Assembly: GCA_965242755.1 (NCBI GenBank)
Contig: OZ251500.1
Location: 950,379 to 1,014,378, forward strand
Length of the DNA: 64,000 nucleotides
Direction: 5' to 3'
Origin: Dehalococcoidia bacterium
GTDB taxonomy: Bacteria > Chloroflexota > Dehalococcoidia > Lucifugimonadales > Australimonadaceae
Shown: positions 1 through 64,000 of the stretch, piece by piece
Numbering within the stretch: position 1 is the stretch's first letter
How the letters are laid out: every line of letters starts with the position of its first letter
Translations under genes and position numbers: made by a program
The notes under the pieces: generated by a model
Told to the model about the DNA's origin: nothing
The model's database searches: none
The model's input: only the letters and a program-made list of their open reading frames with translations

Positions 1-1
1 C

Positions 2-274
2 GTCGCGCTCTTCCTGCTGCTGGACGCCTACTACCTCGCGCTGGAGCGAGCGTTCCGCAAATCCTACGAGGCGTTCGTCGCCAAACTGCACTCCGGCGAT
101 CTGGCCGAAGCCGACTTGTACGTCGTGAAGCCCGTAGGCATGGGCATCATCCTCGTTGGGGCTTGCCTCAGATCGTTCTCCGTATGGCTGTTCTACGTCG
201 TTCTGGCCGTTACGATTGTCCTCGCATGGCTGCTCGTGCTACCATCGGATTCCATATTAGGGAGAGGAGGGTAG
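2..274 (+). CDS. 3' part of a membrane protein gene that starts upstream of the window
   Basis: Frame is open from the window edge to TAG at 272-274. Translation reads ..LLLDAYYLALERAFRKSYEAFVAKL.. followed by a hydrophobic run GIILVGACLRSFSVWLFYVVLAVTIVLAWLLVL. No family recognised. Confidence 0.6.
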   Translation, partial: VALFLLLDAYYLALERAFRKSYEAFVAKLHSGDLAEADLYVVKPVGMGIILVGACLRSFSVWLFYVVLAVTIVLAWLLVLPSDSILGRGG

Positions 275-282
275 CGATGGCG
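209..282. repeat. Junction repeat copy A (3' end of the membrane gene, RBS, ATGGCG)
   Basis: 74 nt align with 1322-1396, with 8 mismatches and 1 indel by hand alignment. Confidence 0.85.
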
Positions 283-468
283 CATAAGCCTGCGACAGGC
301 CCGGAGGCGTTCGAGCAGATGCGGAACTCGAGGCTTCTGTTGGAGCGCACGCTCCAGGGCGCCCGCGAATTGGACGCAGGCCAAGGCGTTCCCTGGTCGG
401 ACTACCTCAAAGAAGTCGAAGAGCGGGAACGGCGGGAGCGCGAGGACGAGGGGCATGCCGCCGGTTGA
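277..468 (+). CDS. Small antitoxin-like protein (ParD-like C-terminal pattern)
   Basis: ATG at 277 follows GGAGAGGAGGG. 63 aa with an acidic tail. Its stop overlaps the next ORF by 14 nt, a typical TA layout. Confidence 0.5.
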   Translation: MAHKPATGPEAFEQMRNSRLLLERTLQGARELDAGQGVPWSDYLKEVEERERREREDEGHAAG

Positions 469-736
469 CGCCGTGCTCGCGCGCGGCGCAAGGGCGACGC
501 TGGCCTCGAAGGATCCCGACCAAGAGGAGCGTATAAGGGCAGACCTCAACAGGTTGATGGACGACGCTGAGCCTGACGGCATCGCCAAGACCGAACTTCG
601 CTTGCCCTATCCGCCAGGCGTGTTCGGATTCGCCGCGTCGGAATGCTGGATGACCTACCGATTCCTGAACGCCGCGACTATTGAAGTCCTCGCCATTTTG
701 CCGTGGGAGGACTTCCTTCCAGAACGCGCGGGGTAG
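455..736 (+). CDS. RelE/ParE-superfamily toxin-like protein
   Basis: 93 aa. C-terminal pattern ..ECWMTYRFLNAATIEVLAI.. resembles the RelE/ParE beta-strand core. Overlaps the upstream small ORF. Confidence 0.5.
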   Translation: MPPVDAVLARGARATLASKDPDQEERIRADLNRLMDDAEPDGIAKTELRLPYPPGVFGFAASECWMTYRFLNAATIEVLAILPWEDFLPERAG

Positions 737-867
737 CCGCTGATCGGCCGGCGCGTCCGTCGGTCGGCGATGTGGGAGTGGCGATGCGGAAGGCGTCGGG
801 GCAGCGGCGCCTCCGCTCGACCCTGCGCTTTGCTATACTCGTTGGCGCAAGCAGCAGGAGCGCCCCG

Positions 868-1293
868 ATGGTCACATCCCCGCGAAGCCCCATAGAGAGC
901 CACGCCGTCCATTCCGAGCGGCTGATGCGCCACGCTTGGGAGCGCCTCGAGCAGGGCGACCGTCTGCAGGCGTCGGAGAAATGCTGGGGCGCGGTCGCGC
1001 ACGCGCTCAAGGCCGTCTCCCAGCGCTACGGCTGGCGGCATCGGACGCATGCCCACAACAACGCGGTCGCGGCGCATCTGTCGAACCTCGCGAGCGACGA
1101 CATGATCTACGTTCTCTACTCGGCGGCGGAGGCGCTGCATGTCAACTACTACGATGACGTGAAGCCGTTGGACGAGATACGCCGCATCTTGACGGCGGCG
1201 GAGGGCTTGCTCCGGCGCATCGCCGACGCTGTTCAGCGGCTCGGGGCGGACCCGCCCGCGCCGTCCTACGACCGCCGGGCGCGCAGCGCGTAG
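868..1293 (+). CDS. PaREP1/HEPN-like helical protein, paralog 1
   Basis: Motifs GDRLQASEKCWGAVAHALKAV and ALHVNYYDD. An R-x4-H pair (RYGWRH) sits at an aligned position. Paralogs at 14514-15032 and 47521-48036. Confidence 0.6.
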   Translation: MVTSPRSPIESHAVHSERLMRHAWERLEQGDRLQASEKCWGAVAHALKAVSQRYGWRHRTHAHNNAVAAHLSNLASDDMIYVLYSAAEALHVNYYDDVKPLDEIRRILTAAEGLLRRIADAVQRLGADPPAPSYDRRARSA

Positions 1294-1321
1294 GGTCGGG
1301 CGCCTGCCCACTCCGACGGAC

Positions 1322-1396
1322 GCTACGATTGCCCTCGCGTGGCTGCTCGTGCTATCATCGGATTCCATGCTAAGGAGCGGAGGGTAGGCGATGGCG
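1322..1396. repeat. Junction repeat copy B (relic 3' end of the membrane gene fused to the TIR-like gene start)
   Basis: About 88 percent identical to 209-282. Encodes a relic ..TIALAWLLVLSSDSMLRSGG-stop immediately before ATG 1391. Confidence 0.85.
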
Positions 1397-2338
1397 GCGA
1401 AAATCCCGCGGCACAAGGTCTTCACCAGTTTCCATAACGACGACATGGCCTACAAGGACAAATTCGTCCGGATGCTGGGCGGCGACATCGTGGACAAGTC
1501 CGTGCACGACGACGAAATTGACTCTTCCGTGAAAGTGAGCACTGCCCGCCGGAATATCCGCGACGACTACATCGCCGACGCATCTGTCACGGTCGTGTTG
1601 ATCGGCCCGGACACTTGGGGGCGCAGGCACGTGGACTGGGAAATCAGCTCCAGCATCCGCAAGACCAAGAAGAACTCCCGGTGCGGTTTGCTCGGCATCC
1701 TCCTGCCGAACCACCCCGACTACCACAAGCCCACCTACCACGGCAATATCCCGCCCCGGCTGGCGGACAACTGCAAAGGGGAAGACCCCTACGCGGAGAT
1801 CTACCGCTGGGAAGACCTGAAAAAGCCGGGCGTGAAGGCCAAGATTCGCAGGTGGATAGACGAGGCGTTCAAGCGGAAGGACGGGGATCCGCCCAACAAC
1901 AGGCGAAAGGCGTTTAGGAATAACAGGAGCCCTGAGGCAACGCAGGAATCTAAGTTTCGGGGGCGGATTGCCAACCCCTTCGACCCCGAGGGACTCCATG
2001 TCAGCGCTCAGGGAGCGGCGATACCCGACGCGGCGCCCCGCGGCCCCGTGCGCGTGTTCATCCCCAGCGATGGCGTGGAGTTGGAGTATGATGTGAGGGC
2101 GAGGAAGTTCGTCCAAGCGCGGCGGGTCGACCGAACGTTGCGCCCGGCGGACCACCGCGTCGAATACGGCGAGCACGTTATCGCCAAGCCGCACAAGGTG
2201 CCTCACGGGAACGCGCTGATACGGATCGACAAGAAGGGCCAAGTCAGCGTTGAGGACGTGCTGCCGAAGAAGCGCGGCAGCGGTAGCAAGATAGCAGCGC
2301 CGCGTCCCCGCCTCCCCCGCGAGCGGCTCCCTCTCTGA
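1391..2338 (+). CDS. ThsB-like TIR-like domain protein (DUF1863 type) with an extra C-terminal domain
   Basis: N-terminus KVFTSFHNDDMAYKDKF ... ASVTVVLIGPDTWGRRHVDWEI matches the ThsB/DUF1863 pattern (FxSFHxxD ... VLIGxxTxxRxWVxxEI). 315 aa. Confidence 0.7.
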   Translation: MAAKIPRHKVFTSFHNDDMAYKDKFVRMLGGDIVDKSVHDDEIDSSVKVSTARRNIRDDYIADASVTVVLIGPDTWGRRHVDWEISSSIRKTKKNSRCGLLGILLPNHPDYHKPTYHGNIPPRLADNCKGEDPYAEIYRWEDLKKPGVKAKIRRWIDEAFKRKDGDPPNNRRKAFRNNRSPEATQESKFRGRIANPFDPEGLHVSAQGAAIPDAAPRGPVRVFIPSDGVELEYDVRARKFVQARRVDRTLRPADHRVEYGEHVIAKPHKVPHGNALIRIDKKGQVSVEDVLPKKRGSGSKIAAPRPRLPRERLPL

Positions 2339-2417
2339 CGGACAACAGGGGGTAGCGTGGAATCCCCCCGCAAGGTACGATGGCGCGGCATCGCTGGATG
2401 CCGAGGGTAGAACCAAC

Positions 2418-2685
2418 ATGACGCCGTCGCCGACCAACCCCGTCCAAAGCCTTCCCGCCCCAACGCTCAACTTCCCCACGAGCGCGCTCTACTTGGGCGA
2501 CAACCTGGACTTCATGCGGGGGATGAACTCCGAGACCGTCGGCCTTATCGCCACCGACCCGCCTTTCAACAAGGGCGTCAAGGCGTTCAAGGCCAAAGAC
2601 GGCACGGCGGCGGACGGCCAATCCTTCACCGACAAGTGGAACTGGCAGAAGGACGTGCATCCGCAGTGGATCAAGGACATCCATG
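2418..2685 (+). pseudogene. N-terminal fragment of a beta-class DNA methyltransferase (motif IV DPPF), out of frame with the body
   Basis: LYLGDNLDFMRGM..VGLIATDPPFNKG..FTDKWNWQ matches the N-termini of the methyltransferases at 35153, 36851 and 37037. The frame then turns into Arg-rich nonsense. Confidence 0.7.
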
Positions 2686-3963
2686 GAGAATTGGCCGGCG
2701 GTCGGCGCCGTGATAGAGGCCGCCAAGCTGGCTCAGGGCTACGACACCGCAGCCTACCTGTGCTGGCTAGGCGTTCGGCTTATGGAGATGCACCGCATCC
2801 TCCGCAACGACGGGGCAATCTACGTCCACCTCGACCAGACGGCGGTGGCTTGGGTCAAGACGCTGATGGACGCCATTTTCGGGCGCGACAACTCCCGCAA
2901 CGAAATCGTGTGGCGCCGAACTCACAGCAAGAACGCCGTGGCCACGCGCTTCGGCACCAACCACGACACCATCCTCGCCTACTCCAAAGGCAAGTGGGCG
3001 TTCAACAAGAAGCGGGCGGTGCGCCCGTTCGAAAAGGACGAGGGGCAGGCCGGCTACAAGTTGGACAAGAAGACCGGGCGCTACTTCGCGCTGTCGCCAA
3101 TCTACGCGGACGGCCCTCGGAACGGCGACAGCGGGCAGCCCGCGACGTTCAGAGGCAAGGTCTACGAGCCCCCCGCCAACAGGCACTGGCGCGTTCCCGG
3201 CGGCAGGAAGAGCGGCGAGACGACATCGGCGGGTTGGGCCCGTTTGGACGCTGAAGGGCGTATGTACCTTGCGGAAGGCGGGAAGTTCCCGCAGTACATC
3301 CGCTATCGCGACGAAATGAACGGCGTTGACTTGGACGACGTCTGGACGGACATCCCAATACCCAGCGAACGCGAACGGACGGGGTGGAGCACGCAGAAGC
3401 CGCTCTCGCTCTATGAGCGCATCGTGCTCGCGTCGTCGAAGCCGGGAGACGTGGTGTTCGATCCGTTCGCGGGTTGCTCCACCACGCTCGTGGCGGCGGA
3501 GAAACACGGACGCCTCTGGGTGGGCTGCGACCGCGACCCCATCGCCCAGAGCATCGTCCGGCAGCGCCTGAGCGACAGCCGCCAACTCGCGAACCCGGCG
3601 AGCGTGCAAGTGCTCCACGATCCGCCTGTCCGTTCGGACGAAGTGACGGAGGAAACGCCCGACCTCGTCCTTAAGCCGGTAAAGCCGAAGCAGCGAAGGA
3701 TGCCGCGTTCCGAATTGCGCGATGCTCTCGTTCTGCGGGACGGCCTGCTCTGCCAGGGGTGCGGATGGACGCCGCCTCGCAGCAACTATCTCGTAAACGA
3801 CCATCGGCATCCTCACTCGGACGGCGGAGTCGACGACATCGTCAATCGCGTGCTCCTATGCCATCCGTGCAACGAAACCAAATCCGACACGCTCACGCTG
3901 AAGGGGCTCAGGCAATTCAACAAGCGCCACGGCCTCATGCTTGGGAAGGTGGACGGAGCCTAG
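2683..3963 (+). CDS. DNA methyltransferase body (motif I DPFAGCSTT, TQKP) fused to a C-terminal HNH nuclease
   Basis: AIYVHLD, NEIVWRR, STQKPLSLYERIV, VVFDPFAGCSTT. C-terminus CQGCGW..NDHRHPHSDGG..LLCHPCNETK is an HNH motif. Lacks its own motif IV, which lies in the 2418 fragment. Confidence 0.8.
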   Translation: MENWPAVGAVIEAAKLAQGYDTAAYLCWLGVRLMEMHRILRNDGAIYVHLDQTAVAWVKTLMDAIFGRDNSRNEIVWRRTHSKNAVATRFGTNHDTILAYSKGKWAFNKKRAVRPFEKDEGQAGYKLDKKTGRYFALSPIYADGPRNGDSGQPATFRGKVYEPPANRHWRVPGGRKSGETTSAGWARLDAEGRMYLAEGGKFPQYIRYRDEMNGVDLDDVWTDIPIPSERERTGWSTQKPLSLYERIVLASSKPGDVVFDPFAGCSTTLVAAEKHGRLWVGCDRDPIAQSIVRQRLSDSRQLANPASVQVLHDPPVRSDEVTEETPDLVLKPVKPKQRRMPRSELRDALVLRDGLLCQGCGWTPPRSNYLVNDHRHPHSDGGVDDIVNRVLLCHPCNETKSDTLTLKGLRQFNKRHGLMLGKVDGA

Positions 3964-3978
3964 CGCCGCTGGCCCGTG

Positions 3979-4009
3979 CCCAGTAGGTTCCCGCTTTCGC
4001 GGGAATGAC
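3979..4009. repeat. Hairpin repeat module A (inverted): TTCCCGC-TTTC-GCGGGAA
   Basis: cccagtaggttcccgctttcgcgggaatgac is the reverse complement of the unit seen at 10585, 12540 and 13557. Confidence 0.85.
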
Positions 4010-4057
4010 GGGGGTGTGTTGGGGGCATGGGACGGGCGCGGAGCGCCCGCCTGGGGG

Positions 4058-4087
4058 TTGACAACCGCACCGGCCACGATCAATACT
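4058..4087 (+). promoter_or_regulatory. Sigma-70-like promoter (TTGACA-18-AATACT)
   Basis: TTGACA at 4058-4063 and AATACT at 4082-4087, about 30 nt upstream of ATG 4120. Confidence 0.4.
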
Positions 4088-4119
4088 GTTCGGAACGCAA
4101 GTTCTACGGAGGTGGCGCT

Positions 4120-4368
4120 ATGCCGTCGGGGAACTCGATAAGTTTGGCAATTGCTGCGGTCGCCGGTCTTGCGACGTGGGCAGCCGTCTACGCTGCGTTG
4201 AGAGGGGTACTGGGTGCTGCTGTGGACGAGGCACAAGCCTCGATTGCGAAGGATGGCATTGGAGGGGCCGCTGCGTTTGCGCTACTGGGGGTGATTCCCC
4301 TAATCGTGCCGTCCATCCCTGCGCTGGGCGTCGGCGGTCTTGTCGCTAAGTGGTTGGATCAGTTCTAG
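4120..4368 (+). CDS. Small membrane protein (82 aa)
   Basis: GGAGG precedes the ATG. Two hydrophobic segments: AIAAVAGLATWAAVYAAL and AAAFALLGVIPLIVPSIPALGVGGLV. Confidence 0.5.
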   Translation: MPSGNSISLAIAAVAGLATWAAVYAALRGVLGAAVDEAQASIAKDGIGGAAAFALLGVIPLIVPSIPALGVGGLVAKWLDQF

Positions 4369-4444
4369 GCGATGGCCGAGAGAGGCCGGCAGGCGGCGCG
4401 ATCGATGAGCCTGACAACAAGTTCGGCGCGGACTCGCCCGCGTC

Positions 4445-4495
4445 GGGGGCATAACTCCCTGGGCTCCCAGTAGGTTCCCGCCTACGCGGCGCGGC
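4445..4495. repeat. Degenerate mosaic repeat (gcataactcc..ccagtaggttcccgcctacgcgg)
   Basis: Matches the D+A module junction seen at 48250-48300. Confidence 0.6.
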
Positions 4496-4624
4496 GTTGC
4501 GCCCCCTACCCGCCTGCACGCCCCTACCCCACCCCACCCCGCCTTGCCGCGCGGCGCGCGATTCGCGTAGGATTGCGCCCAACGGCCGCGCGGAACGCGG
4601 CGCTGCGGCAAAGGAGAATTGCGT

Positions 4625-5869
4625 ATGGCGGACAAGAGGCGGTTGGGCCTCGCGATGGTCGGCATCGGCGTCGGGGGGACGGAGATGCTCCCGGCGATGG
4701 AGGCGATGCCGGAGTTGCGCCTCGTCGCGGGGTGCGACGTCAACGAGGAGACGCTGAACCGGTTCGCGGAGCGCTACGGCGCGAAAGGCTACGGCGACTA
4801 CGACGAGATGCTCGCCGACCCCGATGTCGAGGCCGTCTGGGTCTCGACGCCGAATCGCTTTCACGCCGAGCACTCCATCCAGGCGATGGAGGCCGGCAAG
4901 CACGTCGTCGTCGAGAAGCCGATGGCGCTCAACTTGGACGACGCCAAGCGGATGGTGGAGACGGCGAATCGGACGGGCGTGAAGTTCCTCGCGGGGCACA
5001 CGCGCAGTTTCACGCCGCCCGTCCGGACGATGTGGCGGATCGCGCAGTCGGGCGCGATTGGCCGGCCGCGCGCCGTCAACGCCTTCGCCTACACGGACTG
5101 GATGCTCCGCCCGCGCACGTGGGAGGAGTTGGATATGGAGCAGGGCGGCGGCCTGCCGATGCGCCAACTGCCCCACCAGATCGACAGCGTGCGGCTCATC
5201 GGCGGCGGAATGGTCAAGAGCGTGCGCGGCGCGACGGGGCAGTGGATGGCGGAGCGCCCGATTCCGGGCTACTACGCCGCGTTCCTCGAGTTCGAGGACG
5301 GCACGACGTCGCTCGTCTGCCACAACGGATACGGCTACGCGATGGGCGCGGAGTTCGTGACGTGGGGCCACGACCGGCAGCGCTACACCGCCGAGGAGCG
5401 CGTCGAGGTGCGCCGCCAAATGCGGGACGGCGTCCGCGACGAGTCGGAGGACAAGCAGGCGCTTCGCATCGGCGGGCTGCAAGAGCGCGAGGTGTTCAAG
5501 GCGGAGAACGAGGACGTCTGGGTTCCCGAAGACCTCGGCCTGCTCATCGTCTCGTGCGAGCGGGGCGATGTCCGGCACGGCCCGCAGGGGCTCATTCTCT
5601 ACGACGACAAGGGAACGCATCGCATAGATTTGGAGATCGACCGCGATATGGGCCCCGGCTACCGCCGCGCGGAACTCGAGGAGTTGTACGACGCGGTCGT
5701 GGATGACCGCCCGATCTTCCACACGGGCGAATGGGGGCTTGCGACGCTGGAGGTCGTGCTGGGCATCATCCGCTCCGGCGCGGAGGGCCGGGAGATTGCG
5801 ATGGAGTTGCAAGTTCCCGTCCACGAGCGCTACGGCGAAGCGCGCAACTTCTCCCCCGCGCTGGGGTAA
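4625..5869 (+). CDS. Gfo/Idh/MocA family oxidoreductase
   Basis: AAGGAG RBS. N-terminal Rossmann segment LGLAMVGIGVGG. EKPMAL motif. Confidence 0.8.
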   Translation: MADKRRLGLAMVGIGVGGTEMLPAMEAMPELRLVAGCDVNEETLNRFAERYGAKGYGDYDEMLADPDVEAVWVSTPNRFHAEHSIQAMEAGKHVVVEKPMALNLDDAKRMVETANRTGVKFLAGHTRSFTPPVRTMWRIAQSGAIGRPRAVNAFAYTDWMLRPRTWEELDMEQGGGLPMRQLPHQIDSVRLIGGGMVKSVRGATGQWMAERPIPGYYAAFLEFEDGTTSLVCHNGYGYAMGAEFVTWGHDRQRYTAEERVEVRRQMRDGVRDESEDKQALRIGGLQEREVFKAENEDVWVPEDLGLLIVSCERGDVRHGPQGLILYDDKGTHRIDLEIDRDMGPGYRRAELEELYDAVVDDRPIFHTGEWGLATLEVVLGIIRSGAEGREIAMELQVPVHERYGEARNFSPALG

Positions 5870-5883
5870 GCGCTCCCGCGCGC

Positions 5884-5998
5884 CCGCCCTCTCCCGCCCA
5901 GAGGGAGAGGGAGTTGGGGAAGCCCGCGAAAGCGGCGACTTGCCGCGGGAATGATGGCAAATTCCCTCTCCCCTCTGGGAGAGGGTTAGGGTGAGGGT
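5884..5998. repeat. Mosaic repeat cluster (two CCCTCTCC..GGAGAGGG hairpins and one CCCGCGAAAGCGG unit)
   Basis: ccctctcccgcccagagggagaggg, cccgcgaaagcgg..ccgcgggaatga, ccctctcccctctgggagagggttagggtgagggt. Confidence 0.8.
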
Positions 5999-6347
5999 CG
6001 GGCGACTCGCTGCGGGAAGCCATAATGCGCGGAGCGCCAATCCTCTCCCATCCGCGCCCCGGCACGTCCAAGCGCTTCGTCGCTCCGGCGACGCATCAGC
6101 CGTCGCAACGATAGAACGCTACACCGCCTTGCTGGAGGAAAATGGCCCCGACCTTGGAATGCCCCGGGACAGGCTGCTCGACAGTGAGGTCGGCCTCTAC
6201 GAACTGCGGGCGGGCAACCACCGCATTGCGTACGGAGAAGCGGGCGGCGTGTTGTGGCTGCTGGAGGCATGGCGGAAGACCGCGCAACTCCCGCCGAGGA
6301 ACAGCGTCGACCGCGCCAGAAGGAGACTGCTCGACCTGAGGAGGTGA
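5991..6347 (+). CDS. HigB/Gp49-like (RelE superfamily) toxin; start uncertain
   Basis: ..LLEENGPDLGMPRDRLLDSEVGLYELRAGNHRIAYGEAGGVLWLLEAWRK.. fits the Gp49/HigB pattern. The 5' end runs into a repeat element. Stop lies 5 nt before the HTH gene. Confidence 0.6.
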   Translation: MRVGRLAAGSHNARSANPLPSAPRHVQALRRSGDASAVATIERYTALLEENGPDLGMPRDRLLDSEVGLYELRAGNHRIAYGEAGGVLWLLEAWRKTAQLPPRNSVDRARRRLLDLRR

Positions 6348-6352
6348 GCGTT

Positions 6353-6646
6353 ATGAGAACCGCAAAGGAGATGTTCGAGCAAATGCGCGCCAACGACCCG
6401 GAACTCCAGCGGGAGTACGACCGGCTGGGGCCTCGGTTCGCGATGATAGACGCCATCGTCAAGGCGAGGAAGCGGCGCAAGATGAGCCAGCGCGAGTTGG
6501 CCGAGCGCCTCGGCGTGACGAAAACCGTGGTCAGCCGCTTGGAGTCCGGCCAGCACAGCCCGCGCTTGGAGACGGTCTACGACCTCGCCCGCGCGCTCGG
6601 CTGCCGGCTCGAGCTCAAGTTCATCCGGGAGCGCCCTGCCCGCTAG
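6353..6646 (+). CDS. XRE-family HTH antitoxin (HigA-like)
   Basis: MSQRELAERLGVTKTVVSRLESGQHSPRLETVYDLARALG is a classic XRE helix-turn-helix. Confidence 0.8.
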   Translation: MRTAKEMFEQMRANDPELQREYDRLGPRFAMIDAIVKARKRRKMSQRELAERLGVTKTVVSRLESGQHSPRLETVYDLARALGCRLELKFIRERPAR

Positions 6647-6672
6647 CGGGCGCGCCCTCCTCCCCCCACGCG

Positions 6673-6719
6673 ATACAATATCTTGTGACGATCCGCGGGA
6701 TTGACCCTAAATCTAGGCA
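6673..6719 (+). promoter_or_regulatory. Candidate tandem NrdR boxes
   Basis: ATACAATATCTTGTGA (6673-6688) matches 13/16 of the acaCwAtATaTwGtgt consensus recalled from memory. ACCCTAAATCTAGGCA (6704-6719) matches 10/16. Centres are 31 bp apart. Confidence 0.45.
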
Positions 6720-6728
6720 ATTCCCCGA

Positions 6729-6758
6729 TTGACTAGGGCAGCCCTAAGGGGGCATACT
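6729..6758 (+). promoter_or_regulatory. Sigma-70-like promoter (TTGACT-18-CATACT) for the RNR gene
   Basis: Hexamers at 6729-6734 and 6753-6758, immediately downstream of the NrdR-like boxes. Confidence 0.35.
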
Positions 6759-6853
6759 GCCCGCCTGTCCTTAGACGCAATCCCGTAGGAACGCAGACCC
6801 GCGGCCCCCCCTCCCTCAGGGAGCGGCGAGAGGCGGCGGGTCGGGAGGCTCGA

Positions 6854-9256
6854 ATGACCTACGCCGTCAGCAGCGGCGCGCCGAGCGCGGAAGCCCCCGC
6901 GCAAGCCCCGCCCCGCGAGAACCCCACCGCCACCACGATGCGCGTCCGCAAGCGCAACGGGAACCTCGAAACCGCCGACGTAATGAAGATCGTCCGCGCC
7001 GTCGAGCGCTCCGCCGACGGCCTCGGCGAAGTCGACCCCCTCCGCGTCGCCACGCGCACCATCTCCGGCCTCTACGACGGCGCCACCACCCGCGAACTCG
7101 ACGAACTCTCCATCCGCACCGCCGCGTCCCTCATCGCCGAGGAGCCCGAGTACTCCAAACTCGCCGCCCGCCTCCTCAGCGCCTACATCGACAAGGAAGT
7201 GGAGAACCAGGAGGTCCACGCCTTCTCCCAGTCCGTCAAGACGGGCCACGCGCTCGGCCTCATCGACGACGGCGTCGCCGAGTTCGTCGCCGCCAACTCC
7301 CGCAAACTCAACGACGCCATCGAGCCCGCCCGCAGCGCCCTCTTCGAGTACTTCGGCATCCGCACCCTCTACGACCGCTACCTCCTCAAGCACCCCGAGA
7401 CGCGGCGCTCCATCGAAACGCCCCAGCACTTCTTCCTCCGCATCGCCTGCGGCCTCGCCCAGAGCCCCGCCGACGCCATCGACCTCTACGCGCTCATGTC
7501 CAACCTGGACTACATGCCCAGTTCCCCCACCCTCTTCAACTCCGGCACGCGGCACTCCCAAATGTCCTCCTGCTACCTCCTCGACTCCCCACAGGACGAC
7601 CTCGAGGCGATCTACAACCGCTACACCGACATCGCCAAACTCTCCAAATTCGCCGGCGGCATCGGCGTCTCCTTCTCCCGCGTCCGCTCCAAGGGCTCCC
7701 TGATCAGGGGCACCAACGGCAAGTCCAACGGCATCGTCCCCTGGCTCAAGACGCTCGACTCCTCCGTCGCCGCCGTCAACCAGGGCGGCAAGCGCAAGGG
7801 CGCCGCCTGCGTCTACGTCGAAACGTGGCACGCCGACATCGAAGACTTCCTCGACCTCCGCGACAACACCGGCGACGACGCCCGACGCGCCCACAACCTC
7901 AACCTCGCCAACTGGGTCCCCGACCTCTTTATGCGCCGCGTCGAAGAGGACGGCCTATGGTCGCTCTTCGACCCCAAGCGAACCCCCGACCTGGTGGACG
8001 CCTACGGCGACGACTTCGAGCGCCGCTACATGGCCGCGGAGGCCGACCGCCTCTACGAGCGCCAAGTCCCCGCCCGCGAACTCTACGGCCGCATGATGCG
8101 AACGCTCGCCCAAACCGGCAACGGCTGGATGACCTTCAAAGACGCCTCCAACCGCAAGTCCAACCAGACGCTCCGCCCCGAAAACGTCATCCACCTCTCC
8201 AACCTCTGCACCGAAATCCTCGAAGTCACGAACAACGACGAAACCGCCGTCTGCAACCTCGGCTCCCTCAACCTCGGCCACTTCGTCACCGACGACGGCG
8301 CGTTCGACTTCGAGCGGCTCGGCTCCGCCGTCCAAATCGCCGTCCGCTACCTCGACCGCGTCGTCGACATCAACTACTACCCCACCGACGCCGCGGCGCG
8401 CTCCAACGCCAAATGGCGCCCCGTCGGACTCGGCGTGATGGGCCTCCAGGACGTCTTCTTCAAAATGCGCCTCCCCTTCGACAGCCCGGAAGCCGCCGCC
8501 CTCGCGGAGCGCATCCAGGAGGAGGTCTACTTCGGCGCCCTCGCGACCTCCAACGCGCTCGCCGAAGCCCACGGACCCCACGCCGCGTTCGCCGACACCC
8601 GCGCCGCCAACGGCGACCTCCAATTCGACTTCTGGGGCGTCGCCCCCGCGAAACCCGAGTGGCCCGACCTCAAGAAGCGCATCAAAAAGCACGGCCTACG
8701 CAACTCCCTCCTCGTCGCCATCGCCCCCACCGCCACCATCGCCTCCATCTGCGGCGCCTACGAGTGCATCGAGCCCCAAGTCTCCAACCTCTTCAAACGC
8801 GAGACGCTCTCCGGCGAGTTCCTCCAAATCAACCACTACCTCGTCCGCGACCTCAAAGCCCGCGGCCTCTGGACCGACGAGATCCGCAACAAGATCAAAA
8901 TCGAGGAGGGCTCCGTCCAGAACGTCCCGCAGATCCCGGCGGACGTCAAGGATCTCTACCGCACCGCGTGGGAACTCCCCCAGAAGGCGCTCATAGACAT
9001 GGCCGCTGCCCGCGGCCCCTACGTCGACCAGAGCCAGTCCCTCAACCTCTTCATGGCCGACCCCACCATCGGCAAACTCTCCTCGATGTACCTCTACGCC
9101 TGGAAGACCGGCCTCAAGACGACCTACTACCTGCGCTCCCGCCCCGCGACGCGCATCCGCCAAACCACGACCGCCGCCGCCGAAGAGGAACTCCCCGACG
9201 AGGAAGCCGTAGCCTGCTCCCTCGAAAACCCCGACGTCTGCGAAGCCTGCGAGTAG
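6854..9256 (+). CDS. nrdA: Class I ribonucleotide reductase alpha subunit with N-terminal ATP-cone
   Basis: SSPTLFNSGT, QMSSCYLL, GGIGVSFSRVR, NLCTEI and C-terminal CSLENPDVCEACE closely resemble eukaryote-like R1. Alternative start ATG 6938 (MRVRKRNG). No beta subunit gene in the window. Confidence 0.85.
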   Translation: MTYAVSSGAPSAEAPAQAPPRENPTATTMRVRKRNGNLETADVMKIVRAVERSADGLGEVDPLRVATRTISGLYDGATTRELDELSIRTAASLIAEEPEYSKLAARLLSAYIDKEVENQEVHAFSQSVKTGHALGLIDDGVAEFVAANSRKLNDAIEPARSALFEYFGIRTLYDRYLLKHPETRRSIETPQHFFLRIACGLAQSPADAIDLYALMSNLDYMPSSPTLFNSGTRHSQMSSCYLLDSPQDDLEAIYNRYTDIAKLSKFAGGIGVSFSRVRSKGSLIRGTNGKSNGIVPWLKTLDSSVAAVNQGGKRKGAACVYVETWHADIEDFLDLRDNTGDDARRAHNLNLANWVPDLFMRRVEEDGLWSLFDPKRTPDLVDAYGDDFERRYMAAEADRLYERQVPARELYGRMMRTLAQTGNGWMTFKDASNRKSNQTLRPENVIHLSNLCTEILEVTNNDETAVCNLGSLNLGHFVTDDGAFDFERLGSAVQIAVRYLDRVVDINYYPTDAAARSNAKWRPVGLGVMGLQDVFFKMRLPFDSPEAAALAERIQEEVYFGALATSNALAEAHGPHAAFADTRAANGDLQFDFWGVAPAKPEWPDLKKRIKKHGLRNSLLVAIAPTATIASICGAYECIEPQVSNLFKRETLSGEFLQINHYLVRDLKARGLWTDEIRNKIKIEEGSVQNVPQIPADVKDLYRTAWELPQKALIDMAAARGPYVDQSQSLNLFMADPTIGKLSSMYLYAWKTGLKTTYYLRSRPATRIRQTTTAAAEEELPDEEAVACSLENPDVCEACE

Positions 9257-9318
9257 GCGGCGGGCTGATACACTCAAGACCTACCGACAGCAGCAAGTAA
9301 CCCTTAGGAGGGTCAACA

Positions 9319-9693
9319 ATGATACATAACGCTCTCTACTGCCCGAATTGCCTCGTCCAGCAGCCTGGGACTTCCAGCGACCACGTGGTCAAAGAGTATG
9401 TCTGCTGCCGCAAGTGCTACAAATCCTTCCAGTGGGGAGATTACCTGACAGCTCCGTTCCCACAGGCAGATTCCTACGGGAAACTCATGGACGAAAGCAT
9501 CCAGCCCTTCATTGCCGCAGCCAAGATTCCCCCTGTGTGGAGCTGGAAGTACCTCACCACTGCGTGGTGGCTCTGGCGTACTTCCGAGCCGATGCGGGCG
9601 CGTGGCAAGACAATGACAGACGCAGAATTCAAGAGGTGGGTAGACCGAGCCATGAGGCAACCCGGCCGTCTTCCCTTCGATGAGGAGTTCTAG
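9319..9693 (+). CDS. Hypothetical zinc-ribbon-like protein
   Basis: CPNC..17..CCRKC cysteine pairs at the N-terminus. Trp-rich. Visibly lower GC than its neighbours. Stop lies 2 nt before the next ATG. Confidence 0.5.
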   Translation: MIHNALYCPNCLVQQPGTSSDHVVKEYVCCRKCYKSFQWGDYLTAPFPQADSYGKLMDESIQPFIAAAKIPPVWSWKYLTTAWWLWRTSEPMRARGKTMTDAEFKRWVDRAMRQPGRLPFDEEF

Positions 9694-9695
9694 CC

Positions 9696-10484
9696 ATGTC
9701 CTTACCGCTACCGGTGCAGAAGTTCGCTAAACGGCACGGATTCCGCCGTCCGGACGATGCCGTTCGCCATGTTGCGGACTCCCTCGTCGCCCGGTCCGGG
9801 CAATCGCAACCCCGCTTCGCGCTCCAGCCCTTGCTTGAACTCGCGCCCGTTTCCCTAGACCCCCTGATCCGCGTGCAAGACATGGCTTACGCGGGAAGCC
9901 TGACCAAAGACGGCGATCTCTACCGGATAGCGGTCAACGCCCAGCACAACAGGGGGCGGCAGCGCTTCTCGGTTGCCCACGAACTCGGTCACGCCTTCTT
10001 CATCCCCTTCTCCGACGAAAGCCGCTACCGTATTCCCGGGACGGCGCACGACAGCCGGATAGAAGAGCGCATGTGCAACATCTTCGCCGCCAACGTCCTG
10101 ATGCCCGAAGAGCGGTTCTCCCAAGACCTCGAAGAGAAGGGCGTCAACGCGGCGTCTGTCATTGACTTGGCGGGGGCTTACGAGGTGTCCGTAGAGACGG
10201 CAGCCCTAAGAGTAACCGAGGTGCGCCCCAAGACGGCGGTAGTGGGATTGCTATCCCCGCCTGACGACGATGGACGCTCTCACGAAGTGCATATCCTCGC
10301 TCCGCGCCTGCCCCGTAGCCGCCCGGTCGTGTTGAAATCTCTGCTAGGCAAACCTTTCCTCGCAGACGGGGAGCTTGGGTGCATCGCGGATATTTTCTGG
10401 TCAAACGGCGACAGGTCAAAGGACGTGCGATGCCGTCCGCTAGGAGGCCGGTGGCTATTCGCCGCGACCGTCCGTCCTGCCTGA
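9696..10484 (+). CDS. ImmA/IrrE-family (DUF955) zinc metallopeptidase
   Basis: SVAHELGHAFF (HExxH) followed by CNIFAANVLMPEE, typical of ImmA/IrrE. Confidence 0.75.
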   Translation: MSLPLPVQKFAKRHGFRRPDDAVRHVADSLVARSGQSQPRFALQPLLELAPVSLDPLIRVQDMAYAGSLTKDGDLYRIAVNAQHNRGRQRFSVAHELGHAFFIPFSDESRYRIPGTAHDSRIEERMCNIFAANVLMPEERFSQDLEEKGVNAASVIDLAGAYEVSVETAALRVTEVRPKTAVVGLLSPPDDDGRSHEVHILAPRLPRSRPVVLKSLLGKPFLADGELGCIADIFWSNGDRSKDVRCRPLGGRWLFAATVRPA

Positions 10485-10496
10485 GGAGTCCCACGC

Positions 10497-10727
10497 CCTG
10501 TCATTCCCGCGTAGGCGGGAATCCAGTCGGCGCGATAGCGCCACGACGGGGCGCAACGCGCCCCGTCCCCAAGCCATCCCGGAGCCCCGTCATTCCCGCG
10601 AAAGCGGGAACCTACTGGGGCTGCCGCCCTCCCCGCGCAAGCGCGAACCCCAACTGGCGCAAGCGCCGACCCCGCCCTCTCCCGCTGGGCGGGAGAGGGC
10701 AGCCGCGAAGCGGCGGGTGAGGGTTGC
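10497..10727. repeat. Mosaic repeat cluster (modules B, A, E)
   Basis: gtcattcccgcgtaggcgggaatccagtcggcgcg, ccccgtcattcccgcgaaagcgggaacctactgggg, ccctctcccgctgggcgggagagggcagccgcgaagcggcgggtgagggttg. Confidence 0.9.
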
Positions 10728-11344
10728 CGCAAAATCGGACAACCGCCCCTTGCGCGCTCGCGCATGCCTCGTATACCCTGCCCCTCCGATCAGCGCAGAC
10801 GACGGAGAAACGCTTGGAAGACGCCTACGGCGAGGGCTACCAACGCGCGCGGACAGAAGCGCTCGCCCGCAACCCCACCTGCCAATTCTGCGGACGCTTC
10901 CCCGCGACCGACGCCCACCACTGGGCGTTCCATAAGTATCCGCCCGACGCGGAGATCGGCCCCGACGACCTGACGGCCCTGTGCCGTCACTGCCACGAAA
11001 TAGCCACCACGGTGCGCCGCCACTACCGCGACAGAGGCGGCAAACCCCACCAGATACCCCAAGCGTTGGAGGAGGCCCTACGGCAATGCGATACCAAGTC
11101 ACCATCAGGGGCGTTAGCCCCCTCATCACGCACAACGGAGCGGCCGGACTCGACACCCGCTCCCCTGCCAACGTCGAGAAGGCGGAAATCGCCCGCAAGA
11201 AAGGCTCCAACCGAACCGCAACCGACGACGAGCGCATCAAGGAACTCGAATGCCAAACCTCGCTTTGGCTCGACGCGCGCGACGCGGCTACGATCCCGGA
11301 AGGCGCGATCCGAGCCTGCATCGAAACCGGAGCGCGAAAGTTGA
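10724..11344 (+). CDS. Small HNH-motif protein; both ends uncertain
   Basis: CQFCGRFPATDAHHWAF..LTALCRHCHEIA is an HNH-like Cys/His pattern. The TTG start lies inside a repeat. The last ~85 codons overlap the next gene out of frame and look non-coding. Confidence 0.45.
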   Translation: MPQNRTTAPCALAHASYTLPLRSAQTTEKRLEDAYGEGYQRARTEALARNPTCQFCGRFPATDAHHWAFHKYPPDAEIGPDDLTALCRHCHEIATTVRRHYRDRGGKPHQIPQALEEALRQCDTKSPSGALAPSSRTTERPDSTPAPLPTSRRRKSPARKAPTEPQPTTSASRNSNAKPRFGSTRATRLRSRKARSEPASKPERES

Positions 11345-11682
11345 AGCAGGGGCCCCAAGTCCGCGAGGGCTTGGTGGTCGAAGGCGTCCAATCGTTCGAC
11401 TACGACCGCGAGGAGCTCGGCTCGACGGTCGAAGAGTTGGGCAAGCGCGCCCAGTTCACGGTGGGCGTCGTCGTCCAGCGCAACCGCGTCCTGCGGACGC
11501 GCGCCAAGTTCGACGAGTGGTCGTGCGCGTTCACCCTCGACTGCGACGACGAACTCGTCGACAAAGACCAGTTGGAGGCGTGGCTCGACATCGCCGGACG
11601 CAGAATCGGCCTCGGCGACTGGAGGCCGGAGAAGTCCGGCACCTACGGAAGGTTCGAAGCCGAAGTGCAGCCTCTCGGTTAG
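11086..11682 (+). CDS. Uncharacterised 198-aa protein with a RAMP-like glycine-rich C-terminus
   Basis: GGAGGAGG RBS. MRYQVTIRGVSPLITHNG.., ..ATIPEGAIRACIETGAR.., C-terminal GRRIGLGDWRPEKSGTYGRFE. No family assigned with confidence. Confidence 0.7.
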   Translation: MRYQVTIRGVSPLITHNGAAGLDTRSPANVEKAEIARKKGSNRTATDDERIKELECQTSLWLDARDAATIPEGAIRACIETGARKLKQGPQVREGLVVEGVQSFDYDREELGSTVEELGKRAQFTVGVVVQRNRVLRTRAKFDEWSCAFTLDCDDELVDKDQLEAWLDIAGRRIGLGDWRPEKSGTYGRFEAEVQPLG

Positions 11683-11991
11683 GTTCAGGGCCTGGCGTGG
11701 CTAGGCAAGGCTTGGTAGGGCTTGGCGCGGCTCGGTTGGGCCTGGCAAGGCTAGGCATGGCCCGGCACGGCGAGGCAGGGTTTTATCGTGGCAGGGCCCG
11801 GCATGGCACGGCGCGGTACGGCATGGCACGGCCCGGTATGGCATGGCAGAGCGAGGCATGGCAAGGCGAGGCATGGTTCGGCCCGGCGGGGCTCGGCTAG
11901 GCAGTGCGTGGTATGGCGTGGCGAGGCATGGTTCGGCCCGGCGGGGCTGGGTAAGGTATGGCAGGGCTTGGCGTGGCGAGGCAGGGAACTC

Positions 11992-12020
11992 TTGACGAGG
12001 CCAGGCAGACAACGACATAG
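11992..12020 (+). promoter_or_regulatory. Promoter-like spacer 1 in the array (TTGACG-17-ACATAG)
   Basis: Conserved spacer aggcagggaactcTTGACG..gcagacaacgACATAGgtcgcggcgcggc. The pentamer block resumes 6 nt after the -10-like hexamer. Confidence 0.35.
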
Positions 12021-12106
12021 GTCGCGGCGCGGCGGGGCATGGCTCGGCGCGGCATGGCTGGGTGCGGCGTGGCTAGGCTAGGCTCGGCAAGGCGAGGCAG
12101 GGAACT

Positions 12107-12135
12107 TTGACGCGGTTATGCAGACAACGATACAA
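12107..12135 (+). promoter_or_regulatory. Promoter-like spacer 2 in the array (TTGACG-17-ATACAA)
   Basis: aggcagggaacttTTGACGcggttatgcagacaacgATACAAgtcagggcgcggc. Same geometry as spacer 1. Confidence 0.35.
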
Positions 12136-12242
12136 GTCAGGGCGCGGCGCGGCAGGGTATGGCGTGGCATGGCATGGCTAGGCCCGGCATGGTTGGGCAA
12201 GGCAAGGCAGGGAACTTTTATGACAAAGAAGGCAGACGCGAC

Positions 12243-12271
12243 ATGACGCGGTTGGCGGAGCAACGATATAA
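12243..12271 (+). promoter_or_regulatory. Promoter-like spacer 3 in the array (ATGACG-17-ATATAA)
   Basis: Spacer 3 carries a ~25-nt insertion but keeps (A/T)TGACG-17-ATATAA followed by the next pentamer block. Confidence 0.35.
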
Positions 12272-12356
12272 ATCGAGGCGCGGCAGGGCATGGCCCGGTG
12301 CGGCACGGCATGGCAAGGCAGGGCGGTGCATGGCATGGCATGGCGCGGCCTGGATA

Positions 12357-12384
12357 GGCCCTCCCCAGGCAACTGGGGAGGGCC
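12357..12384 (+). other. 10-bp GC stem-loop closing the array (GGCCCTCCCC-aggcaact-GGGGAGGGCC)
   Basis: Perfect inverted repeat 12357-12366 / 12375-12384. No T-tract follows, so it is not a canonical intrinsic terminator. Confidence 0.6.
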
Positions 12385-12465
12385 GCTCTACCCAGCGGAC
12401 GCTCCGCGGTTCGATGGCTTGCCCGCCCCTTGCGCGAGGGGCTAGGCTCGCGGACGCGCGTCGCA

Positions 12466-12679
12466 GTCCGTCGGCGGAGCGCCGATGAACGCGCCAAGAG
12501 ACGGGGCGCAACGCGCCCCGTCCCCAAGCCATCCCGGGGCCCCGTCATTCCCGCGAAAGCGGGAACCTACTGGGGCGCCACGCCCTGCCCGCGAAAGCGC
12601 GAACCCACCCGGCGCGCAAGCGCCGCCCCCGCCCTCTCCTTCTGGGAGAGGGCAGCCGCGTAGCGGCGGGTGAGGGTCG
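12466..12679. repeat. Mosaic repeat cluster (modules B-tail, A, E)
   Basis: ..acggggcgcaacgcgccccgtccccaagccatcccgg.., ccccgtcattcccgcgaaagcgggaacctactgggg, ccctctccttctgggagagggcagccgcgtagcggcgggtgagggt. Confidence 0.9.
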
Positions 12680-12806
12680 CCCCATGTCGCAACTGCGACA
12701 CATGCCCCTTGCGCGCCCCCAACCACGCCCCTACGATGGACCCATCACGCCCCAAATCCCAACGAGGGCGCGCAACCGACGCGAACGGAGAGGAACGCAA
12801 GGCCAA

Positions 12807-12895
12807 TGTCTCAAATTGTCTCAAATTGTCTCAAAATGTCTCATTTTGTCTCATTCCTGTCTCAAAACGTCTCATTAGCGTCTCAAACCGTCTCG
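12807..12895 (+). repeat. Iteron-like array: 9 copies of GTCTCA (last copy GTCTCG) at 10-11 bp spacing
   Basis: Copies start at 12808, 12818, 12828, 12838, 12848, 12859, 12869, 12880 and 12890. The first three units are TGTCTCAAAT. AT-rich relative to the surroundings. Confidence 0.9.
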
Positions 12896-12943
12896 CGCCG
12901 AAACGCCCAAAAACTAGGCCAACACGGAAAAAGGAGGCCGCCA

Positions 12944-13381
12944 ATGACCCAAAATGAGACATACCCCGGGGTCGACGACGACCGCGCCGCCCTCGCCCGC
13001 GGCGAGGCGCGCGAACTCACCGACCGCCAACTCCTCGCACTCCCCTTCATCGCCGCATCCTCCACCCAAACCGAAGCCGCCGAAGCCGCCGAGATCAGCC
13101 GCGCCACCCTCGCACGCTGGCGCCAAAACCCCAGATTCAAAGACGAACTCCGCCGCATCCGCGAAGACGCCGCCAAACTCGCCCACGCCGAACTCGACGG
13201 CCTCGCCCTCAAAAGCGTCTCCGCCCTCGCCAACCTCATGGACGACCCCAACCCCCGCGTCAGAGCCCAAGCCATCCGAACAGCCCTCGACATATCCCTC
13301 AAAGTCCAAGAGCAAACCCGCATCCGCCGCAACCTCCGCCAACTCGAAAACGCCTTCAACCACCTCAAAAACCAAAAGTAG
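12944..13381 (+). CDS. Phage/plasmid-like HTH protein
   Basis: AAGGAGG RBS. TQTEAAEAAEISRATLARWRQNPRF is an HTH-like segment. Lies 49 nt downstream of the iteron array. Confidence 0.6.
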   Translation: MTQNETYPGVDDDRAALARGEARELTDRQLLALPFIAASSTQTEAAEAAEISRATLARWRQNPRFKDELRRIREDAAKLAHAELDGLALKSVSALANLMDDPNPRVRAQAIRTALDISLKVQEQTRIRRNLRQLENAFNHLKNQK

Positions 13382-13416
13382 CCCCAGCAAGGAGCCCAAC
13401 CACACGGACCGCCCCG

Positions 13417-13655
13417 CCCGCGCAAACGCGAATCCAGCCGGCGCGAAAGCACCGACCCCGCCCTCTCCCTCTGGAGACCTTTGCATAACCTACCGTCATT
13501 CCCGCGTAGGCGGGAATCCAGGCGGCGCGCAGCGCCGCTCCTCTCCCACGTAAGCGCCCCGTCATTCCCGCGAAAGCGGGAACCTACTGGGGCAGAGGAG
13601 TTATGCAAAGGCCTCCTCTGGGAGAGGGCAGCCGCGAAGCGGCGGGTGAGGGTTG
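13417..13655. repeat. Mosaic repeat cluster (modules E, D, B, A, D-inverted, E)
   Basis: ccctctccctctggagacctttgcataacctaccgtcattcccgcgtaggcgggaatcc ... ccccgtcattcccgcgaaagcgggaacctactgggg ... gagttatgcaaaggcctcctctgggagagggcagccgcgaagcggcgggtgagggttg. Confidence 0.9.
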
Positions 13656-13712
13656 AGCCCTTCTCTCAATGCCCAGTAGCTAATTGCCGACAGATTACCC
13701 TGCGCGTAAGTA

Positions 13713-13742
13713 TTGACATATCAGCCAGCGGTAGTGTATTCA
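13713..13742 (+). promoter_or_regulatory. Sigma-70-like promoter (TTGACA-18-TATTCA)
   Basis: Hexamers at 13713-13718 and 13737-13742, in an AT-richer patch about 20 nt upstream of AGGAGG/ATG 13764. Confidence 0.45.
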
Positions 13743-13763
13743 TTACATAACCAGGAGGCGTAT

Positions 13764-14042
13764 ATGCCAAGAGAGCCGAGGCCCATGCAGTCCGTGATTG
13801 ACCAGATTGACGCGGCGGTCAAGGAACTCCGCCGAGGGACGACGAAAAAGAAGGGGGCAAGCCCCGAGGTCTTGCGGAAGCAACTGCTCAGAGTCCAGTC
13901 CGCAGCCGCAGCCGGAATACGGACGGTGGACGCGGATGACAACCGCAAGAGCCAACTGAATCCGAACAACGACGCCTTCTGGCAAGCGCGCGGGTTCCCC
14001 AAGCGCCCCGACGACTGGAAGGCCAGGATCACCGTGAAATAG
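13764..14042 (+). CDS. Small protein with a C-terminal DNRKSQLNPNNDAFWQARGFPKRPDDWKARI motif
   Basis: AGGAGG RBS. 92 aa. Shares a ~32-aa C-terminal motif with the next gene. Confidence 0.6.
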   Translation: MPREPRPMQSVIDQIDAAVKELRRGTTKKKGASPEVLRKQLLRVQSAAAAGIRTVDADDNRKSQLNPNNDAFWQARGFPKRPDDWKARITVK

Positions 14043-14058
14043 ACCAAGGAGACCGACG

Positions 14059-14250
14059 ATGCCGCTGATCATCCACCCGCTCCCTGAGGCGCTAGGGCCC
14101 AGCAACGACGCCAAGCGCGACCGCGACAACCGCAAGAACCAACTGAATCCGAACAACGACGCCTACTGGCGAGCGCAAGGGTTCCCCAAGCGCCCCAACG
14201 ACTGGAAGGCCAGAATCGCCGCCGAGAAGCAGCGGCGAACTTCGAGGTAG
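14059..14250 (+). CDS. Small protein with the DNRKNQLNPNNDAYWRAQGFPKRPNDWKARI motif (tandem paralog)
   Basis: AAGGAG RBS. 63 aa. Motif is nearly identical to that of 13764-14042. Confidence 0.6.
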   Translation: MPLIIHPLPEALGPSNDAKRDRDNRKNQLNPNNDAYWRAQGFPKRPNDWKARIAAEKQRRTSR

Positions 14251-14299
14251 CCAAACCGCTCGGCCCCTCCATCCGCATCGTTGCGGCGCCCCTATGCCG

Positions 14300-14470
14300 G
14301 CCTGCCCGCGTAGGCGGGAATCCAGTCGGCGCGCAAGCGCCACGAGACGGGCGCCCCGTCCCCGGCTGGGTTTTGCGCCTCCGCGGGTGAGGGTTGCCCA
14401 GCAGGTTCCCGCTTGCGCGGTCAGGGCGTGGCCCCGGGGATGGCTTGGCGCGCGCAAGCGCCGATTGATG
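14300..14470. repeat. Mosaic repeat cluster
   Basis: cccgcgtaggcgggaatccagtcggcgcgcaagcgccacgagacggg.., gggtgagggttgcc, ggttcccgcttgcgcgg. Confidence 0.8.
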
Positions 14471-14513
14471 GCGGAGCCCCTTGCGGTAGCGTAAGAAATT
14501 GAGGAGTCAGGAG

Positions 14514-15032
14514 ATGTCGACCACGGCGAAACCCTTCGCGCCTCCGTTCGACGAGGGGCTGGACCTCGACCCGCCGCGAGAGACGCATGCGACGCATAGC
14601 AGGCGGCTGCGCGCCCGATCCGCCCGCTCGCTGAAAGACGGCGAACGAGTCGCAGGCTCCGAAGAGACATGGGGCGCGGCGGTGCATGCGGTCAAGGCGA
14701 TTGCCCGCAAACGCGGATGGCCGCATCACGAGCATCGCGCCTACGGCGTCATCGCCAACCGCATCGGCGCCCTCGCAGAGAACGAGCGCATCGGGGAACT
14801 GTTCGCCGCCATCGAGAGCCTCCACCGCAACTTCTCCGACGACGAGTCGGAATCGGAACTACGGATCGGGCAGGAGCGTCTGGCACGGCTGCTCGCGTTC
14901 CTCAAAGAGGCGGACAAAACCATCCCGCCGAACGCCGAGCCGCCGACCGACCCCGACTACCGCAAGCGCGCCGCCGCCTACCTGCGGAAGCATTACCGCC
15001 GCGCCCCAGCCGCATCCGCCCGCAAGCGGTAG
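14514..15032 (+). CDS. PaREP1/HEPN-like helical protein, paralog 2
   Basis: GERVAGSEETWGAAVHAVKAIARKRGWPHHEH (R-x5-H) and SLHRNFSDD. GAGGAG RBS. Confidence 0.6.
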   Translation: MSTTAKPFAPPFDEGLDLDPPRETHATHSRRLRARSARSLKDGERVAGSEETWGAAVHAVKAIARKRGWPHHEHRAYGVIANRIGALAENERIGELFAAIESLHRNFSDDESESELRIGQERLARLLAFLKEADKTIPPNAEPPTDPDYRKRAAAYLRKHYRRAPAASARKR

Positions 15033-15039
15033 CCCCCGG

Positions 15040-15258
15040 TCCCGTCATTCCCGCGCAGCCGCGAACCCAGCCGGCGCGATAGCGCCACGACGGGGCGTCC
15101 CGCGCCCCGTCCCCAAGCCATCCCCCGGCTACCTCGCCCTGACCGCGAAAGCGGGAACCTATTGGGCCTTGCCGCCCTCCCTCGAAGCGACGAACCCAGT
15201 GGCGCGAAAGCGCCAACCCCCCTCTCCTTCTGGAGACCTTTGCATAACCCACCCGCCC
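15040..15258. repeat. Mosaic repeat cluster
   Basis: gtcattcccgcgcagccgcgaacccagccggcgcgatagcgccacgacgggg.., ccgcgaaagcgggaacctattggg, cctctccttctggagacctttgcataaccc. Confidence 0.85.
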
Positions 15259-15260
15259 CT

Positions 15261-15402
15261 GCTCGCGTTCCTCAAAGAGGCGGACAAAGCCGTTCCGCCG
15301 AACGCCGAGCCGCCGACCGACCCCGACTATCGCAAGCGCGCCGCCGCCTACCTGCGGAAGCATTACCGTCGCGCCCCAGCCGCGTCCGCCCGCGAGCGGT
15401 AG
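15261..15402 (+). pseudogene. Duplicated 3' fragment of the PaREP1-like gene (last 46 codons and stop)
   Basis: 142 nt align with 14891-15032 at 7 mismatches. Encodes LLAFLKEADKAVPPNAEPPTDPDYRKRAAAYLRKHYRRAPAASARER-stop with no 5' part. Confidence 0.85.
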
Positions 15403-15454
15403 CCCTCCCCTGCCGCCAGCCGCTCGGACCCCGGCCTTGCCGAGACCTCGCCCG

Positions 15455-15645
15455 CCCTGCCCGCATAGGCGGGAATGACGCGGCGCTTGGGGTAGAAGAG
15501 GGGCAGCGCCTTACGCGGCGGGGGGGTTCGCGGCTACGCGGGGAGGGCGTGGCCTGGCGCCTACGCGGGCAGGGCGGCGCGGCATGGCAAGGCGGCGTTG
15601 ATTGGTTCCCTCGCCTTACCAGGGAGAGGGTTAGGGTGAATGTGG
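15455..15645. repeat. Mosaic repeat cluster
   Basis: cccgcataggcgggaatgacgcgg, several ctacgcggg units, cagggagagggttagggtga. Confidence 0.75.
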
Positions 15646-15695
15646 TTCCGCGCCTCGTTGGCGACCCGCAGGCAGCCCGCCCCCAACCCCGCGCC

Positions 15696-15704
15696 TGCTA
15701 GAAT
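15696..15704 (+). promoter_or_regulatory. Extended -10-like element TGcTAGAAT, 6 nt upstream of the lepA GTG
   Basis: TG at 15696-15697, TAGAAT at 15699-15704, GTG at 15711. No Shine-Dalgarno sequence can fit between them. Confidence 0.4.
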
Positions 15705-15710
15705 GGGCGC

Positions 15711-17552
<1,842 letters not shown>

Positions 17553-17619
17553 GGGATGGGGGCGCGGGGGTTCGCAGGATGCCCCCTCGCCGTCAAGAGG
17601 CGTTGCGTTCATCTTCCGT

Positions 17620-18066
17620 TCAGCGGCCAATCGGGTAGGGACGAACGAAATCGCCTGGGAAGAGGTCGAACCCTCCGAGCGCGAAGTCCCCGTCGAAGGA
17701 GAAGACGGTGGAAACGGACCTCGACTCCATAACCGCCATTGACGCCGCGTCAACGTAGGATAGGTGGGGCCCGATGGGAGACGTCAGGATCTGCGCCGTT
17801 CGCCGGTGGTCCTCTTCGGTCTGGAAACGCAGGTTGAAACCGCTGAGCAGCGTGAGCCAATCCCTCGCCGCCTGGAACCCCAACCTCTGATACGCCAACT
17901 GGTGCGTTTCCGCCACCACGAGGTTGGAAGTGATGAGCGCCGCCCTTCGGTTCGCCAGTTCGACGAAGCCGTCGACCGCCCGCTGATGCCATTGGTCGCT
18001 TCGGTCAAGCCTCGCGTAAAAGGCCGACGTGTCCACGAACAGATGACGCGCGGCGCCGCTAGCCAT
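17620..18066 (-). CDS. PIN-domain toxin (VapC-like)
   Basis: LFVDTSAFYARLDRSD.., ..VVAETHQL.., ..SYVDAASMAVM.., ..VFSFDGDF carry the PIN acidic residues. Overlaps the upstream gene by 8 nt. Confidence 0.75.
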   Translation of the reverse strand: MASGAARHLFVDTSAFYARLDRSDQWHQRAVDGFVELANRRAALITSNLVVAETHQLAYQRLGFQAARDWLTLLSGFNLRFQTEEDHRRTAQILTSPIGPHLSYVDAASMAVMESRSVSTVFSFDGDFALGGFDLFPGDFVRPYPIGR

Positions 18067-18625
18067 CGTTTCCCCAATTCTCGTCGAGGGAGCTCATCGC
18101 GTAGTAGGGCGCGTGGGCTTCCGCCGCGTAAAGCGTGGGGCGGGAGCGGGGAGGCCGCCCCAGGTATTCGTCGTGGAGGGCGGCGACGTCGCGCAAGCCG
18201 CTGGCGGAGGGCGTGTACCTCAGGAAGGCGTCGTTCAGCCCAAACTCCCGCATTTCGCCCGCGTAGGACTCCTCGTACCAAGCGAGGAGGTCATGGAACC
18301 GTTCGGGAATTTCGCGCTGCTTGGGCTGCGTCTTGCCCTGCGCGCGGTCGGAGTGGCACGGGTCCCCCTCGCGGTAAAGGGCATTCAACGCGCCGCGCTT
18401 CGTGATCATGCGGTTCCTGCTCGGGCTCACGGGCTTCGTGGCGACGGAATGCTGGGAGACGTGCGACACTACGCCGGGCGGAACGCTCCCGAACTCCTGG
18501 CGGACGCGGTCGCGGATCTCCGCGCCGCTGAAGCCGGCGCGCGCCGGGTTCTCGCGCGTGAGGAGCGCAAGCGCAATCCACACCTGGTCGGCGACTTTGG
18601 CCATATTCGCGGCGAGCGTGTTCAT
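18059..18625 (-). CDS. 188-aa protein in the antitoxin position upstream of VapC; family not recognised
   Basis: GAGGAG RBS. Coupled to the PIN gene. Much longer than typical VapB/Phd/AbrB antitoxins. Confidence 0.6.
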   Translation of the reverse strand: MNTLAANMAKVADQVWIALALLTRENPARAGFSGAEIRDRVRQEFGSVPPGVVSHVSQHSVATKPVSPSRNRMITKRGALNALYREGDPCHSDRAQGKTQPKQREIPERFHDLLAWYEESYAGEMREFGLNDAFLRYTPSASGLRDVAALHDEYLGRPPRSRPTLYAAEAHAPYYAMSSLDENWGNDG

Positions 18626-18655
18626 CGCTGTCTCCTCACTAACATCATAACATAC

Positions 18656-18685
18656 ATTCTACCCCATCGCAAGCCGAACTTGCAA
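18656..18685 (-). promoter_or_regulatory. Promoter (TTGCAA-18-TAGAAT) built from a relic gene 3' end
   Basis: On the minus strand, TTGCAA is at 18685-18680 and TAGAAT at 18661-18656. The segment 18659-18702 is 40/44 identical to 19889-19932. Confidence 0.45.
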
Positions 18686-18760
18686 GGCAAGCGATTCGGC
18701 GGCGGAATTCTGCAAGCCTAAATCCCCGCCTGCGCGCTTCGCCGTCCGCGCAGGCGCGGC

Positions 18761-19852
18761 TTACGCGAACGCGGGGATGACCTCCTTGCCGAAGAGCGCG
18801 ATGGACTCTTCCACCATTGCGTGGGGCATTCGCCCGATGTGGAACTTGCCCGCGAAGTGGTCGTAGCCGATGCGGTCGCGGCCCTCGGCGATGCGCCGGG
18901 CGACCGTCTCCGGGGCGCCGACGATGGCGAGGCCGTTGTCGATCCAGAAGTCGTAGGAGCGGGCGCATTCGCGGAAGATGCGTCCGCGCTCGCGGATGTC
19001 CTCGCTGTCCTCGCTGCCCATTCCGCGCGGATGCGAGCCGAAGCCGACGCGGCTCGCCGCGACCAACTCGCGCCCCAGCGTGTTCGCCTCCAACAGGTAC
19101 CGGCTCGCCTGCTCGCGGGCTTTGGCGTCCGTTTCCGCGACGTGCACGACGCGCATGAGGAACTGACGGGGCATCGGGCCGTCGTGTCCGTGAGACTCCC
19201 ATGCGGCGCGCCATTCGGCGAACTTGCGCTCCATCGAGGCGTCCGTGTCGATGTTCTGCGCCATGTGGTAGCCGCGCCGGGCGGCGAACGCTATCGCGCG
19301 CGAACTATGGACGGCCGCCCATATCGGAGGGCGCGGCCGCTGATACGGCATCGGCTGGACGATGGCCTCGTCGATCCGCCAAAACTTGCCCTCGTAGGTG
19401 ACCGAGCCGTCGCCGCTCCATGCGGCCTCGATGATGTTCAGCGCTTCCTCGCTCATCTCCTGACGGGCGTAGAAGTCCATCCCCCAGCGCAGGAACTCAT
19501 GCTCGTGGACGCCGATGCCGGTTCCGAACTCGACGCGCCCGCCGGAGAGGTGGTCGAGCATGGCGATGTCCTGCGCGAGGCGCACCGGATGATGGAAGGG
19601 CAGTTGCCAGATCATCGTGCCGAGGCGGAGCGACTCGGTGTGGCGGGCGACGGCGGTGAGGAATATCTGCGGGGAGGTGACGGCGCCGACGTAGGAGCCT
19701 TGGTGCTCCAGCGTCCAGTAGCAGCCGAATCCGGCGCGCTCCATCAGTTGCGCCTGGCGGATATGCGTCTCGTAGACCTCGGCGGCGCTGGGCGCGCGGA
19801 GCGTCTCGTAGGTCTGCATCTGGTCCCATACGCCGAACTCGATTCGGGTCAT
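18761..19852 (-). CDS. LLM-class flavin-dependent oxidoreductase (luciferase-like monooxygenase)
   Basis: 363 aa. Pattern FGCYWTLEHQG.., HLSGGRVEFGTGIG typical of the LLM family. Confidence 0.8.
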   Translation of the reverse strand: MTRIEFGVWDQMQTYETLRAPSAAEVYETHIRQAQLMERAGFGCYWTLEHQGSYVGAVTSPQIFLTAVARHTESLRLGTMIWQLPFHHPVRLAQDIAMLDHLSGGRVEFGTGIGVHEHEFLRWGMDFYARQEMSEEALNIIEAAWSGDGSVTYEGKFWRIDEAIVQPMPYQRPRPPIWAAVHSSRAIAFAARRGYHMAQNIDTDASMERKFAEWRAAWESHGHDGPMPRQFLMRVVHVAETDAKAREQASRYLLEANTLGRELVAASRVGFGSHPRGMGSEDSEDIRERGRIFRECARSYDFWIDNGLAIVGAPETVARRIAEGRDRIGYDHFAGKFHIGRMPHAMVEESIALFGKEVIPAFA

Positions 19853-19888
19853 TCGCAGCGTCTCCGTCTTGTCAAGCGATGATTGCGC

Positions 19889-20344
19889 CTACCCCATCGC
19901 AAGCCGCACTTGCAAGGCGAGCGGGTCGGCGAGCGTTGAGCGGTAGGCATTGTAGTCGGCGATGAGCGCCCAGCGTTCGCGGTAGACGGCGAGCCGGTCG
20001 GCCAGCGGCTCGTCCGCGGGAGCGTCGAGGTCGAGCGTCCACTCGGGCTCGCCGGGCGCGCCCGCCGCGAATCGCTCGAACACGGCGGAGGGAAGCGGCC
20101 ACGCCTCGCCGTCCGCCGCCGCGCACAGGACGAACAGGTGCGGGCGCGGGCGGAACCGACGCATAACGAACGCGCGCCCGTTGTCCGGGGACGCGGGCTC
20201 CTTGACGACGACCTCTACGTACTGGCCGTCGCCGGTCCGAACGGCGAGGTCGACGCCGGCTGCTCCGCCGACCGGCTCGAACACGGCGGCGCCGCGCTGG
20301 ACGAGTTCCTCGACGGCGCGCCGTTTCGCGTCTTGCTCCGCCAT
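19889..20344 (-). CDS. Hypothetical 151-aa protein with a possible PD-(D/E)xK-like core
   Basis: GVDLAVRTGDGQYVEVVVKE has D..E-x-K spacing. Starts 11 nt after the hemB stop on the same strand. Confidence 0.45.
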   Translation of the reverse strand: MAEQDAKRRAVEELVQRGAAVFEPVGGAAGVDLAVRTGDGQYVEVVVKEPASPDNGRAFVMRRFRPRPHLFVLCAAADGEAWPLPSAVFERFAAGAPGEPEWTLDLDAPADEPLADRLAVYRERWALIADYNAYRSTLADPLALQVRLAMG

Positions 20345-20355
20345 AGCGCTACGCC

Positions 20356-21372
20356 TCATTCCCGCAGCAGCCGCGCCGCGTCCTTTGCGAAGTAGGTGAT
20401 GACGATGTCCGCGCCGGCGCGCTTGATGCTTGCGAGCGTCTCGAGCATCGCCGCGCGCTCGTCCAGCCAGCCGTTGGCGGCGGCGGCGCGCAGCATAGCG
20501 TACTCGCCGGAGACGTTGTAGGCCGCGATGGGCAGATCGAAGGCCGCCCGCGCCTGCGCGACGATGTCCAGGTAGGCGAGCGCGGGCTTGACCATGAGGA
20601 TGTCCGCGCCTTCGGCGGCGTCCTGCCGGAGTTCGCGCATCGCTTCCCGCGCGTTCGCGCCGTCCATCTGATACGCCTTGCGGTCGCCGAACTGCGGGGC
20701 GGAGTCCGCCGCGGCGCGGAACGGCCCGTAGAAGGCCGACGCCATTTTGGAGGCGTAGGCCATCACCGCGACGTCCGTCCGCCCTTCCGCGTCCAGCGCG
20801 GCGCGGATCGCGGCGACTTGGCCGTCCATCATCGCCGACGGCGCGACGACGTCCGCTCCCGCCTCCGCGTGCGAAACCGCCGTCCGCGCCAGCAGGTTGA
20901 GCGTTTCGTCGTTGGCGACGGAGCCGTCCTCGCGCAGCGTTCCGCAGTGGCCATGGTCGGTGTATTCGCAGAGGCAAACGTCCGTCATCACGACGAGGTC
21001 GGGGACGGCGCTCTTCAGCGCGGCGACGGCCTGCTGAACGACGCCGTCCGGCGCGTAGGCGCCCGTTCCGAGCGCGTCTTTGCCGGACGGCAGGCCGAAC
21101 AGCAGCAGCGCGCGAATCCCCAGAGCCGCCGCTTCCTCGCCCTCTTTGACGAGGTTGTCCACGGAGACTTGCGCCTGCCCCGGCATCGGCTCGATGGGGA
21201 CGCGCAGGTTGCGCCCGGGCGTTACGAACACGGGATAGACGAAATCGGCGGGGCGGAGCGACGTTTCGCGCATCAGGTCGCGGAGCGCGGGCGTTCGCCG
21301 CAGCCGGCGCGGGCGCGCCTGGGGGAAGCGCGCCGTTTCGCCTTCGCGCCCCCGGGCAAGCGGGTCAGGCAT
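20356..21372 (-). CDS. hemB: Porphobilinogen synthase (delta-aminolevulinate dehydratase)
   Basis: [61 protein letters not shown]. Confidence 0.95.
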
Positions 21373-22885
21373 CGCTCATCGCCTCCGTCGCCGCGTCCAC
21401 GACGCCCTGCGCCGTATGCTCCCGCGCCTCCGCCGTCACGCGAATGCCCAATTCCGCCGCCGCCGCGCTTGTGACCGGCCCGATGGAGATGACTTTGCAG
21501 CGGTTCACCAAAGCGGCGTCTCCTCCGAGCAGGCCGACGAGGTTGCGCGCCGCCGACGCGCTCGTGAACGTAACCGCGTCCAGCATACCGGACTCGAGCG
21601 TTTCCCGCGCCTGCGCCGCCGCGTCCGCCGGCGCCGCCGTGCGGTACGCCGCGACCTCCGTCACCGCCGCCCCTAGCCGGCGCAAGCCGTCCGGCAGCGC
21701 GGGCGATGCGATGTCCGCGCGCGGCAGAAGCACTTTGGCGCCGCGAACGCCGCGGTCGGCGAACGACTCCGCCACCGATTGCCCGGTCGAGGCGGACGGC
21801 ATGAGGTCGGCGTTGACGCCGCGCTCGCGGAGCGCCTCCGCCGTCGCCGGGCCGATGGCCGCGACGCTGGCCGTCGCGAACGCCCGCGCGTCCCTCCCTT
21901 GCGCCGCGAGCCGCGTGAACACGGCCTCGACGCCGTTCGCGCTCGTGAACGCGACCCAATCAAAGCCGCCCAAATCCGATAGCGCCGCGTCCAACGCGGA
22001 TGCGTCCGCGAGGGGGCGCACCTCTATCGCGGGCAGTTCGACCGGCTCCGCGCCGCGCTCGGCGAGCAAGCGGCTGAGCGCGCTCGCTTGCGCCCGCGAC
22101 CTAGTGACCAGAACGCGCTTGCCGAAAAGCGGCCCTGCGTCGAACCAGCGCAGCGATGGCCGGAGCGCGGCGGTTTCGCCGATCACGACGACCGCCGGGG
22201 CGCCGAGCCCCGCCTCCGCCGCTTTCGCCGCGGCGTCGGCCAGCGTCGCGCTCACCGTCCGCTGCCGGGGGAGCGTCCCCCATTGCGTTACGCAAACCGG
22301 CGTGTCGGGCGCGCGCCCTCCGCGCATCAGCGCGTCCGCTATGGCGGGCAGGCTGCGCCAGCCCATCAGAACGACGAGCGTCCCGGGCGTTTTGGCGAGC
22401 GCGCCCCAATCCAACCCTCCGCTGGGATTCGACGGGTCTTCCGAACCCGCGACGACGGTGAACGCGGACGCGGCGCCCCGATGCGTGACCGGAACGCCGG
22501 CGTAGGCGGGCGCGGCGACGGCGGACGTCACACCGGGGACGACATCGAATCGGACGCCGGCCTCCGCAAGCGCCGCCGCCTCTTCCCCGCCGCGTCCGAA
22601 CACGAACGGATCGCCTCCCTTGAGCCGCGCGACCCGCTTGCCCCGCCGCGCCAGCGCGACGAGTCGGCCGTTGATGAAATCCTGGAAATCGGCGGGCGTG
22701 TCCGGCTCTTTCCCAACGTAGATGAGTTCCGCGTTCGGCGCGAGGCGCAGCAGCGCAGGCGAGACGAGCCGGTCGTAGACGACCGCGTCCGCCCTCCGCA
22801 GCAGATCGGCGCCCTTCACGGTGATGAGCCCCGGATCGCCCGGCCCGGCCCCAATGATGGAGACGACTCCCTCGTTCGCCGTCAT
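21365..22885 (-). CDS. Fused uroporphyrinogen-III C-methyltransferase / uroporphyrinogen-III synthase (CobA/HemD)
   Basis: N-terminal [24 protein letters not shown] (SUMT), then a HemD-like half. ATGA overlap with hemC. Confidence 0.85.
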
Positions 22886-23799
22886 TCGGACGCCTCTAGC
22901 AGCGCGTCCAATCCCTGCTCCAGCAACGCGCGATAGGCCGCTCGACCCAGGATCTCCGGATCGGACGAGTCCCCTGTGACCTCGACGCGGCAACTCGTCG
23001 AGCCGTCGGCGGGGGCGGCGCACGCGAAGAGCCGCATCTCGTTCCCATGCGCTTCTGTGAACGCTCCGATGGGCAAGGCGCAGCCGCTTCCCGCGGCGCG
23101 GAGCAGTTCGCGCTCCGCCTCGACCGCCGCCGCCGTGGGCGGATGCGCCAGCCGCCGCGCGAGCGCAAGCGCATCCGCGTCGTCCGATCTCGCCTCAACG
23201 GCAAGCGCGCCCTGCCCCGGCGCGGGAGCGCAAACGCGGGGCGAGAGAAACTCCGCGACGCGGTCGGCCATGCCCAGCCGGTTGACGCCCGCCGCCGCGA
23301 TCACGACGCCGTCGTAGTCCGGCCCCTCCGACTTGGCGATGCGCGTCTCCACGTTGCCGCGAATGGGCGACACGACGATGTCCTTCCGCCCATGCGCGAG
23401 TTGCCCGGCGCGGCGCGGGCTGCTCGTGCCGATGCGCGCCCCGGCGGGCAGATCGATCAGCCGCGCGCCCCAGCGATTCACCAGAACGTCGCGCGCGTCC
23501 TCGCGCTCCAAAACGGCGACGGCGGCGAGGCCGTCCGGCTGCAGGGTGGGGAGGTCTTTCATGCTGTGGACCGCCATATCCACGCGCCCGTCGAGCAGCG
23601 CGCGCTCCAAAGCGGAGGTGAATGCGCCCCTACCAAGCGAGGCGAGCGGCGCGTCCGGCTGCTCGTCGCCCGCCGACGCGACGGCCTCGACGCGGACGCT
23701 GAGGCCCGGCTCGGCGACCGCGAGCGCGGCGGCGACCGCCCGCGCCTGGACGAGCGCCAGTTTGCTGCCGCGCGCGCCGATGACGACCGGGCGGGACAC
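22882..23799 (-). CDS. hemC: Hydroxymethylbilane synthase (porphobilinogen deaminase)
   Basis: IGARGSKLALVQA, AVHSMKDLPT, IGTSSPRR, RGNVETR. Confidence 0.95.
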   Translation of the reverse strand: MSRPVVIGARGSKLALVQARAVAAALAVAEPGLSVRVEAVASAGDEQPDAPLASLGRGAFTSALERALLDGRVDMAVHSMKDLPTLQPDGLAAVAVLEREDARDVLVNRWGARLIDLPAGARIGTSSPRRAGQLAHGRKDIVVSPIRGNVETRIAKSEGPDYDGVVIAAAGVNRLGMADRVAEFLSPRVCAPAPGQGALAVEARSDDADALALARRLAHPPTAAAVEAERELLRAAGSGCALPIGAFTEAHGNEMRLFACAAPADGSTSCRVEVTGDSSDPEILGRAAYRALLEQGLDALLEASE

Positions 23800-23805
23800 G
23801 GCGGC

Positions 23806-25059
23806 CTAGCGCCGCTCGTCCAGCCCGAAGAGTTCGCGGGCGGATTGCGTCAGCGATTCGTCGTTCCGCGCCCGCAGACGGCTCGTCGGATGGTGCAGCA
23901 TCTTCTTCACCAGCGCTTTCGTCATCTTCTCGATCCGCTCGGCGTCCTCCTCCGAGAGGCCGCTCATTCGCCCCAATGTCCGCGACGTCTCGGCGGCGCG
24001 CAGACGCTCCGCCTCGAGGCGCATCGCCGCGATCGTGGGCGTCGCCGCCCGCGCCCGCCACCACTCGCGGAAGCGCGCCGCCTCCTCCGCGACGATCTCC
24101 TCCGCGCGCTCCGCCTCCGCCTGCCGCTCCCGCCGGTTCGCGTCCGTCAGCGCGTCCAGATCGTCCAACGTAAAGAGGCGAACGCCATCCTCTTCCTCCG
24201 CCGACGGATCGACGTCGCGGGGAACGGCCATATCCATAATCGAGAGCGGCCTGCCTCCGCGCCGCGCCGACGCCTCCGCGACGACCTCACGGCTGATGAC
24301 GAAGTCCGGCGCGGCGGTCGCCGTGACTGCGACATCCGCCTCCGCGAGCAGCGACGCGAGGTCGTCGAGCGGCGCGAGTTCCGCGTCGAGTTCGCGCGCG
24401 AGCGCGGCGGCGTTCGCAGGCGTCCGATTCGCCGCGACGATCTTTCCCGCGCCCGCGTCCCGCAGCGCAATGCCGGCGAGCCGCGACGCCTCGCCGGCGC
24501 CGACGATCAGCGCGCGGGCTCCCTCCAACGACCCCAACGCGCGGCGGGCGAGGGCGGCGCAGGCGCGGCTCGCCGAGAGCGCGTTGCGGCCTATCGCCGT
24601 CTCCGTTCGCGCCCGCTTGCCCGTTCGGAGTGCGCCGTGAAAGAGATGCGCCAGCGCTCCGCCGGCGATGCCCCGGCGCCTCGCCGCGCTGAATGCGTCC
24701 CGCACCTGCCCCAGCACCTCGGATTCGCCAATGATCTGCGACTCCAGCCCCGACGCCACGCGGAAGAGATGCTCCACGGCCTCGTCCTGCTCCAGCGTTC
24801 GGAGATAACGGCGATGCGCGCCCGCGTCCACCCGGAAGTGCGTCTCGATGAACCGCTCGATGGCCGCCGCCCCCCGCTTGAGCGTCGGCGCGAGCGTGTA
24901 GACCTCCATGCGGTTGCACGTGCCGACGATCACGCCGCGCCCCGCATGCTCCTGCAGCGCGTCCAGCGCCGCCGGGAGCGTTTCGCTCGTGACGCTCAAC
25001 TCCTCGCGGATCTCCAACGGCGCGGCGCGATGGCTCACGCCCGTGAGCACGATCCGCAT
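23806..25059 (-). CDS. hemA: Glutamyl-tRNA reductase
   Basis: GVSHRAAPLEIRE, TCNRMEVY, ESQIIGE, VGAGE. Confidence 0.95.
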   Translation of the reverse strand: MRIVLTGVSHRAAPLEIREELSVTSETLPAALDALQEHAGRGVIVGTCNRMEVYTLAPTLKRGAAAIERFIETHFRVDAGAHRRYLRTLEQDEAVEHLFRVASGLESQIIGESEVLGQVRDAFSAARRRGIAGGALAHLFHGALRTGKRARTETAIGRNALSASRACAALARRALGSLEGARALIVGAGEASRLAGIALRDAGAGKIVAANRTPANAAALARELDAELAPLDDLASLLAEADVAVTATAAPDFVISREVVAEASARRGGRPLSIMDMAVPRDVDPSAEEEDGVRLFTLDDLDALTDANRRERQAEAERAEEIVAEEAARFREWWRARAATPTIAAMRLEAERLRAAETSRTLGRMSGLSEEDAERIEKMTKALVKKMLHHPTSRLRARNDESLTQSARELFGLDERR

Positions 25060-25062
25060 CGC

Positions 25063-25734
25063 CTACGCCTCTCCGCGCAGCAGCGCCGCCCGCAACTTGC
25101 GGCGCGCCTCGTCGCTCTTCCCGTCAAGCGCCAGCCGCAGCAACTCCTCGTCCATCGCCTCTTGCCACGCCTCCGGGGACGCGCTCTTGCCCTCCGCGCG
25201 CAACTCCGCCCGCACCGCCGCCAAGTCCTCCCCGGCGTCCGCCCATTGGAGGCACCGGCAGAACGGCTCGCCGCCGGCGCCTTGAGCGTCGCGCTCGCCG
25301 CCCATCAGTTCGCGCAGTTTGCGGGCGAGCGCGGGGCTCTCCCCGCCGGTGGAGATCGCGACCGCGACCGGCCCGCGCTCAACGACGGACGGCGCGATGA
25401 AGCCGCACAGATCCGGCGCGTCCGCGACGTTCAGCAGCGTTTTCTCGCGGAGGGACTCGGCGCGAATCTTGCGCTGCGTTTCCGGGTCGTCCGTCGCCGC
25501 GACAGCGATCCACGCGCCGGCGAGGTCGCCCGTCGCGTAGGCGCGACGGATCAGGCGGACGCGCCCCTCGCCGGCCAGACGCTCCAGTTCCGGCGTCGCG
25601 TCGGGGCTCACGAGCGTAACGTCCGCGCCCGACGCAAGCAACTGCGCGGCCTTCCGCTCCGCGACGGCCCCGCCGCCGACGACGACCGCCCGCAGCCCGG
25701 CGACATTCAGAAACGCAGGATAGTAGCGCGCCAA
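25063..25734 (-). CDS. Precorrin-2 dehydrogenase / sirohydrochlorin ferrochelatase (siroheme synthase N-terminal type)
   Basis: YPAFLNVAGLRAVVVGGGAVAERKAAQLL..GADVTLVSP. Confidence 0.8.
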   Translation of the reverse strand: MARYYPAFLNVAGLRAVVVGGGAVAERKAAQLLASGADVTLVSPDATPELERLAGEGRVRLIRRAYATGDLAGAWIAVAATDDPETQRKIRAESLREKTLLNVADAPDLCGFIAPSVVERGPVAVAISTGGESPALARKLRELMGGERDAQGAGGEPFCRCLQWADAGEDLAAVRAELRAEGKSASPEAWQEAMDEELLRLALDGKSDEARRKLRAALLRGEA

Positions 25735-25822
25735 CGTGCCCTCCCATTGCTCAATGGGATTATTCTACGCTACCCCCGCGCGCCGCCACGCGGCGGCTAT
25801 GCCTGCGGCGCTAGCGGCGCGC

Positions 25823-26103
25823 GGGATTCCCGCCTACGCGGGCGGTGCGGCAACCCTCACCCGCCGCTGCGCGGCTGCCCTCTCCCAGAAGGAGAGGGCG
25901 GGAGCGACGCTCCGCGTCGAGCTGGATTCCCGCCTACGCGGGCAGGGCGGCAACCCTCACCCGCCGCTGCGCGGCTGCCCTCTCCCAGAAGGAGAGGGCG
26001 GGATGGCGCTATCGCGCCGACTGGATTCCCGCCTACGCGGGAATGACGGTCTATGGAGCGCGTGCGCGACGGGTTGGGAGTTGCGCCTACGCGGCCAGGG
26101 CGG
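25823..26103. repeat. Mosaic repeat cluster with an internal ~97-bp tandem duplication
   Basis: ggattcccgcctacgcgggc.ggcggcaaccctcacccgccgctgcgcggctgccctctcccagaaggagagggcggga.. occurs twice in tandem, followed by a third ggattcccgcctacgcgggaatgacgg. Confidence 0.9.
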
Positions 26104-26120
26104 GCTCTTATGAGGTCTCC

Positions 26121-26876
26121 CTAGTGCACTTCCCTGCCGCCGTTCACTACGATCATCTGCCCGGTGATGAAGCGCGCGTCGTCGCTGAAGAGGAACGCCA
26201 TTACGCCCGTCAAGTCCTCGGGCACGCCGCGCCGGACGAGCGACGCCTCCGGCTCCGCGACGGCATCGTCCGCGCTCAGCGGCTCCTCCGTGTCCGATGT
26301 CGTCGAGCCCGGCGCCACCGTTACGACGTTGATGTTGTGTTGCCCCAACTCCCGCGCCACCGCCCGCGTGATGCCCGTGATCGCCGACTTCGACGCCACG
26401 TAGTGCGGATTCATCGCGTTCGGCCCCCGCGCGATCCGCAGCGTGCTCCCCGAACTCACGTTCACGATCGTCCCCGACCCCTGCTCCCGCATATACGGGA
26501 ACACGGCGCGAACGCCCAAGAACGTCCCGCGGGCGTTCACCGCGAACACGCGGTCCCACGTTTCCATGTCCACGTCCAAGATGGACTTCACTTCCAGGCC
26601 GCGCATCATCCCCGCGTTGTTGAGCAGCCCGTCTATGCGCCCGTACTCCGCATGCGTCCGGCGCGCCATCTCCAGCGTCTCCTCTTCGGATGACACGTCG
26701 ACGCGCATCGGCAGAACCTCCGCCCCCTCGGCGCGGCACAACTCCGCCGTCTTGCCGACGTCCTGCACGTCCGCGACGGTGAGCCGCGCGCCTTCCCGCG
26801 CGAACCGGACTGCGTACTGCCGCCCCAAGCCGCCCGCCGCGCCCGTAACGATGATCGCCTTGCCTTCCAACCGCAT
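26121..26876 (-). CDS. SDR-family oxidoreductase
   Basis: KAIIVTGAAGGLGRQYA (TGxxxGxG), NNAG, YVASK (YxxxK). Confidence 0.85.
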   Translation of the reverse strand: MRLEGKAIIVTGAAGGLGRQYAVRFAREGARLTVADVQDVGKTAELCRAEGAEVLPMRVDVSSEEETLEMARRTHAEYGRIDGLLNNAGMMRGLEVKSILDVDMETWDRVFAVNARGTFLGVRAVFPYMREQGSGTIVNVSSGSTLRIARGPNAMNPHYVASKSAITGITRAVARELGQHNINVVTVAPGSTTSDTEEPLSADDAVAEPEASLVRRGVPEDLTGVMAFLFSDDARFITGQMIVVNGGREVH

Positions 26877-26954
26877 CGCGTCCCTCCTACTTCGGAACCT
26901 CGCGCGTAGTCTACCCGCTTTCGCGGGGAGGCGATGCGTCGCTGTGTTCGGGGA

Positions 26955-27065
26955 AACGGGGCGCGACGCGCCCCGTCATGGCGCTTGCGCGCCGACTGAT
27001 TCCCGCCTACGCGGGAATGACGGTTGGTTAGGCAAAGGTCTCCGATGGCGGGAGAGGGACAGGGG
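26955..27065. repeat. Mosaic repeat cluster
   Basis: acggggcgcgacgcgccccgtc, gattcccgcctacgcgggaatgacgg, ttaggcaaaggtctcc, gggagaggga. Confidence 0.8.
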
Positions 27066-27284
27066 CGCGGGTTGACCTGCGCCGCGCCTTCCCCGCCGCA
27101 GCCGGGAGGGCGCGGCGCCGGCGCGCTAGCGGGCGAGCGCGGCCTCTTTCGCCTCGTCGGTTTGCCGGGCGCGGCGTTCAATGGCCTCGACCGACGGCAT
27201 GCCTTGCCGGAGCCGCCATTGCGCTTCCAAGTGGTTGTCATGCCTTCGCCGCGCATGGCATGCCATTGCTCCAAGAGTTTCAGC

Positions 27285-27363
27285 CGCGCTGCGGGAGCGG
27301 GAAGCGTACTACCACGCGGAGCGCCCGCATCAGTCGCTTCGTTGGTTGAGTCCTATGGAGTAG
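27285..27363 (+). pseudogene. Possible C-terminal relic of a DDE (rve-type) transposase
   Basis: ..LREREAYYHAERPHQSLRWLSPME-stop resembles the YN..RPHqsLg..tP tail of IS3/IS481-type integrase cores. Only about 25 codons remain. Confidence 0.3.
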
Positions 27364-27491
27364 CAACACATGAGGACGACTCCTAACCCCCGCTGTCTCA
27401 TATGTATGGGGCGAGTCACAGGATTGACGCTCGCCCGGAACCGCGCTAGCCTTAGCTAAGGATAAGCGGGTTGCGAAGAAGGAGGCGCGCG

Positions 27492-27773
27492 ATGGTGCAA
27501 GTGAATATGCACGAGGCGAAGGCGCAACTCTCCCGGCTAGGGGAACTGGCCTGCAAGGGAGAGCGCGTCGTGATCGCCAAGAACGGCAAGCCCTACCTCG
27601 ACCTGGTCCCGCACCAGGAGGAGAAGCGGCGCGAGCCCCGCAAGTTGGGCATACTCAAGGAGCAGGGCTGGCCCGAGCCGGAGTACCGGAAGTTCACGGA
27701 GGACGAGTTGCGGGAGATGTTCGGCGAGGACATCATCGGGCCGCCCAGCGAGGACGAGCGGCGGTCGTCATGA
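27492..27773 (+). CDS. Phd/YefM-type antitoxin, copy 1
   Basis: GAAGGAGG RBS. MVQVNMHEAKAQLSRLGELACKGERVVIAKNGKPYLDLVP. ATGA overlap with the PIN gene. Confidence 0.8.
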   Translation: MVQVNMHEAKAQLSRLGELACKGERVVIAKNGKPYLDLVPHQEEKRREPRKLGILKEQGWPEPEYRKFTEDELREMFGEDIIGPPSEDERRSS

Positions 27774-28153
27774 GGTTGCTGCTGGATTCCCACGCGCTCC
27801 TCTGGACGTTCTGGAACAGCCCGCGGCTCGGAACGTTCGCGCGAGCCGCCGTCCGCAGCCCAGACAACGCGGTGTTCGTGAGCGTCGCGAGCATATGGGA
27901 ACTCGCCGTCAAGCGAGCGTCGGGCAAGATCGACGCGCCGGGGAACCTCGTAAGCCTGTGCCAAGAGCAATCGTTCGCTTTGCTCGGCATAGAGCCGTTC
28001 CACGCGGAGCAAGCGGCGAGTCTGCCGATGCACCACCGCGACCCGTTCGACCGGATGCTGATCGCGCAAGCGCAAGCCGAGGGGCTGATCATCGTCACGG
28101 CGGACGCGGCGATCCGGCGTTATGGCGTCCGGACAATGCCGGCGGACGAGTAG
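27770..28153 (+). CDS. PIN-domain toxin (VapC), copy 1
   Basis: MRLLLDSHALLW..SIWELAVK..HHRDPFDRMLIAQA..IVTAD. Confidence 0.85.
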   Translation: MRLLLDSHALLWTFWNSPRLGTFARAAVRSPDNAVFVSVASIWELAVKRASGKIDAPGNLVSLCQEQSFALLGIEPFHAEQAASLPMHHRDPFDRMLIAQAQAEGLIIVTADAAIRRYGVRTMPADE

Positions 28154-28206
28154 CGAGTCGCGGCTGCAGGATAAGCGGCTTGCGAAGAGCAAACAGGAGG
28201 CGCGCG

Positions 28207-28470
28207 ATGGTGCAAGTGAATATGCACGAGGCGAAGGCGCAACTCTCCCGGCTGGGGGAGCTGGCCTGCAAGGGAGAGCGCGTCGTGATCGCCAAGAACG
28301 GCAAGCCCTACCTCGACATGGTGCCGCACCAGGAGGAGAAGCGGCGCGAGCCCCGCCAACTCGGCGGGTACGAAGGCCAGATCCGGATCGGGCCGGGTTT
28401 CGAGTGGTCGGACGAGGAAATCGACGAGTACCTCAACCTCGACGACCCGAACGATCCGCTGAAATGGTAG
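28207..28470 (+). CDS. Phd/YefM-type antitoxin, copy 2
   Basis: All but 1 of the first 47 aa match copy 1 (L37M). The C-terminal half is unrelated (GGYEGQIRIGPGFEWSDEEIDEYLNLDDPNDPLKW). Confidence 0.8.
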   Translation: MVQVNMHEAKAQLSRLGELACKGERVVIAKNGKPYLDMVPHQEEKRREPRQLGGYEGQIRIGPGFEWSDEEIDEYLNLDDPNDPLKW

Positions 28471-28481
28471 GCGGCGCGCCG

Positions 28482-28865
28482 ATGCGGTTGCTGCTCGACT
28501 CGCACACGCTGCTCTGGAGCCTGAGCGATGTTCCTCGTTTGGGCGAGGTTGCGCGAGAGGCTATCCGCAGCCCGGACAACGAGGTGTTCGTGAGCGCCGT
28601 GAGTATGTGGGAACTGGGGACGAAGCGGCGGAAGGGTCAATTGGACGCGCCGGACGACCTCGCCTCCATCGTTGAGCGGCGCGGGTTCACGCCGCTTCCG
28701 CTGTCGCTCTTCCATGCGGAGCAGGCCACGCTCTTGCCGATGCACCACCGCGACCCGTTCGACCGGATGCTGGTCGCGCAAGCGCAGCCCGAGGGGCTGG
28801 TCATCGTAACGGCGGACGCGGCGATCCTACGTTACGGCGTCCGGACGATGCCGGCGGACGAGTAG
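28482..28865 (+). CDS. PIN-domain toxin (VapC), copy 2
   Basis: MRLLLDSHTLLW..SMWELGTK..HHRDPFDRMLVAQA..IVTAD. The C-terminal ~40 aa nearly match copy 1. Confidence 0.85.
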   Translation: MRLLLDSHTLLWSLSDVPRLGEVAREAIRSPDNEVFVSAVSMWELGTKRRKGQLDAPDDLASIVERRGFTPLPLSLFHAEQATLLPMHHRDPFDRMLVAQAQPEGLVIVTADAAILRYGVRTMPADE

Positions 28866-28875
28866 CGCGGAGCGG

Positions 28876-29754
28876 TTACGCGAATGACTCCCACGGCAGC
28901 GACGGCTCCGCCGCTAGCGCGACGAACGCTAGCGCGAGGTGCAGCAGCGAGTACTTGTACGCCGCCCGCGTCTCCTTCGCGCCCGCCCCGCGCAGCAGCG
29001 GCCACGCCAAGCGCAGCCAGTTCACGCCCAGCAGCGTCCCAACGACGGCGAACGTCCACCCGCCGTAGCCCGCCGCAAGCGGCAACCACGCCATCGCCGT
29101 CAGCAGCGCCGCGTACAGCAGAATCTGCGTCGCCGTGTCGCGTTGGCTCGCCACCGCCCCTAGCATCGGCGTCTTCGCGGCGGCGTAGTCCTCGCGCAGC
29201 AGCAGCGACAGCGCCCAAAAGTGCGGCGGCGTCCAAAAGAACACGAACGCGAACATATACAGCCCCGCCGGCGTGACCTCCCCCGCGACCGCCGCCGACC
29301 CGATGAGCGGCGGAAACGCCCCCGCCGCCCCGCCGATCACGATGTTGTTCCAAGACCGCCGCTTCAGCAGCATCGTGTAGACGAGAACGTAGACGGCGGC
29401 GGCGGCGAGCGTCAGCGCGGCGGCGAGCGCGTTCGCCCCGGCCAGCATCAGCGCGCACGCCAGCGCGACGAGCGCAACGCCGATGATCACCGCGCCCCGC
29501 GCGCTCATCTGCTCCGACGGCACGGGCCGCGTCCGCGTCCGCCGCATCGCCGCGTCTATGTCGGCGTCTAGCCCCTGGTTGATCGCGTTCGCGCCCGCCG
29601 CCGCAAGCGCCCCTGCGGTGACCACCGTCAGCAGGACGACGCCGTCGGGAACGCCGCCCGCCTCCTTCCACGCGCCCGCCGCTCCAGTCACCACGAGCAG
29701 CGATATGACGCGCAACTTGGCGAGCGCCGCGACGCGCCGGAGAAAGGCCGTCAC
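28876..29754 (-). CDS. ctaB: Protoheme IX farnesyltransferase (heme O synthase)
   Basis: NAINQGLDADIDAAMRRTRTRP, NIVIGGAAGAFPPLIG, FFWTPPHFWAL. GTG start in a GTGA overlap with the ctaA stop. Confidence 0.9.
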   Translation of the reverse strand: MTAFLRRVAALAKLRVISLLVVTGAAGAWKEAGGVPDGVVLLTVVTAGALAAAGANAINQGLDADIDAAMRRTRTRPVPSEQMSARGAVIIGVALVALACALMLAGANALAAALTLAAAAVYVLVYTMLLKRRSWNNIVIGGAAGAFPPLIGSAAVAGEVTPAGLYMFAFVFFWTPPHFWALSLLLREDYAAAKTPMLGAVASQRDTATQILLYAALLTAMAWLPLAAGYGGWTFAVVGTLLGVNWLRLAWPLLRGAGAKETRAAYKYSLLHLALAFVALAAEPSLPWESFA

Positions 29755-30650
29755 CGCGCCTTCCGCCCGATCAGCGCGAAACTCAATTGCGCGGCCACGC
29801 CCCACCAAGTCGCCGCCGCAAGCGCCAAGTGCAGCACCCGCAGCGCGTCCGGCAGCCGCAGCCACACCGCGCTCACGCCGACGGCGAACTGCGCGAGCGC
29901 GACCAGCGCGACCGCCGCGCTCATTCCATACGCCGCGCCTCCCGTCCTCCGCGCCTGCCACGCCGTCCAGAGAAACGCCAGAACGAGCGCCGTCCCCGCG
30001 ATCCGATGGACGCTGTGAATCCCGGCCGCCTCCGCGCTGCTCCGCGCGTCGCACAACGGCAGTCCCGGGCACCCCGCGCTCTGCCCCGTTCCCACGATCG
30101 CGCCGCCCGCGAGCACGACGAACGCCGTGGCGACGGCGAGCGCCCGCCATCGCTTTACGTTGGGGGGCGGCGCGAGCCGGATGTCCAGCGCCTTCACGCC
30201 GCCGCCCGTCAGCAGCGCGAGCGTCAGCAGAGAGAACGCCAAGTGCGCGAGCCGCCACATCCCGTGCAACTCCGTGAGCACCGTGACGCCGCCCAGCGCC
30301 GCCTGCGCGAGAATCGCGGCCAGCGCTCCCGCGAGCAATTTCGCCGCCGCGGGATCGCTCCGCCGGGCGCGGAACGCGAAGAAGAACGCAGCGGCGGTCG
30401 CAAGCATCGTTATCCCCGCGTAGACGCGGTGGCCGAACTCGATGCCCGTCGCGCCCTCGATCCCCGGAACGAGCGCGCCCTCGCACAGCGGCCACTCCAG
30501 GACGCCGCCGCCCTCGCCGCAACCCAAGCCGGAGCCCGACACGCGCACCCACGCGCCGTAGGCGATGAGCCCCAGCGTCAGCGCCGCCGCGATCAGCGCG
30601 ACCCATCCCGCCCGGCGGGAGTCCGCGCGATGCGTTTCGCGCCCCTCCAT
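29751..30650 (-). CDS. ctaA: Heme A synthase (COX15/CtaA)
   Basis: Multi-pass membrane protein. GSGLGCGEGGGVLEWPLC, HR motifs (EFGHRVYAG, SVHRIAG). Confidence 0.8.
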   Translation of the reverse strand: MEGRETHRADSRRAGWVALIAAALTLGLIAYGAWVRVSGSGLGCGEGGGVLEWPLCEGALVPGIEGATGIEFGHRVYAGITMLATAAAFFFAFRARRSDPAAAKLLAGALAAILAQAALGGVTVLTELHGMWRLAHLAFSLLTLALLTGGGVKALDIRLAPPPNVKRWRALAVATAFVVLAGGAIVGTGQSAGCPGLPLCDARSSAEAAGIHSVHRIAGTALVLAFLWTAWQARRTGGAAYGMSAAVALVALAQFAVGVSAVWLRLPDALRVLHLALAAATWWGVAAQLSFALIGRKAR

Positions 30651-30684
30651 CCCTATGTCCCGCTCCGCCGCGCGGCCGTCCGCC

Positions 30685-30891
30685 TCATCGCCGCGCCCCC
30701 CAAGAGACGACGACGAGCAGCGCGATGAGCCCCGCGGGCAATAGCGTCCAAACGACCTCCGCCGCCCGCGACCCGACGACGCTCCGCGCGTAGCCGGGCC
30801 GAACGCGCATACGCAAAGCCGCGCCGATGATCGCCGCTTCCGCGAGCGCCATAAGAGAGACGACGATCCAAAATCCTGCGGGTGACGTCAT
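30685..30891 (-). CDS. Small 2-TM membrane protein upstream of ctaA
   Basis: 68 aa with two hydrophobic helices. A TAGAAT-containing upstream region lies near 30945-30950 (minus strand). Confidence 0.45.
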   Translation of the reverse strand: MTSPAGFWIVVSLMALAEAAIIGAALRMRVRPGYARSVVGSRAAEVVWTLLPAGLIALLVVVSWGARR

Positions 30892-31027
30892 TAGCGTAGC
30901 GCGGGGCCGCGCCTCGCGTCCGGAGACGGAGGGGCCGCGCCTCGCTATTCTACCCCATCGCCCGCCCGCCCCGCCAATCGCGAACGGCGCGCCCTACAGA
31001 GCCTTGCTAACTCCCCGCGCCCGGTAG

Positions 31028-31285
31028 ATCCCGCGAAAGCCGGAATGACTAGGCGCTTGCGGCGGGAGAGGAGCGGCGCAGTCGCGCCGGACTGGATTCC
31101 CGCCTACGCGGGAATGACGGCAGGTTATGCGGGAATGACTAGGCGTTTGCGGCGGGAGAGGAGCGGCGCAGTCGCGCCGGCCTGGATTCCCGCCTACGCG
31201 GGCAGGGCGGTAGGTTATGCGGACGGCAGGTTATGCCGGAATGGCGGCAGGTTACGCGGACAGGGCGGTAAGTATGCAAAGACCG
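31028..31285. repeat. Mosaic repeat cluster with an internal ~88-bp tandem duplication
   Basis: ggaatgactaggcg.ttgcggcgggagaggagcggcgcagtcgcgccgg.ctggattcccgcctacgcgg.. occurs twice. It is followed by four loose copies of a gc(a/g)g-(g/t)tta(t/c)gc-(g/c)g (ggttatgc-like) motif. Confidence 0.9.
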
Positions 31286-31286
31286 C

Positions 31287-32888
31287 CTACAGCGGCGACG
31301 CCACCGGGCCGAACGGAACCTCGATCAGCGTCGGGGCGTCGTCCGAGGCGACGGCGCCGCGGAGCGCGGCCTCGAGCGCGGCGGGGCTCTCCGCGCGGAG
31401 GCCGCGCGCGCCGTAAGCCTCGGCGAGTTTCACGAAATCAGGGTTGCGGAGGCGCGCCCCGACCACCCGCCCGTCGAACCGCTCCTCCAAGTCGCGCAGC
31501 ACGTTCCCGTAGGCGTTGTCGTTGAACACGACGACGACGGCGTTGATCCCGTGCTGAACGGCCGTCGCCAGTTCCTGCGAGTTGAAGAGGAAGCCGCCGT
31601 CGCCGGAAATCGCGACGACCGCCCTCTGCGGCTGCGCCGCCTTCGCGCCGATCGCCGTCGGCCAGGCGAAGCCGAGATTGCCAAAATACGAGGAGTTGAG
31701 GTACGTCCCCGGACGCTCGACCGGGTAGAAGAGGCGGCTGTAGTAGCCGAGTTGCGTCATTCCCGCGACGAGAATTCCGTCCGGCGGAATCGCGGCGCGG
31801 ACGGCGCGGAGGTAGGAGTCGAGCGGCTCGATGCGGAGCGCCGGGCCGAACCGCGCCGCGCGCAACTTGTCCAGCATCGCCCGCTTGCTCTCCGCAGGCG
31901 CCGTCAAATCCTCAAGGGCGGCGGCGAGTTTTTCGAGCGTCGCCTTCGCGTCGCCGACCACGCCAACTGTGTTGGCGAAGTTGCGGCCAATCTCGTCGGG
32001 GTCAATATCGATCTGCGCGACCCGCGCGTCGTGCGTGATCTGCGCGGTTGCGAAGCGCGTGCCGACGGCGAGGAAGACATCGTGGTGCGCGAGATGCGCG
32101 CGGAAGTCGTCGGCGCGCGACTTCAGCGAGCCGATGCTGAGATGGTGCGAGTCGGGAATCGCGCCCTTGCCCTCGTGCGTCGTCATCACGGGCGCCTGCA
32201 GATGCTCCGCGACGCGGAGGAGCGCGTCCGATGCGCCCGACGAGATGACGCCGCCGCCCGCCCAAACGATAGGCGCCTTCGCGCCGGCGAGAAGCCGCGC
32301 CGCCCGCTCGACGTCGGCGTCGGACGCGGCCTCGCGCCGGTAGTCGCCGGGCTCCAGCAGGTCAACGTCGGCGGTTTCCGCCAGCGCCTCCGGCGGCGCC
32401 TCGATCTCGACCGGGCGCGGGCGCCCCGTCCGCAGTTCGCGGAACGCCTCTTGGACGACGGAGGGAACGTCGGCGGCGCGGAGCGCGCGGAACGCGGCCT
32501 TCGTGATCGGGCGGATCGCGTCCTGCTGATCGTTGACCTCGTGCAGAATTCCGACGTCCTTGCCGATGAGGTCGCGCTGCACCTGCCCGGAGACGACGAG
32601 TATGGGCGACGACGCGGCGTAGGCCGTGCCGATCCCGGCGGCGGCGTTCAGCAATCCGGGGCCGGGGACGACCATCGCGGTTCCGGTTCCGCCGCCCGCG
32701 CGGGTGAAGCCGTCCGCCATATACGCCGTCGCCTGCTCGTGGCGGACCGTGATGAAGCGCATGCCCGGCTCGTCGAGGATGGGGTCGGCGGCGTGGTACA
32801 TCTGAACGCCGGGGAGGCCGAAGACGACCTCCGCCCCTTCGCGGCGCATCGATCTGACGAGCGCCTGTCCGCCGGTCATTTGGGGCAT
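31287..32888 (-). CDS. Thiamine pyrophosphate-dependent enzyme (acetolactate synthase large subunit-like)
   Basis: GAEVVFGLPG, RHEQATAYMADG, and the C-terminal GDGGF..N..YG TPP-binding motif. Confidence 0.85.
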   Translation of the reverse strand: MPQMTGGQALVRSMRREGAEVVFGLPGVQMYHAADPILDEPGMRFITVRHEQATAYMADGFTRAGGGTGTAMVVPGPGLLNAAAGIGTAYAASSPILVVSGQVQRDLIGKDVGILHEVNDQQDAIRPITKAAFRALRAADVPSVVQEAFRELRTGRPRPVEIEAPPEALAETADVDLLEPGDYRREAASDADVERAARLLAGAKAPIVWAGGGVISSGASDALLRVAEHLQAPVMTTHEGKGAIPDSHHLSIGSLKSRADDFRAHLAHHDVFLAVGTRFATAQITHDARVAQIDIDPDEIGRNFANTVGVVGDAKATLEKLAAALEDLTAPAESKRAMLDKLRAARFGPALRIEPLDSYLRAVRAAIPPDGILVAGMTQLGYYSRLFYPVERPGTYLNSSYFGNLGFAWPTAIGAKAAQPQRAVVAISGDGGFLFNSQELATAVQHGINAVVVVFNDNAYGNVLRDLEERFDGRVVGARLRNPDFVKLAEAYGARGLRAESPAALEAALRGAVASDDAPTLIEVPFGPVASPL

Positions 32889-32933
32889 AGGGCGGGTTCC
32901 TCCTCGCGGAATGCGGCGCGAGTATACACGCCG

Positions 32934-33266
32934 CTAGGCGCGCCGCGCGCTCGCGCCCCCTAGCGCGGAGCCGACGACGCCCCCCGCGAAGAACCACCCC
33001 AGCAGCCCCCCGCCAAGCCCAGCCGCCCACGATACGGGAATCCAACCGAGCCAAGCGACGAGCAACAGAATCCCCATCACCGGCGCGGCGAGCAGCGCGG
33101 CCATGAGCAAGCCGAGGAGCAGCGCCTGCCCTTGCGAGCATTCGGCGCGGACGCCCGCCATATAGCCGCCGATCAGGGGCGCGGGCAGCCAAGTGATGAA
33201 GTGCAGCACGGGAATGAGCACGAGGCCAAAGGTTATCGCCGCGCCCGCGAGAGCCGCTCTGAACAT
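32934..33266 (-). CDS. Small multi-pass membrane protein
   Basis: 110 aa, almost entirely hydrophobic helices. Confidence 0.45.
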   Translation of the reverse strand: MFRAALAGAAITFGLVLIPVLHFITWLPAPLIGGYMAGVRAECSQGQALLLGLLMAALLAAPVMGILLLVAWLGWIPVSWAAGLGGGLLGWFFAGGVVGSALGGASARRA

Positions 33267-33379
33267 CTGCGCCGCCTCCGACTATCCTGCGAATTCGCGC
33301 CGCCCGCCCGCCGGCGTCTCGGCCAGGCGCTAGGTTAGCAAGCAATTGGAGGGATTCGCAGGATACCTACCATGGGGAA

Positions 33380-33500
33380 CCCTTGCATAACTCCTTGCGT
33401 CCAGTAGGTTCCTGCTTTCGCGGGGCAGGCCGGGCGCATACGTCGGAGAGGAGCGGCGCTTCGCGCCGACTGGATTCCCGCCTACGCGGGAATGACGGCA
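33380..33500. repeat. Mosaic repeat cluster
   Basis: cccttgcataactccttgcgtccagtaggttcctgctttcgcgggg .. ggagaggagcggcgcttcgcgccgactggattcccgcctacgcgggaatgacgg. Confidence 0.85.
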
Positions 33501-33515
33501 AACCTTACGGATGCG

Positions 33516-35234
<1,719 letters not shown>

Positions 35235-36851
35235 TCATAGCAGGCCGAACTGCGCCCGCGGCTGTTGGATTTGGGCCGGCGCGCGCGGAGCGCGGCGGAA
35301 GGTTGGGGGACGCGATAGCCCCAGCCGCGGGATGGCGGGAAGGCTCCCGCTCAGCAAGTCCTCCACCGCCGAAATCTGCACGCGCGGAAACCGCTGATCA
35401 GGAAAGTGCCGCGGCTCGTAGAACCCCGCCGACGCCGCCTCCTGCTCCATCGCCCGCGTCGGACGCTCCAGCGTGATGAACACGGCGAGTTCCGCCCCCT
35501 CGCGCTGCCGATCGCTGTTAAGCGCCGCGATCTGGCTGCGCTGCACGTGCCCGCTTTTCACCTGCACGATGATGCGCTTCGGCTTGCCGGAATCGTCGTC
35601 GAAAAAGTTGACGTAGCCGTCCACGCCCGCGTCGGCACCTCTGCGCCGGTCATGCGCCGGACGCGCGTCTATGAGTCCGAGCGCCCAATACTCGAACTGA
35701 TAGCGCCCGTCAGGCTCGCTCTCTTCCGCGAGGGCGCGGGCGCCGGCGAGGTCTTCGGGAACGCCGACCACGTCGTAAGGGGAGAGGCGCTCGCCGAAGG
35801 CGTCGTGGAGGCGGTATTTCATCAGGGAGACGGCGAGGTGGGTGACGTCGATACCGATCCATCGTCGGTTGAGGCGCTCGGCGACGGCGATGGCGGTTCC
35901 GCATCCGCAGAACGGGTCGAGCACGACGTCGCCTTCGTTGCTGGACGCGGCGATGATGCGCTCGAGCAGCGCCTCCGGCTTCTGCGTGGGGTAGCCGAGC
36001 CGCTCATTTCCGATATGCATCGCATCGGGAATATCGAACCACGTGTCCCCGACTAACGCATCGTCAACGACGTTGCCGTCGGGGCGCTCCTCCAAGAAGT
36101 ACTTGATGCGAACGGCGCCGGTGCGGGTGCGGTAAATCCGCCCTTCCGCATCGAGCCTCCGAACCGACTCGTCCGTATAGTTGCCTCTGGGAGCGGTTTT
36201 GAACCATCGGCCTTGCTCGTCTTGCCGCAAACCGATTCGCCTAGCCTCGTCGGGAGCGTAGGCGCGCTTGGCGTACTGCCTCTCGAAGCGATGGCCTTTC
36301 GCGCTCTTTGAGTAGAAGAGCAACACGTCGTGGTTCCTGGGGAATTGCGCCGCGACGGCCTTGCCACCGCGCCCTCCGTAATGCCAAACCAACTCGTTGC
36401 GGAACCCCTCCTTGCCGAACACGGCGTCCATCAGCAGCCTGAGGTGATGGCTGGCGGTGGGATCGCAATGGAGGTAGATGCTGCCGCTCGGCTTGAGGAC
36501 GCGATGCAACTCCACGACGCGACTGGCCATCATCACGAGGTAGGCCATCATATCGTTGCGCCCGAGGAATCCGCGCATCGCCGCGAGCAGGTCGGCGACG
36601 CTGCGCGGGCCGGAGGTAACGACGTCTTGGTAGGCGGCCTCCGCCTCGATGCTCCAATGCCACGTGTCGTCGAACGCCTTGATCTGCGCCGACGACAGTT
36701 CGCCGCCCGCCTCGCGGAAGAGCACGTTGTAGGTCGCGTTCGAGTTGAACGGCGGGTCGAGGTAGATGAGGTCGACGCTCTCGTCCGCGACATGCTCGCG
36801 CAGGATCGGCAGGTTGTCCCCGAAGAAGAGTTTGTTGCGCCAGTCGGCCAT
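35235..36851 (-). CDS. Beta-class DNA methyltransferase fused to an Mrr-like domain, paralog B
   Basis: The first ~145 aa and last ~250 aa nearly match paralog A. The central ~140 aa is unrelated. Confidence 0.85.
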   Translation of the reverse strand: MADWRNKLFFGDNLPILREHVADESVDLIYLDPPFNSNATYNVLFREAGGELSSAQIKAFDDTWHWSIEAEAAYQDVVTSGPRSVADLLAAMRGFLGRNDMMAYLVMMASRVVELHRVLKPSGSIYLHCDPTASHHLRLLMDAVFGKEGFRNELVWHYGGRGGKAVAAQFPRNHDVLLFYSKSAKGHRFERQYAKRAYAPDEARRIGLRQDEQGRWFKTAPRGNYTDESVRRLDAEGRIYRTRTGAVRIKYFLEERPDGNVVDDALVGDTWFDIPDAMHIGNERLGYPTQKPEALLERIIAASSNEGDVVLDPFCGCGTAIAVAERLNRRWIGIDVTHLAVSLMKYRLHDAFGERLSPYDVVGVPEDLAGARALAEESEPDGRYQFEYWALGLIDARPAHDRRRGADAGVDGYVNFFDDDSGKPKRIIVQVKSGHVQRSQIAALNSDRQREGAELAVFITLERPTRAMEQEAASAGFYEPRHFPDQRFPRVQISAVEDLLSGSLPAIPRLGLSRPPTFRRAPRAPAQIQQPRAQFGLL

Positions 36852-36920
36852 AGGGAGACATGGTAGCAGAGGCGGCGGGGGGAGGGTAAGGGGCGAATGG
36901 CGCCCTACAATGAGCGCCTA

Positions 36921-36990
36921 TGCGCGAACCACCCGGCGCAAGCTCCATCCCCGCCCTCTCCTTCCGGGAGAGGGCAGCCGCGTAGCGGCG
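36921..36990. repeat. Mosaic repeat unit (E module) in the divergent intergenic region
   Basis: ccgccctctccttccgggagagggcagccgcgtagcggcg. Confidence 0.8.
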
Positions 36991-37036
36991 CGCGCCCCCT
37001 TGCCCCCCAACCCCATCCCATGCTATCCTCCCCGCA

Positions 37037-38830
37037 ATGACCACCCCCGACGCAGACCCCACAACCCATAGCGACGCGCCCGCTTACGACCCGCTGCCGC
37101 AGCAGGAGGCGATCTTCCGCCCAGCCGTCCGCTTCGGCAACGTTCCCGTCGTCCGCGCTCCCCTCGGATGGGACGCCAGGCGAACGGGCTTCCGCAACCA
37201 CTACCCCTTCATCAGCCTGCCGCTCCAAACCTCCGAGCGCGTCGGATTCGGCGCCCCCGAACTCGAGCCCAACCGCCTCATCTGGGGCGACTGCCTCCAC
37301 GTGATGCGCCAACTCCCCAGCGAAAGCATCGACCTCATCTACATCGACCCGCCCTTCTTCTCAGGCCGGGACTACAACGTCATATGGGGCGACGACAACG
37401 AACTCCGCTCCTTCTCCGACGTCTGGCAGGGCGGACTCGACGGCTACCTCATCTGGCTCAACGCCCGCCTCTACGAAATGAAACGCCTCCTCAGGCCGAC
37501 CGGCTCCATCTACGTCCATTGCGACTGGCACGCCAGCCACTACATCAAAATCGAAATGGACAAGATCTTCGGCTACGAGAACTTCCGCAATGAAATTGCT
37601 TGGTCTTATTCGGGTGGCGCAACTCCCCGACGAGACTTCCCGCGTAAGCATGACGTGATCCTTCGCTACACTAAGGGAACAGATTGGGTTTTCAATAGAG
37701 AGTACAAGTCCTACAAAGAGAATACACAGCAAGTGGGTAAGCACAGCACGTTGAGTGGTGGATTAGATATTGATCTAGACAGAGGGACACCCGTGACAGA
37801 CAGCTGGAATGACATACGCACGGTTACCGGTTGGAACCCTGAGCGAATAGGCTACCCTACGCAGAAACCCGAAGCCTTGTTGGAGCGCATTATCAAGGCA
37901 TCGTCCAACGAAGGCGATACTGTTGCCGATTTCTTCATCGGCGGCGGGACGACCGCGGCAGTCGCGCAGCGGCTCGGCAGGCGGTTCATCGCGTGCGATC
38001 AGTCACGCGTCGCCGTCGCGGTGACGGCCGAGCGACTGAAGCAGGCCGCGCAGGGGCGACTCAACGAGGAGCAGTACCCGGACTGCGCCATTGAGCAGTG
38101 GGGCATCTACGAGGCGCACCGCCTCGCCGACGCCTCGACGGAGGAGTTCCGCGCGTTTGTGCTGGAGTGCTACGATGCCCGGGTTCCCAGCGCCGACGAG
38201 GGCATTCACGGCTACAAGGGCGCGCAGGCTCGCGTGCCTGTCTGGGTCGGGTCGCCGTCGCTTGCCGCAACAGTGACCGTGGAGGATGTCGACGCTTTCG
38301 CGCAGTCCATTTCCCGGTTGCCCCGCTACCAGAGCGACGAAGGTCTGCGCGACGGGATTATGCTCGCGTGGGGATTCACGCCCGACGCTTTGAACGCCGC
38401 GGAGGAACTGCGCGGGCGCGGCGCCGCCGAAATCGCGTTCGTCCGCCTCGAGCAAGTCCGCATAGACTCGCCTGCCTTCCGCCGGCATATCGCCTCGCAG
38501 TCCACCGAACGCGGCGACTACTCCAATTTCCTCACGTTCGTCCAGCCCCCTGCCGTCTCATTCGCCTGCCGCCAACTCAGGCCGTTGCGCTACGCATTCG
38601 ACGCGAGCGACACGCAGGCGTACAACCCCGACGCCCAGATCATCAGCGTGCAGTGGGATTTCGCGTATGATGGTCGGACGTTCCGCGCCGAGCGGCGCCC
38701 TTGGGCCGACCGCGCGAAACCGGCGGCGGAGCATGCGTTCCCCCGCGCCGGAACCTACAATGTCGCCTGCAAAGCGCAAGACGACAAGGGCGGCGAGGGC
38801 ATGAAGGTCGTCAAACTGGAGGTCAGTTAG
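37037..38830 (+). CDS. Mod-like beta-class DNA methyltransferase with a degenerate Mrr-like region and a C-terminal PKD-like domain
   Basis: [35 protein letters not shown]. The Mrr-equivalent positions read GIHGY / VWVG. The C-terminus ISVQWDFAYDG..HAFPRAGTYNVACKAQDDKGG is PKD-like. Confidence 0.8.
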   Translation: MTTPDADPTTHSDAPAYDPLPQQEAIFRPAVRFGNVPVVRAPLGWDARRTGFRNHYPFISLPLQTSERVGFGAPELEPNRLIWGDCLHVMRQLPSESIDLIYIDPPFFSGRDYNVIWGDDNELRSFSDVWQGGLDGYLIWLNARLYEMKRLLRPTGSIYVHCDWHASHYIKIEMDKIFGYENFRNEIAWSYSGGATPRRDFPRKHDVILRYTKGTDWVFNREYKSYKENTQQVGKHSTLSGGLDIDLDRGTPVTDSWNDIRTVTGWNPERIGYPTQKPEALLERIIKASSNEGDTVADFFIGGGTTAAVAQRLGRRFIACDQSRVAVAVTAERLKQAAQGRLNEEQYPDCAIEQWGIYEAHRLADASTEEFRAFVLECYDARVPSADEGIHGYKGAQARVPVWVGSPSLAATVTVEDVDAFAQSISRLPRYQSDEGLRDGIMLAWGFTPDALNAAEELRGRGAAEIAFVRLEQVRIDSPAFRRHIASQSTERGDYSNFLTFVQPPAVSFACRQLRPLRYAFDASDTQAYNPDAQIISVQWDFAYDGRTFRAERRPWADRAKPAAEHAFPRAGTYNVACKAQDDKGGEGMKVVKLEVS

Positions 38831-38834
38831 CGCA

Positions 38835-40844
38835 ATGCAGAACGCTCTTCTCCCCCACGAATCCGACTTCAAAGCCTGGGTGGACAGCCACTTCCTGCCG
38901 TCGCAAGACGCGACGCAAACCTACCTCGCCTTCCTCGCCGACCCGGAGACGGAGGTCGAGCCGAAGGCGGGCGGCCTCTGGACGCATCAGTGGAAAGCGT
39001 TGCTGCGCGTCGTCTACGCCCGCGAGGTCTTGAACCGCGATTTCTGGGGGGACGGCCTGCTGCTGAACATCGTCACGGGCGGCGGCAAGACGGCGCTCAT
39101 CGCCGCGACGATGGTCTGGCTGCGCCGCGCCTACGACGTGCAGCGCTTCCTCATCCTCTGCCCCAACCTCATCGTGCGCGACCGCCTCGAGTCCGACTTC
39201 CGCAACGGCAAGGTGTTCAACGACCGCGGCCTGATTCCGCCGGACGCGCCGTTCGGGCCGGAAGCGTTCGCGCTCACCACGCTCGGCGGGTCGTCGAGCG
39301 CGTCCACGCAAAACCTGTTCGGCGCGAAGGTCGTGCTCGCCAACATTCACCAGTTCTACCGCGGCTCCAAAACCGGGCAGGACAACCTCTGGGCGCTCTT
39401 CGGCGCGCAGCGAACGCCGTTCGGCATCTTCAACGACGAGGCGCACAACACCCCCGCCGACGAGTACGAGCGCACGCTTACCGACCTGCAAAGCCAAGAC
39501 GGCTTCGCCTTCCGCCTCGACACCACCGCCACGCCCGACCGCGCCGACGGCAAGCCCGTCGACAGCCGGATGATCTACGAGTACGACATCCCGGAAGCGT
39601 TGCATGACGACATTATCGCCAAGCCCGTCGTCTATCAGCCCAACATCGAAACCGTCGAGTTGACCTACACCAATGCGGATACCGGCGAGAAGCGGAGCGT
39701 TGAAGAGATCGATTGGGACGAAGTTGACCGAGCGGGGCTCAGCGCAACCCAATGGGTGACCGACCCGAAGCCGATGAGCCAGCAGATCAGCATCGCGTTG
39801 CAGCGGCTGAAAGAGGCGAAACGCTACGCGAACGGGCGCTACCGCCCCATCCTCTTCGTCGTCGCCGTCTGCAAAGCCGACGCCCGCGCCGCCAAAGCGA
39901 TGCTGGAGGACGAATTCAAACTCCGCGCCCTCATCGTCACCGAGGACGAAGAGGCCAAAGCGCGCCTCGCCGCCGCCAACATCGGCGACGGCGACCAGTA
40001 CGACGCCGTCGTCAGCGTCGCGATGCTCCGCGAGGGCTGGGACGTGCCGGAAGTCGCCGTCATTCTCCTCCTCCGCAAGTTCAGCAGCGCGGTCTACGGC
40101 CCGCAGGTCGTCGGGCGCGGACTCCGCCGCGTCCGACGACACGATATCAAACCCGACGAGACCCAAGTCTGCGCCGTCGTTGACCATCCCAAACTCGATC
40201 ACGAGTGGCTCTGGACGCTCCTCCATGCCCGCGTGCGGACCGAGGTCGGCGTGCAACAGGAATTCGACGAGATCAAAGAGCGCGGCGAGCCTCCTCCCAG
40301 ACAACGGATCGTCAACCCTGACCTGATCATCGCTATCCCTGAGCCGGAAGAGGACGAGTCGCAGGTCCTCCGTCCGTCCACGGTGCCTTCCTCCCTCAAG
40401 CCGTCCCCCGACTGGTTGCAACTCTTAGACGCGCTGGAGTTCGACGAGCGCGAAGTGGAGATCACCGACGTCAACCTCTCCGGGGTGACCGGACGGGAAT
40501 TGGCGCCTGGAGGCTGGACGCGCCACGTGGGAGCCCCGCCTGCGATAGATGCCGCGGCAATAGCGAGCCTTCCGCCCGATGAGTTGCGGGAGAAGGTGCG
40601 CGAGCGTCTGCGGGCGATAGGAGAGCACGCCACCGTCGGGGCAGGCTACGCAATGCTGATGCGGAGACACGTGGACAGGCCGCTGCGCGAGTTCGTGGAG
40701 CGTCGCTTCCTTGACGGCGAGGCCCTGGCGTTCGCGGAGGAGCCCGCCCTGCGCCGCGCCGCCGCCCGCCTCAACCAACTCGAAGCGCTCCTTGACGGAC
40801 GCACCGACATCATCGGAGGCATGGTCGAATATGTCCGGGATTGA
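38835..40844 (+). CDS. Type III restriction Res-like helicase (SF2, DEAH) without a nuclease domain
   Basis: IVTGGGKTAL (motif I), FNDEAHN (motif II), LREGWDVPEV and GRGLRR (motifs V/VI). Starts 4 nt after the Mod stop. Confidence 0.8.
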   Translation: MQNALLPHESDFKAWVDSHFLPSQDATQTYLAFLADPETEVEPKAGGLWTHQWKALLRVVYAREVLNRDFWGDGLLLNIVTGGGKTALIAATMVWLRRAYDVQRFLILCPNLIVRDRLESDFRNGKVFNDRGLIPPDAPFGPEAFALTTLGGSSSASTQNLFGAKVVLANIHQFYRGSKTGQDNLWALFGAQRTPFGIFNDEAHNTPADEYERTLTDLQSQDGFAFRLDTTATPDRADGKPVDSRMIYEYDIPEALHDDIIAKPVVYQPNIETVELTYTNADTGEKRSVEEIDWDEVDRAGLSATQWVTDPKPMSQQISIALQRLKEAKRYANGRYRPILFVVAVCKADARAAKAMLEDEFKLRALIVTEDEEAKARLAAANIGDGDQYDAVVSVAMLREGWDVPEVAVILLLRKFSSAVYGPQVVGRGLRRVRRHDIKPDETQVCAVVDHPKLDHEWLWTLLHARVRTEVGVQQEFDEIKERGEPPPRQRIVNPDLIIAIPEPEEDESQVLRPSTVPSSLKPSPDWLQLLDALEFDEREVEITDVNLSGVTGRELAPGGWTRHVGAPPAIDAAAIASLPPDELREKVRERLRAIGEHATVGAGYAMLMRRHVDRPLREFVERRFLDGEALAFAEEPALRRAAARLNQLEALLDGRTDIIGGMVEYVRD

Positions 40845-41181
40845 GCGCGGCAACTACGACGGCCCCAAGAAGAGCGCGTGGAACTTCGAGGTCTACGACT
40901 CCGGCCAGGAGCGGCTGATGATGGAGCGCCTCGACGCCGACCCGTCCGTCCGCAAGTGGACGAAGCGGCACGGCATAGCCGTCCCCTGGGTGGACTCCGC
41001 GCATCGCCGGCACGCCTACCGCCCCGACTTCCTCGTCGAGTACGCGGACGGCTCGAAGGCGCTCATTGAGGTCAAGGGCGCGAACTACGTGGATTCGCAG
41101 GCCGTGCAGCGCAAGCGCATGGCCGCCGAGCGCTGGTGCGAGCGCCGGGGCATGGCCTACTCCATCGAAACCATCGCCTAG
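40831..41181 (+). CDS. Small PD-(D/E)xK nuclease (TnsA N-terminal-like)
   Basis: SGQERLMMERLD.., ..YRPDFLVEYADGSKALIEVKG (E..D..E-x-K). 14-nt overlap with the helicase gene. Confidence 0.7.
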   Translation: MSGIERGNYDGPKKSAWNFEVYDSGQERLMMERLDADPSVRKWTKRHGIAVPWVDSAHRRHAYRPDFLVEYADGSKALIEVKGANYVDSQAVQRKRMAAERWCERRGMAYSIETIA

Positions 41182-41258
41182 CGCGCGCGCCTGCTCGGGA
41201 TTGCGCCCCCCCACGCTGTCACGCTATCACCCCGCGCCCCCGTACAATACGCGGCGCT

Positions 41259-41807
41259 ATGCCCGACGACGCCCCCGCCGGCTCCGAGGCGGACTCCGAC
41301 GCCCTCCGCCGCTTGCTCGACGCGAGTTTCGTCATCCGCGTCTCCCATACGGGGCGGCGGAGCGGCCTGCCTCGCATGCTCGAGACGACGTTCTCGTGGG
41401 ACGGCGCGGACAAGATCCAACTCTCCGGCTACCCGGGCAAGCGCGATTGGGTCGCCAATATGAGCGCGAATCCCCGCGTGACCGTCTACACCGTCGAGGG
41501 CGCCCCCCGGCTCGCCGTTCCGGCGCGGGCCCGCGTGATCCGCTCACGGGAGGAGCGGACGCCGCGCCTCATCGCCTACGTCCGTCGGTGGCTGCGCCTC
41601 CCCGGCGGGCAGCGCGCCGTCATTCGCTGGGCGCTCCGCGCCGCGACGCTGAACCGCGCGCTCGGCCTCCCGTGGTGGGGCCCCTTCTACTGCGTCCGCC
41701 GGATCTTCGACGCGATGCCGTGCGTCGAACTCACGCTTGACGGCCCGCCCGTCCGCCGGAGCGCGCCGCCCCCGCCGCCGACGCTTCCCCGGCGCGGCGG
41801 CGGCTGA
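41259..41807 (+). CDS. Deazaflavin (F420)-dependent nitroreductase-family protein (DDN/PNPOx-like)
   Basis: GRRSGLPRMLETTFSWDG..SGYPGKRDWVANMSANPRVTVY fits the DDN family pattern. Confidence 0.65.
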   Translation: MPDDAPAGSEADSDALRRLLDASFVIRVSHTGRRSGLPRMLETTFSWDGADKIQLSGYPGKRDWVANMSANPRVTVYTVEGAPRLAVPARARVIRSREERTPRLIAYVRRWLRLPGGQRAVIRWALRAATLNRALGLPWWGPFYCVRRIFDAMPCVELTLDGPPVRRSAPPPPPTLPRRGGG

Positions 41808-41834
41808 TTGACCTCTTGCCCCGCCGTCCCGCCA

Positions 41835-41863
41835 TTGACATCGGGGACGCGCCGCATTAGAGT
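41835..41863 (+). promoter_or_regulatory. Sigma-70-like promoter (TTGACA-17-TAGAGT)
   Basis: TTGACA at 41835-41840 and TAGAGT at 41858-41863, upstream of the desaturase-like gene. Confidence 0.45.
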
Positions 41864-41949
41864 AAGGGGCGGCTAGGCCGCCGCGACCCCGCGACAAGCA
41901 GGGACGAGCGAGGCGGCCGGCTTACTTGGAACGTGGGAGCATACAGCGC

Positions 41950-43035
41950 ATGAGCGCCCCCGTAGGCTTTTACCTGCCCCCGAGCGCGACGCCGAAACTC
42001 GAACGGCTGGTGGACAGCATCGAGGCCAGCCCCGGCCAACTCCTCGACCCCGCCGAACTCCGCGAGGCGTGCGACCGCCTGGACGTCCGCGGCGTCGCGG
42101 AGCGCCTCCCCGAGGGCCTGACCTCCGAAGACCTCGTCGGCATCCTCAAACTGGCGATGCTCACGGAGTGCGCCACCGACTCCTACTCCGCCGTCTTTAT
42201 GGACGGCGCCCAGCGCTTCGACTCCCCATGGCTCGCGCGCTTCAACCAGCGCGTCTGGACGCCGGACGAGCACACGCACTACACCCCCTACAAACTGATG
42301 CTGCAGTCGCTCGGCTACTCCGAAGAGCAACTCGACCGCGAGATGCTCGAGGTGCAGAGCAGCCAGTACGAGCACTGCTGCGGGCGCAACCCCGCCGAAC
42401 TCACCACCTACGGCATCATCCAGGAGTACCTGACCGACAACTGGCACGGGATGATCAGCCACCTCCTCAAGCCCGGCGCGCCCTACGCCGCCAAGTGCTC
42501 GGCGATGGTCAAGCGCCGCGAGACGCTCCACACGACCTGGTACCGCGAGATGACCGCGATCCAAGTCGAGGAGAACCCCGAAATGATCGGGATGGTGGCG
42601 GACACGATCCAATCGTTCCAGATGCCCGGCACGCGCCTCGTGCCGGAGTTGGGCGCCCGCTCCCTCGAGTGGATGAGCAAGGCGAACGTCGACTTCGCCC
42701 GCATCGCCCGCGACTTCGTCCGCAACTTCCAGCAGGTCGCGGGCAACGTGAAGCGCGCCGGCCAAATGTTCGTTGACCTCGCGGCGCGGCGAGGCATGAG
42801 CGTCGGCCCCATTCCGCTCTCCGCCGCCCGCAGCGTCCTCAACAAGATCGGCGGCCCCGGCTACGGGCTCGTCGGAGAGGCCGTGCTGGACAAGTTCGGC
42901 ATTCCGCGCCCGTCGTCCGTCAGCCAAACCGGCCCCGTGAGCCTTCCGCCGCGGATGTACGACGCCTTCCGCTCGCGCCTCCGCGGCATGATCGCGCAGC
43001 GCGTGGAAGTGACCTCCATCATCGGCGAGGTCTAG
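41950..43035 (+). CDS. Acyl-ACP desaturase-like diiron (ferritin-like) protein
   Basis: LTECATDSY, WTPDEHTHY (ExxH), IQEYLT, KRRETLH (ExxH). ATG 41950 is preferred over TTG 41926. Confidence 0.7.
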   Translation: MSAPVGFYLPPSATPKLERLVDSIEASPGQLLDPAELREACDRLDVRGVAERLPEGLTSEDLVGILKLAMLTECATDSYSAVFMDGAQRFDSPWLARFNQRVWTPDEHTHYTPYKLMLQSLGYSEEQLDREMLEVQSSQYEHCCGRNPAELTTYGIIQEYLTDNWHGMISHLLKPGAPYAAKCSAMVKRRETLHTTWYREMTAIQVEENPEMIGMVADTIQSFQMPGTRLVPELGARSLEWMSKANVDFARIARDFVRNFQQVAGNVKRAGQMFVDLAARRGMSVGPIPLSAARSVLNKIGGPGYGLVGEAVLDKFGIPRPSSVSQTGPVSLPPRMYDAFRSRLRGMIAQRVEVTSIIGEV

Positions 43036-43040
43036 GCGCC

Positions 43041-44300
43041 ATCCCCTCTCCGCGCTCGCTCCTCCGCCCTCCCGTCCGCGCCGCGAAAGCGCTCGCCGCG
43101 CCCGCCGCCGACCTGATCGCCGAGCGCCTCTTCCTCGCCGCCGTCTCCAACATCCGAACCGGCCGCCTCCGCCTCGAGACGCCCGACGGCGAAAGCCGCG
43201 AATTCGACTCCGGATCGCCCGGCCCCGACGCCGTTCTGCAAGTGCGCGACCGCTCCTTCTACCGGCGCGTCGTCGCGGGCGGCGAGATCGGCTTCGGCGA
43301 GGCCTACCAGGACGGCCTGTGCGACTCCCCCGACCTTGCGCGGCTGCTGATGCTCGCCATCTTGAACCGGCGGGCGGTCGACCTCAACCGCGGCCCGATG
43401 CGGCTCCTCTCCAAGCGCGCCAACCTCCGCTTGCACCGCTCCCGCGCCAACACGAAGGAGCAGAGCAAGGACAACATCCACGCGCACTACGACTTGGGCA
43501 ACGAGTTCTTCGCGCTGTTCCTCGACGAGACGCTCGCCTACTCCAGCGCCGTCTTCGCCTACGAAGGCCAGCCGCTCGCCGACGCTCAGCGCAACAAGTA
43601 CCGCCGCATGTGCGAGTTCGCCCGCATCGAGCCCGGCGACCACGCGCTCGAGATCGGCGGCGGTTGGGGCGGATTCGCGATCTACGCCGCGCAAGAGCGC
43701 GGCTGCCGCGTCACCGCGATCACCATCTCGCAAGAGCAGTTCGACCTCGCGTCCAAGCGCGTCGCGGAGGCCGGGCTCGACGGCCTCGTGGACGTCCGCC
43801 TGATGGACTACCGCGACGTCGAGGGGGAGTTCGACGCCATCGTCTCCATAGAAATGTTCGAGGCGGTCGGCGCGGAGTACTTCGAAACGTTCTTCCATAA
43901 GTGCGCCTCGCTCCTGAAGCCGGGGGGCAACCTGGCGATGCAGGTCATCACCGTCCCCGACCGCAACTTCGCCGCGCAGAAGAGCGGCGTGAACTGGATC
44001 CAGAAGCACATCTTCCCCGGCGGCGTCCTCCCCTCGCTCGCAGAAATGGAGCGCGCCAACGCGGGCACGGGGCTCGTCGTCGCCTCGCTCGACCACATCG
44101 GACGGGATTACGCGACGACGCTCCGGCAATGGCGCGAGGCGTTCCTGCAGCGCTTGGACGACGTCCGCCGGCAAGGCTACGACGAGCGCTTCATCCGCAC
44201 GTGGACGTACTACCTAGCCGCCTGCGAAGCCGGCTTCCTAACCAACGCAACCGACGACATCCAAATCGCCTTCGAGAAACCGGTGCCGCCCACCGGCTGA
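43041..44300 (+). CDS. cfa: Cyclopropane-fatty-acyl-phospholipid synthase family methyltransferase; start codon unresolved
   Basis: GFGEAYQDGL, HYDLGNEFF, LEIGGGWGG, MFEAVG, CEAGF. Similarity extends upstream of the GTG at 43242 to about 43041, where no ATG/GTG/TTG exists in frame. Confidence 0.8.
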   Translation: MPSPRSLLRPPVRAAKALAAPAADLIAERLFLAAVSNIRTGRLRLETPDGESREFDSGSPGPDAVLQVRDRSFYRRVVAGGEIGFGEAYQDGLCDSPDLARLLMLAILNRRAVDLNRGPMRLLSKRANLRLHRSRANTKEQSKDNIHAHYDLGNEFFALFLDETLAYSSAVFAYEGQPLADAQRNKYRRMCEFARIEPGDHALEIGGGWGGFAIYAAQERGCRVTAITISQEQFDLASKRVAEAGLDGLVDVRLMDYRDVEGEFDAIVSIEMFEAVGAEYFETFFHKCASLLKPGGNLAMQVITVPDRNFAAQKSGVNWIQKHIFPGGVLPSLAEMERANAGTGLVVASLDHIGRDYATTLRQWREAFLQRLDDVRRQGYDERFIRTWTYYLAACEAGFLTNATDDIQIAFEKPVPPTG

Positions 44301-44435
44301 CCCCGGCGCGACGGTAGGACGCGGCGCCCGGGTCGAGAGGGCAAGGAACCTCCCCGCCCTTGTTATACTCAATAGCCAATCGAAGCCTCGATTCGTTATC
44401 CGCGCTCCCGCGGCGGGGCGCGATTAGGCGGCGCA

Positions 44436-44606
44436 ATGATCCCCAAGGACGCGAAACCGAAACTGCGGAACGCGGCGCTCGCAGGAACGCTCGTCAGTTT
44501 TCCGCTGCTGTACCTCGGGCCGGTGACGCTGGAGAGCCCCGCCGTGACGCTCGCCGGCCTCGCCGTCGCGGGAGCGACCGCCGTCCTCGCTTGGCTGGCC
44601 TTCTAG
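44436..44606 (+). CDS. Possible 56-aa membrane peptide
   Basis: ATG 44436 to TAG 44604-44606. Two hydrophobic stretches. Below the ORF-track size cutoff; no RBS checked. Confidence 0.3.
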   Translation: MIPKDAKPKLRNAALAGTLVSFPLLYLGPVTLESPAVTLAGLAVAGATAVLAWLAF

Positions 44607-44614
44607 GAGCGCGA

Positions 44615-45412
44615 ATGACGCCGCAGCCCGCTCATACGCCGCAGCCCGCCCATACGCCGCAGCGCCAGTTCGGACGCCTCGCCGCCGCCTACCGCGACAG
44701 CAAGACGCACGCCCGCGGCGGCGCGCTCGTCTCCGCCGACGCGCTACTCAGCCCAGGCCGGCGCTACGGCGTCGCGGTCGACGTCGGCGCGGGCCCCGGC
44801 TTCTCCGCGTTCGCCGTCGCCGGGCGGTGCGGCCGCGTGATCGCGACCGACGTCACGCCGGAGATGCTGGAGCAGGCGCGGTCGCTCATGGAGGAGCGCG
44901 GCGCGCCCCAAACCGAACTGGCACTCGCCGCCGCCGAAGCGCTCCCCTTCCGCGACGGCTCCGTCGACCTCGTCGTCTGCCGCACCGCCGCGCACCACTT
45001 CTCGGACGCGGACGCATGGCTCGCGGAGGCCGCCCGCATCCTCTCGACGGACGGCGAACTGATCCTGATCGACACCGTCTCGCCGGACGATCCGGAAGCC
45101 GCGGCGTGGATGCATGCCATCGAGGTATGGCGCGATCCCTCCCATTCGCGTAACCTGTCCGCCAGCGATTGGACGGACGCCGCGCGCCGCGCCGGGCTCC
45201 GCGTCGTCGAAACCGCCCTTTCCCGCGTGGATCTGGAGTATCCGGACTGGACGGAACGGGCGGGAATGTTGGAAGATGAGGCCGCCCGGCTCGGACGCGC
45301 GCTCGCGGATGCGCCCCCGCCGGCGAGGGAAGCGTTTGGAATTGCGCCGGAAGAGGGCGGCGCCGTCCGCTTCTTTTGGCCTATACTTGCAATGAAGGCC
45401 GTGAAACCGTAG
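44615..45412 (+). CDS. Class I SAM-dependent methyltransferase (type 11-like)
   Basis: VAVDVGAGPGFSA (motif I), VDLVVCRTAAHHF, DGELILID. Confidence 0.8.
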   Translation: MTPQPAHTPQPAHTPQRQFGRLAAAYRDSKTHARGGALVSADALLSPGRRYGVAVDVGAGPGFSAFAVAGRCGRVIATDVTPEMLEQARSLMEERGAPQTELALAAAEALPFRDGSVDLVVCRTAAHHFSDADAWLAEAARILSTDGELILIDTVSPDDPEAAAWMHAIEVWRDPSHSRNLSASDWTDAARRAGLRVVETALSRVDLEYPDWTERAGMLEDEAARLGRALADAPPPAREAFGIAPEEGGAVRFFWPILAMKAVKP

Positions 45413-45451
45413 CGGCGCCGCGCAAGGCGGAGCCGGACAAGGAGGGAACGC

Positions 45452-47254
45452 ATGACGACAGCCGCATCAAAGAGAACCGTGCCAGTCAACGGAGTGTTTT
45501 TCGTCATCGCCGACAGCCGCGAATGGACGGAGTCGGTGGTCAACGCCGCTCTACAGAGCAGGCCCAAGATTGCCAAGGGCGTGCGGGACGCGCTGAACGC
45601 CGCAATCGACAACGAGCCCCGCATATCGGTGGACGGCTTTCGCAAGTCGAGCCTCGCCCCCGCCGCGCGCCTCGTCGGGCCGATCTGCGGCGCCCTCGCC
45701 CGAGGCAACGACAAACTGGGGTCGGTCGTCCTCAGAGTCTGGACGGACTCCAACGACGCCCTCGCCGACGCCGTCCGCGCCCACCTCCAAGAACAGGACA
45801 TCGCCGACGAATACGATCCCAGGCGCGAAGCGTTCGAGTCCATTTGGTCAATGTCCCGGTGCATGGAGGAGCGGGACGCCATTGTGGAGAAGAACGCCGA
45901 CGCGGAGTTCGACAAGGACGACGTCGCGCTGATGCTCTGCCTGATCGCCGGCAAGTTCCCCGAATCCGAAACGCGCATCCACTCCCCCCTCTTCGCCGAA
46001 TGGCTCGACAAACTGAGCAGCCTCCCGTCGGACGCGCCCGAATGGGAAGAGTGCACCAAGTTCCTCCTCGCCGCCTACGCCATCACCCAGAAAACCGTCG
46101 ACAACCGCAACAAGGAGCAGCGGGCGCGCCTCAGCGAGCGCATCGAAGAGATCCTCGAGGAGTTCACGGAGGAAACCCAATACCTCGACGTGGACGTCAG
46201 TTCGTGGGTGGAGGACGCCTCCGCCAAGACGGACATCCTAGGGGAAGCGGCGGACTTGGCGGGGCGGCTCAACGCCGCTATCAAAGCCTACAGCGCCGTT
46301 CGTCCCCAGGCGCCGACCCGCGGCGAGGAACTGGAGCGCGCCGAAAAGCGCAAAGAGTACGAAGCCGACATCCTCCGCCTCGTGGAAGAGTGGCGCGACC
46401 TGATGAACACGCCCGACCGCCCGGCGCTCCCCGGCCTCGGCCCGGACGACCGGGACGAAGACGAAGACAAGGGCGGCGCGTCCTCCGAAGCCTACGCCGC
46501 GCTGGAGTCCGAGAAGAACGACCTCGCCGCCGAGACCGCCCGCATCAAGCAGACGCTCGACGCGCTCCGCCAGGCGCAGGAGAAACTGCGCGCCGAAAAA
46601 GACGACCTCGCCGCCGAGAACGCCCGCGTCTCCCAAGCCCGCGACACCCTCCAAATCTCCTACGACAAGTTGCGGACGGAGAAGGAGACCCAGAGCGACG
46701 AGATCAGCGACCTCAAGCAGGAACTCTACGAGAGCCGCCAGCGCGAGGAGTCGTGGCGCGAAACCGCCGTCGCGATGCAGGCGCAGGGCGAAGAGGAGGA
46801 ACTGCCGCCGATCAACAGCGTCCGCGACGCCATCGCCGCCGCGGAGGCGCGCTTCCCCGACCAGTTGGTGTTCGCCCTGAACTCCAAGTCCAACGAGGAC
46901 ACCGCCTTCCAGCGCCCCATCGAGGTCTACGACGCCCTCGCGTGGCTCGCCACCGAGTACCACCCCATCCGCGCCAACCCCACCGGCTCCGACCCCGACC
47001 TCGACATCCTCCTCAGGGAGGCGTGCTCCGGCTGGGCCTACGTCCCCCATCAGTCCTACGTGACGATGGGCATGTACCCCGAGTGGTACAAGGCGGAGCA
47101 CAACGGCTCCACCTACGAACTCACGCAGCACCTCCGCAAAGGCACCAGCGGCAACCCCCAGTACTCCATCCGCATGGCGTTCGCGTGGGACAGCGACCTC
47201 AAAAAGGTGATTATGGGCTACATCGGCCCGCACCAGCGCAACCAGGCGAGTTAG
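45452..47254 (+). CDS. Orphan 600-aa protein: N-terminal domain, acidic coiled-coil, conserved-looking C-terminal domain
   Basis: GGAGGGA RBS. Internal 28-aa tandem repeat (NDLAAETARIKQTLDALRQAQEKLRAEK / DDLAAENARVSQARDTLQISYDKLRTEK). C-terminus ..HLRKGTSGNPQYSIRMAFAWDSDLKKVIMGYIGPH. Confidence 0.7.
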   Translation: MTTAASKRTVPVNGVFFVIADSREWTESVVNAALQSRPKIAKGVRDALNAAIDNEPRISVDGFRKSSLAPAARLVGPICGALARGNDKLGSVVLRVWTDSNDALADAVRAHLQEQDIADEYDPRREAFESIWSMSRCMEERDAIVEKNADAEFDKDDVALMLCLIAGKFPESETRIHSPLFAEWLDKLSSLPSDAPEWEECTKFLLAAYAITQKTVDNRNKEQRARLSERIEEILEEFTEETQYLDVDVSSWVEDASAKTDILGEAADLAGRLNAAIKAYSAVRPQAPTRGEELERAEKRKEYEADILRLVEEWRDLMNTPDRPALPGLGPDDRDEDEDKGGASSEAYAALESEKNDLAAETARIKQTLDALRQAQEKLRAEKDDLAAENARVSQARDTLQISYDKLRTEKETQSDEISDLKQELYESRQREESWRETAVAMQAQGEEEELPPINSVRDAIAAAEARFPDQLVFALNSKSNEDTAFQRPIEVYDALAWLATEYHPIRANPTGSDPDLDILLREACSGWAYVPHQSYVTMGMYPEWYKAEHNGSTYELTQHLRKGTSGNPQYSIRMAFAWDSDLKKVIMGYIGPHQRNQAS

Positions 47255-47271
47255 CGCAGGAGCGCCCATGC

Positions 47272-47495
47272 CGCCCTGCCCGCGTAGGCGGGAATCCAGT
47301 CGGCGCGCAAGCGCCTCCTTCTGGGAGAGGGCAGCCGCGTAGCGGCGGGCGAGGGTTGCGCCCTGCCCGCGCAAGCGGGAATCCAGTCGGCGCGAAAAGC
47401 GCCGCCCACGCCCTCTCCTTCTGGGAGAGGGCAGCCGCGAAGCGGCGGGTGAGGGTTGCGCCCCGCCCTGACCGCGAAACCGGGAACCTACTGGC
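47272..47495. repeat. Mosaic repeat cluster
   Basis: Two copies of cccgcg.a.gcgggaatccagtcggcgcg..ctccttctgggagagggcagccgcg.agcggcggg.gagggttgcgcc, then ccgcgaaaccgggaacctactgg. Confidence 0.9.
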
Positions 47496-47520
47496 CGCCG
47501 GAAGTTACGCAACCGCTCGC

Positions 47521-48036
47521 CTAGCGGCGCGCCCTGAACGCGGCCGCTCGCTCTGTTCGCGCGTCGGCCCGTTCCCAGTAGCGCCTGTTCCTGTTGTTTC
47601 GCGGAGGCGGAGGAGCGTCGCGGGGCAACTCGCGGTTGGCCTTCTTGAGAAGAGCCAGCAGTTCGGCGCCGTCCTTGCGCCGAATCTTGATCTCCTCCAT
47701 ATCGTACCCATCGGCGTAGAAATTGACGTGCAGGTTGTTCACGCTGTCGAACAACAGCCGGATTCTGTCGTCGCGCATCAGGTTAGCGATATGCCCGATG
47801 ATGACCCCGGCGTCCGCGTGCGCCGCATACGGCCAGTCGCGCGGCGCGGCGACCGTCTTCAAGGCATGGGCGACCGCCCCCCAGACCTTCTCGGAGGCTT
47901 GCAGCCTGTCGCCGTTCTTCACCATCAAGCCGGAATGCTTGTAGAGAGCGTCCCGATGCTTGCCGTGCGAGGTGATCGGCTGCTCGACGTCGCCTATCTC
48001 AACAGCCCTCACGGCGTCTCGCGTTCCTTCGACCAT
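47521..48036 (-). CDS. PaREP1/HEPN-like helical protein, paralog 3
   Basis: NGDRLQASEKVWGAVAHALKTVAAPRDWPYAAH (R-x6-H) and NLHVNFYADG. Convergent with the 600-aa gene. Confidence 0.6.
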   Translation of the reverse strand: MVEGTRDAVRAVEIGDVEQPITSHGKHRDALYKHSGLMVKNGDRLQASEKVWGAVAHALKTVAAPRDWPYAAHADAGVIIGHIANLMRDDRIRLLFDSVNNLHVNFYADGYDMEEIKIRRKDGAELLALLKKANRELPRDAPPPPRNNRNRRYWERADARTERAAAFRARR

Positions 48037-48153
48037 CCTGCGCCTCCTCCTAATCAGAATACCACGAAAAGCGGCAATGAATTGCGTAATCTATGGCCTT
48101 ATCCGTTGCGGCCGGGCCCGTCGGCAGAGAACGTGCAACTCCGCGCTGACGTA

Positions 48154-48636
48154 GATTCCTCTTTCGCGGGAACTACCCCTGCCGCCATTCCCGCGCAAGC
48201 GGGAATCCAGTCGGCGCGAAAAGCGCCGCCCACGCCCTCTCCTTCTGGAGACCTTTGCATAACTCCTCTGCCCCAGTAGGTTCCCGCTTTCGCGGGAATG
48301 ACGTGGCGCTTACGTAGGAGAGGAGCGGCGCTCCGCGCCGCCTGGATTCCCGCCTACGCGGGAATGACGGTAGGTTATGCAAAGGTCTCTTCTGGGAGAG
48401 GGCAGCCGCGTAGCGGCGGGTGAGGGTTGCCGCCCACGCCCTCTCCTTCTGGAGATCTTTGCATAACTTCTCTGCTCCAGTAGGTTCCCGCTTTCGCGGG
48501 AATGACGGGGCGCTTACGTAGGAGAGGAGCGGCGCTGCGCGCCGCCTGGATTCCCGCCTACGCGGGAATGACGGTAGGTTATGCAAAGGTCTCCTCTGGG
48601 AGAGGGCAGCCGCGTAGCGGCGGGTGAGGGTTGCCT
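48154..48636. repeat. Largest mosaic repeat cluster (about 480 bp; modules A, B, D, E in both orientations)
   Basis: Contains gcgggaatccagtcggcgcg, ccctctccttctggagacctttgcataactcctctgccccagtaggttcccgctttcgcgggaatgacg, ggattcccgcctacgcgggaatgacggtaggttatgcaaaggtctc, gggagagggcagccgcgtagcggcgggtgagggttgc, each about twice. Confidence 0.9.
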
Positions 48637-48663
48637 GCGCAGCGGCGCGCGCGGCCCGTCGCG

Positions 48664-49089
48664 CTACGAGCGCGTAGGGAGCGCGACGACGGCCTCCCCG
48701 GTCGTCGTTCGGACGCCGGCGCCGTTCTCGATCCAGATTTCGCAGCGCGCCGTCCCCGCCGCCTCGTCCTTCTCCTTGACGACGCCCCGGCAGGCGAGCG
48801 CGTCGCCCGGAACGTCCATCTCGCGGTAGCGGACGGACAGAGAGAGCAGCCGCCCTTCCGGGCCCGCCCAGTCGGTCATCAACTGGCCGAGGAAGGCGCT
48901 CTTCAGCGCGCCGTGCAGGATCACGCCCGGAAGCCCCTGCGCGTTGGCGAAATCCTTGTCGTAGTGGATCTCGTAGAAGTCGCCGGACGCGCCGGCGTAC
49001 ATCGCGAGTTGCCGCGTCGTGGGGCGCTTGGTCAGCGGCGGAATCTCCGCGCCGACGGCGACGTCGTTCAGGTAGGGCTGGGCGCTCAT
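48664..49089 (-). CDS. MaoC-like (hot-dog fold) dehydratase
   Basis: YAGASGDFYEIHYDKDFANAQGLPGVILHG matches the MaoC pattern. Confidence 0.8.
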   Translation of the reverse strand: MSAQPYLNDVAVGAEIPPLTKRPTTRQLAMYAGASGDFYEIHYDKDFANAQGLPGVILHGALKSAFLGQLMTDWAGPEGRLLSLSVRYREMDVPGDALACRGVVKEKDEAAGTARCEIWIENGAGVRTTTGEAVVALPTRS

Positions 49090-49505
49090 AGGGCGGGCAT
49101 CCTGATGATGGTGTTGCGCTGCGTCGCGGCGAGTTCCCCGCGCTGGTTCGCGTAGCGCGTGAGGTAGGTTGCGATGAGCATCGGCCCCATGCGCCCCTCG
49201 CGCTCGGCGAGCGACTCCATTTGCGTGACGAACGTGATCACGTCGCCCGGCCGAACCGGCTCGCCGTAGGTCCAATCGCTGCCGCCGTCGAGCGCGCGCG
49301 GCGCGGTCTCGCCGTCGGGCAACGGAGGGATGGCGCGCCCGACGCTTCGCAGGAACGTGGGCGGCGCGACGTCCGGGTACGCGGGGTTGGCGTCGCCGAT
49401 GGCGGCGGCGAACCGCTCGACGGCGCCCCGCTCGACGAGGGCGGACTGCGGCTCGCCGTCTTTCCCGACGGCGGCCTGCATCGCGGGCGTGAGGATCGAA
49501 GCCAT
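49086..49505 (-). CDS. MaoC N-terminal-type hot-dog domain protein (partner subunit)
   Basis: ERGAVERFAAAIGDANPAY..APPTFL. ATGA-type overlap with the MaoC gene. Confidence 0.7.
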   Translation of the reverse strand: MASILTPAMQAAVGKDGEPQSALVERGAVERFAAAIGDANPAYPDVAPPTFLRSVGRAIPPLPDGETAPRALDGGSDWTYGEPVRPGDVITFVTQMESLAEREGRMGPMLIATYLTRYANQRGELAATQRNTIIRMPAL

Positions 49506-49525
49506 TGCGCGCGCTCCGTCCGCCC

Positions 49526-50764
49526 CTAGAAGCCGCCGACGTCGGCGGCGCCGGGCGGCGGCGCGTAGTCGGTGTACGCCCACTCCGGCATCGTGCTCTC
49601 CAGCCCCTCCAGGCCGATCATCCGCTCGAACTCTCGCCGGATCGCCGGATCCTGGTCGGGATAAGCGATGGCGTTGCCGCCGTCGCGCGTGTCCTGCGCG
49701 CCGCCGTCGCGGGCGTCGGAGCCCGGCGCCGCCGAGCGACGCATCCCCGGCCCATAGGGGCCGTCGAAGATGAGGAAGCGAATGCCGTTCGGCGAGGTTC
49801 CGAAGTGCTGATGGAACCAGTCGCCCGTCATCGGCGCCGCGCTGATCATCCCGACGGGCTCGTAATCCTGGCGCTTCACGTCGCCGCCGAGCCCGGCGTC
49901 GAACGGGCGCTCGCCCAGCCGGTCGGGCCACGTGATGCTGTAGCCCTTGCCTCGGATGCAGACGAGGATCGCGCCGGACGAGTGCTTGTGCGCCTTGGAG
50001 TACTGCCCCGTTTCGTACTGGCCGATCTTCATGTAGAAGTTGGCGCCGGCCATGTGGGGCTCGACGCGGCGGTAGGAGAACGACCGGCGGTTGTCGCGCG
50101 GCAGATGGCAGTTCACGATGTCGGGGATGATGTTCGTGCGGCGCATCGCGAGGCCGCGGACGGGGTCGGCGTGGATATCCTCGACGGGCTTGAAGTAGTC
50201 GTCCTCCGCGTCGAAGAGGTCGGTGAACTCGTAGGGGCTGTTGAGGACGAACTCGCCGTTGCGGACGAGGTTGACGATGTTGGGGGCGGTGGTGGCGGCG
50301 AGGAGGAGCGCGGGGCTGGAGGTGGCGTTCACGAGGCGGTGCATCGCGTTCAGCGGGATGCCGAAGAGCGAGCCGGCGCTCCACTCGAACACCTGCTTCT
50401 TCTCGGGGGCGCCGTCCTGCCACACCTCGGTGGAGCCGCGCCCCTCCGCGACGTAGTAGATCTCCTCGTACATGTGCTTTTCGGGGTTGAGCGCGCCCGC
50501 GCCGGGGATTTCGACGACGTACATGCCCCAGAGGTGCTCGGTGCCGAGCAACTGAATGGCGACGCCGTTCCCCCCGAGCCGCTTCCACGGCTTGAGCGGC
50601 AGATCCTGAATGCGCCGGACGCCGATGTCGCGGTGGATCTCGATCCCCTGCGCCTCGATGAAGAGGTCGTAGGCGGACTTCGGCGTTTTCCAGAAGCCGA
50701 AGCCGGCCTTGTTCATCCCCTCGGGCTCGCGCCAGTCCGCCAGTTCCGCCGTTTTCGTCACCAT
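49526..50764 (-). CDS. Bicupin protein (dioxygenase-like)
   Basis: Two cupin-like segments (..HMYEEIYYVAEGRG.. and ..KAHKHSSGAILVCIRGKG..). 412 aa. Confidence 0.6.
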   Translation of the reverse strand: MVTKTAELADWREPEGMNKAGFGFWKTPKSAYDLFIEAQGIEIHRDIGVRRIQDLPLKPWKRLGGNGVAIQLLGTEHLWGMYVVEIPGAGALNPEKHMYEEIYYVAEGRGSTEVWQDGAPEKKQVFEWSAGSLFGIPLNAMHRLVNATSSPALLLAATTAPNIVNLVRNGEFVLNSPYEFTDLFDAEDDYFKPVEDIHADPVRGLAMRRTNIIPDIVNCHLPRDNRRSFSYRRVEPHMAGANFYMKIGQYETGQYSKAHKHSSGAILVCIRGKGYSITWPDRLGERPFDAGLGGDVKRQDYEPVGMISAAPMTGDWFHQHFGTSPNGIRFLIFDGPYGPGMRRSAAPGSDARDGGAQDTRDGGNAIAYPDQDPAIRREFERMIGLEGLESTMPEWAYTDYAPPPGAADVGGF

Positions 50765-50871
50765 AGGTCGCCCTCCGTTCGCGGCAGTGATATGCGCCCG
50801 CTATTCTACACCGCGCGTAAGATGGGCGCCGCCGCCCGCCCACTCAGCCGCCACGCCGCGCTTACGCGCGG

Positions 50872-51519
50872 CTAGTGGCGCCTCGCGACGGCATGCGCGC
50901 TGACCCGCCACTCGGGAACGTCGTCCACGTAGGCTTCGTCGAGCGTTTCGAGACGCTCCGTGTAGGAAAAGTACGTCTCGAAGCGCACGAACTCGCCCGC
51001 CCGGTTTTCGTTGTCCACAAGCAAGCGGTGGGAGTCTATTCGCGCGGCCTCGTAATTCGCCTCTATCTCCTCTTGCATGCTCTCCGCGACCGGCTGGACG
51101 TAGTCTGTGAGATGCGAGGAATTGAGGTTCAGCGGAATCTCCAGCGGCGCGTAGTCGCCGCCGCGCCATTCCCATACCTCCAAGAACGCTTGCGAGAGGT
51201 CGGCCGGCATCGATACCCAACCGCCCGCGCCCCTGTTGTTCGTCAGGTCGGCGATCTGCCGCTGGGCGACCTTGCCGAAGGCGTCGAGGTTGGACTGCTC
51301 AACGCCGCGGAGCGTCACCGTCAGGTCTTCGCCGATGCCCAACACGACCGGCGCGACGATGGACCCTGTGCCAATATCCACGACTGCGGGCATAACGTTC
51401 TCCGGCAGCGCGGTTTCCCCGACCAACGCGATGGACAGGTACGTGTTGACCCCGAGCCAGCCGATGATCAGGGCAAGGAGAAGCCCCAATCCCGCAGCCG
51501 TCTTCCTGCCGATCGTCAT
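50872..51519 (-). CDS. Hypothetical membrane-anchored protein
   Basis: N-terminal TM segment AAGLGLLLALIIGWLGV. No recognised domain. Confidence 0.5.
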   Translation of the reverse strand: MTIGRKTAAGLGLLLALIIGWLGVNTYLSIALVGETALPENVMPAVVDIGTGSIVAPVVLGIGEDLTVTLRGVEQSNLDAFGKVAQRQIADLTNNRGAGGWVSMPADLSQAFLEVWEWRGGDYAPLEIPLNLNSSHLTDYVQPVAESMQEEIEANYEAARIDSHRLLVDNENRAGEFVRFETYFSYTERLETLDEAYVDDVPEWRVSAHAVARRH

Positions 51520-51564
51520 ACTCCCTTGTCCTACTCCCCTTCGTCTCTTGCCGCCGCGCTTGCG

Positions 51565-52593
51565 CTATGACGCGGGCGCTCCCTCGCCGCGCGCCGCCGC
51601 CAGCCTGTCCGCATGCTCTTCCATCGGCGCGCGCCCGTCCCGGAGTTCGGCGATCCGGTCGCGCCAGCGCCGCGGGATAGCGGCGAGGCCGAACCGCGCT
51701 CCGAGCAGCGCTCCCGCGACCGCGCCGTTCGTGTCCGTGTCGCCGCCCGCTTCGACGACGGCGCGCAGACCGCTCTCGAAGTCCGGCACTCGCCAGAGGG
51801 AGACGAGCCCCGCTTGGAGCGTCAGCAGCGTGTAGCCCATGTCGCCTCCGTCGAGTTTCATCGCGGCGACCTCCGCGTCGGCGGCCTGCAGAACCGCGTC
51901 GCGCGCCTCGTCCGGCGCCTCCTCCCGATAGCCGTAGCGCGACAACTCCGGGAGCGACGGACGCATAGCGTCCTCCGTCGCGGCGATGAGCGCTTCCGCG
52001 TCAATCGTTTCCCCGCGCAGGGCCGCCGCGGCTGCGATGTTGATGATGGCGCACGACCATCCGCACCGCTGGTCCCAGTGCGTTGGAACGGCGCTGACGA
52101 CGCTGTTGCGCGCAATCGCCGCGGGGTCGTCGCGCCACCGAATGGCGATGGGGGCGCAGCGCATCGCCGCTCCGTTGCCCGCCGACGCTCCGCCCCAAGC
52201 CTCGCGCGACGCATCCGCTATCGCTATTCCGCGCGGCTCCCTTGCGGCGTCCGCCGCGCCGCGTCCGAGTCGGGGACTGTCGCCGCCGTAGAGCGTGAGC
52301 GCGTCGTGCGTGAGATTCCCGATGCCGAGCCCGTTCAGTTCCGCCCACTCCCAGAATCGGCGGCCCAGGTCGTCCGCGTCAAGCGGCCCCTCCGCCGCCG
52401 ACTCCGCAATGATGATGGATTGCGCCAGGTCGTCGTCGTCCGGATAGCCCGGCTTGGCCGGGATGTCGCGGATGCCGTTCGGGAAGAGCCTCCGCACGGT
52501 CGCCTGCGGCCTGCCCTCCACGGTGACGCCGAGCAGGTTCCCCGCGGCGACGCCCATCATCAGGCCGCGCGCTTTGTCGTTCGCGTCGCTCAT
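51565..52593 (-). CDS. ADP-ribosylglycohydrolase family protein
   Basis: ARGLMMGVAAGNLLG, YPDDDDLAQS, GGDTDTNGAVAGALLGARFG. Confidence 0.8.
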   Translation of the reverse strand: MSDANDKARGLMMGVAAGNLLGVTVEGRPQATVRRLFPNGIRDIPAKPGYPDDDDLAQSIIIAESAAEGPLDADDLGRRFWEWAELNGLGIGNLTHDALTLYGGDSPRLGRGAADAAREPRGIAIADASREAWGGASAGNGAAMRCAPIAIRWRDDPAAIARNSVVSAVPTHWDQRCGWSCAIINIAAAAALRGETIDAEALIAATEDAMRPSLPELSRYGYREEAPDEARDAVLQAADAEVAAMKLDGGDMGYTLLTLQAGLVSLWRVPDFESGLRAVVEAGGDTDTNGAVAGALLGARFGLAAIPRRWRDRIAELRDGRAPMEEHADRLAAARGEGAPAS

Positions 52594-52606
52594 ATCCTCT
52601 GCCCCC

Positions 52607-54505
52607 CTACCCGATCTCGCCCTTCATCTCCCGCCAGGCTTGGCGCGCCTCTTCGACGGAGCCCTCGTCCTCTATCGTCGTGATGTCGCCGGGGTCGGCG
52701 TCGAGCGTTACGGCTTTGAGGACGCGGCGCATAATCTTGCCGCTGCGCGTCTTGGGGAGCGTTCGCGTGAAGTTGACGTCGCTGACGACGGCGAACGGGC
52801 CGATTTCGCGGCGCACGGTCTCGACGAGTTCCGCGCGCAGCGCCTCGCTCGCCGTCCGCCCCTCCTTGAGCACGACGAACGCGGATATGACCTCGCCGCG
52901 CAACTCGTCGGGCCGCCCCGTGACGCCGGCCTCCGCGACGTCGTCGTGGCGGAGGAAGGCGGACTCGACCTCCACGGTGCCGAGTCGGTGCGCGGCGATT
53001 TTGATCACCTCGTCGGCGCGGCCGGAGAACCAGACGTAGCCGTCCTCGTCGATCTCCGCGAGGTCGCCGGTGAAGTAGACGCCGTGCACGCGCTCCCAGT
53101 AGTCGGCGCCGTAGCGGGCGGGGTCGCCCCAAAGCGTGGGCGTGAGGTTGGGAAACGGGCGGCGCAGCGCGAGGATGCCCTTCTCGCCGGGCCCGCACGG
53201 CTCGCCCTCCGGCGTCACGATGGCCAAGTCCATCCCGGGCAGGGGCACGCCCGCCGAGCCGGGCTTCTGCGGCAGCATCGCGATGCCGAACGGGTTGCCG
53301 ACGACGGGCGCGCCGGTCTCCGTCTGCCACCAGTTGTCGATCACGGGAACGCGGTCCTCCAACACGCGCTTCTGGAGCCATTCCCACGCCGGGGGATTCA
53401 GCGTCTCGCCCGCGCAGACGATCCGCAGCAGCGCGGAGAGGTCGAAGCCTTTGGCGGGCTCCTCGCCGAACTTCATCAGCAGACGGACGGCGGTCGGCGA
53501 GGTGAAGACGCCAGTGATGCCGAACTCCTCGATGAGGCGCCAGAAGACGTCGGGGCCGGGGTAGTCGAGCGCGCCTTCGTAGAGGACGGAGGTCGCGCCG
53601 AAGAGGAGCGGCCCGTAGACGATGTAGGAGTGGCCGACGGCCCAGCCGAGGTCGGAGGTCGCCCACCAGACGTCGCTCGCGTCGAGGCCGAAGCACCAGC
53701 GCCCCTGGCTGTACACGCCGACGGGATAGCCGCCGTGCGTGTGGACGGCGAGTTTCGGCGTGGCGGTGGTGCCGGACGTGGCGAGGATATAGGCGGGCTC
53801 GTTCGCCTCCATCGGCTCGATGTCGCCGCTTTGCCCCTCGCCGCGAGCGAGGAACTCGTCCCACGAGAGGTCGCGCCCGCTCGTCATCGGAACGCCCTCG
53901 TTGCGGAGGACGACGATCTGATGCTCGATCGTGTCGCAGCCGAGCGCGAGCGCGTCGTCCACGATCGCCTTGAGGTTGACCTCCGTTCCGCGGCGGTAGG
54001 CGACGTCGGCGGAGAAGACGAGGCGGGAGCCGCTTGCGCGGATGCGGTCGGCGAGCGCCGGGGCGCCGAAGCCTGCGAACACGACGGAGTGAATCGCGCC
54101 GATGCGGACCGCGGCGAGCATCAGCGCGACGGTTTCGAGCGCGTTGGGCATGTAGATCGTGATGCGGTCGCCCTTGCGGACGCCCATGCCGCGCAGGGCG
54201 GCGGCGGCGCGCTCGACGCGGCGGCGCAACTGCGCGTAGGTGACGACCTCGCGCCCGCCGCGCTCCGACGCGTAGATGAACGCCGCATGCCCGCCCCTGC
54301 CCGCCTCGACCTGCTGGTCTATGCACATCGCGGAGAGGTTGGTTTGCGCGCCGACGAACCAGCGGAACGACGGATAGTCGGCCTCGTAGACCTTGTCCCA
54401 CGTCCTGATCCATGGCAGTTTGCGGGCGGCGTTGTCCCAAAACGCTTCGGCATCCTCCAAGCCGGCGCGCAGCGCGTTCCTGACGATGGGGTTCACGATG
54501 TCCAT
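52607..54505 (-). CDS. ACS-family AMP-forming acyl-CoA ligase (acetate/propionate--CoA ligase type)
   Basis: FWDNAARKLPW, RIGAIHSVVFAGF, ILATSGTTATPK, YFTGD, LPKTRSGKIMRR. Start MDIVNP at 54505 is preferred. Confidence 0.85.
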   Translation of the reverse strand: MDIVNPIVRNALRAGLEDAEAFWDNAARKLPWIRTWDKVYEADYPSFRWFVGAQTNLSAMCIDQQVEAGRGGHAAFIYASERGGREVVTYAQLRRRVERAAAALRGMGVRKGDRITIYMPNALETVALMLAAVRIGAIHSVVFAGFGAPALADRIRASGSRLVFSADVAYRRGTEVNLKAIVDDALALGCDTIEHQIVVLRNEGVPMTSGRDLSWDEFLARGEGQSGDIEPMEANEPAYILATSGTTATPKLAVHTHGGYPVGVYSQGRWCFGLDASDVWWATSDLGWAVGHSYIVYGPLLFGATSVLYEGALDYPGPDVFWRLIEEFGITGVFTSPTAVRLLMKFGEEPAKGFDLSALLRIVCAGETLNPPAWEWLQKRVLEDRVPVIDNWWQTETGAPVVGNPFGIAMLPQKPGSAGVPLPGMDLAIVTPEGEPCGPGEKGILALRRPFPNLTPTLWGDPARYGADYWERVHGVYFTGDLAEIDEDGYVWFSGRADEVIKIAAHRLGTVEVESAFLRHDDVAEAGVTGRPDELRGEVISAFVVLKEGRTASEALRAELVETVRREIGPFAVVSDVNFTRTLPKTRSGKIMRRVLKAVTLDADPGDITTIEDEGSVEEARQAWREMKGEIG

Positions 54506-54565
54506 TGCGAGCGCCTCCCAAGCGGCATGCGGCGGGAGTATACACATTGGCGGGGGCGGGGCCGT

Positions 54566-54815
54566 TTAGGTTCCCGCCTACGCGGGAATGGCGGCCATGG
54601 GGTTGATTTGGGGACGGGGCGCGTGGCGCCCCGTCTTGGCGCAGCCGAGGTTCGTCGGCATGGCTCACCAGCCTACGAGGATGGGTGCTGGGGCGGGGCG
54701 GCCCTCACCCTGGCCCTCTCCCAGAGGGAGAGGGTATTTGTCGGTCGGCGGGGCGGCGCCCCGTCGCGGCGCTTGCGCGCCGACTGGATTCCCGCCTACG
54801 CGGGGCAGGGCGGAC
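54566..54815. repeat. Mosaic repeat cluster
   Basis: ggttcccgcctacgcgggaatggcgg, ccctctcccagagggagagggt, gccgactggattcccgcctacgcgggg. Confidence 0.85.
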
Positions 54816-54905
54816 CCGGGACGGGCCCCAGCGCTCTCCCGACGGCGCCGCGCCTCCGATAGGCGTATGCTTGCGGGCGCGCGGCTTTTGCGCGGAGGGG
54901 CAGGA

Positions 54906-56426
54906 ATGACCGACAAGCGCTACTACGACGTCATCATCATCGGAGGAGGGTCCGCCGGGTGCGCCGCCGCGGCCCGCCTCTCCGAAGACCCGAACCGCCA
55001 AGTGCTGCTCCTAGAGGCGGGGCCCGACCCGCGGCCGCTCCCCGACATCATCGCCGACGGGCGCAGCGGCAACCGCCCCATCCTCGAGTCGGAGTACGTC
55101 GTGCTGTACCCGACGAAGCGCAAGATCGACGGCAGCGAGTACTACCCCCTCAGCGGCCGCATCCTCGGCGGCGGCTCGTCCGTCAATATGATGGGCGTCG
55201 CCCGCCCCATGCAGCATGACCTCGACAAGTGGGAGTCGCTCGGCAACCCCGGCTGGTCATACGAGGACTGCCTGCCCATCCTCAAGCGCATCGAAACCGA
55301 CGAGGACTTCGGAAGCCAGCCGCACCACGGGGACAGCGGGCCGCTCACGGTCAAGCGGCGCATTCAGTTCGACGAGCCGCTCGCGCCGCCGATGCAGGCG
55401 TTCGTCGACCGCGCGCAGGCGCTCGGCTATCCCGTCAGCAAGGACGGCAACGCGCCCGAACGCTACGGCATCGTCGCGTCCGCCAGCAACGTCAAGGACG
55501 GCAAGCGGCAGTCCGCCGCCGTCGCGTACCTCGACCCCGCGCGCGGCAGGGCCAACCTCGCCATCGAGGCGGACGCGCATGTCGTCGCGCTCAAGTTCAA
55601 CGGCGCCAAAGCCGAGGAGGTCGTCTACGAGCGGAACGGGGAGACGCGCTCCGCGTCCGCCGACACTTTTATCCTCAGCGCGGGAACCTACCACAGCCCG
55701 CAAGTCCTGATGCTCTCCGGCGTCGGCCCGCCCGTCGAACTCGAGCGGCTCGGCGTCCCCGTCGTCCACGCGCTTGACGGGGTGGGGGAGAACTACCAGG
55801 ATCACGCGGCGGTCAATATGACCTTTGAGGGCAAGACGGATTTCACGCCCGACTGGGTGGTGTCCGGCTTCCAACTCGCCTACAAGAGCGATCCCGGGCA
55901 GCCGGCGAGCAACGTGCACATCTATATGCGGGCGCCGGTCGGCGTGGAGGGGCTGAAGCCGATGATGCCCGTGGCGATGAACCTCGTCGAGCAGCGTTCG
56001 CGGGGGCGCGTCTCGCTCGTCTCGACGAATCCGCGCGACCTGCCCGTCGTTGACGACGGCATGCTGCAGGATCCGGACGACGTGGCGGCGATGCTCTCCG
56101 CGATGCGTTTCGTCCGCGACTTTATGGACGACGATATGATGCGTCCGTTCTACGGCGACCTCATCCTGCCCGCCGAGGGCGAGGATTGGGCCGAGTTCGC
56201 GCAATCCACCTACGACAGCCATCACCACGGCTCCGGCACCTGCAAGATGGGCCCGGCGTCCGACCCGATGGCCGTCGTGGACGGCCGCCTCAAGATGCAC
56301 GGGATGGACAACCTCTACGTCGCGGACGCCTCCGTGATCCCCGTCGTTCCGCACTCCGCGACCAACGTTTCCTGCCTGATGATCGGCGAGCGAGTCGCGG
56401 ACTTCCTCCGCGAAGCGGGCGGGTAG
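54906..56426 (+). CDS. GMC-family FAD oxidoreductase (choline dehydrogenase-like)
   Basis: YDVIIIGGGSAGCAAAARLSE, GGGSSVNMM, and C-terminal HHHGSGTCKMG..D..RV. Confidence 0.85.
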   Translation: MTDKRYYDVIIIGGGSAGCAAAARLSEDPNRQVLLLEAGPDPRPLPDIIADGRSGNRPILESEYVVLYPTKRKIDGSEYYPLSGRILGGGSSVNMMGVARPMQHDLDKWESLGNPGWSYEDCLPILKRIETDEDFGSQPHHGDSGPLTVKRRIQFDEPLAPPMQAFVDRAQALGYPVSKDGNAPERYGIVASASNVKDGKRQSAAVAYLDPARGRANLAIEADAHVVALKFNGAKAEEVVYERNGETRSASADTFILSAGTYHSPQVLMLSGVGPPVELERLGVPVVHALDGVGENYQDHAAVNMTFEGKTDFTPDWVVSGFQLAYKSDPGQPASNVHIYMRAPVGVEGLKPMMPVAMNLVEQRSRGRVSLVSTNPRDLPVVDDGMLQDPDDVAAMLSAMRFVRDFMDDDMMRPFYGDLILPAEGEDWAEFAQSTYDSHHHGSGTCKMGPASDPMAVVDGRLKMHGMDNLYVADASVIPVVPHSATNVSCLMIGERVADFLREAGG

Positions 56427-56618
56427 GGGCGGCGCGGGAGCGCGGGCGTGAGCGAACGCAAGGGCGGCGTCCGCCGCCGCTCCCTCGTCGCGTATTGCCG
56501 ACCGCAACCCCTTGCGTTGCGCTTTGCGTTTGTGCTAGCATGCGCCATTAGCGTCTCCGCTTGCCCCGCGACCAACTCTCGCAAGCGGCGCTTGCCTGTA
56601 AAAAGGGGGGCTGCTTGA

Positions 56619-56987
56619 TTGGAAGCTCTGGGTCGCCACGTACTGCTGGAGCTCCGCTCCTGTAACGCCGCGTCGCTCGACGACCTTCCGCTCTTGGAAG
56701 GGCTGATGCTGCGCGCCGCCGAGGAGACGGGCGCAACCGTCGTCGGCAAAATCTTCCACCAGTTCAGCCCCCAGGGCGTGACTGGCGTCGTCGCCATCGC
56801 CGAGTCCCACCTGTGTATCCACACGTGGCCGGAGTTCGCCTACGCCGCCGTCGACATCTTCACCTGCGGCGAAAACTTCGACCCCGGCGAGGCCGCCCGC
56901 ATCATCATCAAGGGGCTCGAGTCCCGCGACCCCGAGACCACGGAAATCGAGCGCGGCGCCGCCCCGCTCGTCCCCGCCTACGCCTGA
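56619..56987 (+). CDS. speH: S-adenosylmethionine decarboxylase proenzyme (small bacterial/archaeal type)
   Basis: GRHVLLELRSC.., GVTGVVAIAESHLCIHTWPE (E-S processing site), AAVDIFTCG. TTG start. Confidence 0.85.
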   Translation: MEALGRHVLLELRSCNAASLDDLPLLEGLMLRAAEETGATVVGKIFHQFSPQGVTGVVAIAESHLCIHTWPEFAYAAVDIFTCGENFDPGEAARIIIKGLESRDPETTEIERGAAPLVPAYA

Positions 56988-57916
56988 TGAACGGCCTGTC
57001 CGACCCCACGATCTGGCATTTCGAGCGCATCACTCCGTCCCTTACGCAGGCGTCCGCCCTGCGCCGCGTCATCTACGAGGGCGACACCCCCTATCAGCAT
57101 GTCCAAGTCCTCGAGTCCGACCCCTTCGGCAGGATGCTCGTCCTCGACGGCAAGACGCAATCGTCGGAAGCCGACGAGTGGGCGTACCACGAGGCGCTCG
57201 TGCAACCCGTGATGGTCGCGCACCCCAACCCGCGCCGCGTGATGGTCGCCGGCGGCGGCGAGGGCGCCACGATCCGCGAGGCGCTCCGCCACGACGCGGT
57301 CGAGGAGGTCGCGATGGTTGACCTCGACGCCGTCGTCGTTGACCTCTGCAAGGCGCACTTGCCGAACCACCACCAGGGCGCGTTCAGCGACCCTCGAGTC
57401 GAGTTGCTCCACGAAGACGCCCTCGCCTACCTGCAGGCGCGCGAAACGCCGTTCGACGTGATCATAATTGACGTGCCCGACCCGCTGGAGGGCGGCCCCG
57501 CCTACCTGCTCTACACCGTGGAATTCTATGAACTCGTCCGGACGCGGCTCGCTCCGGGCGGCCTAATGGTCGCGCAATCGGGCCCGACCGGCCCCACGAA
57601 CGTCGGCGAGGTGTTCACCGCCGTCGCCCGGACGATGGGGCGGGCGTTCGATCACGCATCCATGAGTCAAGTGAACGTGCCGAGTTTCGGCATGATGTGG
57701 GGATTCATCGCGTGCGGGGGCGCGGACGCTCCGAACGTCGCGGCGATGAGCGAGGCCGACGTGGACGCGCGCCTGCGCGAGCGGGGAATCTCCAATCTGC
57801 GCTTCTACGACGGCGAGGCGCATCGCGGCATGTTCGCAATGCCCAAGTACGTCCGCGACGCCGTCGCCGCCGAAACCCGCGTCATCACCCGCGACAACCC
57901 CCTCTACGCGGTCTAG
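56987..57916 (+). CDS. speE: Spermidine synthase
   Basis: TPYQHVQVLES..GRMLVLDG..Q..E..YHE, VMVAGGGEGATIREALRH, DVIIIDVPDP. TGATG overlap with speH. Confidence 0.9.
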   Translation: MNGLSDPTIWHFERITPSLTQASALRRVIYEGDTPYQHVQVLESDPFGRMLVLDGKTQSSEADEWAYHEALVQPVMVAHPNPRRVMVAGGGEGATIREALRHDAVEEVAMVDLDAVVVDLCKAHLPNHHQGAFSDPRVELLHEDALAYLQARETPFDVIIIDVPDPLEGGPAYLLYTVEFYELVRTRLAPGGLMVAQSGPTGPTNVGEVFTAVARTMGRAFDHASMSQVNVPSFGMMWGFIACGGADAPNVAAMSEADVDARLRERGISNLRFYDGEAHRGMFAMPKYVRDAVAAETRVITRDNPLYAV

Positions 57917-58010
57917 CTCGCGCCGCTCAAGCGGAGCGGGGGCGCAACCCGCGCGGCGTGCGGCATAGCCCTCGCTACGGGGCGCACCCCTAGTTCCCCG
58001 CGCTCCCGCC

Positions 58011-58229
58011 CTACGTAATCGTCAAATTCAGCACGGCGAGGATGACGAAGATGATGCCGAGCGCGATGGTGAACTGGAACAGCGTGCGCTCCAGCCCCCG
58101 CCGCGTCCGGTACGACTGAATCGACCCCGCCCCGAACAGCCCGCCTCCCGCGCCCCGCACCTGCATCAGCACGCTCGCGACGAGCAGGCCGACCACGACG
58201 ATGACTGCGATGCTTATGTACGTTCCCAA
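58011..58229 (-). CDS. secG: Preprotein translocase subunit SecG
   Basis: 72 aa, two TM helices flanking GAGGGLFGAG. Confidence 0.8.
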   Translation of the reverse strand: MGTYISIAVIVVVGLLVASVLMQVRGAGGGLFGAGSIQSYRTRRGLERTLFQFTIALGIIFVILAVLNLTIT

Positions 58230-58233
58230 GCCT

Positions 58234-59718
58234 CTACTCCTGCGCTTTCATCGCGTTCAGCCGCTCCGCGACCAGTTCGGCGGCGACCGACGGATTCGCC
58301 TTCCCCCGCGTCGCCTTCATCACCTGCCCAACGAGGAACTTGGCCGCCGTTTCCTTCCCCGCGAGGTAATCCGCGACGGCTTGCGGGTTGTCCTCAATCG
58401 CCTGCGCCACCGCCCCCGCGAGTTCGCCGGAGTCCGTGATCTGCTCCAGCCCCAAGTCGGTCATTGCGGCGCGGGCGGACTTTCCCGTCCGGAACATCTC
58501 CTCTACGGCGCGCTTCGCCTGCGCCGTTCCCAACTCGCCGCTCTCCAGCAGCCCCAGCAATTCCGCGAGCCCCTCCGGCGCGACCGGCGACTCGCAAATC
58601 TCGATGCGCGACTCGTTGGCGAGCCGCCCCAACTCCGTGATCGTCCAGTTGGCGGCGGCCTTCGCCGTCCGCTCCGATCCGCCCCGCGCGCGCGCCGCCG
58701 CGACCGCCGCCTCGTAGTAGTCCGCGAGCCCGGGCGACTCCGTGAGCAGCGACGCGTCGTAGGCGGGCAGGCCGTACTCCGCGATGAAGCGCCGCTTGCG
58801 CTCCTCCGGCAGTTCCGGCAGCAGTTCCGCGATCTCCGCCGCCCACGCGGGAGCGATGCTCAGCGGCGGCAGATCGGGCTCCGGGAAGTAGCGGTAGTCG
58901 TTCGCCTCTTCCTTGCTGCGGAGCGATACGGTGACGCCCTTGTCCTCCAGCCAGCCGCGCGTCTCCTGCGCGACGCGCCCCCCGGAGCGCAGAACGCCCG
59001 CCTGCCGCTCCGCCTCGTATTCGATGGCGCGGAACACCGAGCGAAACGAGTTCATATTCTTCACTTCCACTTTCGTCCCGAACGCCTCGCTTCCCTTCGG
59101 GCGGACGCTCACGTTCGCGTCGCAGCGGAACGACCCCTCGTCCATATTCGCCGTCGAGACGCCCAAGTAGCGCAGGATGGATTGATAGCCCATCAGATAC
59201 CGGCGCGCCTCCTCGGCGGAGCGAATGTCCGGGCGGCTCACCATCTCCACGAGCGGAACGCCCGAGCGGTTCACGTCGATCAGCGAGTAGCCCTCGCCCG
59301 ACGCCGGATCGGAGAGGTGCGCGAGTTTGGCGACGTCCTCCTCCATATGCACGCGCTCAATCCCGACGCGACGCGCCGCGCCGTCCGCCTCGACGTCGAG
59401 ATAGCCGTCGGCGCAGACGGGGAGGTCGTACTGCGAGATCTGGTAGCCCTTCATCAGATCGGGATAGGGGTAGTTCTTGCGGTCGAACTTGCTGCGCTCG
59501 GCGATGGAGCAATGGAGCGCGAGGCCGATCTTGATGATGGACGCGATAGCCTCGCGGTTGATGACGGGCAGGGAGCCCGGCAGCCCGAGGCAAACGGGGC
59601 AGACGCGCGTGTTGGGCTCGGCGTCCTGATAGTCGGCGGGGCAAGCGCAATACATCTTGCTGCGCGTCCGCAGTTGCGCGTGCACCTCCAAGCCGATGAC
59701 GAGTTCGTAGTCGGTCAT
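58234..59718 (-). CDS. gatB: Asp/Glu-tRNA amidotransferase subunit B
   Basis: YELVIGLEVHAQL, CPVCLGLPGSLP, GVPLVE and the C-terminal GatB/YqeY domain. Alternative ATG at 59730. Confidence 0.9.
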   Translation of the reverse strand: MTDYELVIGLEVHAQLRTRSKMYCACPADYQDAEPNTRVCPVCLGLPGSLPVINREAIASIIKIGLALHCSIAERSKFDRKNYPYPDLMKGYQISQYDLPVCADGYLDVEADGAARRVGIERVHMEEDVAKLAHLSDPASGEGYSLIDVNRSGVPLVEMVSRPDIRSAEEARRYLMGYQSILRYLGVSTANMDEGSFRCDANVSVRPKGSEAFGTKVEVKNMNSFRSVFRAIEYEAERQAGVLRSGGRVAQETRGWLEDKGVTVSLRSKEEANDYRYFPEPDLPPLSIAPAWAAEIAELLPELPEERKRRFIAEYGLPAYDASLLTESPGLADYYEAAVAAARARGGSERTAKAAANWTITELGRLANESRIEICESPVAPEGLAELLGLLESGELGTAQAKRAVEEMFRTGKSARAAMTDLGLEQITDSGELAGAVAQAIEDNPQAVADYLAGKETAAKFLVGQVMKATRGKANPSVAAELVAERLNAMKAQE

Positions 59719-59849
59719 ACGATCCGCCATTATAGCGCAGGCTGGCGTCCGCCGGGGATGATTCGCCGAGCCGCCTACGCCGCGCCGCGACAATAGACGC
59801 CCTGACCTGCTAGCATTCGCCGGAGACGACGCGAAAGGAGCGCGCCCCG

Positions 59850-60569
59850 ATGCCTCGCCTGCCCGCCGCATTAGCGCTGTTCGCGCTGCTCGCCCTCCCC
59901 GCGTGCGCCGGCGCGCCTTCGGAGACGGACTCGATGGCCTACGAATTGCAATCCCCGATAGACGTCGCCGGCTACGAGCGGGCGGACGGCCCCGCGCCGG
60001 AATTCGCCTACGGCGGCGGCGAGCCGTCCGTCGAGGTCGCCAACGGATTCATCACCGCGGTCTACGAGCCCGGCAACGTCCTCACGCTCGACGGGCGGGA
60101 GTACACGCTCCAGTCCATGCACGCGCACGCCGCCTCCGAGCACCGAATAGACGGCGAACTCTTCGCCGCCGAACTGCATATGGTCCATCACGACGAGGAC
60201 GGCGGCTTGCTCGTCGTGGGCGTGCTCTACGAACTCGGCGCGCCGAACCCCGTCGTGCAGGGACTCCTCGACGCGGGCGCCGGCGGATCGGGCGGAGGGC
60301 CCGTCTCCGGGCTCAACGCCGCGCTGCTGCCGCCCGGCGCGTCCGGCCACTACCGCTACCGCGGCTCCAAAACCACGCATCCGTTCAACGGCCCCGTCGA
60401 ATGGCTCGTGATGCGGCAGAGGCAAACCGTCTCGCAAGAGCAGGCGGACGCGATTCGCGCCGTCAACGGCGGCGAGCCCAACAACCGCGAAATCCAGCCC
60501 CGCGACGGCCGCGACGTGCTCCTCATCGCCTCCGGCTGCTCCTGCGCCGTCTGCTCGACGCTCGCCTGA
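59850..60569 (+). CDS. Alpha-class carbonic anhydrase, probable lipoprotein
   Basis: Signal/lipobox LLALPAC. QSPIDV, LQSMHAHAASEHRIDG, ELHMVHH, YRYRGSKTTHP. Confidence 0.85.
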   Translation: MPRLPAALALFALLALPACAGAPSETDSMAYELQSPIDVAGYERADGPAPEFAYGGGEPSVEVANGFITAVYEPGNVLTLDGREYTLQSMHAHAASEHRIDGELFAAELHMVHHDEDGGLLVVGVLYELGAPNPVVQGLLDAGAGGSGGGPVSGLNAALLPPGASGHYRYRGSKTTHPFNGPVEWLVMRQRQTVSQEQADAIRAVNGGEPNNREIQPRDGRDVLLIASGCSCAVCSTLA

Positions 60570-60602
60570 TCAGAGCGTCCCAATGCATCATCCCGCCGCC
60601 CT

Positions 60603-60797
60603 GCCCGCGTTAGGCGGGAATCCAGAGGGCGCGGAGCGCGAGAATCCCCACAGAGACCTTTGCATAACCTACCGTCATTCCCGCGTAGGCGGGAATCCGG
60701 AGGGCGTGGAGCGCGAAAATCCCCACAGAGACCTTGGCATAATCTACCGTCATTCCCGCGTAGGCGGGAATCCAGAAGGTCGCGGAGCGCGAGAATC
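60603..60797. repeat. Three tandem ~75-bp composite repeat units
   Basis: cccgcgt(t)aggcgggaatcc....gg.gcgcga.aatcccca.agagacctt.gcataa.ctaccgtcatt starts at about 60604, 60680 and 60754. Confidence 0.9.
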
Positions 60798-60812
60798 CCC
60801 ATAGGAGAGCAA

Positions 60813-61679
60813 ATGCACATCGGCGCAGTTTTCCCGCAAACCGAAATCGGCGAAGACCCCGGCGCGGTCCGCGAATTCGCGCAGGCCGCCGAGGAACTCG
60901 GCTACGCCCACCTCCTCCTCTACGACCACGTGCTCGGCGCCGATACGCGAATCCGCCCGGACTGGCAAGGCCCCTACTCCCACGAGGATGCGTTCCACGA
61001 GCCGTTCGTGACATTCGGCTACCTCGCCGCGCTCACGAGCCGCATCGAACTCGTCAGCGGCGTCATCATCCTCCCCCAACGGCAGACCGCGCTCGTCGCC
61101 AAGCAGGCCGCGCAGGCCGACCTCCTCAGCGGCGGACGCCTCCGGCTCGGCGTAGGCATCGGGTGGAACCCAGTCGAATACGAGGCGCTCGGCGAGAACT
61201 TCCGCAACCGCGGCAAGCGCTCCGAGGAGCAAGTCGAACTCCTGCGCGCCCTCTGGACGAACGAAACCGTGGACTTCCGCGGCGAGTGGCACTCCATTCC
61301 CGGCGCGGGGATCAAGCCGCTGCCCGCGCAGCGCCCGATACCCATCTGGTTCGGCGGCGGACGCTCCGACGCCGTGCTCCGCCGCATCGCCCGCATCGGC
61401 GACGGCTGGTTCCCCCAGCACCAGCCCGACGACGAGGGCAAGGCGCGGCTCGACCGGTTCCGCGAATTCGTCGCCGAGGCCGGACGCTCGCCGGACGGCG
61501 TCGGCGTCGAGGCGCGCGTCGCCCTTCAGCGTGGCGGACTCGACGGCGCGCTCCGCGACATGGAGGCGTGGCGCGGACTCGGCGCGACCCACGTCTCGTT
61601 CGGAACGATGCGCGTCGGCCTAGCCTCCCCCGCCGACCACATCGCCGCCCTCCGCCGATTCAAAGAAGCGGCGGGGTAG
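60813..61679 (+). CDS. LLM-class F420-dependent oxidoreductase (Rv2161c-like type)
   Basis: MHIGAVFPQTEIG, YDHVLGA, SGGRLRLGVGIGWNPVEYEALG, IPIWFGG. Confidence 0.8.
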   Translation: MHIGAVFPQTEIGEDPGAVREFAQAAEELGYAHLLLYDHVLGADTRIRPDWQGPYSHEDAFHEPFVTFGYLAALTSRIELVSGVIILPQRQTALVAKQAAQADLLSGGRLRLGVGIGWNPVEYEALGENFRNRGKRSEEQVELLRALWTNETVDFRGEWHSIPGAGIKPLPAQRPIPIWFGGGRSDAVLRRIARIGDGWFPQHQPDDEGKARLDRFREFVAEAGRSPDGVGVEARVALQRGGLDGALRDMEAWRGLGATHVSFGTMRVGLASPADHIAALRRFKEAAG

Positions 61680-61741
61680 CTGCGGCTGCAACCCGCGCGC
61701 GCCTCTTCACGGCTGCAACCCACGTGCGCCGCTTCGCGGCT

Positions 61742-61813
61742 GCCCTCTCCCCCGTCATGTCCGCGAAGCGGGAACCTACCTCCATGACCGTCATTCCCGC
61801 GTAGGCGAGAATG
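61742..61813. repeat. Mosaic repeat units interrupted by the IS element
   Basis: ccgcgaagcgggaacctacctccatgaccgtcattcccgcgtaggcgagaatg. The B-module hairpin is cut after its first arm. Confidence 0.85.
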
Positions 61814-62801
61814 TGGATTCACACTGGAAGCGCAACAGTTCCGGACGACCCCAGAATACCTCAGACGGCGTCTGGTAGCCCAGCGCCGAGCGCGGCGTGT
61901 TGTTGTAGCGCGACGCGCACAACGTCAACTCCTCGTCCGGCACGCCGTCCAAGTTCGTCCTCCGCGGCAACTCCCGCCGCAGACGCCCAATCGCGTTCTC
62001 CACTCCCCCCTTCTGCCACGGCGACCGAACGTCGCAGAAGAACGTCTCAACTCCCAACTCATGCAACTCGTGATGCCGGGCGAACTCCGTCCCGTTGTCG
62101 AACGTCACGCTCCGCCGCATCTCCATCGGCAGCGTCCCCATCACGGCCAGCATCGCGCGCGCAACCGCCTCGGCGCCCTTGTTCTCCGGCCGCTGCAGGA
62201 GCGTGAGCCGCGACGCCCGTTCGTGCAGGACCAACAGCGCCTGCTTCTTCACCCCGAACAGCATCGTGTCCGCCTCCCAGTGGCCGAACTCAACCCGGTC
62301 CGCCGCCCTCGCAGGCCGCTCCGACAGAGGCCGCCTCGCCTTGATGAACAGGGCGGAACTGCGGCCCTTGCGCGAGCGGCGCCCCCGCGTCGCCTTCCGC
62401 TTCGGCAGGAAGTTCCGCCAGTCGTAGTCCTTCGTCCTCTTCACCTGCGCCGCGATGAACCGGTAGATGCTCTCGTGGGAGATCACCGGCCTCCCCATCT
62501 CCAACGCGAGGCGGCCGGACACTTGCGGCGGCGACGCGCCCCACGCCATGCGGCGCAGGACGGCCTCGCGCAGGAGATCGTCGCGGTCGAGGCGGGGGCC
62601 CTTCCACCGCCGCGCCCGCGCCTTCTCGTCCGCCTTGGCAGCCTTGTACTCGCCCGCGCTCATCGCGTTGCGGTTGATCTCGCGAGAGATCGTCGATGGC
62701 GAGCGATCCAGATTTGTAGCGATTTCCCGGATCGGGCGCCCCTCTTGGTATAGGCGGGCAATCGCGCAGCGTTCCTCGATGTCGATGTGTCGGTATCCCA
62801 T
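61791..62801 (-). CDS. IS30-family DDE transposase
   Basis: N-terminal HTH (IREIATNLDRSPSTISREINRN), FGHWEADTM, TFDNGTEF, SPWQKGGVEN. The ORF runs about 23 nt past the left IR before reaching a stop. Confidence 0.9.
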   Translation of the reverse strand: MGYRHIDIEERCAIARLYQEGRPIREIATNLDRSPSTISREINRNAMSAGEYKAAKADEKARARRWKGPRLDRDDLLREAVLRRMAWGASPPQVSGRLALEMGRPVISHESIYRFIAAQVKRTKDYDWRNFLPKRKATRGRRSRKGRSSALFIKARRPLSERPARAADRVEFGHWEADTMLFGVKKQALLVLHERASRLTLLQRPENKGAEAVARAMLAVMGTLPMEMRRSVTFDNGTEFARHHELHELGVETFFCDVRSPWQKGGVENAIGRLRRELPRRTNLDGVPDEELTLCASRYNNTPRSALGYQTPSEVFWGRPELLRFQCESTFSPTRE

Positions 62802-62846
62802 GGCTCCACCACCTTGCTCTGGCGTTGCGCTTCGTTTGTGAATCCA
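61814..62846 (-). mobile_element. IS30-family insertion sequence (about 1033 bp)
   Basis: Terminal inverted repeats TGGATTCACACTGGAAGCGCAAC (61814-) and TGGATTCACAAACGAAGCGCAAC (reverse complement ending at 62846). Single transposase ORF. Confidence 0.85.
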
Positions 62847-63118
62847 GGGAATCCAGTCGCGCGATAGATCCACGACGGCGCGCGCACCCCGTCCCCTAGC
62901 CATCCCCCACGGCCGCGTCATTCCCGCGAAAGCGGGAACCTACCTCCGTGACCGTCATTCCCGCGTAGGCGGGAATCCAGTCGGCGCGATAGCGCCACGA
63001 CGGGGCGCAACGCGCTCCGTCCCCAAGCCATCCCCCACGGCCACGTCATTCCCGCGAAAGCGGGAACCTACTGGAATCCCGGCGCTCCGCGTCATTCCCG
63101 CCTACGCGGGCAGGGCGG
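62847..63118. repeat. Mosaic repeat cluster (second half of the interrupted hairpin and further units)
   Basis: gggaatccagtcgcgcgatag.., gtcattcccgcgaaagcgggaacctacctccgtgaccgtcattcccgcgtaggcgggaatccagtcggcgcgatagcgccacgacgggg.., gtcattcccgcgaaagcgggaacctactgg. Confidence 0.9.
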
Positions 63119-63122
63119 GGGC

Positions 63123-63854
63123 GTGAGCGTCCGCTACGCCATTACGCCTGCCCACCCCCCTAGCCTCCTGCCCCCCATTGCGGACGCGGCGGCCTCGCTC
63201 GGCAGGAAGTACCTCGGCATCGACATCAGCGGCATAGCCGTGCGCCTGATGCAGCAGCGATTGGAGTCGCGCGGCGACGCCGTTGTCGCGCCGGTTGTCT
63301 ACGGCCTCACGTGGGACGAATTCGAATGGGAATCGTTCGAGCGCCGCGCCCTCGCGCAACGCGACGACGTCGAGGACGGCATTCCCGGCTGGGCGTGGGC
63401 GGAAGACCGCGTCGCGGCGCTCCTCAACGCCGTCCCCAACGAGCGCAAGACGGGCGACGGCGGCGTTGACGCGCGGTACTTCGGCGCGGTCGACTTGCAG
63501 CGCAAAGAGGGCGTCGTCGTGCCGATCCAGGTGAAAATGCACCGCGCATCGTCGGTCGGGCGCCCCGATATGGACCGCTTGCTCGGCGTGCAAACGACGA
63601 TGAACAATCGCGGATTGCACGCGCCGATGTCCATAATGGTGAGCCTCTACCCGCCGCCGCGAGCGTTGCGCGTATTCGCCGCCGAGCAGGGGCGCGTCAC
63701 GATCACGACGCAGCAGGAGGGCGCGGTGGACTATCCGCGCATGCAAGTCTTGAGCGTCGAGGAAATGCTCCGCCACGGCGAGCGCCCGAAACTCCCGCCG
63801 GTGGACCCGCGCTCGCTGGTGGGCGACACGCAGGATCGGATGTTGATGGGGTGA
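63123..63854 (+). pseudogene. 5'-truncated methyltransferase/Mrr-like fusion (only the post-motif-I tail and the nuclease-like domain remain)
   Basis: SLGRKYLGIDISGIAVRLMQQRL aligns with [23 protein letters not shown] of paralog A. GGVDARYF..VVPIQVKMH is an intact-looking PD-(D/E)xK core. No motif IV or motif I upstream. Confidence 0.7.
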
Positions 63855-63865
63855 CGGGAGCGCTA

Positions 63866-64000
63866 GCGCGGCGGGGCGAGGGCTAGGCTGTCGTAAGCCG
63901 AGTATTCGGGGTTTGACAAGAGGTCGGCCAAGACTTGGCCATGAAGGTAGGTGAAGTAAGTGGGGAACGCCTCGCCCACCAGTTTGCGAATAAGGTAGCG
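63866..64000 (-). CDS. 3' end of an unidentified gene that continues beyond the window
   Basis: Minus-strand frame is open from the window edge to TAG (63868-63866): ..RYLIRKLVGEAFPTYFTYLHGQVLADLLSNPEYSAYDSLALAPPR-stop. Lower GC. Confidence 0.4.

What the first reader, a model, noticed from the sequence alone, without database searches (positions are those of the whole stretch)
11694..12359. 102-unit degenerate pentanucleotide (NNGGC) array in five phase-perfect blocks
Counted directly: GGC (occasionally GGT, AGC, TGC or GGA) recurs exactly every 5 nt. The blocks hold 17, 39, 15, 14 and 17 units, at 11694-11776, 11790-11982, 12026-12098, 12141-12208 and 12277-12359. No block contains an insertion or deletion, while the other two positions vary freely. 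The array is strand-asymmetric (G-rich on plus). It starts 12 nt after the stop of the 11086-11682 gene and ends in a perfect 10-bp GC stem-loop. A period of 5 is incompatible with codon structure, and several overlapping reading frames on both strands stay open across parts of it. It is unrelated to the mosaic hairpin repeats elsewhere in the window and has no CRISPR-like repeat/spacer architecture. Keeping phase while the sequence drifts suggests the periodicity itself is selected. Possible roles: (a) an RNA or DNA lattice for an oligomeric or ring-shaped binding protein, by analogy with TRAP, which reads (G/U)AG triplets about 5 nt apart; (b) G2-tract quadruplex-forming DNA/RNA; (c) a replication- or packaging-related satellite of a mobile element.
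Basis: seen in the sequence. Interest (0 to 1): 0.88.

Follow-up and report, generated by a model that had tools for sequence, protein, structure and literature searches.

The report
VIPR guide-RNA array beside its gene
The five-base repeat is real and is the guide-RNA array of a VIPR system, a CRISPR-like RNA-guided DNA-recognition system first described in 2026 preprints, so it is a new example of a very recently described kind rather than an unknown element.

Summary
Window 11689-12359 holds five blocks of (GGY-NN)n with a period of exactly 5 and no indels, and nothing like it occurs elsewhere in the window.

The flanking gene 11086-11682 is a Vipr protein. Its family profile hits PDB 36pp "SUSP1 Vipr protein" at E=5e-60. 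Its AlphaFold model matches Cas7/Csm3 RAMPs, and the GGY-contacting residues are conserved.

Two 2026 bioRxiv preprints define VIPR as Vipr plus vrRNAs of GGY/NN repeats. In those systems the NN dinucleotides read double-stranded DNA with a one-base skip.

In 64 of 81 loci that encode a homolog (the window plus 80 from MAGs of at least six phyla), the same kind of array lies just downstream on the same strand. An HNH gene lies directly upstream in 60 of the 80 fetched loci.

Between contigs with identical Vipr proteins, GGY positions differ at 0.6% and NN positions at 7.8%, close to the synonymous rate of vipr. Whole vrRNAs are also gained or lost. The 39-unit block is two vrRNAs fused.

No convincing target was found for the window's guides. 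In Rhodobacterales relatives the guides match the neighbouring porin genes under the one-base-skip rule.

Verdict: new member of a known kind.

The parts
10724..11344 (+). HNH-domain ORF, the candidate Vipr-accessory protein (vap). The HNH motifs lie in about 10860-11030. The frame stays open 258 nt into vipr.
   Evidence: PHROG HNH endonuclease families at E=2e-9 and 1.6e-8; Pfam HNH is weak at E=0.005. A homolog lies directly upstream of vipr in 60 of 80 related loci. The frame stays open 225-258 nt past the vipr ATG in all 8 loci inspected. Cassette homology with other contigs begins at 10738.
11086..11682 (+). vipr gene: a 198-aa minimal RAMP protein (RRM core, thumb, glycine-rich loop).
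   Evidence: The profile hits PDB 36pp 'SUSP1 Vipr protein' at E=5e-60; the single sequence gives 3.2e-14. It matches phrog_4652 at 2e-32. The AF2 model has pLDDT 86, and the top Foldseek PDB hits are Cas7/Csm3. H16, R139, D178, W179 and R180 align with SUSP1 H17, R138, D177, W178 and R179. There are only synonymous differences against L092-L094.
11689..11789 (+). vrRNA 1: 18 GGY-NN units, then a GGT cap and the tail TTTATCGT.
   Evidence: A homologous vrRNA with 4 changed NN units occurs in L092 and L094. It is absent from L001.
11790..11991 (+). vrRNA 2: 39 units, a fusion of two vrRNAs (2a about 11790-11869, 2b about 11870-11982), followed by the cap and tail AGGGAACTC.
   Evidence: It shares 13 of 16 NN units with L001 vr1 and 15 of 20 with L001 vr2. 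The two are separate, each with its own tail, in L001 and L093, and are fused in the window and in L092. TRF finds a 55-nt internal duplication at 11840-11983.
11983..12025 (+). Inter-vrRNA spacer: the tail AGGGAAC-T(n)-TTGACG and a conserved RTCGN just before the next tract.
   Evidence: The motifs are conserved in window, L092, L093 and L001 spacers. There is no consistent -10 spacing and no sigma-70 consensus hit. The fold is not significant. Rfam gives no hit, including hammerhead families.
12026..12107 (+). vrRNA 3: 15 units plus the cap and tail AGGGAACTT.
   Evidence: It is not present in L001, L092 or L093.
12141..12217 (+). vrRNA 4: 14 units plus the cap and tail AGGGAACTT.
   Evidence: A near-identical vrRNA with one NN change occurs in L093.
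12277..12359 (+). vrRNA 5: 16-17 units. It lacks the AGGGAAC cap and runs into the terminal hairpin.
   Evidence: Related vrRNAs occur in L092 and L093, where they are followed by the same hairpin or an equivalent one.
12357..12384 (+). Perfect 12-bp GC stem with a GCAA loop at the end of the array; a probable transcript end or stabiliser on the + strand.
   Evidence: Sequence and fold. GC hairpins also follow the last block in L001, L005, L043, L058 and L092. No U-tract follows it, so it is not a canonical intrinsic terminator.

Best explanation
Window 10724-12384 is a compact VIPR (Viral Interference Programmable Repeat) cassette. It consists of an HNH accessory gene, the vipr gene, and a downstream array of five vrRNA units.

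The + strand is transcribed. Vipr protomers polymerise on each RNA with one protomer per pentamer. They hold the invariant G-G-Y bases and present the variable NN dinucleotides. The concatenated NN pairs recognise double-stranded DNA with one target base skipped between pairs (target xNNxNN...). The result is repression of the bound DNA or, with the HNH partner, possibly cleavage of it.

Shown here:
- the repeat anatomy;
- homology of the protein to SUSP1 Vipr and its RAMP fold;
- conservation of the RNA-contacting residues;
- linkage of gene and array in 64 of 81 loci;
- purifying selection on GGY with near-neutral drift of NN;
- modular gain and loss of whole vrRNAs.

Taken from the preprints, and not tested on this locus: filament assembly, the one-base-skip code, and silencing.

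Inferred only: transcription and processing here, the HNH role, and the natural targets, which I could not identify.
For: Protein. A profile of the family hits PDB 36pp_D 'SUSP1 Vipr protein' at E=5e-60 and the single sequence gives 3.2e-14. The AF2 model (pLDDT 86.4) matches type VII Cas7, Csm3, Cas7-11 and Cas6 RAMPs. SUSP1 residues H17, R138, D177, W178 and R179, which the preprint reports as GGY contacts, align with window H16, R139, D178, W179 and R180. R139, D178, W179 and R180 are invariant in alignment A1.

RNA. There are 102 GGY-NN units. Over 1915 units from 141 distinct blocks, positions 1-2 are 95-97% G, position 3 is 98.6% pyrimidine, and positions 4-5 carry 1.86 and 1.97 bits of entropy. 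Block sizes peak at 13-17 units. Blocks are capped by RRGGR in 82 of 141 cases against a 1.3% background.

Linkage. 64 of 81 loci carry an array within 1.5 kb downstream on the same strand, with a median gap of 17 nt. Blocks number 146 on the + strand and 3 on the - strand.

Selection. Between contigs with 100% identical Vipr, mismatches are 2/348 at GGY and 18/232 at NN positions. The vipr gene has 14-19 synonymous and 0 non-synonymous differences.

Code. In Rhodobacterales relatives only the one-base-skip model gives outlier hits, and these fall in frame within adjacent porin genes.

Definition of VIPR.
Against: - No transcript or protein-binding data exist for this locus.
- No target reaching 80% NN match with convincing statistics was found for any window guide in the window, 80 related loci, IMG/VR seed scans or one metagenome scan.
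- The 3' tail is a short cap rather than the roughly 40-nt pseudoknotted tail of the SUSP1 clade, and no significant structure is predicted.
- One unit of 39 repeats lies outside the reported 9-16 range and appears to have lost an internal tail, so part of the array may be defective.
- The context is a small chromosomal island, not a recognisable prophage.
- The VIPR type could not be assigned because the preprint's supplement is not held.
Confidence: 0.9

Rival explanations
1. It is a VIPR-derived cassette that has been domesticated. Here it serves as a programmable regulator of host chromosomal genes rather than as an anti-phage or anti-MGE weapon, or it is decaying and has no current target.
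For: The cassette sits in ordinary chromosomal contexts. It lies after ribonucleotide reductase in the window and between nitrile hydratase and a dehydrogenase in L092. In Rhodobacterales relatives the guides match the neighbouring Porin_4 genes of their own or sister loci. No viral target was found for the window guides. vr2 is a fusion that has lost a tail.
Against: The window guides have no match above 63% NN anywhere in the 64-kb window. The vipr gene is under strong purifying selection, with 0 non-synonymous changes. Guide content turns over between strains as expected for an arms race. The preprint reports that HNH- or nuclease-linked types target viruses.
Confidence: 0.12
2. It is a DNA-level element: G2-tract quadruplex or R-loop-forming DNA, or a packaging or replication site of a mobile element that acts without the RNA-guide mechanism.
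For: There is strong G/C strand asymmetry. The array lies near a terminase-small-like gene with its own GTCTCA repeats.
Against: A pyrimidine is required at position 3, which quadruplex formation does not need. The array always lies on the coding strand of vipr and directly after it. The TerS-like gene is absent from all 80 related loci. The GGY bases are the ones contacted by conserved Vipr residues.
Confidence: 0.03
3. It is a neutral microsatellite-like expansion or an assembly artefact.
For: The tract is of low complexity, and unit counts vary between relatives.
Against: The same architecture is assembled independently in dozens of MAGs and metagenome contigs from different projects. GGY is conserved at 99.4% while NN drifts at 7.8%. 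The phase never slips inside a block. Blocks carry a specific cap motif.
Confidence: 0.01
4. It is protein-coding repeat sequence (five-residue periodic G-x-A-[RWG]-x peptides), or an attenuator lattice read by a TRAP-like ring protein.
For: ORFs of 50-109 aa stay open across the blocks. The GGY spacing resembles the triplet spacing of TRAP binding sites.
Against: A period of 5 gives the same peptide pattern in all three frames, and unit counts are not multiples of 3. Frames stay open by construction. No frame is conserved between relatives with differing unit numbers. No TRAP/MtrB homolog is present and the array does not lie in a leader. The array follows its gene rather than preceding a regulated operon.
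Confidence: 0.01

Closest known systems
VIPR type II systems of Escherichia phage SUSP1 and a Pseudomonas fulva prophage (bioRxiv 10.64898/2026.04.26.720920 and 10.64898/2026.04.26.720927)
   Same: A homologous Vipr protein (about 28% identity, with conserved GGY-contact residues). vrRNAs built of GGY/NN pentamers. An array of several vrRNAs downstream of vipr. Hypervariable NN positions. No self-target in the window.
   Different: The accessory gene here is an HNH protein upstream of vipr and overlapping it, not the downstream DNA-binding vap1. The tail is a short RRGGRA(AC) cap rather than a roughly 40-nt pseudoknot. The G-loop carries a 4-residue insertion (EKSG). Blocks reach 17-24 units, plus one 39-unit fusion. 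The context is chromosomal in high-GC uncultured bacteria.
Nuclease-associated VIPR types (III-V) of the same preprint; by elimination from its Fig. S21 legend, type III is the one with an HNH Vap
   Same: A predicted nuclease accessory gene, a location in a cellular chromosome rather than a phage, and a defence-type neighbour (a CapP-like M78 peptidase).
   Different: Type membership could not be tested. The classification rests on a Vipr phylogeny and supplementary data that are not held. Viral targets were not found for this locus.
Class 1 CRISPR-Cas backbone (Cas7/Csm3 filament on crRNA)
   Same: A RAMP fold with a thumb and G-loop. One protomer binds per fixed-length RNA segment, with periodic base flipping. 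The predicted fold matches Cas7/Csm3.
   Different: There is no repeat-spacer array, no cas1/cas2 and no other cas genes. The periodicity is written into the RNA sequence itself (GGY every 5 nt). The guide is non-contiguous.
   Same: A protein oligomer reads a short G-containing motif that recurs about every 5 nt in an otherwise variable, unstructured RNA.
   Different: TRAP is a closed 11-mer ring that reads (G/U)AG in a 5' leader to control attenuation. Here an open helical filament of a RAMP protein reads GGY, and the variable bases are the functional payload.

Membership tests
VIPR system | A Vipr protein (minimal RAMP with RRM core, thumb and glycine-rich loop) encoded next to the repeats | tested here: met
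   The profile hits PDB 36pp 'SUSP1 Vipr protein' at E=5e-60 and the single sequence gives 3.2e-14 over residues 5-195. The AF2 model has pLDDT 86, with Foldseek top hits to Cas7/Csm3/Cas6.
VIPR system | Residues that hold G1, G2 and Y3 (SUSP1 H17, R138, D177, W178, R179) are conserved | tested here: met
   Window H16, R139, D178, W179 and R180 align with them. R139, D178, W179 and R180 are invariant across 32 sequences that include phage homologs.
VIPR system | vrRNA tract of tandem YNNGG (GGY/NN) pentamers, with GGY conserved and NN hypervariable (at least 4 units; 9-16 reported for type II) | tested here: met
   Five blocks of 14-18 units plus one of 39. Family-wide entropies are 0.36, 0.26 and 0.74 bits at GGY against 1.86 and 1.97 bits at NN. 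Mismatches are 0.6% at GGY and 7.8% at NN between contigs with identical Vipr. The 39-unit block exceeds the reported range and is a fusion.
VIPR system | An invariable 3' tail follows each repeat tract (structured, with a pseudoknot, in the SUSP1 clade) | tested here: inconclusive
   A conserved cap RRGGR follows 82 of 141 blocks against a 1.3% background, usually AGGGAAC or GAGGAAC. It is short, and no significant fold was predicted. vr5 and the internal junction of vr2 lack it.
VIPR system | An associated vap accessory gene with a DNA-related function | tested here: met
   An HNH ORF lies directly upstream of vipr and overlaps its start in 60 of 80 related loci. That it equals one of the preprint's vap1-6 is an inference.
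VIPR system | vrRNAs are expressed as discrete RNAs of about 100 nt and co-purify with Vipr | not testable with these tools
   No transcript data are available. Indirect support only: the array is always on the vipr strand, GC hairpins follow the last block, and the tracts are not predicted to fold.
VIPR system | Natural targets match the NN string under the one-base-skip rule (gapless, at least 80% NN) | tested here: inconclusive
   Window guides give only seed-driven hits of 57-82% in IMG/VR and one metagenome hit of 24/30, all compatible with chance. In Rhodobacterales relatives, hits of 20/22 and 22/26 exceed all shuffles and fall in frame within porin genes under skip 1 only.
VIPR system | No self-targeting of the source contig | tested here: met
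   The best NN match of any window guide within the 64-kb window is 63% or less. This does not hold for the relatives L071 and L017.
VIPR system | Viral or proviral context (about 71% of reported systems) | tested here: not met
   The island 9300-15700 lies between ribonucleotide reductase and LepA. It has phage-like genes (HNH, a TerS-like gene) but no structural genes. The same cassette sits among metabolic genes in L092. The preprint reports 25.5% of systems as chromosomal, so this does not exclude membership.
CRISPR array | Near-identical direct repeats of 23-50 nt that alternate with unique spacers, with cas1/cas2 and effector genes nearby | tested here: not met
   No such repeat family was found. 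The only conserved elements are GGY triplets and short caps. There are no cas genes apart from the RAMP-like vipr.
TRAP-binding attenuator | About 11 (G/U)AG triplets with 2-3 nt spacers in a 5' leader, plus an mtrB-type protein | tested here: not met
   The motif is GGY, blocks hold 14-39 units, and the array lies 3' of its gene. The neighbouring protein is a RAMP, not a TRAP.
Type III toxin-antitoxin (ToxIN-like) RNA array | Near-identical tandem repeats of 34-36 nt upstream of an endoribonuclease toxin that processes them | tested here: not met
   The blocks differ completely in their NN content, their lengths vary from 70 to 195 nt, and they lie downstream of the gene.

The most novel reading that the evidence does not exclude
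This clade is a distinct VIPR variant that is resident in chromosomes and partnered with an HNH protein. It has a short GGA-type cap instead of a structured tail, and it is exchanged as a cassette of about 1.7 kb among bacteria of at least six phyla that share a habitat. In some hosts (Rhodobacterales) it is aimed at the host's own neighbouring porin gene. That would make it a programmable regulator of a surface receptor, contrary to the 'no self-targeting' reported so far.
Probability: 0.3. Interest if true: 0.65.

Novelty: new member of a known kind. Interest (0 to 1): 0.4.

Why it matters
VIPR was described only in 2026 preprints, as an RNA-guided DNA-recognition system with a non-contiguous code and as a proposed ancestor of CRISPR RAMPs.

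This locus shows that the tell-tale GGY-NN array can be recognised from raw sequence alone. It also gives an independent population-genetic signature of the published mechanism: GGY is frozen, NN drifts at about the synonymous rate, and whole guides are swapped between strains that carry identical Vipr proteins.

The locus extends the system to uncultured high-GC bacteria of many phyla. There a minimal HNH-vipr-array cassette sits in ordinary chromosomal neighbourhoods.

Guides in Rhodobacterales relatives appear to match adjacent porin genes. This side observation would be worth testing, because it would mean that VIPR can be turned on host genes.

Tried and rejected
1. Rfam at E<=1 over 9000-15000 gave no family, including hammerhead.

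2. The sigma-70 and terminator consensus scan found no promoter and nothing relevant. My by-eye reading of the long spacers as internal promoters (TTGACG ... TATAAA) was dropped. TTGAC is conserved directly after the tail, but the distance to any -10-like hexamer and to the next tract is not consistent across the window, L092, L093 and L001.

3. A literature search for 'pentanucleotide repeat / phage / GGC' returned nothing useful. The lead came instead from the PDB sequence search.

4. Pfam, NCBIfam and PADLOC have no model for the Vipr protein.

5. RNA folds of the tracts and spacers are not better than shuffles, except for the terminal hairpin.

6. Target hunting with exact xNN seeds used six IMG/VR scans and one metagenome scan.
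- Hits were 0 to 9 per scan. Extension beyond the seed was at chance level, and multiple hits came from single gene families.
- Two weak leads were not pursued. The 3' half of vr2b matches the antisense of a conserved hsdS motif (10 of 11 units) in L086 and L087. vr3 matches 24/30 in an ArpU-like gene beside the terminase genes of a 40%-GC phage contig, L091.

7. The packaging-site idea (HNH plus TerS neighbourhood) was rejected because the TerS-like gene is not conserved with the cassette.

8. Phage homologs (Gordonia Trine gp41, mycobacteriophage LittleE gp34, Felixounavirus wV8 gp95) were fetched, but their flanks were not scanned for arrays.

Full report
OBSERVATION

The region was read directly and laid out in rows of five. 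Five blocks of GGY-NN units lie at the stated coordinates, and no block contains an insertion or deletion.
- The trinucleotide is GGC 85 times, GGT 13, TGC 2, AGC 1 and GGA 1.
- The GGC autocorrelation is 66, 59, 55, 55, 53 and 48 at lags 5 to 30 in steps of 5, and 0-3 at all other lags.
- No other run of five or more such units exists on the + strand of the 64-kb window.
- Block 1 starts one unit earlier than reported, at 11689.
- The terminal hairpin has 12 perfect pairs, at 12357-12384.

CONTEXT

Upstream on the same strand lie three genes:
- an M78/ImmA-type peptidase (9696-10484), which is CapP-like in PADLOC at 1.2e-24;
- an HNH-domain ORF (from 10724), which matches PHROG HNH families at 2e-9;
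- the 198-aa gene 11086-11682, which matches only phrog_4652 of unknown function at 2e-32.

Downstream lie REP-like mosaics, a run of GTCTCA decamers (12807-12894), and a 145-aa HTH protein that resembles small terminase subunits.

The island is bounded by ribonucleotide reductase and LepA and contains no phage structural genes.

WHAT IT IS

A genome-collection scan with the 11086-11682 protein returned 80 loci. They come from MAGs labelled Dehalococcoidia, Caldilineaceae, SAR202, Alphaproteobacteria, Gammaproteobacteria, Binatia, Thermodesulfobacteriota, Vicinamibacterales and Acidimicrobiia.

In 64 of 81 loci (window included), a period-5 GGY array lies within 1.5 kb downstream on the same strand, with a median gap of 17 nt. 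Blocks number 146 on the + strand against 3 on the - strand. This rules out a neutral microsatellite.

An HMM of the protein family then hit a single solved structure, PDB 36pp 'SUSP1 Vipr protein', at E=5e-60. The single sequence gives 3.2e-14.

Two bioRxiv preprints from 2026 describe VIPR systems as follows:
- Vipr is a minimal RAMP protein.
- vrRNAs consist of 9-16 GGY/NN pentamers followed by a 3' tail.
- One Vipr protomer binds each repeat. It sequesters GGY and presents NN.
- The NN string recognises double-stranded DNA with one skipped base per pair.
- The natural targets are competing phages and satellites.
- Seven types are distinguished, with accessory vap genes that bind DNA or are nucleases or helicases.

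MEMBERSHIP TESTS

Fold. The AlphaFold model (pLDDT 86.4) finds Cas7, Csm3, Cas7-11 and Cas6 as its best PDB matches. That fold library predates the Vipr structure, so this is independent support for a RAMP fold.

Contact residues. The SUSP1 residues reported to hold G1, G2 and Y3 (H17, R138, D177, W178, R179) align with window H16, R139, D178, W179 and R180. The last four are invariant across 32 homologs, including phage proteins.

Repeat statistics. Across 1915 units from 141 distinct blocks, positions 1-2 are 95-97% G and position 3 is 98.6% pyrimidine. Positions 4 and 5 carry 1.86 and 1.97 bits. The GGY figures are partly circular, because GGY defined the blocks. The NN entropies are not.

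Block size and cap. Block sizes peak at 13-17 units. Blocks are followed by a purine-capped unit, RRGGR (typically AGGGAAC or GAGGAAC), in 82 of 141 cases against a 1.3% background. This conserved 3' element is much shorter than the pseudoknotted SUSP1 tail, and no significant fold is predicted.

Accessory gene. The HNH gene is the conserved partner. It lies directly upstream in 60 of 80 loci, whereas the M78 and TerS-like genes occur in none. The preprint's text and its Fig. S21 legend imply that an HNH Vap belongs to its type III. I could not test type membership.

POPULATION EVIDENCE

The identical Vipr protein occurs on three other metagenome contigs. Nucleotide homology with the window runs from 10738 to about 12344 and then breaks. 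In L092 the cassette sits between nitrile hydratase genes and a dehydrogenase.

Homologous vrRNAs differ at 2 of 348 GGY positions and at 18 of 232 NN positions. The vipr gene carries 14-19 synonymous and no non-synonymous differences. GGY is therefore under strong constraint, and NN changes at roughly the synonymous rate.

Whole vrRNAs are present or absent between these contigs and L001, whose Vipr is 97% identical. The window's 39-unit block equals two vrRNAs that are separate, each with its own tail, in L001 and L093. They are fused in the window and in L092, through a duplicated GGCGA-GGCAT-GGTTC-GGCCC-GGCGG segment.

TARGETS

Under the one-base-skip rule, no window guide matches the window above 63% NN. 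None matches the 80 related loci at or above the 72% reporting threshold.

Exact-seed scans of IMG/VR (six) and of the metagenome collection (one) gave only hits compatible with chance.

As a check that the code applies in this clade, all 119 distinct guides of 11-24 units were scanned against the 2-Mb local set with shuffled controls. Only two guides exceeded every shuffle:
- L018 against L026, at 20/22;
- L071 against its own locus, at 22/26 and at two sites.

Both fall in Porin_4 genes. Most of the five Rhodobacterales guides have their best or near-best skip-1 hits in the adjacent porin genes, and the weaker three of these hits score no better than shuffled guides. In every porin hit NN lies on codon positions 1-2 and the skipped base on the wobble position. 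Skip-0 and skip-2 models give scattered noise.

MECHANISM, WITH STATUS OF EACH STEP

Shown here: the anatomy, the homology, the conserved contact residues, the linkage, the selection pattern and the modular turnover.

Taken from the preprints: filament assembly, the gapped code and silencing.

Inferred: transcription of the + strand from the vipr operon, unit maturation at the cap and RTCGN boundaries, and cleavage or nicking of the target by the HNH partner.

An internal-promoter reading of the long spacers was considered and dropped.

VERDICT

The finding is a genuine VIPR vrRNA array with its vipr and HNH genes. It is a new member of a kind described in 2026. The quadruplex and packaging ideas are not supported.

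Noticed in passing
L071:1329-1396 -> L071:2836-2873(+) and 138-175(-); L018:6601-6658 -> L026:9270-9301(+); L017 guides -> L017:2215-2300, L026:9252-9289: In Rhodobacterales relatives, the vrRNA NN strings match the neighbouring Porin_4 genes under the one-base-skip rule (22/26 over the RBS and start codon, 20/22 internally, always in codon phase). These are apparent self or near-self targets, unlike what the preprint reports.
   Followed up: partly
window 10724-11344 versus 11086-11682 (also L001, L002, L003, L012, L039, L058, L068): The HNH reading frame has no stop at the vipr start. It stays open 225-258 nt into vipr in all eight loci inspected. It was not tested whether this is a real 86-codon overlap or simply a stop-free alternative frame in GC-rich DNA.
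   Followed up: partly
window 10738-12344 versus L092:2653-4417 and L093:2652-4273: The HNH-vipr-array cassette is 90-96% identical between contigs whose flanks differ (ribonucleotide reductase side versus nitrile hydratase and dehydrogenase). It is bordered on both sides by the REP-like mosaic repeats (window 10500-10730, 12488-12680, 13409-13630), which may mediate its movement.
   Followed up: partly
window 12807-12894: Eight or nine direct repeats of GTCTCA at 10-11 nt spacing lie immediately upstream of the 145-aa HTH, terminase-small-like gene 12944-13381. They look like operator or binding sites for that protein.
   Followed up: no
window 9319-10484: An M78 peptidase that is CapP-like in PADLOC (1.2e-24) is preceded by a 124-aa cysteine-rich ORF. 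The pair resembles CapH/CapP-type defence regulators, directly upstream of the VIPR cassette. It is not conserved in the related loci.
   Followed up: partly
window 33516-35153 and 35235-36851 (- strand): Two tandem paralogous genes each fuse an N6/N4 DNA methylase domain to an Mrr-like restriction endonuclease domain.
   Followed up: no
window 13713-14042 and 14059-14250; L001:4648-5182: Two adjacent small proteins share a motif (NRK(S/N)QLNPNNDA(F/Y)W(Q/R)A(R/Q)GFPKRP(D/N)DWKARI). They lie downstream of the array in the window but upstream of the HNH gene in L001.
   Followed up: no
L086:4607-4638(-), L087:1777-1808(+); L091:3242-3286(+): The 3' half of window vr2b matches 10 of 11 units of the antisense of a conserved hsdS motif (STKLxFQPGDIIFGKRR) in two IMG/VR contigs. 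vr3 matches 24/30 in an ArpU-like gene next to terminase genes on a 40%-GC phage contig. Both are compatible with chance.
   Followed up: partly
L026:6001-8383: The vipr homolog is truncated at the G-loop (it ends ...GLGD). It is followed by a transposase-like ORF on the opposite strand, and no array is present. This looks like a VIPR locus inactivated by an insertion.
   Followed up: no
L004:5535-5697, L008:5484-5697, L042:5619-5711, L043:5633-5705, L039:5520-5651(-), L060:5491-5583(-): Some relatives carry GGY-NN blocks upstream of the HNH-vipr pair, occasionally on the opposite strand. This recalls the upstream vrRNA of SUSP1.
   Followed up: no

What the first reader, a model, noticed from the sequence alone, without database searches (positions are those of the whole stretch)
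11977..12290. Conserved promoter-like spacers make the array look like tandem transcription units
Three spacers between pentamer blocks share the frame aggcagggaac-T(2-4)-(T/A)TGACG-N17-A(C/T)A(T/C)A(G/A)-5..10 nt-GGCGCGGC. This gives TTGACG-17-ACATAG (11992-12020), TTGACG-17-ATACAA (12107-12135) and ATGACG-17-ATATAA (12243-12271). All point into the following pentamer block. A truncated version (agggttttatcgt, 11777-11789) separates blocks 0 and 1. The spacers are the only AT-containing patches in the array. Spacer 3 carries a ~25-nt internal duplication of the TGAC(A/G) segment. If functional, each unit would produce a short RNA made almost entirely of NNGGC repeats.
Basis: partly seen in the sequence, partly recalled or inferred. 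Interest (0 to 1): 0.62.

Follow-up and report, generated by a model that had tools for sequence, protein, structure and literature searches.

The report
Guide-RNA array junctions, probably not promoters
The three "promoter-like spacers" are enlarged junctions between guide RNAs in an array belonging to a recently described phage-type RNA-guided system (VIPR), and comparison with related arrays argues they are linkers in one long transcript, not a promoter for each unit.

Summary
Three 78-85% identical spacers share TGACG-N17-AYAYAR, a pattern found nowhere else in the window (3 matches, 0.05 expected).

The pentamer array (11689-12361, + strand) is a VIPR vrRNA array. It starts 6 nt after the stop of a gene whose profile matches the solved SUSP1 Vipr protein (E 2e-19, Cas7-like fold, GGY-binding residues kept). 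Its 107 units are GG-Y-N-N with variable NN.

The promoter reading is not supported:
- Four of the seven guide units have a 0-6 nt junction upstream, or follow the vipr stop directly.
- In about 80 homologous loci the array follows vipr directly (median gap 17 nt).
- The commonest junction there is a 9-nt motif (GGAAATCRA).
- S1-S3 are that motif split by an insert.
- In orthologous arrays the hexamer spacing is 11-12, 14-15, 17-18 or 35 nt, or TGACG is missing.
- No -10 candidate has the -7 T.
- Long junctions family-wide score like shuffles.

The most likely mechanism is co-transcription with vap-vipr, with the junctions delimiting Vipr-coated guides. Weak internal promoters at S2/S3 remain possible (about 0.2). 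This is a new member of a known kind.

The parts
10814..11344 (+). Probable vap accessory gene. It is a small CxxC...HH...CxxCH (HNH-like) protein. The start is inferred as TTG 10814, with GGAG at 10804-10807. The ORF runs 259 nt into vipr in another frame.
   Evidence: A conserved upstream ORF is present in 63 of 81 loci. Pfam HNH hits are below threshold but recur in three divergent members (E 0.0018-0.11). The start was read from the sequence.
11086..11682 (+). vipr gene: a 198-aa RAMP protein that coats the GGYNN repeats.
   Evidence: The profile hits PDB 36pp 'SUSP1 Vipr protein' at E 2.3e-19. The pairwise alignment keeps H16, R139 and D178-W179-R180, equivalent to SUSP1 H17, R138, D177-W178-R179. 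The AF2 model has pLDDT 89 and its best fold matches are Cas7/Csm3. It matches phrog_4652 at E 2e-32.
11689..11783 (+). vrRNA unit U1: 19 GGYNN units, ending in the handle GGCGAGGCAGGGTTT.
11784..11789 (+). Short junction TATCGT. It is the canonical short junction type and shifts the pentamer register.
11790..11879 (+). vrRNA unit U2: 18 units, handle GGCGAGGCATGGTTC. It is joined in phase to U3.
11880..11934 (+). vrRNA unit U3: 11 units, handle GGCGAGGCATGGTTC. It is joined in phase to U4.
   Evidence: TRF reports a 55-nt period here.
11935..11989 (+). vrRNA unit U4: 11 units, handle GGCGAGGCAGGGAAC.
11990..12025 (+). Spacer S1 insert (TCTTGACG...CATAGGTCGC), lying between the two halves of the junction motif (GGAAC ... 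GTCGC). It contains TTGACG 11992-11997 and ACATAG 12015-12020.
   Evidence: RNA fold z-score -0.14.
12026..12105 (+). vrRNA unit U5: 16 units. This guide is replaced by a different one in L082, L083 and L139.
12106..12140 (+). Spacer S2 insert. It contains TTGACG 12107-12112 and ATACAA 12130-12135 (or TACAAG at 18-nt spacing).
   Evidence: RNA fold z-score +1.55.
12141..12215 (+). vrRNA unit U6: 15 units.
12216..12276 (+). Spacer S3 insert, made of two tandem copies of the TGAC...GGCAGAC..CGA module. It contains ATGACG 12243-12248 and ATATAA 12266-12271 (or TATAAA at 18-nt spacing).
   Evidence: RNA fold z-score -1.24.
12277..12361 (+). vrRNA unit U7: about 15-17 units. It is the last guide and runs into the terminal hairpin.
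12357..12384 (+). Terminal GC-rich hairpin GGCCCTCCCCAG-GCAA-CTGGGGAGGGCC. It marks the end of the array and could be a 3' cap or a terminator-like element.
   Evidence: Fold energy -39 kcal/mol, z-score -4.15, with 0 of 200 shuffles as good. Most homologous arrays end in a comparable hairpin.
10487..10731 (.). REP-like repeat cluster flanking the module on the left.
   Evidence: Direct-repeat families D2-D4, D6 and D8. A 77-nt stretch is 99% identical to 12500-12576.
12500..12684 (.). REP-like repeat cluster flanking the module on the right.

Best explanation
The region is the middle of a VIPR (Viral Interference Programmable Repeat) guide-RNA array. The locus is vap (HNH-like) - vipr - seven vrRNAs, all on the + strand.

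Each vrRNA is a run of 11-19 GGYNN pentamers. By homology with the solved SUSP1 complex, one Vipr protomer binds each GGY. The variable NN dinucleotides read a double-stranded DNA target, skipping every third base.

Each unit but the last (U7) ends in a constant handle, GGCRRGGCAKGG(A/T)(A/T)Y. In this family, consecutive units are normally separated by a 9-nt junction, GGA(A/C)(A/T)TC(G/A)N, which breaks the 5-nt register.

S1-S3 are that junction (GGAAC ... RTCRN) split by a 35-61 nt AT-richer, unstructured insert. I infer the following steps:
1. The whole array is transcribed together with vap-vipr from upstream.
2. Vipr filaments assemble on each in-register tract.
3. The junctions, short or long, stop filament growth.
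4. The junctions are then trimmed, or kept as a floppy 3' tail.

On this reading the promoter resemblance of S1-S3 is a lineage-specific by-product, or at most a dispensable supplementary promoter.

Shown here: the identity of the protein, the repeat code, the unit boundaries, the junction homology, and the lack of conserved promoter geometry. Inferred: co-transcription, processing, and what the inserts do.
For: **VIPR identity.**
- The profile of the adjacent gene hits the SUSP1 Vipr chain 36pp_D at E 2.3e-19.
- The residues that bind GGY are conserved.
- The fold is Cas7-like.
- Of 107 units, G is at position 1 in 104, G at position 2 in 107, and C/T at position 3 in 103. NN entropy is 1.81 and 1.96 bits.
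- The published definition is 9-16 YNNGG repeats plus a constant 3' part, beside vipr.

**Seven units.** The handle GGCRRGGCAKGGWWY occurs 6 times, only in the array.

**Co-transcription.**
- The first tract starts 6 nt after the vipr stop in the window.
- In 71 of 81 loci a tract follows vipr, at a median gap of 17 nt; 64 have a gap of 40 nt or less.

**Junction homology.**
- There are 54 short junctions, with a mode of 9 nt and consensus GGAAATCRA.
- S1-S3 begin with GGAAC and end with RTCRN.

**No dependence on a spacer.**
- U2-U4 have junctions of 6, 0 and 0 nt.
- The same guide (GGCGGGGCTCGGCTAGGCAG...) is preceded by an in-phase join in the window, 6-7 nt in L083 and L139, 12 nt in L001, and 30 nt in L085.

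**Promoter geometry not conserved.** Searches show the variable spacings listed above.
- The most conserved stretch is CAACGAYAYARRTCGA next to the following tract, not the hexamers.
- No -10 candidate has both A2 and T6. Real-looking promoters in these genomes do: TTGCAA-17-TAGAAT and other TACAAT/TATAAT boxes, and TAGAAT upstream of lepA.
- Across 51 distinct long junctions the score is 6.33 against 5.73 for shuffles.

**Experimentally studied relative.** In the SUSP1-like phage wV8, a strong TTGACA-16-TATACT promoter lies only upstream of the first vrRNA, and none lies between units. In the published work, vrRNA1 and the swapped-in vrRNA2 and vrRNA3 worked when expressed from vector promoters.
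Against: - S1-S3 carry a good -35 (TTGACG, TTGACG, ATGACG) at 17-18 nt from an A/T hexamer. That hexamer ends 4-6 nt before the first GGC, which is a sensible geometry for starting transcription in the first pentamer.
- S2 and S3 and their closest orthologues (L083c, L139b, L139c) score 9 of 12 against the consensus.
- The inserts are 78-85% identical while the guides between them have diverged completely, so something constrains them.
- They have no stable RNA fold (z-scores -0.14, +1.55, -1.24). A structured-tail role, as in SUSP1, is therefore not available to explain that constraint.
- Every spacer of this type is followed by a GGCGCGGC-like start (9 of 11 exact), which could be a conserved initially transcribed sequence.
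- Neither VIPR paper reports how the vrRNAs of an array are made. Their sRNA-seq erased 5'-end chemistry with CIP and PNK.
- There are no transcript data for this organism.
Confidence: 0.68

Rival explanations
1. S1-S3, or at least S2 and S3, are genuine internal sigma-70-type promoters. Each starts transcription in the first pentamer of the next guide, supplementing read-through from vipr. This would be a promoter-interspersed array architecture.
For: - TTGACG or ATGACG lies 17-18 nt from TACAAG, CATAGG or TATAAA, scoring 8-9 of 12.
- The pattern is unique to the array.
- These are the AT-richest patches.
- They have no RNA structure of their own.
- The geometry is kept in the S2 orthologue L139b and the S3 orthologues L083c, L139c, L082b and L138.
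- A constant GGCGCGGC follows each spacer.
Against: - No candidate -10 has the -7 T, and the consensus scan finds nothing.
- The S1 orthologues have a 6-nt deletion between the hexamers, the L083 orthologue of S2 has a 3-nt deletion, L001 has an 18-nt insertion, and L085b, L135 and L137 have no TGACG.
- The stretch between the hexamers (GCAGACAACGA) is better conserved than the -10 hexamer.
- Four of the seven units in the same array lack such a spacer.
- Family-wide, junctions are 9 nt.
- Long junctions are not promoter-enriched.
Confidence: 0.2
2. The spacers are structured 3' tails of the preceding vrRNA. They would be equivalent to the roughly 40-nt pseudoknot tail that caps the SUSP1 filament, conserved for RNA folding and Vipr capping.
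For: - Published vrRNAs are a repeat tract plus an invariant 3' tail of about 40 nt. The tail forms a pseudoknot at the filament's 3' end.
- S1 and S2 are 40-41 nt, counting the GGAAC, and directly follow the constant handle.
- In another member of the family (L058), the spacers are 14-bp hairpins. Four of the pairs show compensatory changes, and the fold z-score is -5.7.
- A 4-bp mini-hairpin, CGAY-NNNN-RTCG, is possible in about 10 of the roughly 17 distinct spacers of this type, with one C-G to U-A swap.
Against: - Folding energies of S1-S3 are no better than shuffles (z-scores -0.14, +1.55, -1.24).
- Orthologues carry indels of 3-18 nt with no compensating pattern.
- Most units in the family have no tail beyond 9 nt.
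- The mini-hairpin is marginal and is broken in S2, L082a, L082b and L138.
Confidence: 0.07
3. The inserts have no function of their own. They would be neutral filler that spread with unit duplication or recombination between arrays, perhaps serving only as homology for exchanging guide cassettes.
For: - The junctions preceding one and the same guide differ freely between strains.
- Inserts gain and lose 3-25 nt.
- The guide between S1 and S2 is entirely different in the window and in L082, L083 and L139, although the flanks are orthologous and Vipr is 100% identical in L082 and L083 (89% in L139). This is what recombination at the constant junctions would produce.
Against: - Paralogue identity of 78-85% and near-identity of the S3 orthologues suggest either some constraint or very recent spread.
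- TGACG and CAACGA are kept in most copies.
Confidence: 0.05

Closest known systems
VIPR systems (Vipr RAMP protein plus vrRNA arrays). Sources: bioRxiv 10.64898/2026.04.26.720920 and 10.64898/2026.04.26.720927, and PDB 36pp.
   Same: - The Vipr homologue keeps the GGY-binding residues.
- The guides are GGY/NN pentamers of about 11-19 units, with hypervariable NN.
- The guides lie on the same strand directly beside vipr.
- Each guide ends in a constant 3' part.
- The locus is minimal: vipr plus one accessory gene.
- The setting is a mobile or phage-remnant context.
   Different: - Vipr is only about 29% identical to the SUSP1 protein.
- The accessory gene is HNH-like and lies upstream, overlapping vipr. 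In SUSP1 type II it is a downstream DNA-binding vap1.
- There is no pseudoknot tail.
- Junctions are 0-9 nt, or are unstructured 35-61-nt inserts.
- The host is an uncultured Dehalococcoidia-like chromosome.
- The VIPR type could not be assigned here, because the paper's tables are not available.
Other VIPR array architectures named in the paper: staggered arrays with abutting vrRNAs, and hammerhead-ribozyme-interspersed arrays.
   Same: Many guides sit in one array with minimal or no separate promoters. The paper's wording 'processed vrRNAs' implies maturation from a precursor. The 0-9-nt junctions here resemble the staggered type.
   Different: No ribozyme of any Rfam family is found in the array, even at E up to 10. 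The S1-S3 inserts match none of the described junction types.
CRISPR arrays with a leader promoter, processed into crRNAs by RAMP proteins.
   Same: - Variable guides alternate with constant elements.
- Single-operon transcription followed by processing is the likely route.
- The partner is a RAMP protein.
- Guides turn over between strains at constant flanks.
   Different: - The guide information is spread over NN dinucleotides in 5-nt repeats rather than held in a contiguous spacer.
- There are no 24-48-nt direct repeats.
- There is no cas1 or cas2.
- The target is read with a 1-nt skip.
Bacterial sigma-70 promoters (TTGACA-17-TATAAT).
   Same: A good -35-like hexamer lies 17-18 nt from an A/T-rich hexamer, positioned 4-6 nt before the next unit.
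   Different: - The -7 T is absent from every copy and orthologue.
- The spacing is not conserved in orthologues.
- The inter-hexamer sequence is better conserved than the -10.

Membership tests
VIPR system | A Vipr protein: a minimal RAMP with an RRM core, G-loop and thumb, homologous to SUSP1 Vipr. | tested here: met
   - hmmsearch E 2.3e-19 to 36pp_D and phmmer E 3e-14 over residues 5-195.
- H16, R139 and D178-W179-R180 align with SUSP1 H17, R138 and D177-W178-R179.
- The AF2 model (pLDDT 89) matches Cas7/Csm3 chains.
VIPR system | vrRNA genes made of tandem GGY/NN (YNNGG) pentamers, with conserved GGY and hypervariable NN, about 9-16 repeats per RNA. | tested here: met
   - There are 107 units. 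G is at position 1 in 97%, G at position 2 in 100%, and Y at position 3 in 96%. NN entropy is 1.8-2.0 bits.
- The seven units hold 11-19 repeats, delimited by a constant handle.
- The mode in homologous loci is 13-17 repeats.
VIPR system | vrRNAs lie in the intergenic DNA flanking vipr, in its orientation. | tested here: met
   The array starts 6 nt after the vipr stop on the + strand. The same arrangement holds in 71 of 81 homologous loci.
VIPR system | An invariant, structured 3' tail after the repeat tract (a pseudoknot in the SUSP1 clade). | tested here: inconclusive
   - A constant handle, GGCRRGGCAKGGWWY, ends six of the seven units.
- The array ends in a strong hairpin.
- The internal spacers S1-S3 do not fold better than shuffles.
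VIPR system | An accessory vap gene next to vipr. | tested here: inconclusive
   A conserved upstream ORF with a CxxC..HH..CxxCH motif is present in 63 of 81 loci. The Pfam HNH hits fall below the gathering score (E 0.0018-0.11).
VIPR system | vrRNAs are expressed, bind Vipr, and match DNA targets under the 1-nt-skip rule. | tested here: inconclusive
   - Expression and binding cannot be tested with these tools.
- Target searches found no exact 10-unit match in viral contigs.
- 8-unit seeds did not extend beyond chance.
- Nothing in the window or in 140 loci exceeded the shuffled-guide controls.
   TTGACG, TTGACG and ATGACG, matching 5, 5 and 4 of 6 positions.
   The best registers are CATAGG, TACAAG and TATAAA. 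None has T6, and nor does any orthologue. The consensus scan returns 0 sites.
   The spacing is 17-18 nt in the window. In orthologues and paralogues it is 11-12, 14-15 or 35 nt, or TGACG is absent.
   No transcript data are available. The published sRNA-seq protocol removes the chemistry that would distinguish 5' ends.
Ribozyme-interspersed VIPR array | A hammerhead or other self-cleaving ribozyme between vrRNAs. | tested here: not met
   Rfam gives no hit at the gathering threshold over the window. No ribozyme appears at E up to 10 in 11600-12480.

The most novel reading that the evidence does not exclude
The S-type junctions are a functional module not yet described for VIPR arrays. One version is that they are internal promoters, making U5-U7 independently transcribed guides (a promoter-interspersed architecture). 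The other is that they are constant recombination handles at which whole guides are swapped. Supporting the second version, the guide between S1 and S2 is entirely different in arrays whose Vipr protein is identical (L082, L083) or 89% identical (L139). That bears on how a system without Cas1 renews its guides.
Probability: 0.2. Interest if true: 0.55.

Novelty: new member of a known kind. Interest (0 to 1): 0.3.

Why it matters
VIPR was described only in 2026, and how arrays of vrRNAs are transcribed, cut apart and renewed is not yet reported. This locus and its roughly 90 relatives give a natural series of junction types within one protein family: 0 nt, 9 nt, hairpin-bearing, and AT-rich inserts.

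The series shows that guides do not need a dedicated upstream element. It also identifies a 9-nt junction motif and a constant 3' handle as the likely unit delimiters.

For annotation, the result is that AT-rich patches in a pentamer array should be read as guide junctions, not as promoters. If the inserts did turn out to be promoters or exchange handles, that would add a new array architecture, but the present evidence is against the promoter version.

Tried and rejected
**Ideas held before the protein was identified.** I considered a TRAP-like RNA wrapped on a ring protein, a G-quadruplex or R-loop replication origin, a packaging (pac) or centromere site, and a coding pentapeptide repeat. 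All were dropped once the adjacent protein matched the solved Vipr structure. The coding idea also fails because stops occur wherever NN = TA.

**Searches that found nothing useful.**
- Rfam: no family at the gathering threshold over the window, and no ribozyme at E up to 10 in the array.
- Sigma-70 scan: none in 10500-13500.
- RNA folding of S1-S3: not better than shuffles.
- Metagenome scan for the spacer frame (GGCAGGGAA..TGACG..TCNNGGCGCGGC): 48 hits, none flanked by pentamer tracts, so all are chance.
- Target prediction with the published xNN rule: 0 exact 10-unit matches for U5 and U6 in viral contigs. The 8-unit seeds (8 and 28 loci) extend only to 21 of 32 and 24 of 30 positions, which is chance level. 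There is no self or cross target in the window plus 140 loci above shuffled-guide controls.
- VIPR type assignment: the paper's supplementary tables are not held.

**Other GG- or CC-periodic patches in the window** (15532-15591, 4485-4572) are G-rich REP-like sequence, not vrRNA tracts.

**Operon promoter upstream of vap.** TTGCGC-16-TATACC at 10750-10777 is weak, lies in REP-like sequence, and is not claimed.
Full report
**Observation**

Three patches interrupt a long run of GGYNN pentamers, and they align with each other. The frame TGACG-N17-AYAYAR occurs three times in the 64-kb window, all in the array on the + strand. Shuffles give 0.05 expected matches.

The three copies are paralogues, 78-85% identical. 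The NN positions of the guides between them are only 27-33% identical. The shared frame therefore shows descent from one module plus some constraint, not three independent promoters. The tool's sigma-70 scan reports no site in 10500-13500.

**What the array is**

The pentamer run spans 11689-12361 and begins 6 nt after the stop codon of a 198-aa ORF (11086-11682, + strand). Pfam, NCBIfam and PADLOC do not recognise this protein, and PHROGs places it in phrog_4652, of unknown function.

- A profile built from its homologues hits one solved structure, 36pp 'SUSP1 Vipr protein', at E 2.3e-19.
- The pairwise alignment covers residues 5-195.
- An AlphaFold model (pLDDT 89) best matches Cas7/Csm3 backbone subunits.

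Two 2026 preprints describe the family. VIPR systems pair a minimal RAMP protein, Vipr, with vrRNAs of 9-16 YNNGG repeats followed by a constant 3' tail. One Vipr protomer binds each repeat and sequesters the GGY. The NN dinucleotides pair with double-stranded DNA, skipping every third base. The outcome is repression, or in nuclease-associated types probably destruction, of competing phages.

The residues reported to hold GGY in SUSP1 (H17, R138, D177, W178, R179) align with H16, R139, D178, W179 and R180 here, all invariant in my alignment of 41 homologues.

The 107 pentamers of the array have G at position 1 in 104, G at position 2 in 107, and C or T at position 3 in 103. Positions 4 and 5 have near-maximal entropy. 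This is a VIPR array.

**Unit structure**

A constant handle, GGCRRGGCAKGG(A/T)(A/T)Y, occurs six times in the window, all in the array. It divides the array into seven guides:

| Unit | Coordinates | Pentamers |
|---|---|---|
| U1 | 11689-11783 | 19 |
| U2 | 11790-11879 | 18 |
| U3 | 11880-11934 | 11 |
| U4 | 11935-11989 | 11 |
| U5 | 12026-12105 | 16 |
| U6 | 12141-12215 | 15 |
| U7 | 12277-12361 | about 15-17 |

U7 runs into a strong terminal hairpin at 12357-12384 (z-score -4.15). The junctions between units are 6 nt (U1/U2), 0 nt (U2/U3 and U3/U4), and then S1, S2 and S3. So four of the seven guides have no promoter-like spacer upstream.

**Comparative evidence**

A genome scan with the protein returned 80 loci from uncultured bacteria of many phyla: Dehalococcoidia, other Chloroflexota, Alphaproteobacteria, Binatia, Vicinamibacterales, Acidimicrobiia and Gammaproteobacteria. 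Look-ups of near-identical proteins added eleven more.

- Apart from vipr, only an upstream HNH-like ORF is conserved in the neighbourhood.
- In 71 of 81 loci a pentamer tract follows vipr on the same strand, at a median gap of 17 nt. In 64 loci the gap is 40 nt or less. This leaves no room for a separate promoter and implies co-transcription with vipr.
- Within arrays there are 54 short junctions, with a mode of 9 nt and consensus GGA(A/C)(A/T)TC(G/A)N.
- There are 46 longer junctions of very mixed content. Some carry GC hairpins (L058: 14 pairs, 4 with compensatory changes, z-score -5.7). Others are AT-rich.
- S1-S3 start with GGAAC and end with GTCGC, GTCAG or ATCGA. They are therefore the 9-nt junction split by an insert.

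**Test of the promoter reading**

I compared orthologous arrays from strains whose Vipr is 89-100% identical.

| Spacer | Orthologue or relative | Change |
|---|---|---|
| S1 | L082, L083, L139 | 6-nt deletion between the hexamers (distance 11-12 nt) |
| S2 | L083 | 3-nt deletion (distance 14-15 nt) |
| S2 | L139 | geometry kept |
| S3 | L083, L139, L082, L138 | conserved |
| related spacer | L001 | 18-nt insertion (distance 35 nt) |
| related spacers | L085, L135, L137 | TGACG absent |

- The best conserved stretch is CAACGAYAYARRTCGA, next to the following tract. The inter-hexamer segment GCAGACAACGA is better conserved than the putative -10.
- No -10 candidate in any copy has both A2 and T6. 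Promoter-like boxes elsewhere in these genomes do: TTGCAA-17-TAGAAT and TACAAT/TATAAT boxes after arrays, and TAGAAT before lepA.
- Over 51 distinct long junctions, the best sigma-70 score averages 6.33 of 12 against 5.73 for shuffles. Only S2 and S3 and their orthologues reach 9.
- One and the same guide is preceded by an in-phase join (window), 6-7 nt (L083, L139), 12 nt (L001) or 30 nt (L085). Guide production therefore does not depend on a particular upstream element.
- In wV8, a close relative of the experimentally studied SUSP1, a strong TTGACA-16-TATACT promoter sits only before the first vrRNA, and none lies between units.
- The published constructs expressed vrRNAs from vector promoters, with vrRNA2 and vrRNA3 swapped into the vrRNA1 position.

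**What remains in favour of promoters**

- The -35 is good, and the geometry relative to the next unit is sensible.
- The inserts are conserved while the guides diverge.
- The inserts have no RNA fold of their own (z-scores -0.14, +1.55, -1.24).
- Each insert is followed by a GGCGCGGC-like start (9 of 11 exact).
- Neither paper reports how array vrRNAs are made, and their sRNA-seq removed 5'-end chemistry.

I put weak internal promoter activity at about 0.2.

**Mechanism proposed**

The following steps are inferred:
1. vap-vipr-array is one transcript.
2. Vipr filaments grow along each in-register GGYNN tract.
3. Any junction that breaks the register ends a filament.
4. The exposed linker is trimmed, or is left as an unstructured 3' extension.
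5. The terminal hairpin protects or ends the transcript.

The NN code then reads targets as described for SUSP1. The HNH-like Vap suggests target cutting, as proposed for the nuclease-associated VIPR types.

I found no targets. There were no exact 10-unit matches in viral contigs. The 8-unit seeds extended only to chance level. Nothing in the window or in the fetched loci exceeded shuffled controls.

**Comparison and novelty**

The locus meets the defining features of VIPR that can be tested by sequence. It differs from the studied type II systems in four respects:
- an upstream, overlapping HNH-like accessory gene;
- the absence of a pseudoknot tail;
- its range of junction types;
- its host.

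The VIPR type could not be assigned because the paper's tables are not available. I file it as a new member of a known kind. The specific promoter claim is not supported.

The most novel reading left open is that the S-type junction is a functional module: either an internal promoter, or a constant handle for swapping guides. The guide between S1 and S2 has been replaced wholesale in arrays whose Vipr is identical (L082, L083) or 89% identical (L139).

**Verdict**

- Observation: confirmed.
- Interpretation: partly supported. The short repeat RNAs are real by homology; a promoter in each spacer is not supported.
- Interest: 0.3.

Noticed in passing
window 12026-12105, compared with L083 3963-4032, L139 2938-3007 and L082 3920-3989: The guide between the orthologous spacers S1 and S2 differs completely between the window and three related arrays (Vipr 100% identical in L082 and L083, 89% in L139). 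The neighbouring guide U4 is shared by all three, and U6 by L083 and L139 (L082 lacks U6). This looks like replacement of a whole guide cassette at constant junctions, in a system with no known acquisition machinery.
   Followed up: partly
window 10814-11344 against 11086-11682: The conserved HNH-like upstream ORF (probable vap) stays open for about 250 nt into vipr in another frame. This holds in most of 63 loci, including low-GC ones, and the stop positions cluster at +235 to +259. It could be a real long overlap, a by-product of vipr conservation, or a frameshift fusion. This was not resolved.
   Followed up: partly
window 10487-10731 and 12500-12684; also 13410-13660, 14286-14440 and 15031-15260: Clusters of REP-like palindromic repeats (for example CCGTCATTCCCGCGAAAGCGGGAACC) flank the vap-vipr-array module, with a 77-nt stretch 99% identical on both sides. 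They recur between every small gene from 9.3 to 15.7 kb. They could mediate movement or rearrangement of the module.
   Followed up: partly
L082 compared with L083 (and the window): The identical 198-aa Vipr protein sits in two unrelated chromosomal contexts: next to nitrile hydratase genes in L082, and next to ribonucleotide reductase in L083 and the window. The module is therefore mobile or multi-copy.
   Followed up: no
loci L001-L080: Close relatives of this Vipr (57-97% identity), each with its own pentamer array, occur in MAGs of at least six phyla. Several organism names point to marine sponge symbionts (for example Candidatus Poriferisocius). One Vicinamibacterales isolate carries at least five copies with the same single guide (L068, L070, L077, L079, L080, and also L078).
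   Followed up: partly
L058 6677-6720, 6801-6845, 6993-7036 and 7102-7146: In a gammaproteobacterial member of the family, the long junctions are 14-bp GC hairpins with compensatory changes, each followed by CTATAC(T/A)G or CTAAACGA. This is a different, clearly structured junction type.
   Followed up: partly
window 12807-12894 and 12944-13381: About nine 10-11-bp iterons (TGTCTCAAAT and similar) lie directly upstream of a 145-aa HTH protein that matches PHROG small-terminase families (phrog_2538, E 1.5e-10). They could be an operator, origin or pac-like site of a degraded phage or satellite. The arrangement is not conserved next to vipr in other loci.
   Followed up: no
window 11880-11989: U3 and U4 are a 55-nt tandem pair. 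They share their first two NN dinucleotides (CC, GG) and their handles, but differ in the middle. They may be a recent duplication now diverging in the guide positions.
   Followed up: no
window 9319-10484: A 124-aa protein with a weak zinc-ribbon-like match (NMD3, E 0.0068) is followed by an ImmA/IrrE-type metalloprotease that matches the PADLOC capP model (E 1e-24). The pair lies just upstream of the VIPR module and may be a regulatory pair from a defence or prophage element.
   Followed up: no
window 13938-14034 / 14125-14221 and 14889-15035 / 15259-15405: There are two further pairs of long direct repeats, 97 nt at 92% identity and 147 nt at 95%, in the gene-poor stretch between the terminase-like gene and lepA.
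   Followed up: no
window 2683-3963: One ORF fuses an N6/N4 DNA methylase domain to a C-terminal HNH nuclease domain.
   Followed up: no

Follow-up and report, generated by a model that had tools for sequence, protein, structure and literature searches.

NTS/SRM-type hairpins, BoxC-type triplex motifs and an IS5-type MITE nested between the genes of a Dehalococcoidia chromosome

What are the small palindromes that recur, in changing order and orientation, between the genes of this Dehalococcoidia bacterium, and how did they come to be there? A preliminary description of the window (the whole 64-kb stretch of DNA that was analysed) had put a single mosaic family of hairpin repeats at 20 positions, the region 48154-48636 among them, and had seen it as marking nearly every cassette boundary. 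The clusters and the module sequences are real. All 20 positions carry modules, those at 4445 and 5884 as degenerate copies, and the counts are far beyond chance: the 24-mer core of module A at no more than 3 mismatches occurs 21 times in the window and never in shuffles, the pattern ATTCCC-N8-GGGAAT has 12 exact matches with none expected or found in shuffles, module D occurs 11 times as against 0.12 expected, and module E nine times with none in shuffles. Self-BLAST of the window gives 21 multi-copy intervals totalling 2,665 nt, and not one of 66 module matches in the window lies within coding sequence, all being intergenic. The rest of that description has to be trimmed. Modules are present at 17 of the 54 gene junctions (19 if the two degenerate sites are counted), which is about one third rather than nearly all, and in 17 of the 30 gaps of at least 100 bp. 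Nor is there one family; the clusters are made of three unrelated kinds of element, namely NTS/SRM hairpins (modules A and B), the end of a MITE (module D) and a triplex motif (module E), plus the linkers C and F, for which no search gave any identity. All three kinds have been described before and are widespread across bacteria, and what this high-GC Chloroflexota chromosome presents is their nested packing. The window has no tRNAs, and an exact look-up of its ribonucleotide reductase gave no record.

Hairpins, triplex motifs and MITE ends

Judged by their sequence, modules A and B are hairpins of the NTS/SRM class, to which the dRS3 repeats of Neisseria belong. The 28-nt consensus of the Neisseria Transformation Sequence (NTS), CGTCATTCCCGCGMAVGCGGGAATCYRG, encompasses dRS3 (PMC11893778), and module B, CGTCATTCCCGCGTAGGCGGGAATCCAG, differs from it at one loop base. 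NTS matching in that paper tolerates 1 mismatch; the window holds 10 copies at no more than 1 mismatch to the consensus, 19 at no more than 2 and 23 at no more than 3, while 100 shuffles yielded none. The SRM pattern of the same paper, HGTCWYN(0-2)YYVSBRHN(0-5)WNVSBRGN(0-2)RNCYNB, matches 18 times in the window against a shuffle mean of 0.64 and a maximum of 4, and all 18 copies read (C/T)GTC-ATTCCCGC...GCGGGAA(T/C)-C with the GTC and C flanks that give the hairpin its orientation kept. Hairpins of this class are bound, and cut as single-stranded DNA, by a small GIY-YIG nuclease, Ssn, and SsnA depends on just these flanks, GTC on the 5' side and C on the 3' side, to cleave and to bind (PMC11893778). 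In the hairpin alignment 85% of cells are paired, compensatory double changes are found in four of the eight stem pairs, and the hairpin covariation score of 0.108 (0.064 in shuffles) was reached by none of 500 shuffles. The preliminary description was right about the dRS3-like spacing of ATTCCC and GGGAAT, but in claiming analogy only it was too cautious; given an NTS match at 1-2 mismatches and the excess of SRM copies, the link to dRS3 is one of sequence identity and goes beyond analogy.

Like the NTS/SRM sequences studied together with Ssn by Chenal et al. (Nat Commun 2025, PMC11893778), those of the window form hairpins, have GTC/C flanks, lie around genes in clusters and reach a high copy density. 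They differ in having a Chloroflexota host, where that paper stresses Pseudomonadati and symbionts, in having GTAG or GAAA loops, in being arranged in head-to-tail mosaic arrays and in that some of them lie inside an IS5-type MITE. Of the 33 A/B copies, 27 do not belong to a complete MITE, and in the arrays that hold them neither inverted ends nor a target duplication could be detected. Some tandem units in the window are bounded by B hairpins, and with units of ~90-100 bp punctuated by ATTCCC-N8-GGGAAT palindromes the arrangement is reminiscent of the neisserial NIME arrays, in which RS units are bounded by dRS3, though the unit content here is different, consisting of C, F and triplex modules, and no gene replacement of the minimal-mobile-element type came to light. 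The exact 24-mer is carried by at least 118 stretches, whose sources are Devosia, Sphingopyxis, Sphingomonas, Luteimonas, Dehalococcoidia and others; among them are the genera given as SRM-rich in PMC11893778. A link to replication direction was considered and rejected: GC skew stays negative throughout the window, yet the NTS-type hairpins are on both strands (14 plus, 9 minus).

Module E has the blocks predicted for the intrastrand triplex motif known as BoxC, PIT or TM: a pyrimidine arm, a complementary purine arm and a third, G/T-rich arm capable of pairing with the second. Seven intact three-block motifs are present in the window, with three more interrupted by MITEs. Their layout, CCCTCTCC-loop-GGGAGAGGG-loop-GGGTGAGGG, and their exclusively intergenic location are those of BoxC/PIT/TMECO (Holder et al., NAR 2015, PMC4666352), the triplex being predicted from sequence. 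How close the relationship can be is seen with positions 5962-6003, which find 92-95% identity over 39 nt in every one of the 5,426 E. coli genomes searched (at a median of 18 places per genome), and these matches agree with the TMECO/BoxC sequences in Table 1 of PMC4666352. Unlike E. coli BoxC, most window copies have an extra CCGCG-WAG-CGG hairpin in loop 2, and whereas the same paper reported no mobility genes near TMs, the motif of the window is a transposon target.

The transposon in question is, by its ends, a 142-bp non-autonomous MITE of the ISNme1-like IS5 family, with module D as its terminal inverted repeat. It is short and non-coding, has one B and one A hairpin inside and carries GAGACCTTTGCATAAC at both ends. 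Complete copies are at 13474-13615, 48248-48389 and 48452-48593, accompanied in the window by at least six partial ends, and there are copies in two relatives, L119 (two more 142-bp D...D elements) and L121. Each of the three complete window MITEs interrupts loop 1 of a triplex motif, 5 bp of target being duplicated; the D...D elements of the window and L119 have YTCTG on either side, within CCCTCTCC...GGAGAGGG, and empty triplex motifs nearby, such as that at 12632-12676, are available for comparison. Since two of the three window MITEs share one tandem duplication, independent insertions into triplex loops number about two in the window, with one or two more in L119. The same ends are found on 75 MITE-sized elements from metagenome contigs of 34-62% GC, with 5-bp duplications that are perfect in 32 and agree at four or more of the five positions in 43. 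Twelve of these 75 MITEs contain GTC-arm-loop-arm-C hairpins, at 1.6 per kb compared with 0.073 per kb outside. Elements of ~1.43 kb with these ends encode IS5-family transposases (NF033581, 176 bits vs a cut-off of 140; DUF772 plus DDE_Tnp_1), which tblastn located only at low-GC metagenome loci and not in the window or the Chloroflexota loci. Two DDE transposases of another relative, L128, were considered as the autonomous partner and set aside, their elements having different ends with no match to D.

ISNme1 of Neisseria has the end GAGACCTTTGCAAAA (PMC4596501). With IS5 elements and MITEs of the ISNme1/ISPg1 type (neisserial ATR, P. gingivalis BrickBuilt; PMC4596501) the present MITE shares the ends GAGACCTTTGCA...TGCAAAGGTCTC, small size, non-coding and multi-copy character and the presence of target duplications; it departs from them in its GC-rich 142-bp interior of two NTS hairpins, in the consistent 5-bp length of the duplication and, in this lineage, in the specificity of insertion for the triplex-motif loop. 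The preliminary description had recognised neither the transposon end in module D nor the known triplex motif in module E.

The region 48154-48636 and the other clusters

All of these elements meet in 48154-48636, where the order is a degenerate A, an NTS, hairpin C and two tandem 204-bp units of triplex motif and MITE. Direct reading of the sequence places the degenerate module-A-type hairpin, GTAGATTCCTCTTTCGCGGGAACTAC, at 48150-48182 on the minus strand. It is followed on the plus strand by an NTS-type hairpin, CGCCATTCCCGCGCAAGCGGGAATCCAG (48183-48210), with one mismatch to the consensus of PMC11893778, and by module C, a short GC hairpin, GGCGCG-AAAA-GCGCC, with its linker (48211-48234). 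A BoxC-type triplex motif, CCCTCTCC / GGGAGAGGG / GGGTGAGGG (48235-48426, plus), has its loop 1 split by MITE copy 1, with TTCTG at both junctions, as recognised from the 192-nt pattern of motif and MITE in comparison with empty sites. This first copy (142 bp, 48248-48389, minus) has the ends GAGACCTTTGCATAAC...GTTATGCAAAGGTCTC and the minus-strand hairpins B at 48342-48368 and A at 48276-48302. A second triplex motif (48439-48630, plus) is split by MITE copy 2 (142 bp, 48452-48593, minus), which is flanked by TTCTG and CTCTG and has its hairpins B and A at 48546-48572 and 48480-48506; it lies within the 204-nt tandem duplication, the two halves of which, 48225-48428 and 48429-48632, are 97% identical. 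The region 48154-48636 folds much more stably than shuffles do (z = -12.2). The sequence identities, inverted ends, target duplications, empty and filled sites and the tandem duplication are matters of direct observation.

Further MITE sequence is scattered through the window. At 13461-13652 (plus) is the third triplex motif with a MITE in it, the latter (13474-13615) oppositely oriented and with CTCTG duplicated. A degenerate MITE (D, A*, B) at 33353-33500 (minus) has 64% identity to the 204-nt unit of 48154-48636, two tandem D-B half-MITE units are at 60596-60790 (plus), a C-B-D unit with one MITE end is at 26968-27042 (minus), and a degenerate MITE end (GCATAAC) with an A/B remnant is at 4441-4500 (minus). 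Tandem units are also seen at 25805-26050 (minus; two to three units of ~100 bp, each B, C and triplex motif), at 31039-31240 (minus; two 90-nt units with C and B/B* hairpins) and at 47269-47512 (plus), where B*, C and triplex motif occur twice together with A*, starting 18 nt past the stop of the gene at 45452-47254. Mosaic arrays have the order B-C-F-A, then degenerate hairpins and a triplex motif, at 10497-10730 (plus), F-A-B*-C-triplex motif at 12500-12680 (plus), B-C-F-A*-C at 15040-15580 (plus), with a solo D end (15233) and more degenerate B* copies (15452-15476), and A*-F-triplex motif-C-B* between divergent genes at 54549-54813 (minus). Simpler are the solo module A (NTS/SRM) hairpin at 3979-4013 (minus), the triplex-motif cluster at 5884-6003 (plus), in which 5964-5997 is BoxC of the E. 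coli type, CCCTCTCCCCTCTGGGAGAGGGTTAGGGTGAGGG, the B*-C unit at 14298-14345 (plus) and a solo hairpin with triplex-motif arms 1 and 2 at 36940-36990 (plus).

One cluster has itself been broken into. An IS30-family insertion sequence (61813-62846, minus; ends TGGATTCACA...TGTGAATCCA; transposase ORF 61791-62921, NF033563, 222 bits vs a cut-off of 80) is within the 3' arm of a B/NTS hairpin. To one side, at 61716-61812 (plus), are an E2-like sequence (minus strand), A* and the 5' part of the B hairpin cut by the element; to the other, at 62847-63118 (plus), the remainder of the split hairpin is followed by an array C-F-A-B-C-F-A-B*. To judge from this element, the clusters would be landing pads for insertions.

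Origin of the clusters and competing explanations

We consider it likely that the clusters are intergenic pile-ups of NTS/SRM hairpins, BoxC/PIT triplex motifs and an IS5-type MITE, nested into one another and mainly selfish or neutral. An IS5-family transposase acting in trans would have moved the MITE, and this, with its B and A hairpins as cargo, would enter triplex motifs at loop 1 and duplicate 5 bp of target; the tandem arrays, the two 204-bp units of 48154-48636 among them, would then be the work of unequal recombination. The NTS arrays that are not part of MITEs may have spread by a hairpin- or ssDNA-based route tied to an unseen ssn gene. Intergenic DNA would be a safe haven in which the elements survive, for the most part as selfish or neutral passengers, and effects on the host, for instance Ssn cutting NTS-bearing ssDNA or triplex-linked instability, would presumably be secondary.

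Might the clusters instead act mainly at the level of RNA, as hairpins in 3' UTRs with a stabilising or insulating effect on transcripts, or as non-canonical terminators? We think this unlikely, even though clusters start 8-48 nt past stop codons, coding-strand loops frequently resemble GNRA (GAAA, GCAA), structure in the region is strong (z = -12) and, where genes of the window are co-directional, the coding strand carries the NTS in 10 clusters as against 2. This last bias was dropped as evidence because it is present in the window but not reproduced in the relatives L119-L121 and L127, where the figures are about 3 to 4. In 46800-49400, the region scanned for terminators, the clusters contain no T-tailed terminator-like sites, and canonical intrinsic terminators are rejected there; nothing in the window matches Rfam at gathering score; and PIT/BoxC elements were without promoter or terminator activity in earlier work (PMC4666352), so that the role in termination or insulation envisaged in the preliminary description is not borne out. 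SsnA, moreover, binds its motif as ssDNA and not as RNA (PMC11893778), and orthologous genes of close relatives manage without the repeats.

In enterobacteria, GC-rich palindromes form mosaic intergenic REP/BIME arrays much as the palindromes do here, and elements of the IS1397/ISKpn1 type home to REP loops, making a short duplication. The present MITE resembles them in homing to a loop within a repeated palindrome and duplicating a few bases there, although the palindromes are other ones, an IS5-type MITE takes the place of an IS3-family IS, and RAYT, a domesticated IS200/IS605-like enzyme, is missing from the DNA examined. A spread of the hairpins by RAYT, as REPs or REPINs, strikes us as improbable. 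The mosaic arrays are BIME-like; the reverse complement of module A, CCAGTAGG-TTCCCGC-TTTC-GCGGGAA, carries GTAG immediately 5' of the hairpin, the place of the head in classical REPs; and in Sphingomonadales the same hairpin occurs REPIN-like in inverted pairs 20-35 nt apart. The GT[AG]G head of module A (GTAGG-TTCCCGC) is, however, absent from module B, which has CTGG and not GTAG (CTGG-ATTCCCGC), and the hairpins of this lineage run head-to-tail, inverted doublets being seen only in other taxa. Neither RAYT nor any Y1-transposase domain is found in the ORFs scanned from the window or in genes called in relatives (~110 kb), and with this and the wrong hairpin arrangement a RAYT/REP system was rejected. 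The sequence with its flanks fits, rather, the experimentally defined Ssn target (PMC11893778).

The preliminary description had also put forward cassette exchange; on this view the clusters would be recombination or integration sites in the manner of neisserial NIME/MME or of integron attC. In comparison with relatives of 78-92% nucleotide identity gene order is indeed scrambled, with conserved blocks of only 1-3 genes, and the block 44344-47255 stops exactly at the start of the cluster at 47269, homology to relatives ending at 47255. Precedents can be cited as well: dRS3 is an integration target for phages in Neisseria (PMC11893778) and, in E. coli, loci with triplex motifs have undergone more rearrangement than control sites (PMC4666352). 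But four of the five mapped window breakpoints (44344, 49515, 50778, 51572) have no repeat, and a rate of one in five does not exceed the ~35% of junctions at which repeats are present in any case. In three relatives (L124, L125, L128) these conserved blocks recur in new surroundings and no module is present, a fourth (L127) has only two single hairpins, neither of them at a mapped block edge, and the window has no integrase or piv-like recombinase. Because only one breakpoint in five (47255) is at a cluster, and some relatives share breakpoints without having the repeats, cassette exchange is unsupported and we hold it to be very improbable. A CRISPR-like array was rejected because the repeats lack regular repeat-spacer spacing.

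Wider relationships and candidate enzymes

Could Ssn-target hairpins, BoxC triplex motifs and ISNme1-type MITEs belong to one nested mobile-element ecosystem, in which IS5-family MITEs capture NTS/SRM hairpins time and again, carry them within genomes and between phyla and home to exposed triplex loops, while Ssn, acting on the ssDNA with hairpins that results, controls the elements or aids their spread? This is a tentative thought about which we are rather more doubtful than hopeful, but, if true, it would explain both an identical 24-mer from Proteobacteria to Chloroflexota and the more than 5-fold differences in repeat load that are found among closely related genomes.

Irrespective of that, the sequence of this locus suggests that NTS-type hairpins can travel as cargo of IS5-family MITEs and that the BoxC triplex motif can be a specific target for a transposon. 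A Chloroflexota lineage of free-living type has an element density like that of pathogenic Neisseria while its near relatives carry few, and the repeat-rich and repeat-poor sister genomes provide a natural comparison set for effects on recombination, transformation and genome stability. The locus bears on Ssn nucleases outside Neisseria and on the origin and spread of NTS/SRM hairpins and BoxC motifs, and it yields testable hypotheses for the amplification of these repeats.

Which enzymes might serve the repeats? Neither ssn (cd10448 GIY-YIG; regex, phmmer and Pfam) nor an IS5 transposase was found in the 64-kb window or in ~110 kb of close relatives, and since the same holds for RAYT in the lineage DNA examined, the mobiliser or user of the repeats is here an inferred one. 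Three small ORFs bracketed by clusters (10981-11682, 12806-13381 and 13713-14250) match no Pfam or NCBIfam family and are for that reason not candidates for a cognate enzyme at present. A GIY-YIG search by regex and phmmer of 10,810 six-frame ORFs, from the window and all loci, recovered only a copy in L035 (Rhodospirillales) and a truncated one in L117. With the N-terminus of the latter as query, a protein search gave four short fragments, all from tiny contigs and one of them of 38% GC, and was uninformative for this lineage; the truncated ORF, the sole GIY-YIG from the lineage, adjoins an NTS in L117, a Dehalococcoidia MAG.

A nested composite at 48154-48636

Three known kinds of element, all widely distributed, are nested into a composite at 48154-48636, where the preliminary description had seen one site of a single mosaic hairpin-repeat family. 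The existence of the repeats is upheld, with all counts far above shuffles or expectation: the 24-nt core of module A has 21 copies in the window at up to 3 mismatches (0 in shuffles), ATTCCC-N8-GGGAAT 12 matches (0 in shuffles), module D 11 copies (0.12 expected) and module E nine (0), and self-comparison of the window gives 21 intervals present in at least three copies, together 2,665 nt. A module map of the window recovered all 20 positions originally listed, those at 4445 and 5884 as degenerate copies. None of the 66 module hits in the window lies within coding sequence and 17 of the 30 spacers of at least 100 bp carry modules, but with only 17 of 54 gene junctions occupied (19 counting the two degenerate sites), placement at ‘nearly every’ cassette boundary was an overstatement.

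The locus comprises a degenerate module A (48150-48182), a hairpin one mismatch from the Neisseria Transformation Sequence, NTS (48183-48210), the short GC hairpin C (48211-48234) and two triplex motifs, each with a miniature element (MITE) in loop 1: the motif with MITE 1 spans 48235-48426 and that with MITE 2 48439-48630. Both motif::MITE units belong to a 204-nt tandem duplication of 97% identity, and as a single strand the whole folds at -158 kcal/mol (z = -12.2 versus shuffles). Elsewhere in the window clusters are head-to-tail B-C-F-A arrays (F being a linker), half-MITEs (D-B), solo hairpins or tandem units of ~90-100 bp with the order B*-C-triplex motif, B* being a consistent variant of B with a changed 5' arm; the non-MITE arrays in the window showed neither inverted ends nor duplications. 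Since an IS30-family element (61813-62846; transposase ORF 61791-62921 on the minus strand, NF033563 222 bits against a cut-off of 80; ends TGGATTCACA...TGTGAATCCA) has split a B hairpin in its 3' arm, the clusters are landing pads for further mobile DNA. The ends of this element (TGGATTC...) resemble the complement of the interrupted NTS arm (CTGGATTCCCGC), which suggests that it was targeted by the likeness of that arm to its own ends.

Hairpins of the NTS class, triplex motifs and MITEs

In Neisseria, dRS3 lies within a longer oriented element of 28 nt, the NTS, whose consensus is CGTCATTCCCGCGMAVGCGGGAATCYRG (Chenal et al. 2025, PMC11893778), a paper reached by full-text literature search with the core sequence. 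There the nuclease SsnA, a single GIY-YIG domain of 94 aa, binds the single-stranded NTS and cleaves a few bases upstream of it, leaving dsDNA and RNA untouched; binding depends critically on the C immediately 3' of the palindrome, and cleavage on the three bases 5' of it. Ssn homologues and Ssn-related motifs (SRM) are widespread, with >300 copies in Sphingomonas, Devosia, Rickettsia, Wolbachia and others (PMC11893778). One loop base separates module B (CGTCATTCCCGCGTAGGCGGGAATCCAG) from the NTS consensus, and two positions separate module A from it; the window has 10, 19 and 23 NTS matches at up to 1, 2 and 3 mismatches (shuffles 0), and 18 copies satisfy the published SRM pattern versus 0.64 expected. 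When one genome per species was scanned, the exact 24-mer turned up in at least 118 stretches, the taxa among the matches listed including Devosia, Sphingopyxis, Sphingomonas, Luteimonas, Sphaerotilus, Dehalococcoidia, Gemmatimonadales, Binatia and Nitrospirae. Among 51 distinct Chloroflexota copies, compensatory double changes occur at four of the eight stem pairs (e.g. CCTGCG...GCAGG, CCGGCG...GCCGG), covariation exceeding that in all 500 column shuffles. Given these matches and the covariation, the earlier claim of ‘analogy only’ with dRS3 was too modest, and modules A and B are, judged by sequence, of the same class as dRS3/NTS.

The loci with the exact 24-mer belong to isolates and metagenome-assembled genomes (MAGs) of many phyla (L001-L118, e.g. 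L017, L024, L031, L033, L037, L038, L062 and L090). In Sphingomonadales and Luteimonas the hairpins are often inverted pairs, GTCATTCCCGCGAAAGCGGGAACCCAG-N20-35-CTGGGTTCCCGC...GAATGAC, that are REPIN- or MITE-like. At L042 3180-3222, L044 ~6154-6193 and L075 3698-3737 two or three tandem CGTCATTCCC half-sites, ~20 nt apart, precede the hairpin, and such half-sites, present at some betaproteobacterial and Gemmatimonadaceae loci, look like iterated protein-binding sites.

Module E is identifiable as the intrastrand triplex motif BoxC/PIT/‘TMECO’. Its first part and the end of the second read CCCTCTCC-loop-GGGAGAGGG-loop-GGGTGAGGG, and near-identical sequences are tabulated by Holder et al. 2015 (PMC4666352), who place such motifs in >260 genomes, with triplexes forming in vitro. 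That paper also associates the motifs with locus rearrangement in E. coli, and earlier work that it recalls found them without promoter or terminator activity. All 5,426 complete E. coli genomes contain sequences that match the short variant at 5964-5997 with 92-95% identity across 39 nt; the median number of places in a genome is 18, and one example lies in the glnH-glnP spacer. Seven motifs in the window are uninterrupted, and most have an extra CCGCG-WAG-CGG hairpin in loop 2.

It is in loop 1 that inverted pairs of module D are found. The three pairs, 142 bp apart (13474-13615, 48248-48389 and 48452-48593), each lie exactly there, with the loop pentamer duplicated on either side: the filled motif is CCCTCTCC-TTCTG-[GAGACC...GGTCTC]-TTCTG-GGAGAGGG and the empty one CCCTCTCC-TTCTG-GGAGAGGG. 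Two further MITE copies sit in triplex loops at the locus of L119, a relative whose orthologue is 91% identical; there the genomic context is another one and an empty motif is adjacent. The MITE interior is made of a B hairpin, then a C-like hairpin, a linker and finally an A hairpin, with everything on the same strand. The 16-mer of module D occurs in at least 120 metagenome contigs; those listed (GC 34-64%) hold 75 MITE-sized D...D elements, their interiors of many unrelated kinds, whose 5-bp target duplications are perfect in 32 and match at four or more of five positions in 43. Elements of ~1.43 kb with D ends encode IS5-family transposases (NF033581 176 bits, cut-off 140; Pfam DUF772 and DDE_Tnp_1), with homologues at eight loci. 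ISNme1 of N. meningitidis has the same end, GAGACCTTTGCAAAA, which the literature connects with two MITEs, ATR of Neisseria and BrickBuilt of P. gingivalis (PMC4596501). Module D is accordingly recognizable as a transposon end. In the contigs listed, GTC-arm-loop-arm-C hairpins of SRM type are present in 12 of the 75 metagenomic MITEs, at 1.6 per kb versus 0.073 per kb in the flanking 658 kb, an excess which makes hairpin cargo recurrent in the MITE superfamily. No description of the three element kinds in Chloroflexota was found in the literature searches made here; both the carriage of NTS hairpins by an IS5-type MITE and the BoxC triplex loop as the target of that MITE appear to be new relations.

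Relatives, the proposed cassette exchange and the likely mechanism

Are cassettes exchanged at these clusters? Relatives were taken as a graded series from two window proteins, whose named distant homologues are mostly from Chloroflexota/Dehalococcoidia MAGs (the host is taken to belong to Chloroflexota), and the DNA around nine was compared. Nucleotide homology is limited to three short blocks: a three-gene unit at 44344-47255 (80-92% identical to relatives), a cupin gene alone at 49515-50778 (85-87%) and 51572-53126 (78%). Such blocks hold 1-3 genes (78-92% nucleotide identity across relatives L119-L128) and in each relative other genes flank them, a scrambling of gene order that is unusually fine-grained. 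The cassette-boundary reading did not survive this comparison: just one of five block edges in the window, 47255, adjoins a repeat cluster, and the blocks have new contexts in L124, L125 and L128, whose 35 kb together yielded no module. Gene order in the clade is very fluid and breakpoints do not need repeats. L119-L121 are rich in repeats, and the 21 kb of L127, part of a 2.87-Mb genome, hold two single hairpins, so that the load among near relatives varies more than 5-fold, though repeats may be under-represented in short-read contigs: at L126, with a 99%-identical orthologue, the contig stops exactly where the window cluster starts. Repeat-independent breakpoints and such differences in load argue for recent lineage-specific expansion and not for a conserved boundary function.

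Of 12 co-directional clusters in the window, 10 have the hairpin strand as coding strand, but with only ~3 of 7 in relatives this bias is not relied on as evidence. That hairpin orientation follows replication is ruled out by GC skew being negative throughout the window with hairpins on both strands.

Selfish accumulation, with intergenic spacers as safe havens, is the likeliest mechanism. MITEs would spread by transposition mobilized in trans, arrays would grow by tandem duplication and a putative hairpin-based route might add further spread; Ssn cleavage of ssDNA or triplex-linked instability are possible secondary effects. Neither the window nor the relatives' loci hold genes for an ssn-type GIY-YIG nuclease, a REP-associated tyrosine transposase or an IS5 transposase. 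Within the lineage only one trace came up: in a Dehalococcoidia MAG (L117), a truncated GIY-YIG ORF lies ~70 nt downstream of a hairpin that is NTS-like, and a protein search seeded with it gave fragments only. Separately, the close relative L128 has two copies of a 469-aa DDE_Tnp_1_4/DDE_Tnp_1 transposase (5638-7047 and 14638-16047), the first of them next to IS66-like fragments; at these sites the genes of the window are unrelated, and the L128 locus is without hairpin repeats.

Gene content of the window

The window (GC 62-73%) has housekeeping genes for class I ribonucleotide reductase, LepA, CtaA, CtaB, GatB and acetyl-CoA synthetase and a C5-pathway haem cluster (GluTR, HemC, CobA-HemD, HemB). 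Among them are restriction-modification genes, PIN/Phd toxin-antitoxin pairs, a ThsB-TIR gene and three genes of the PaREP1/PaREP8 family, a family named from archaea (703-1293, 14499-15032 and 47521-48036); two of the three are single genes with repeat clusters on both sides. A 202-nt direct repeat of 89% identity (27480-27681 and 28195-28396) represents, in its second unit, a partial Phd/PIN copy just downstream of the intact pair at 27471-28153. Tandem paralogues at 33516-35153 and 35235-36851 (minus strand), each an N6/N4 DNA methylase fused to an Mrr-like restriction endonuclease domain and 92% identical across 300-nt stretches, adjoin a type III-like Mod/Res pair (37037-40844) in a restriction-modification cluster.

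At 11677-12363 (plus strand) ~680 bp follow a strict 5-nt period, (GGCNN)n, with >120 units in four blocks, each ending in GGCAGGGAAC..TTGAC, then CAGACAACGAYAYARRTC with a TATAAA-like box before the next. The tract has no Rfam match, and (GGCNN)6GGC gives four matches in the window versus 0 in shuffles and none in 248 comparison loci. As an idea only, its triplets separated by 2-nt spacers are reminiscent of the RNA targets of ring proteins such as TRAP.
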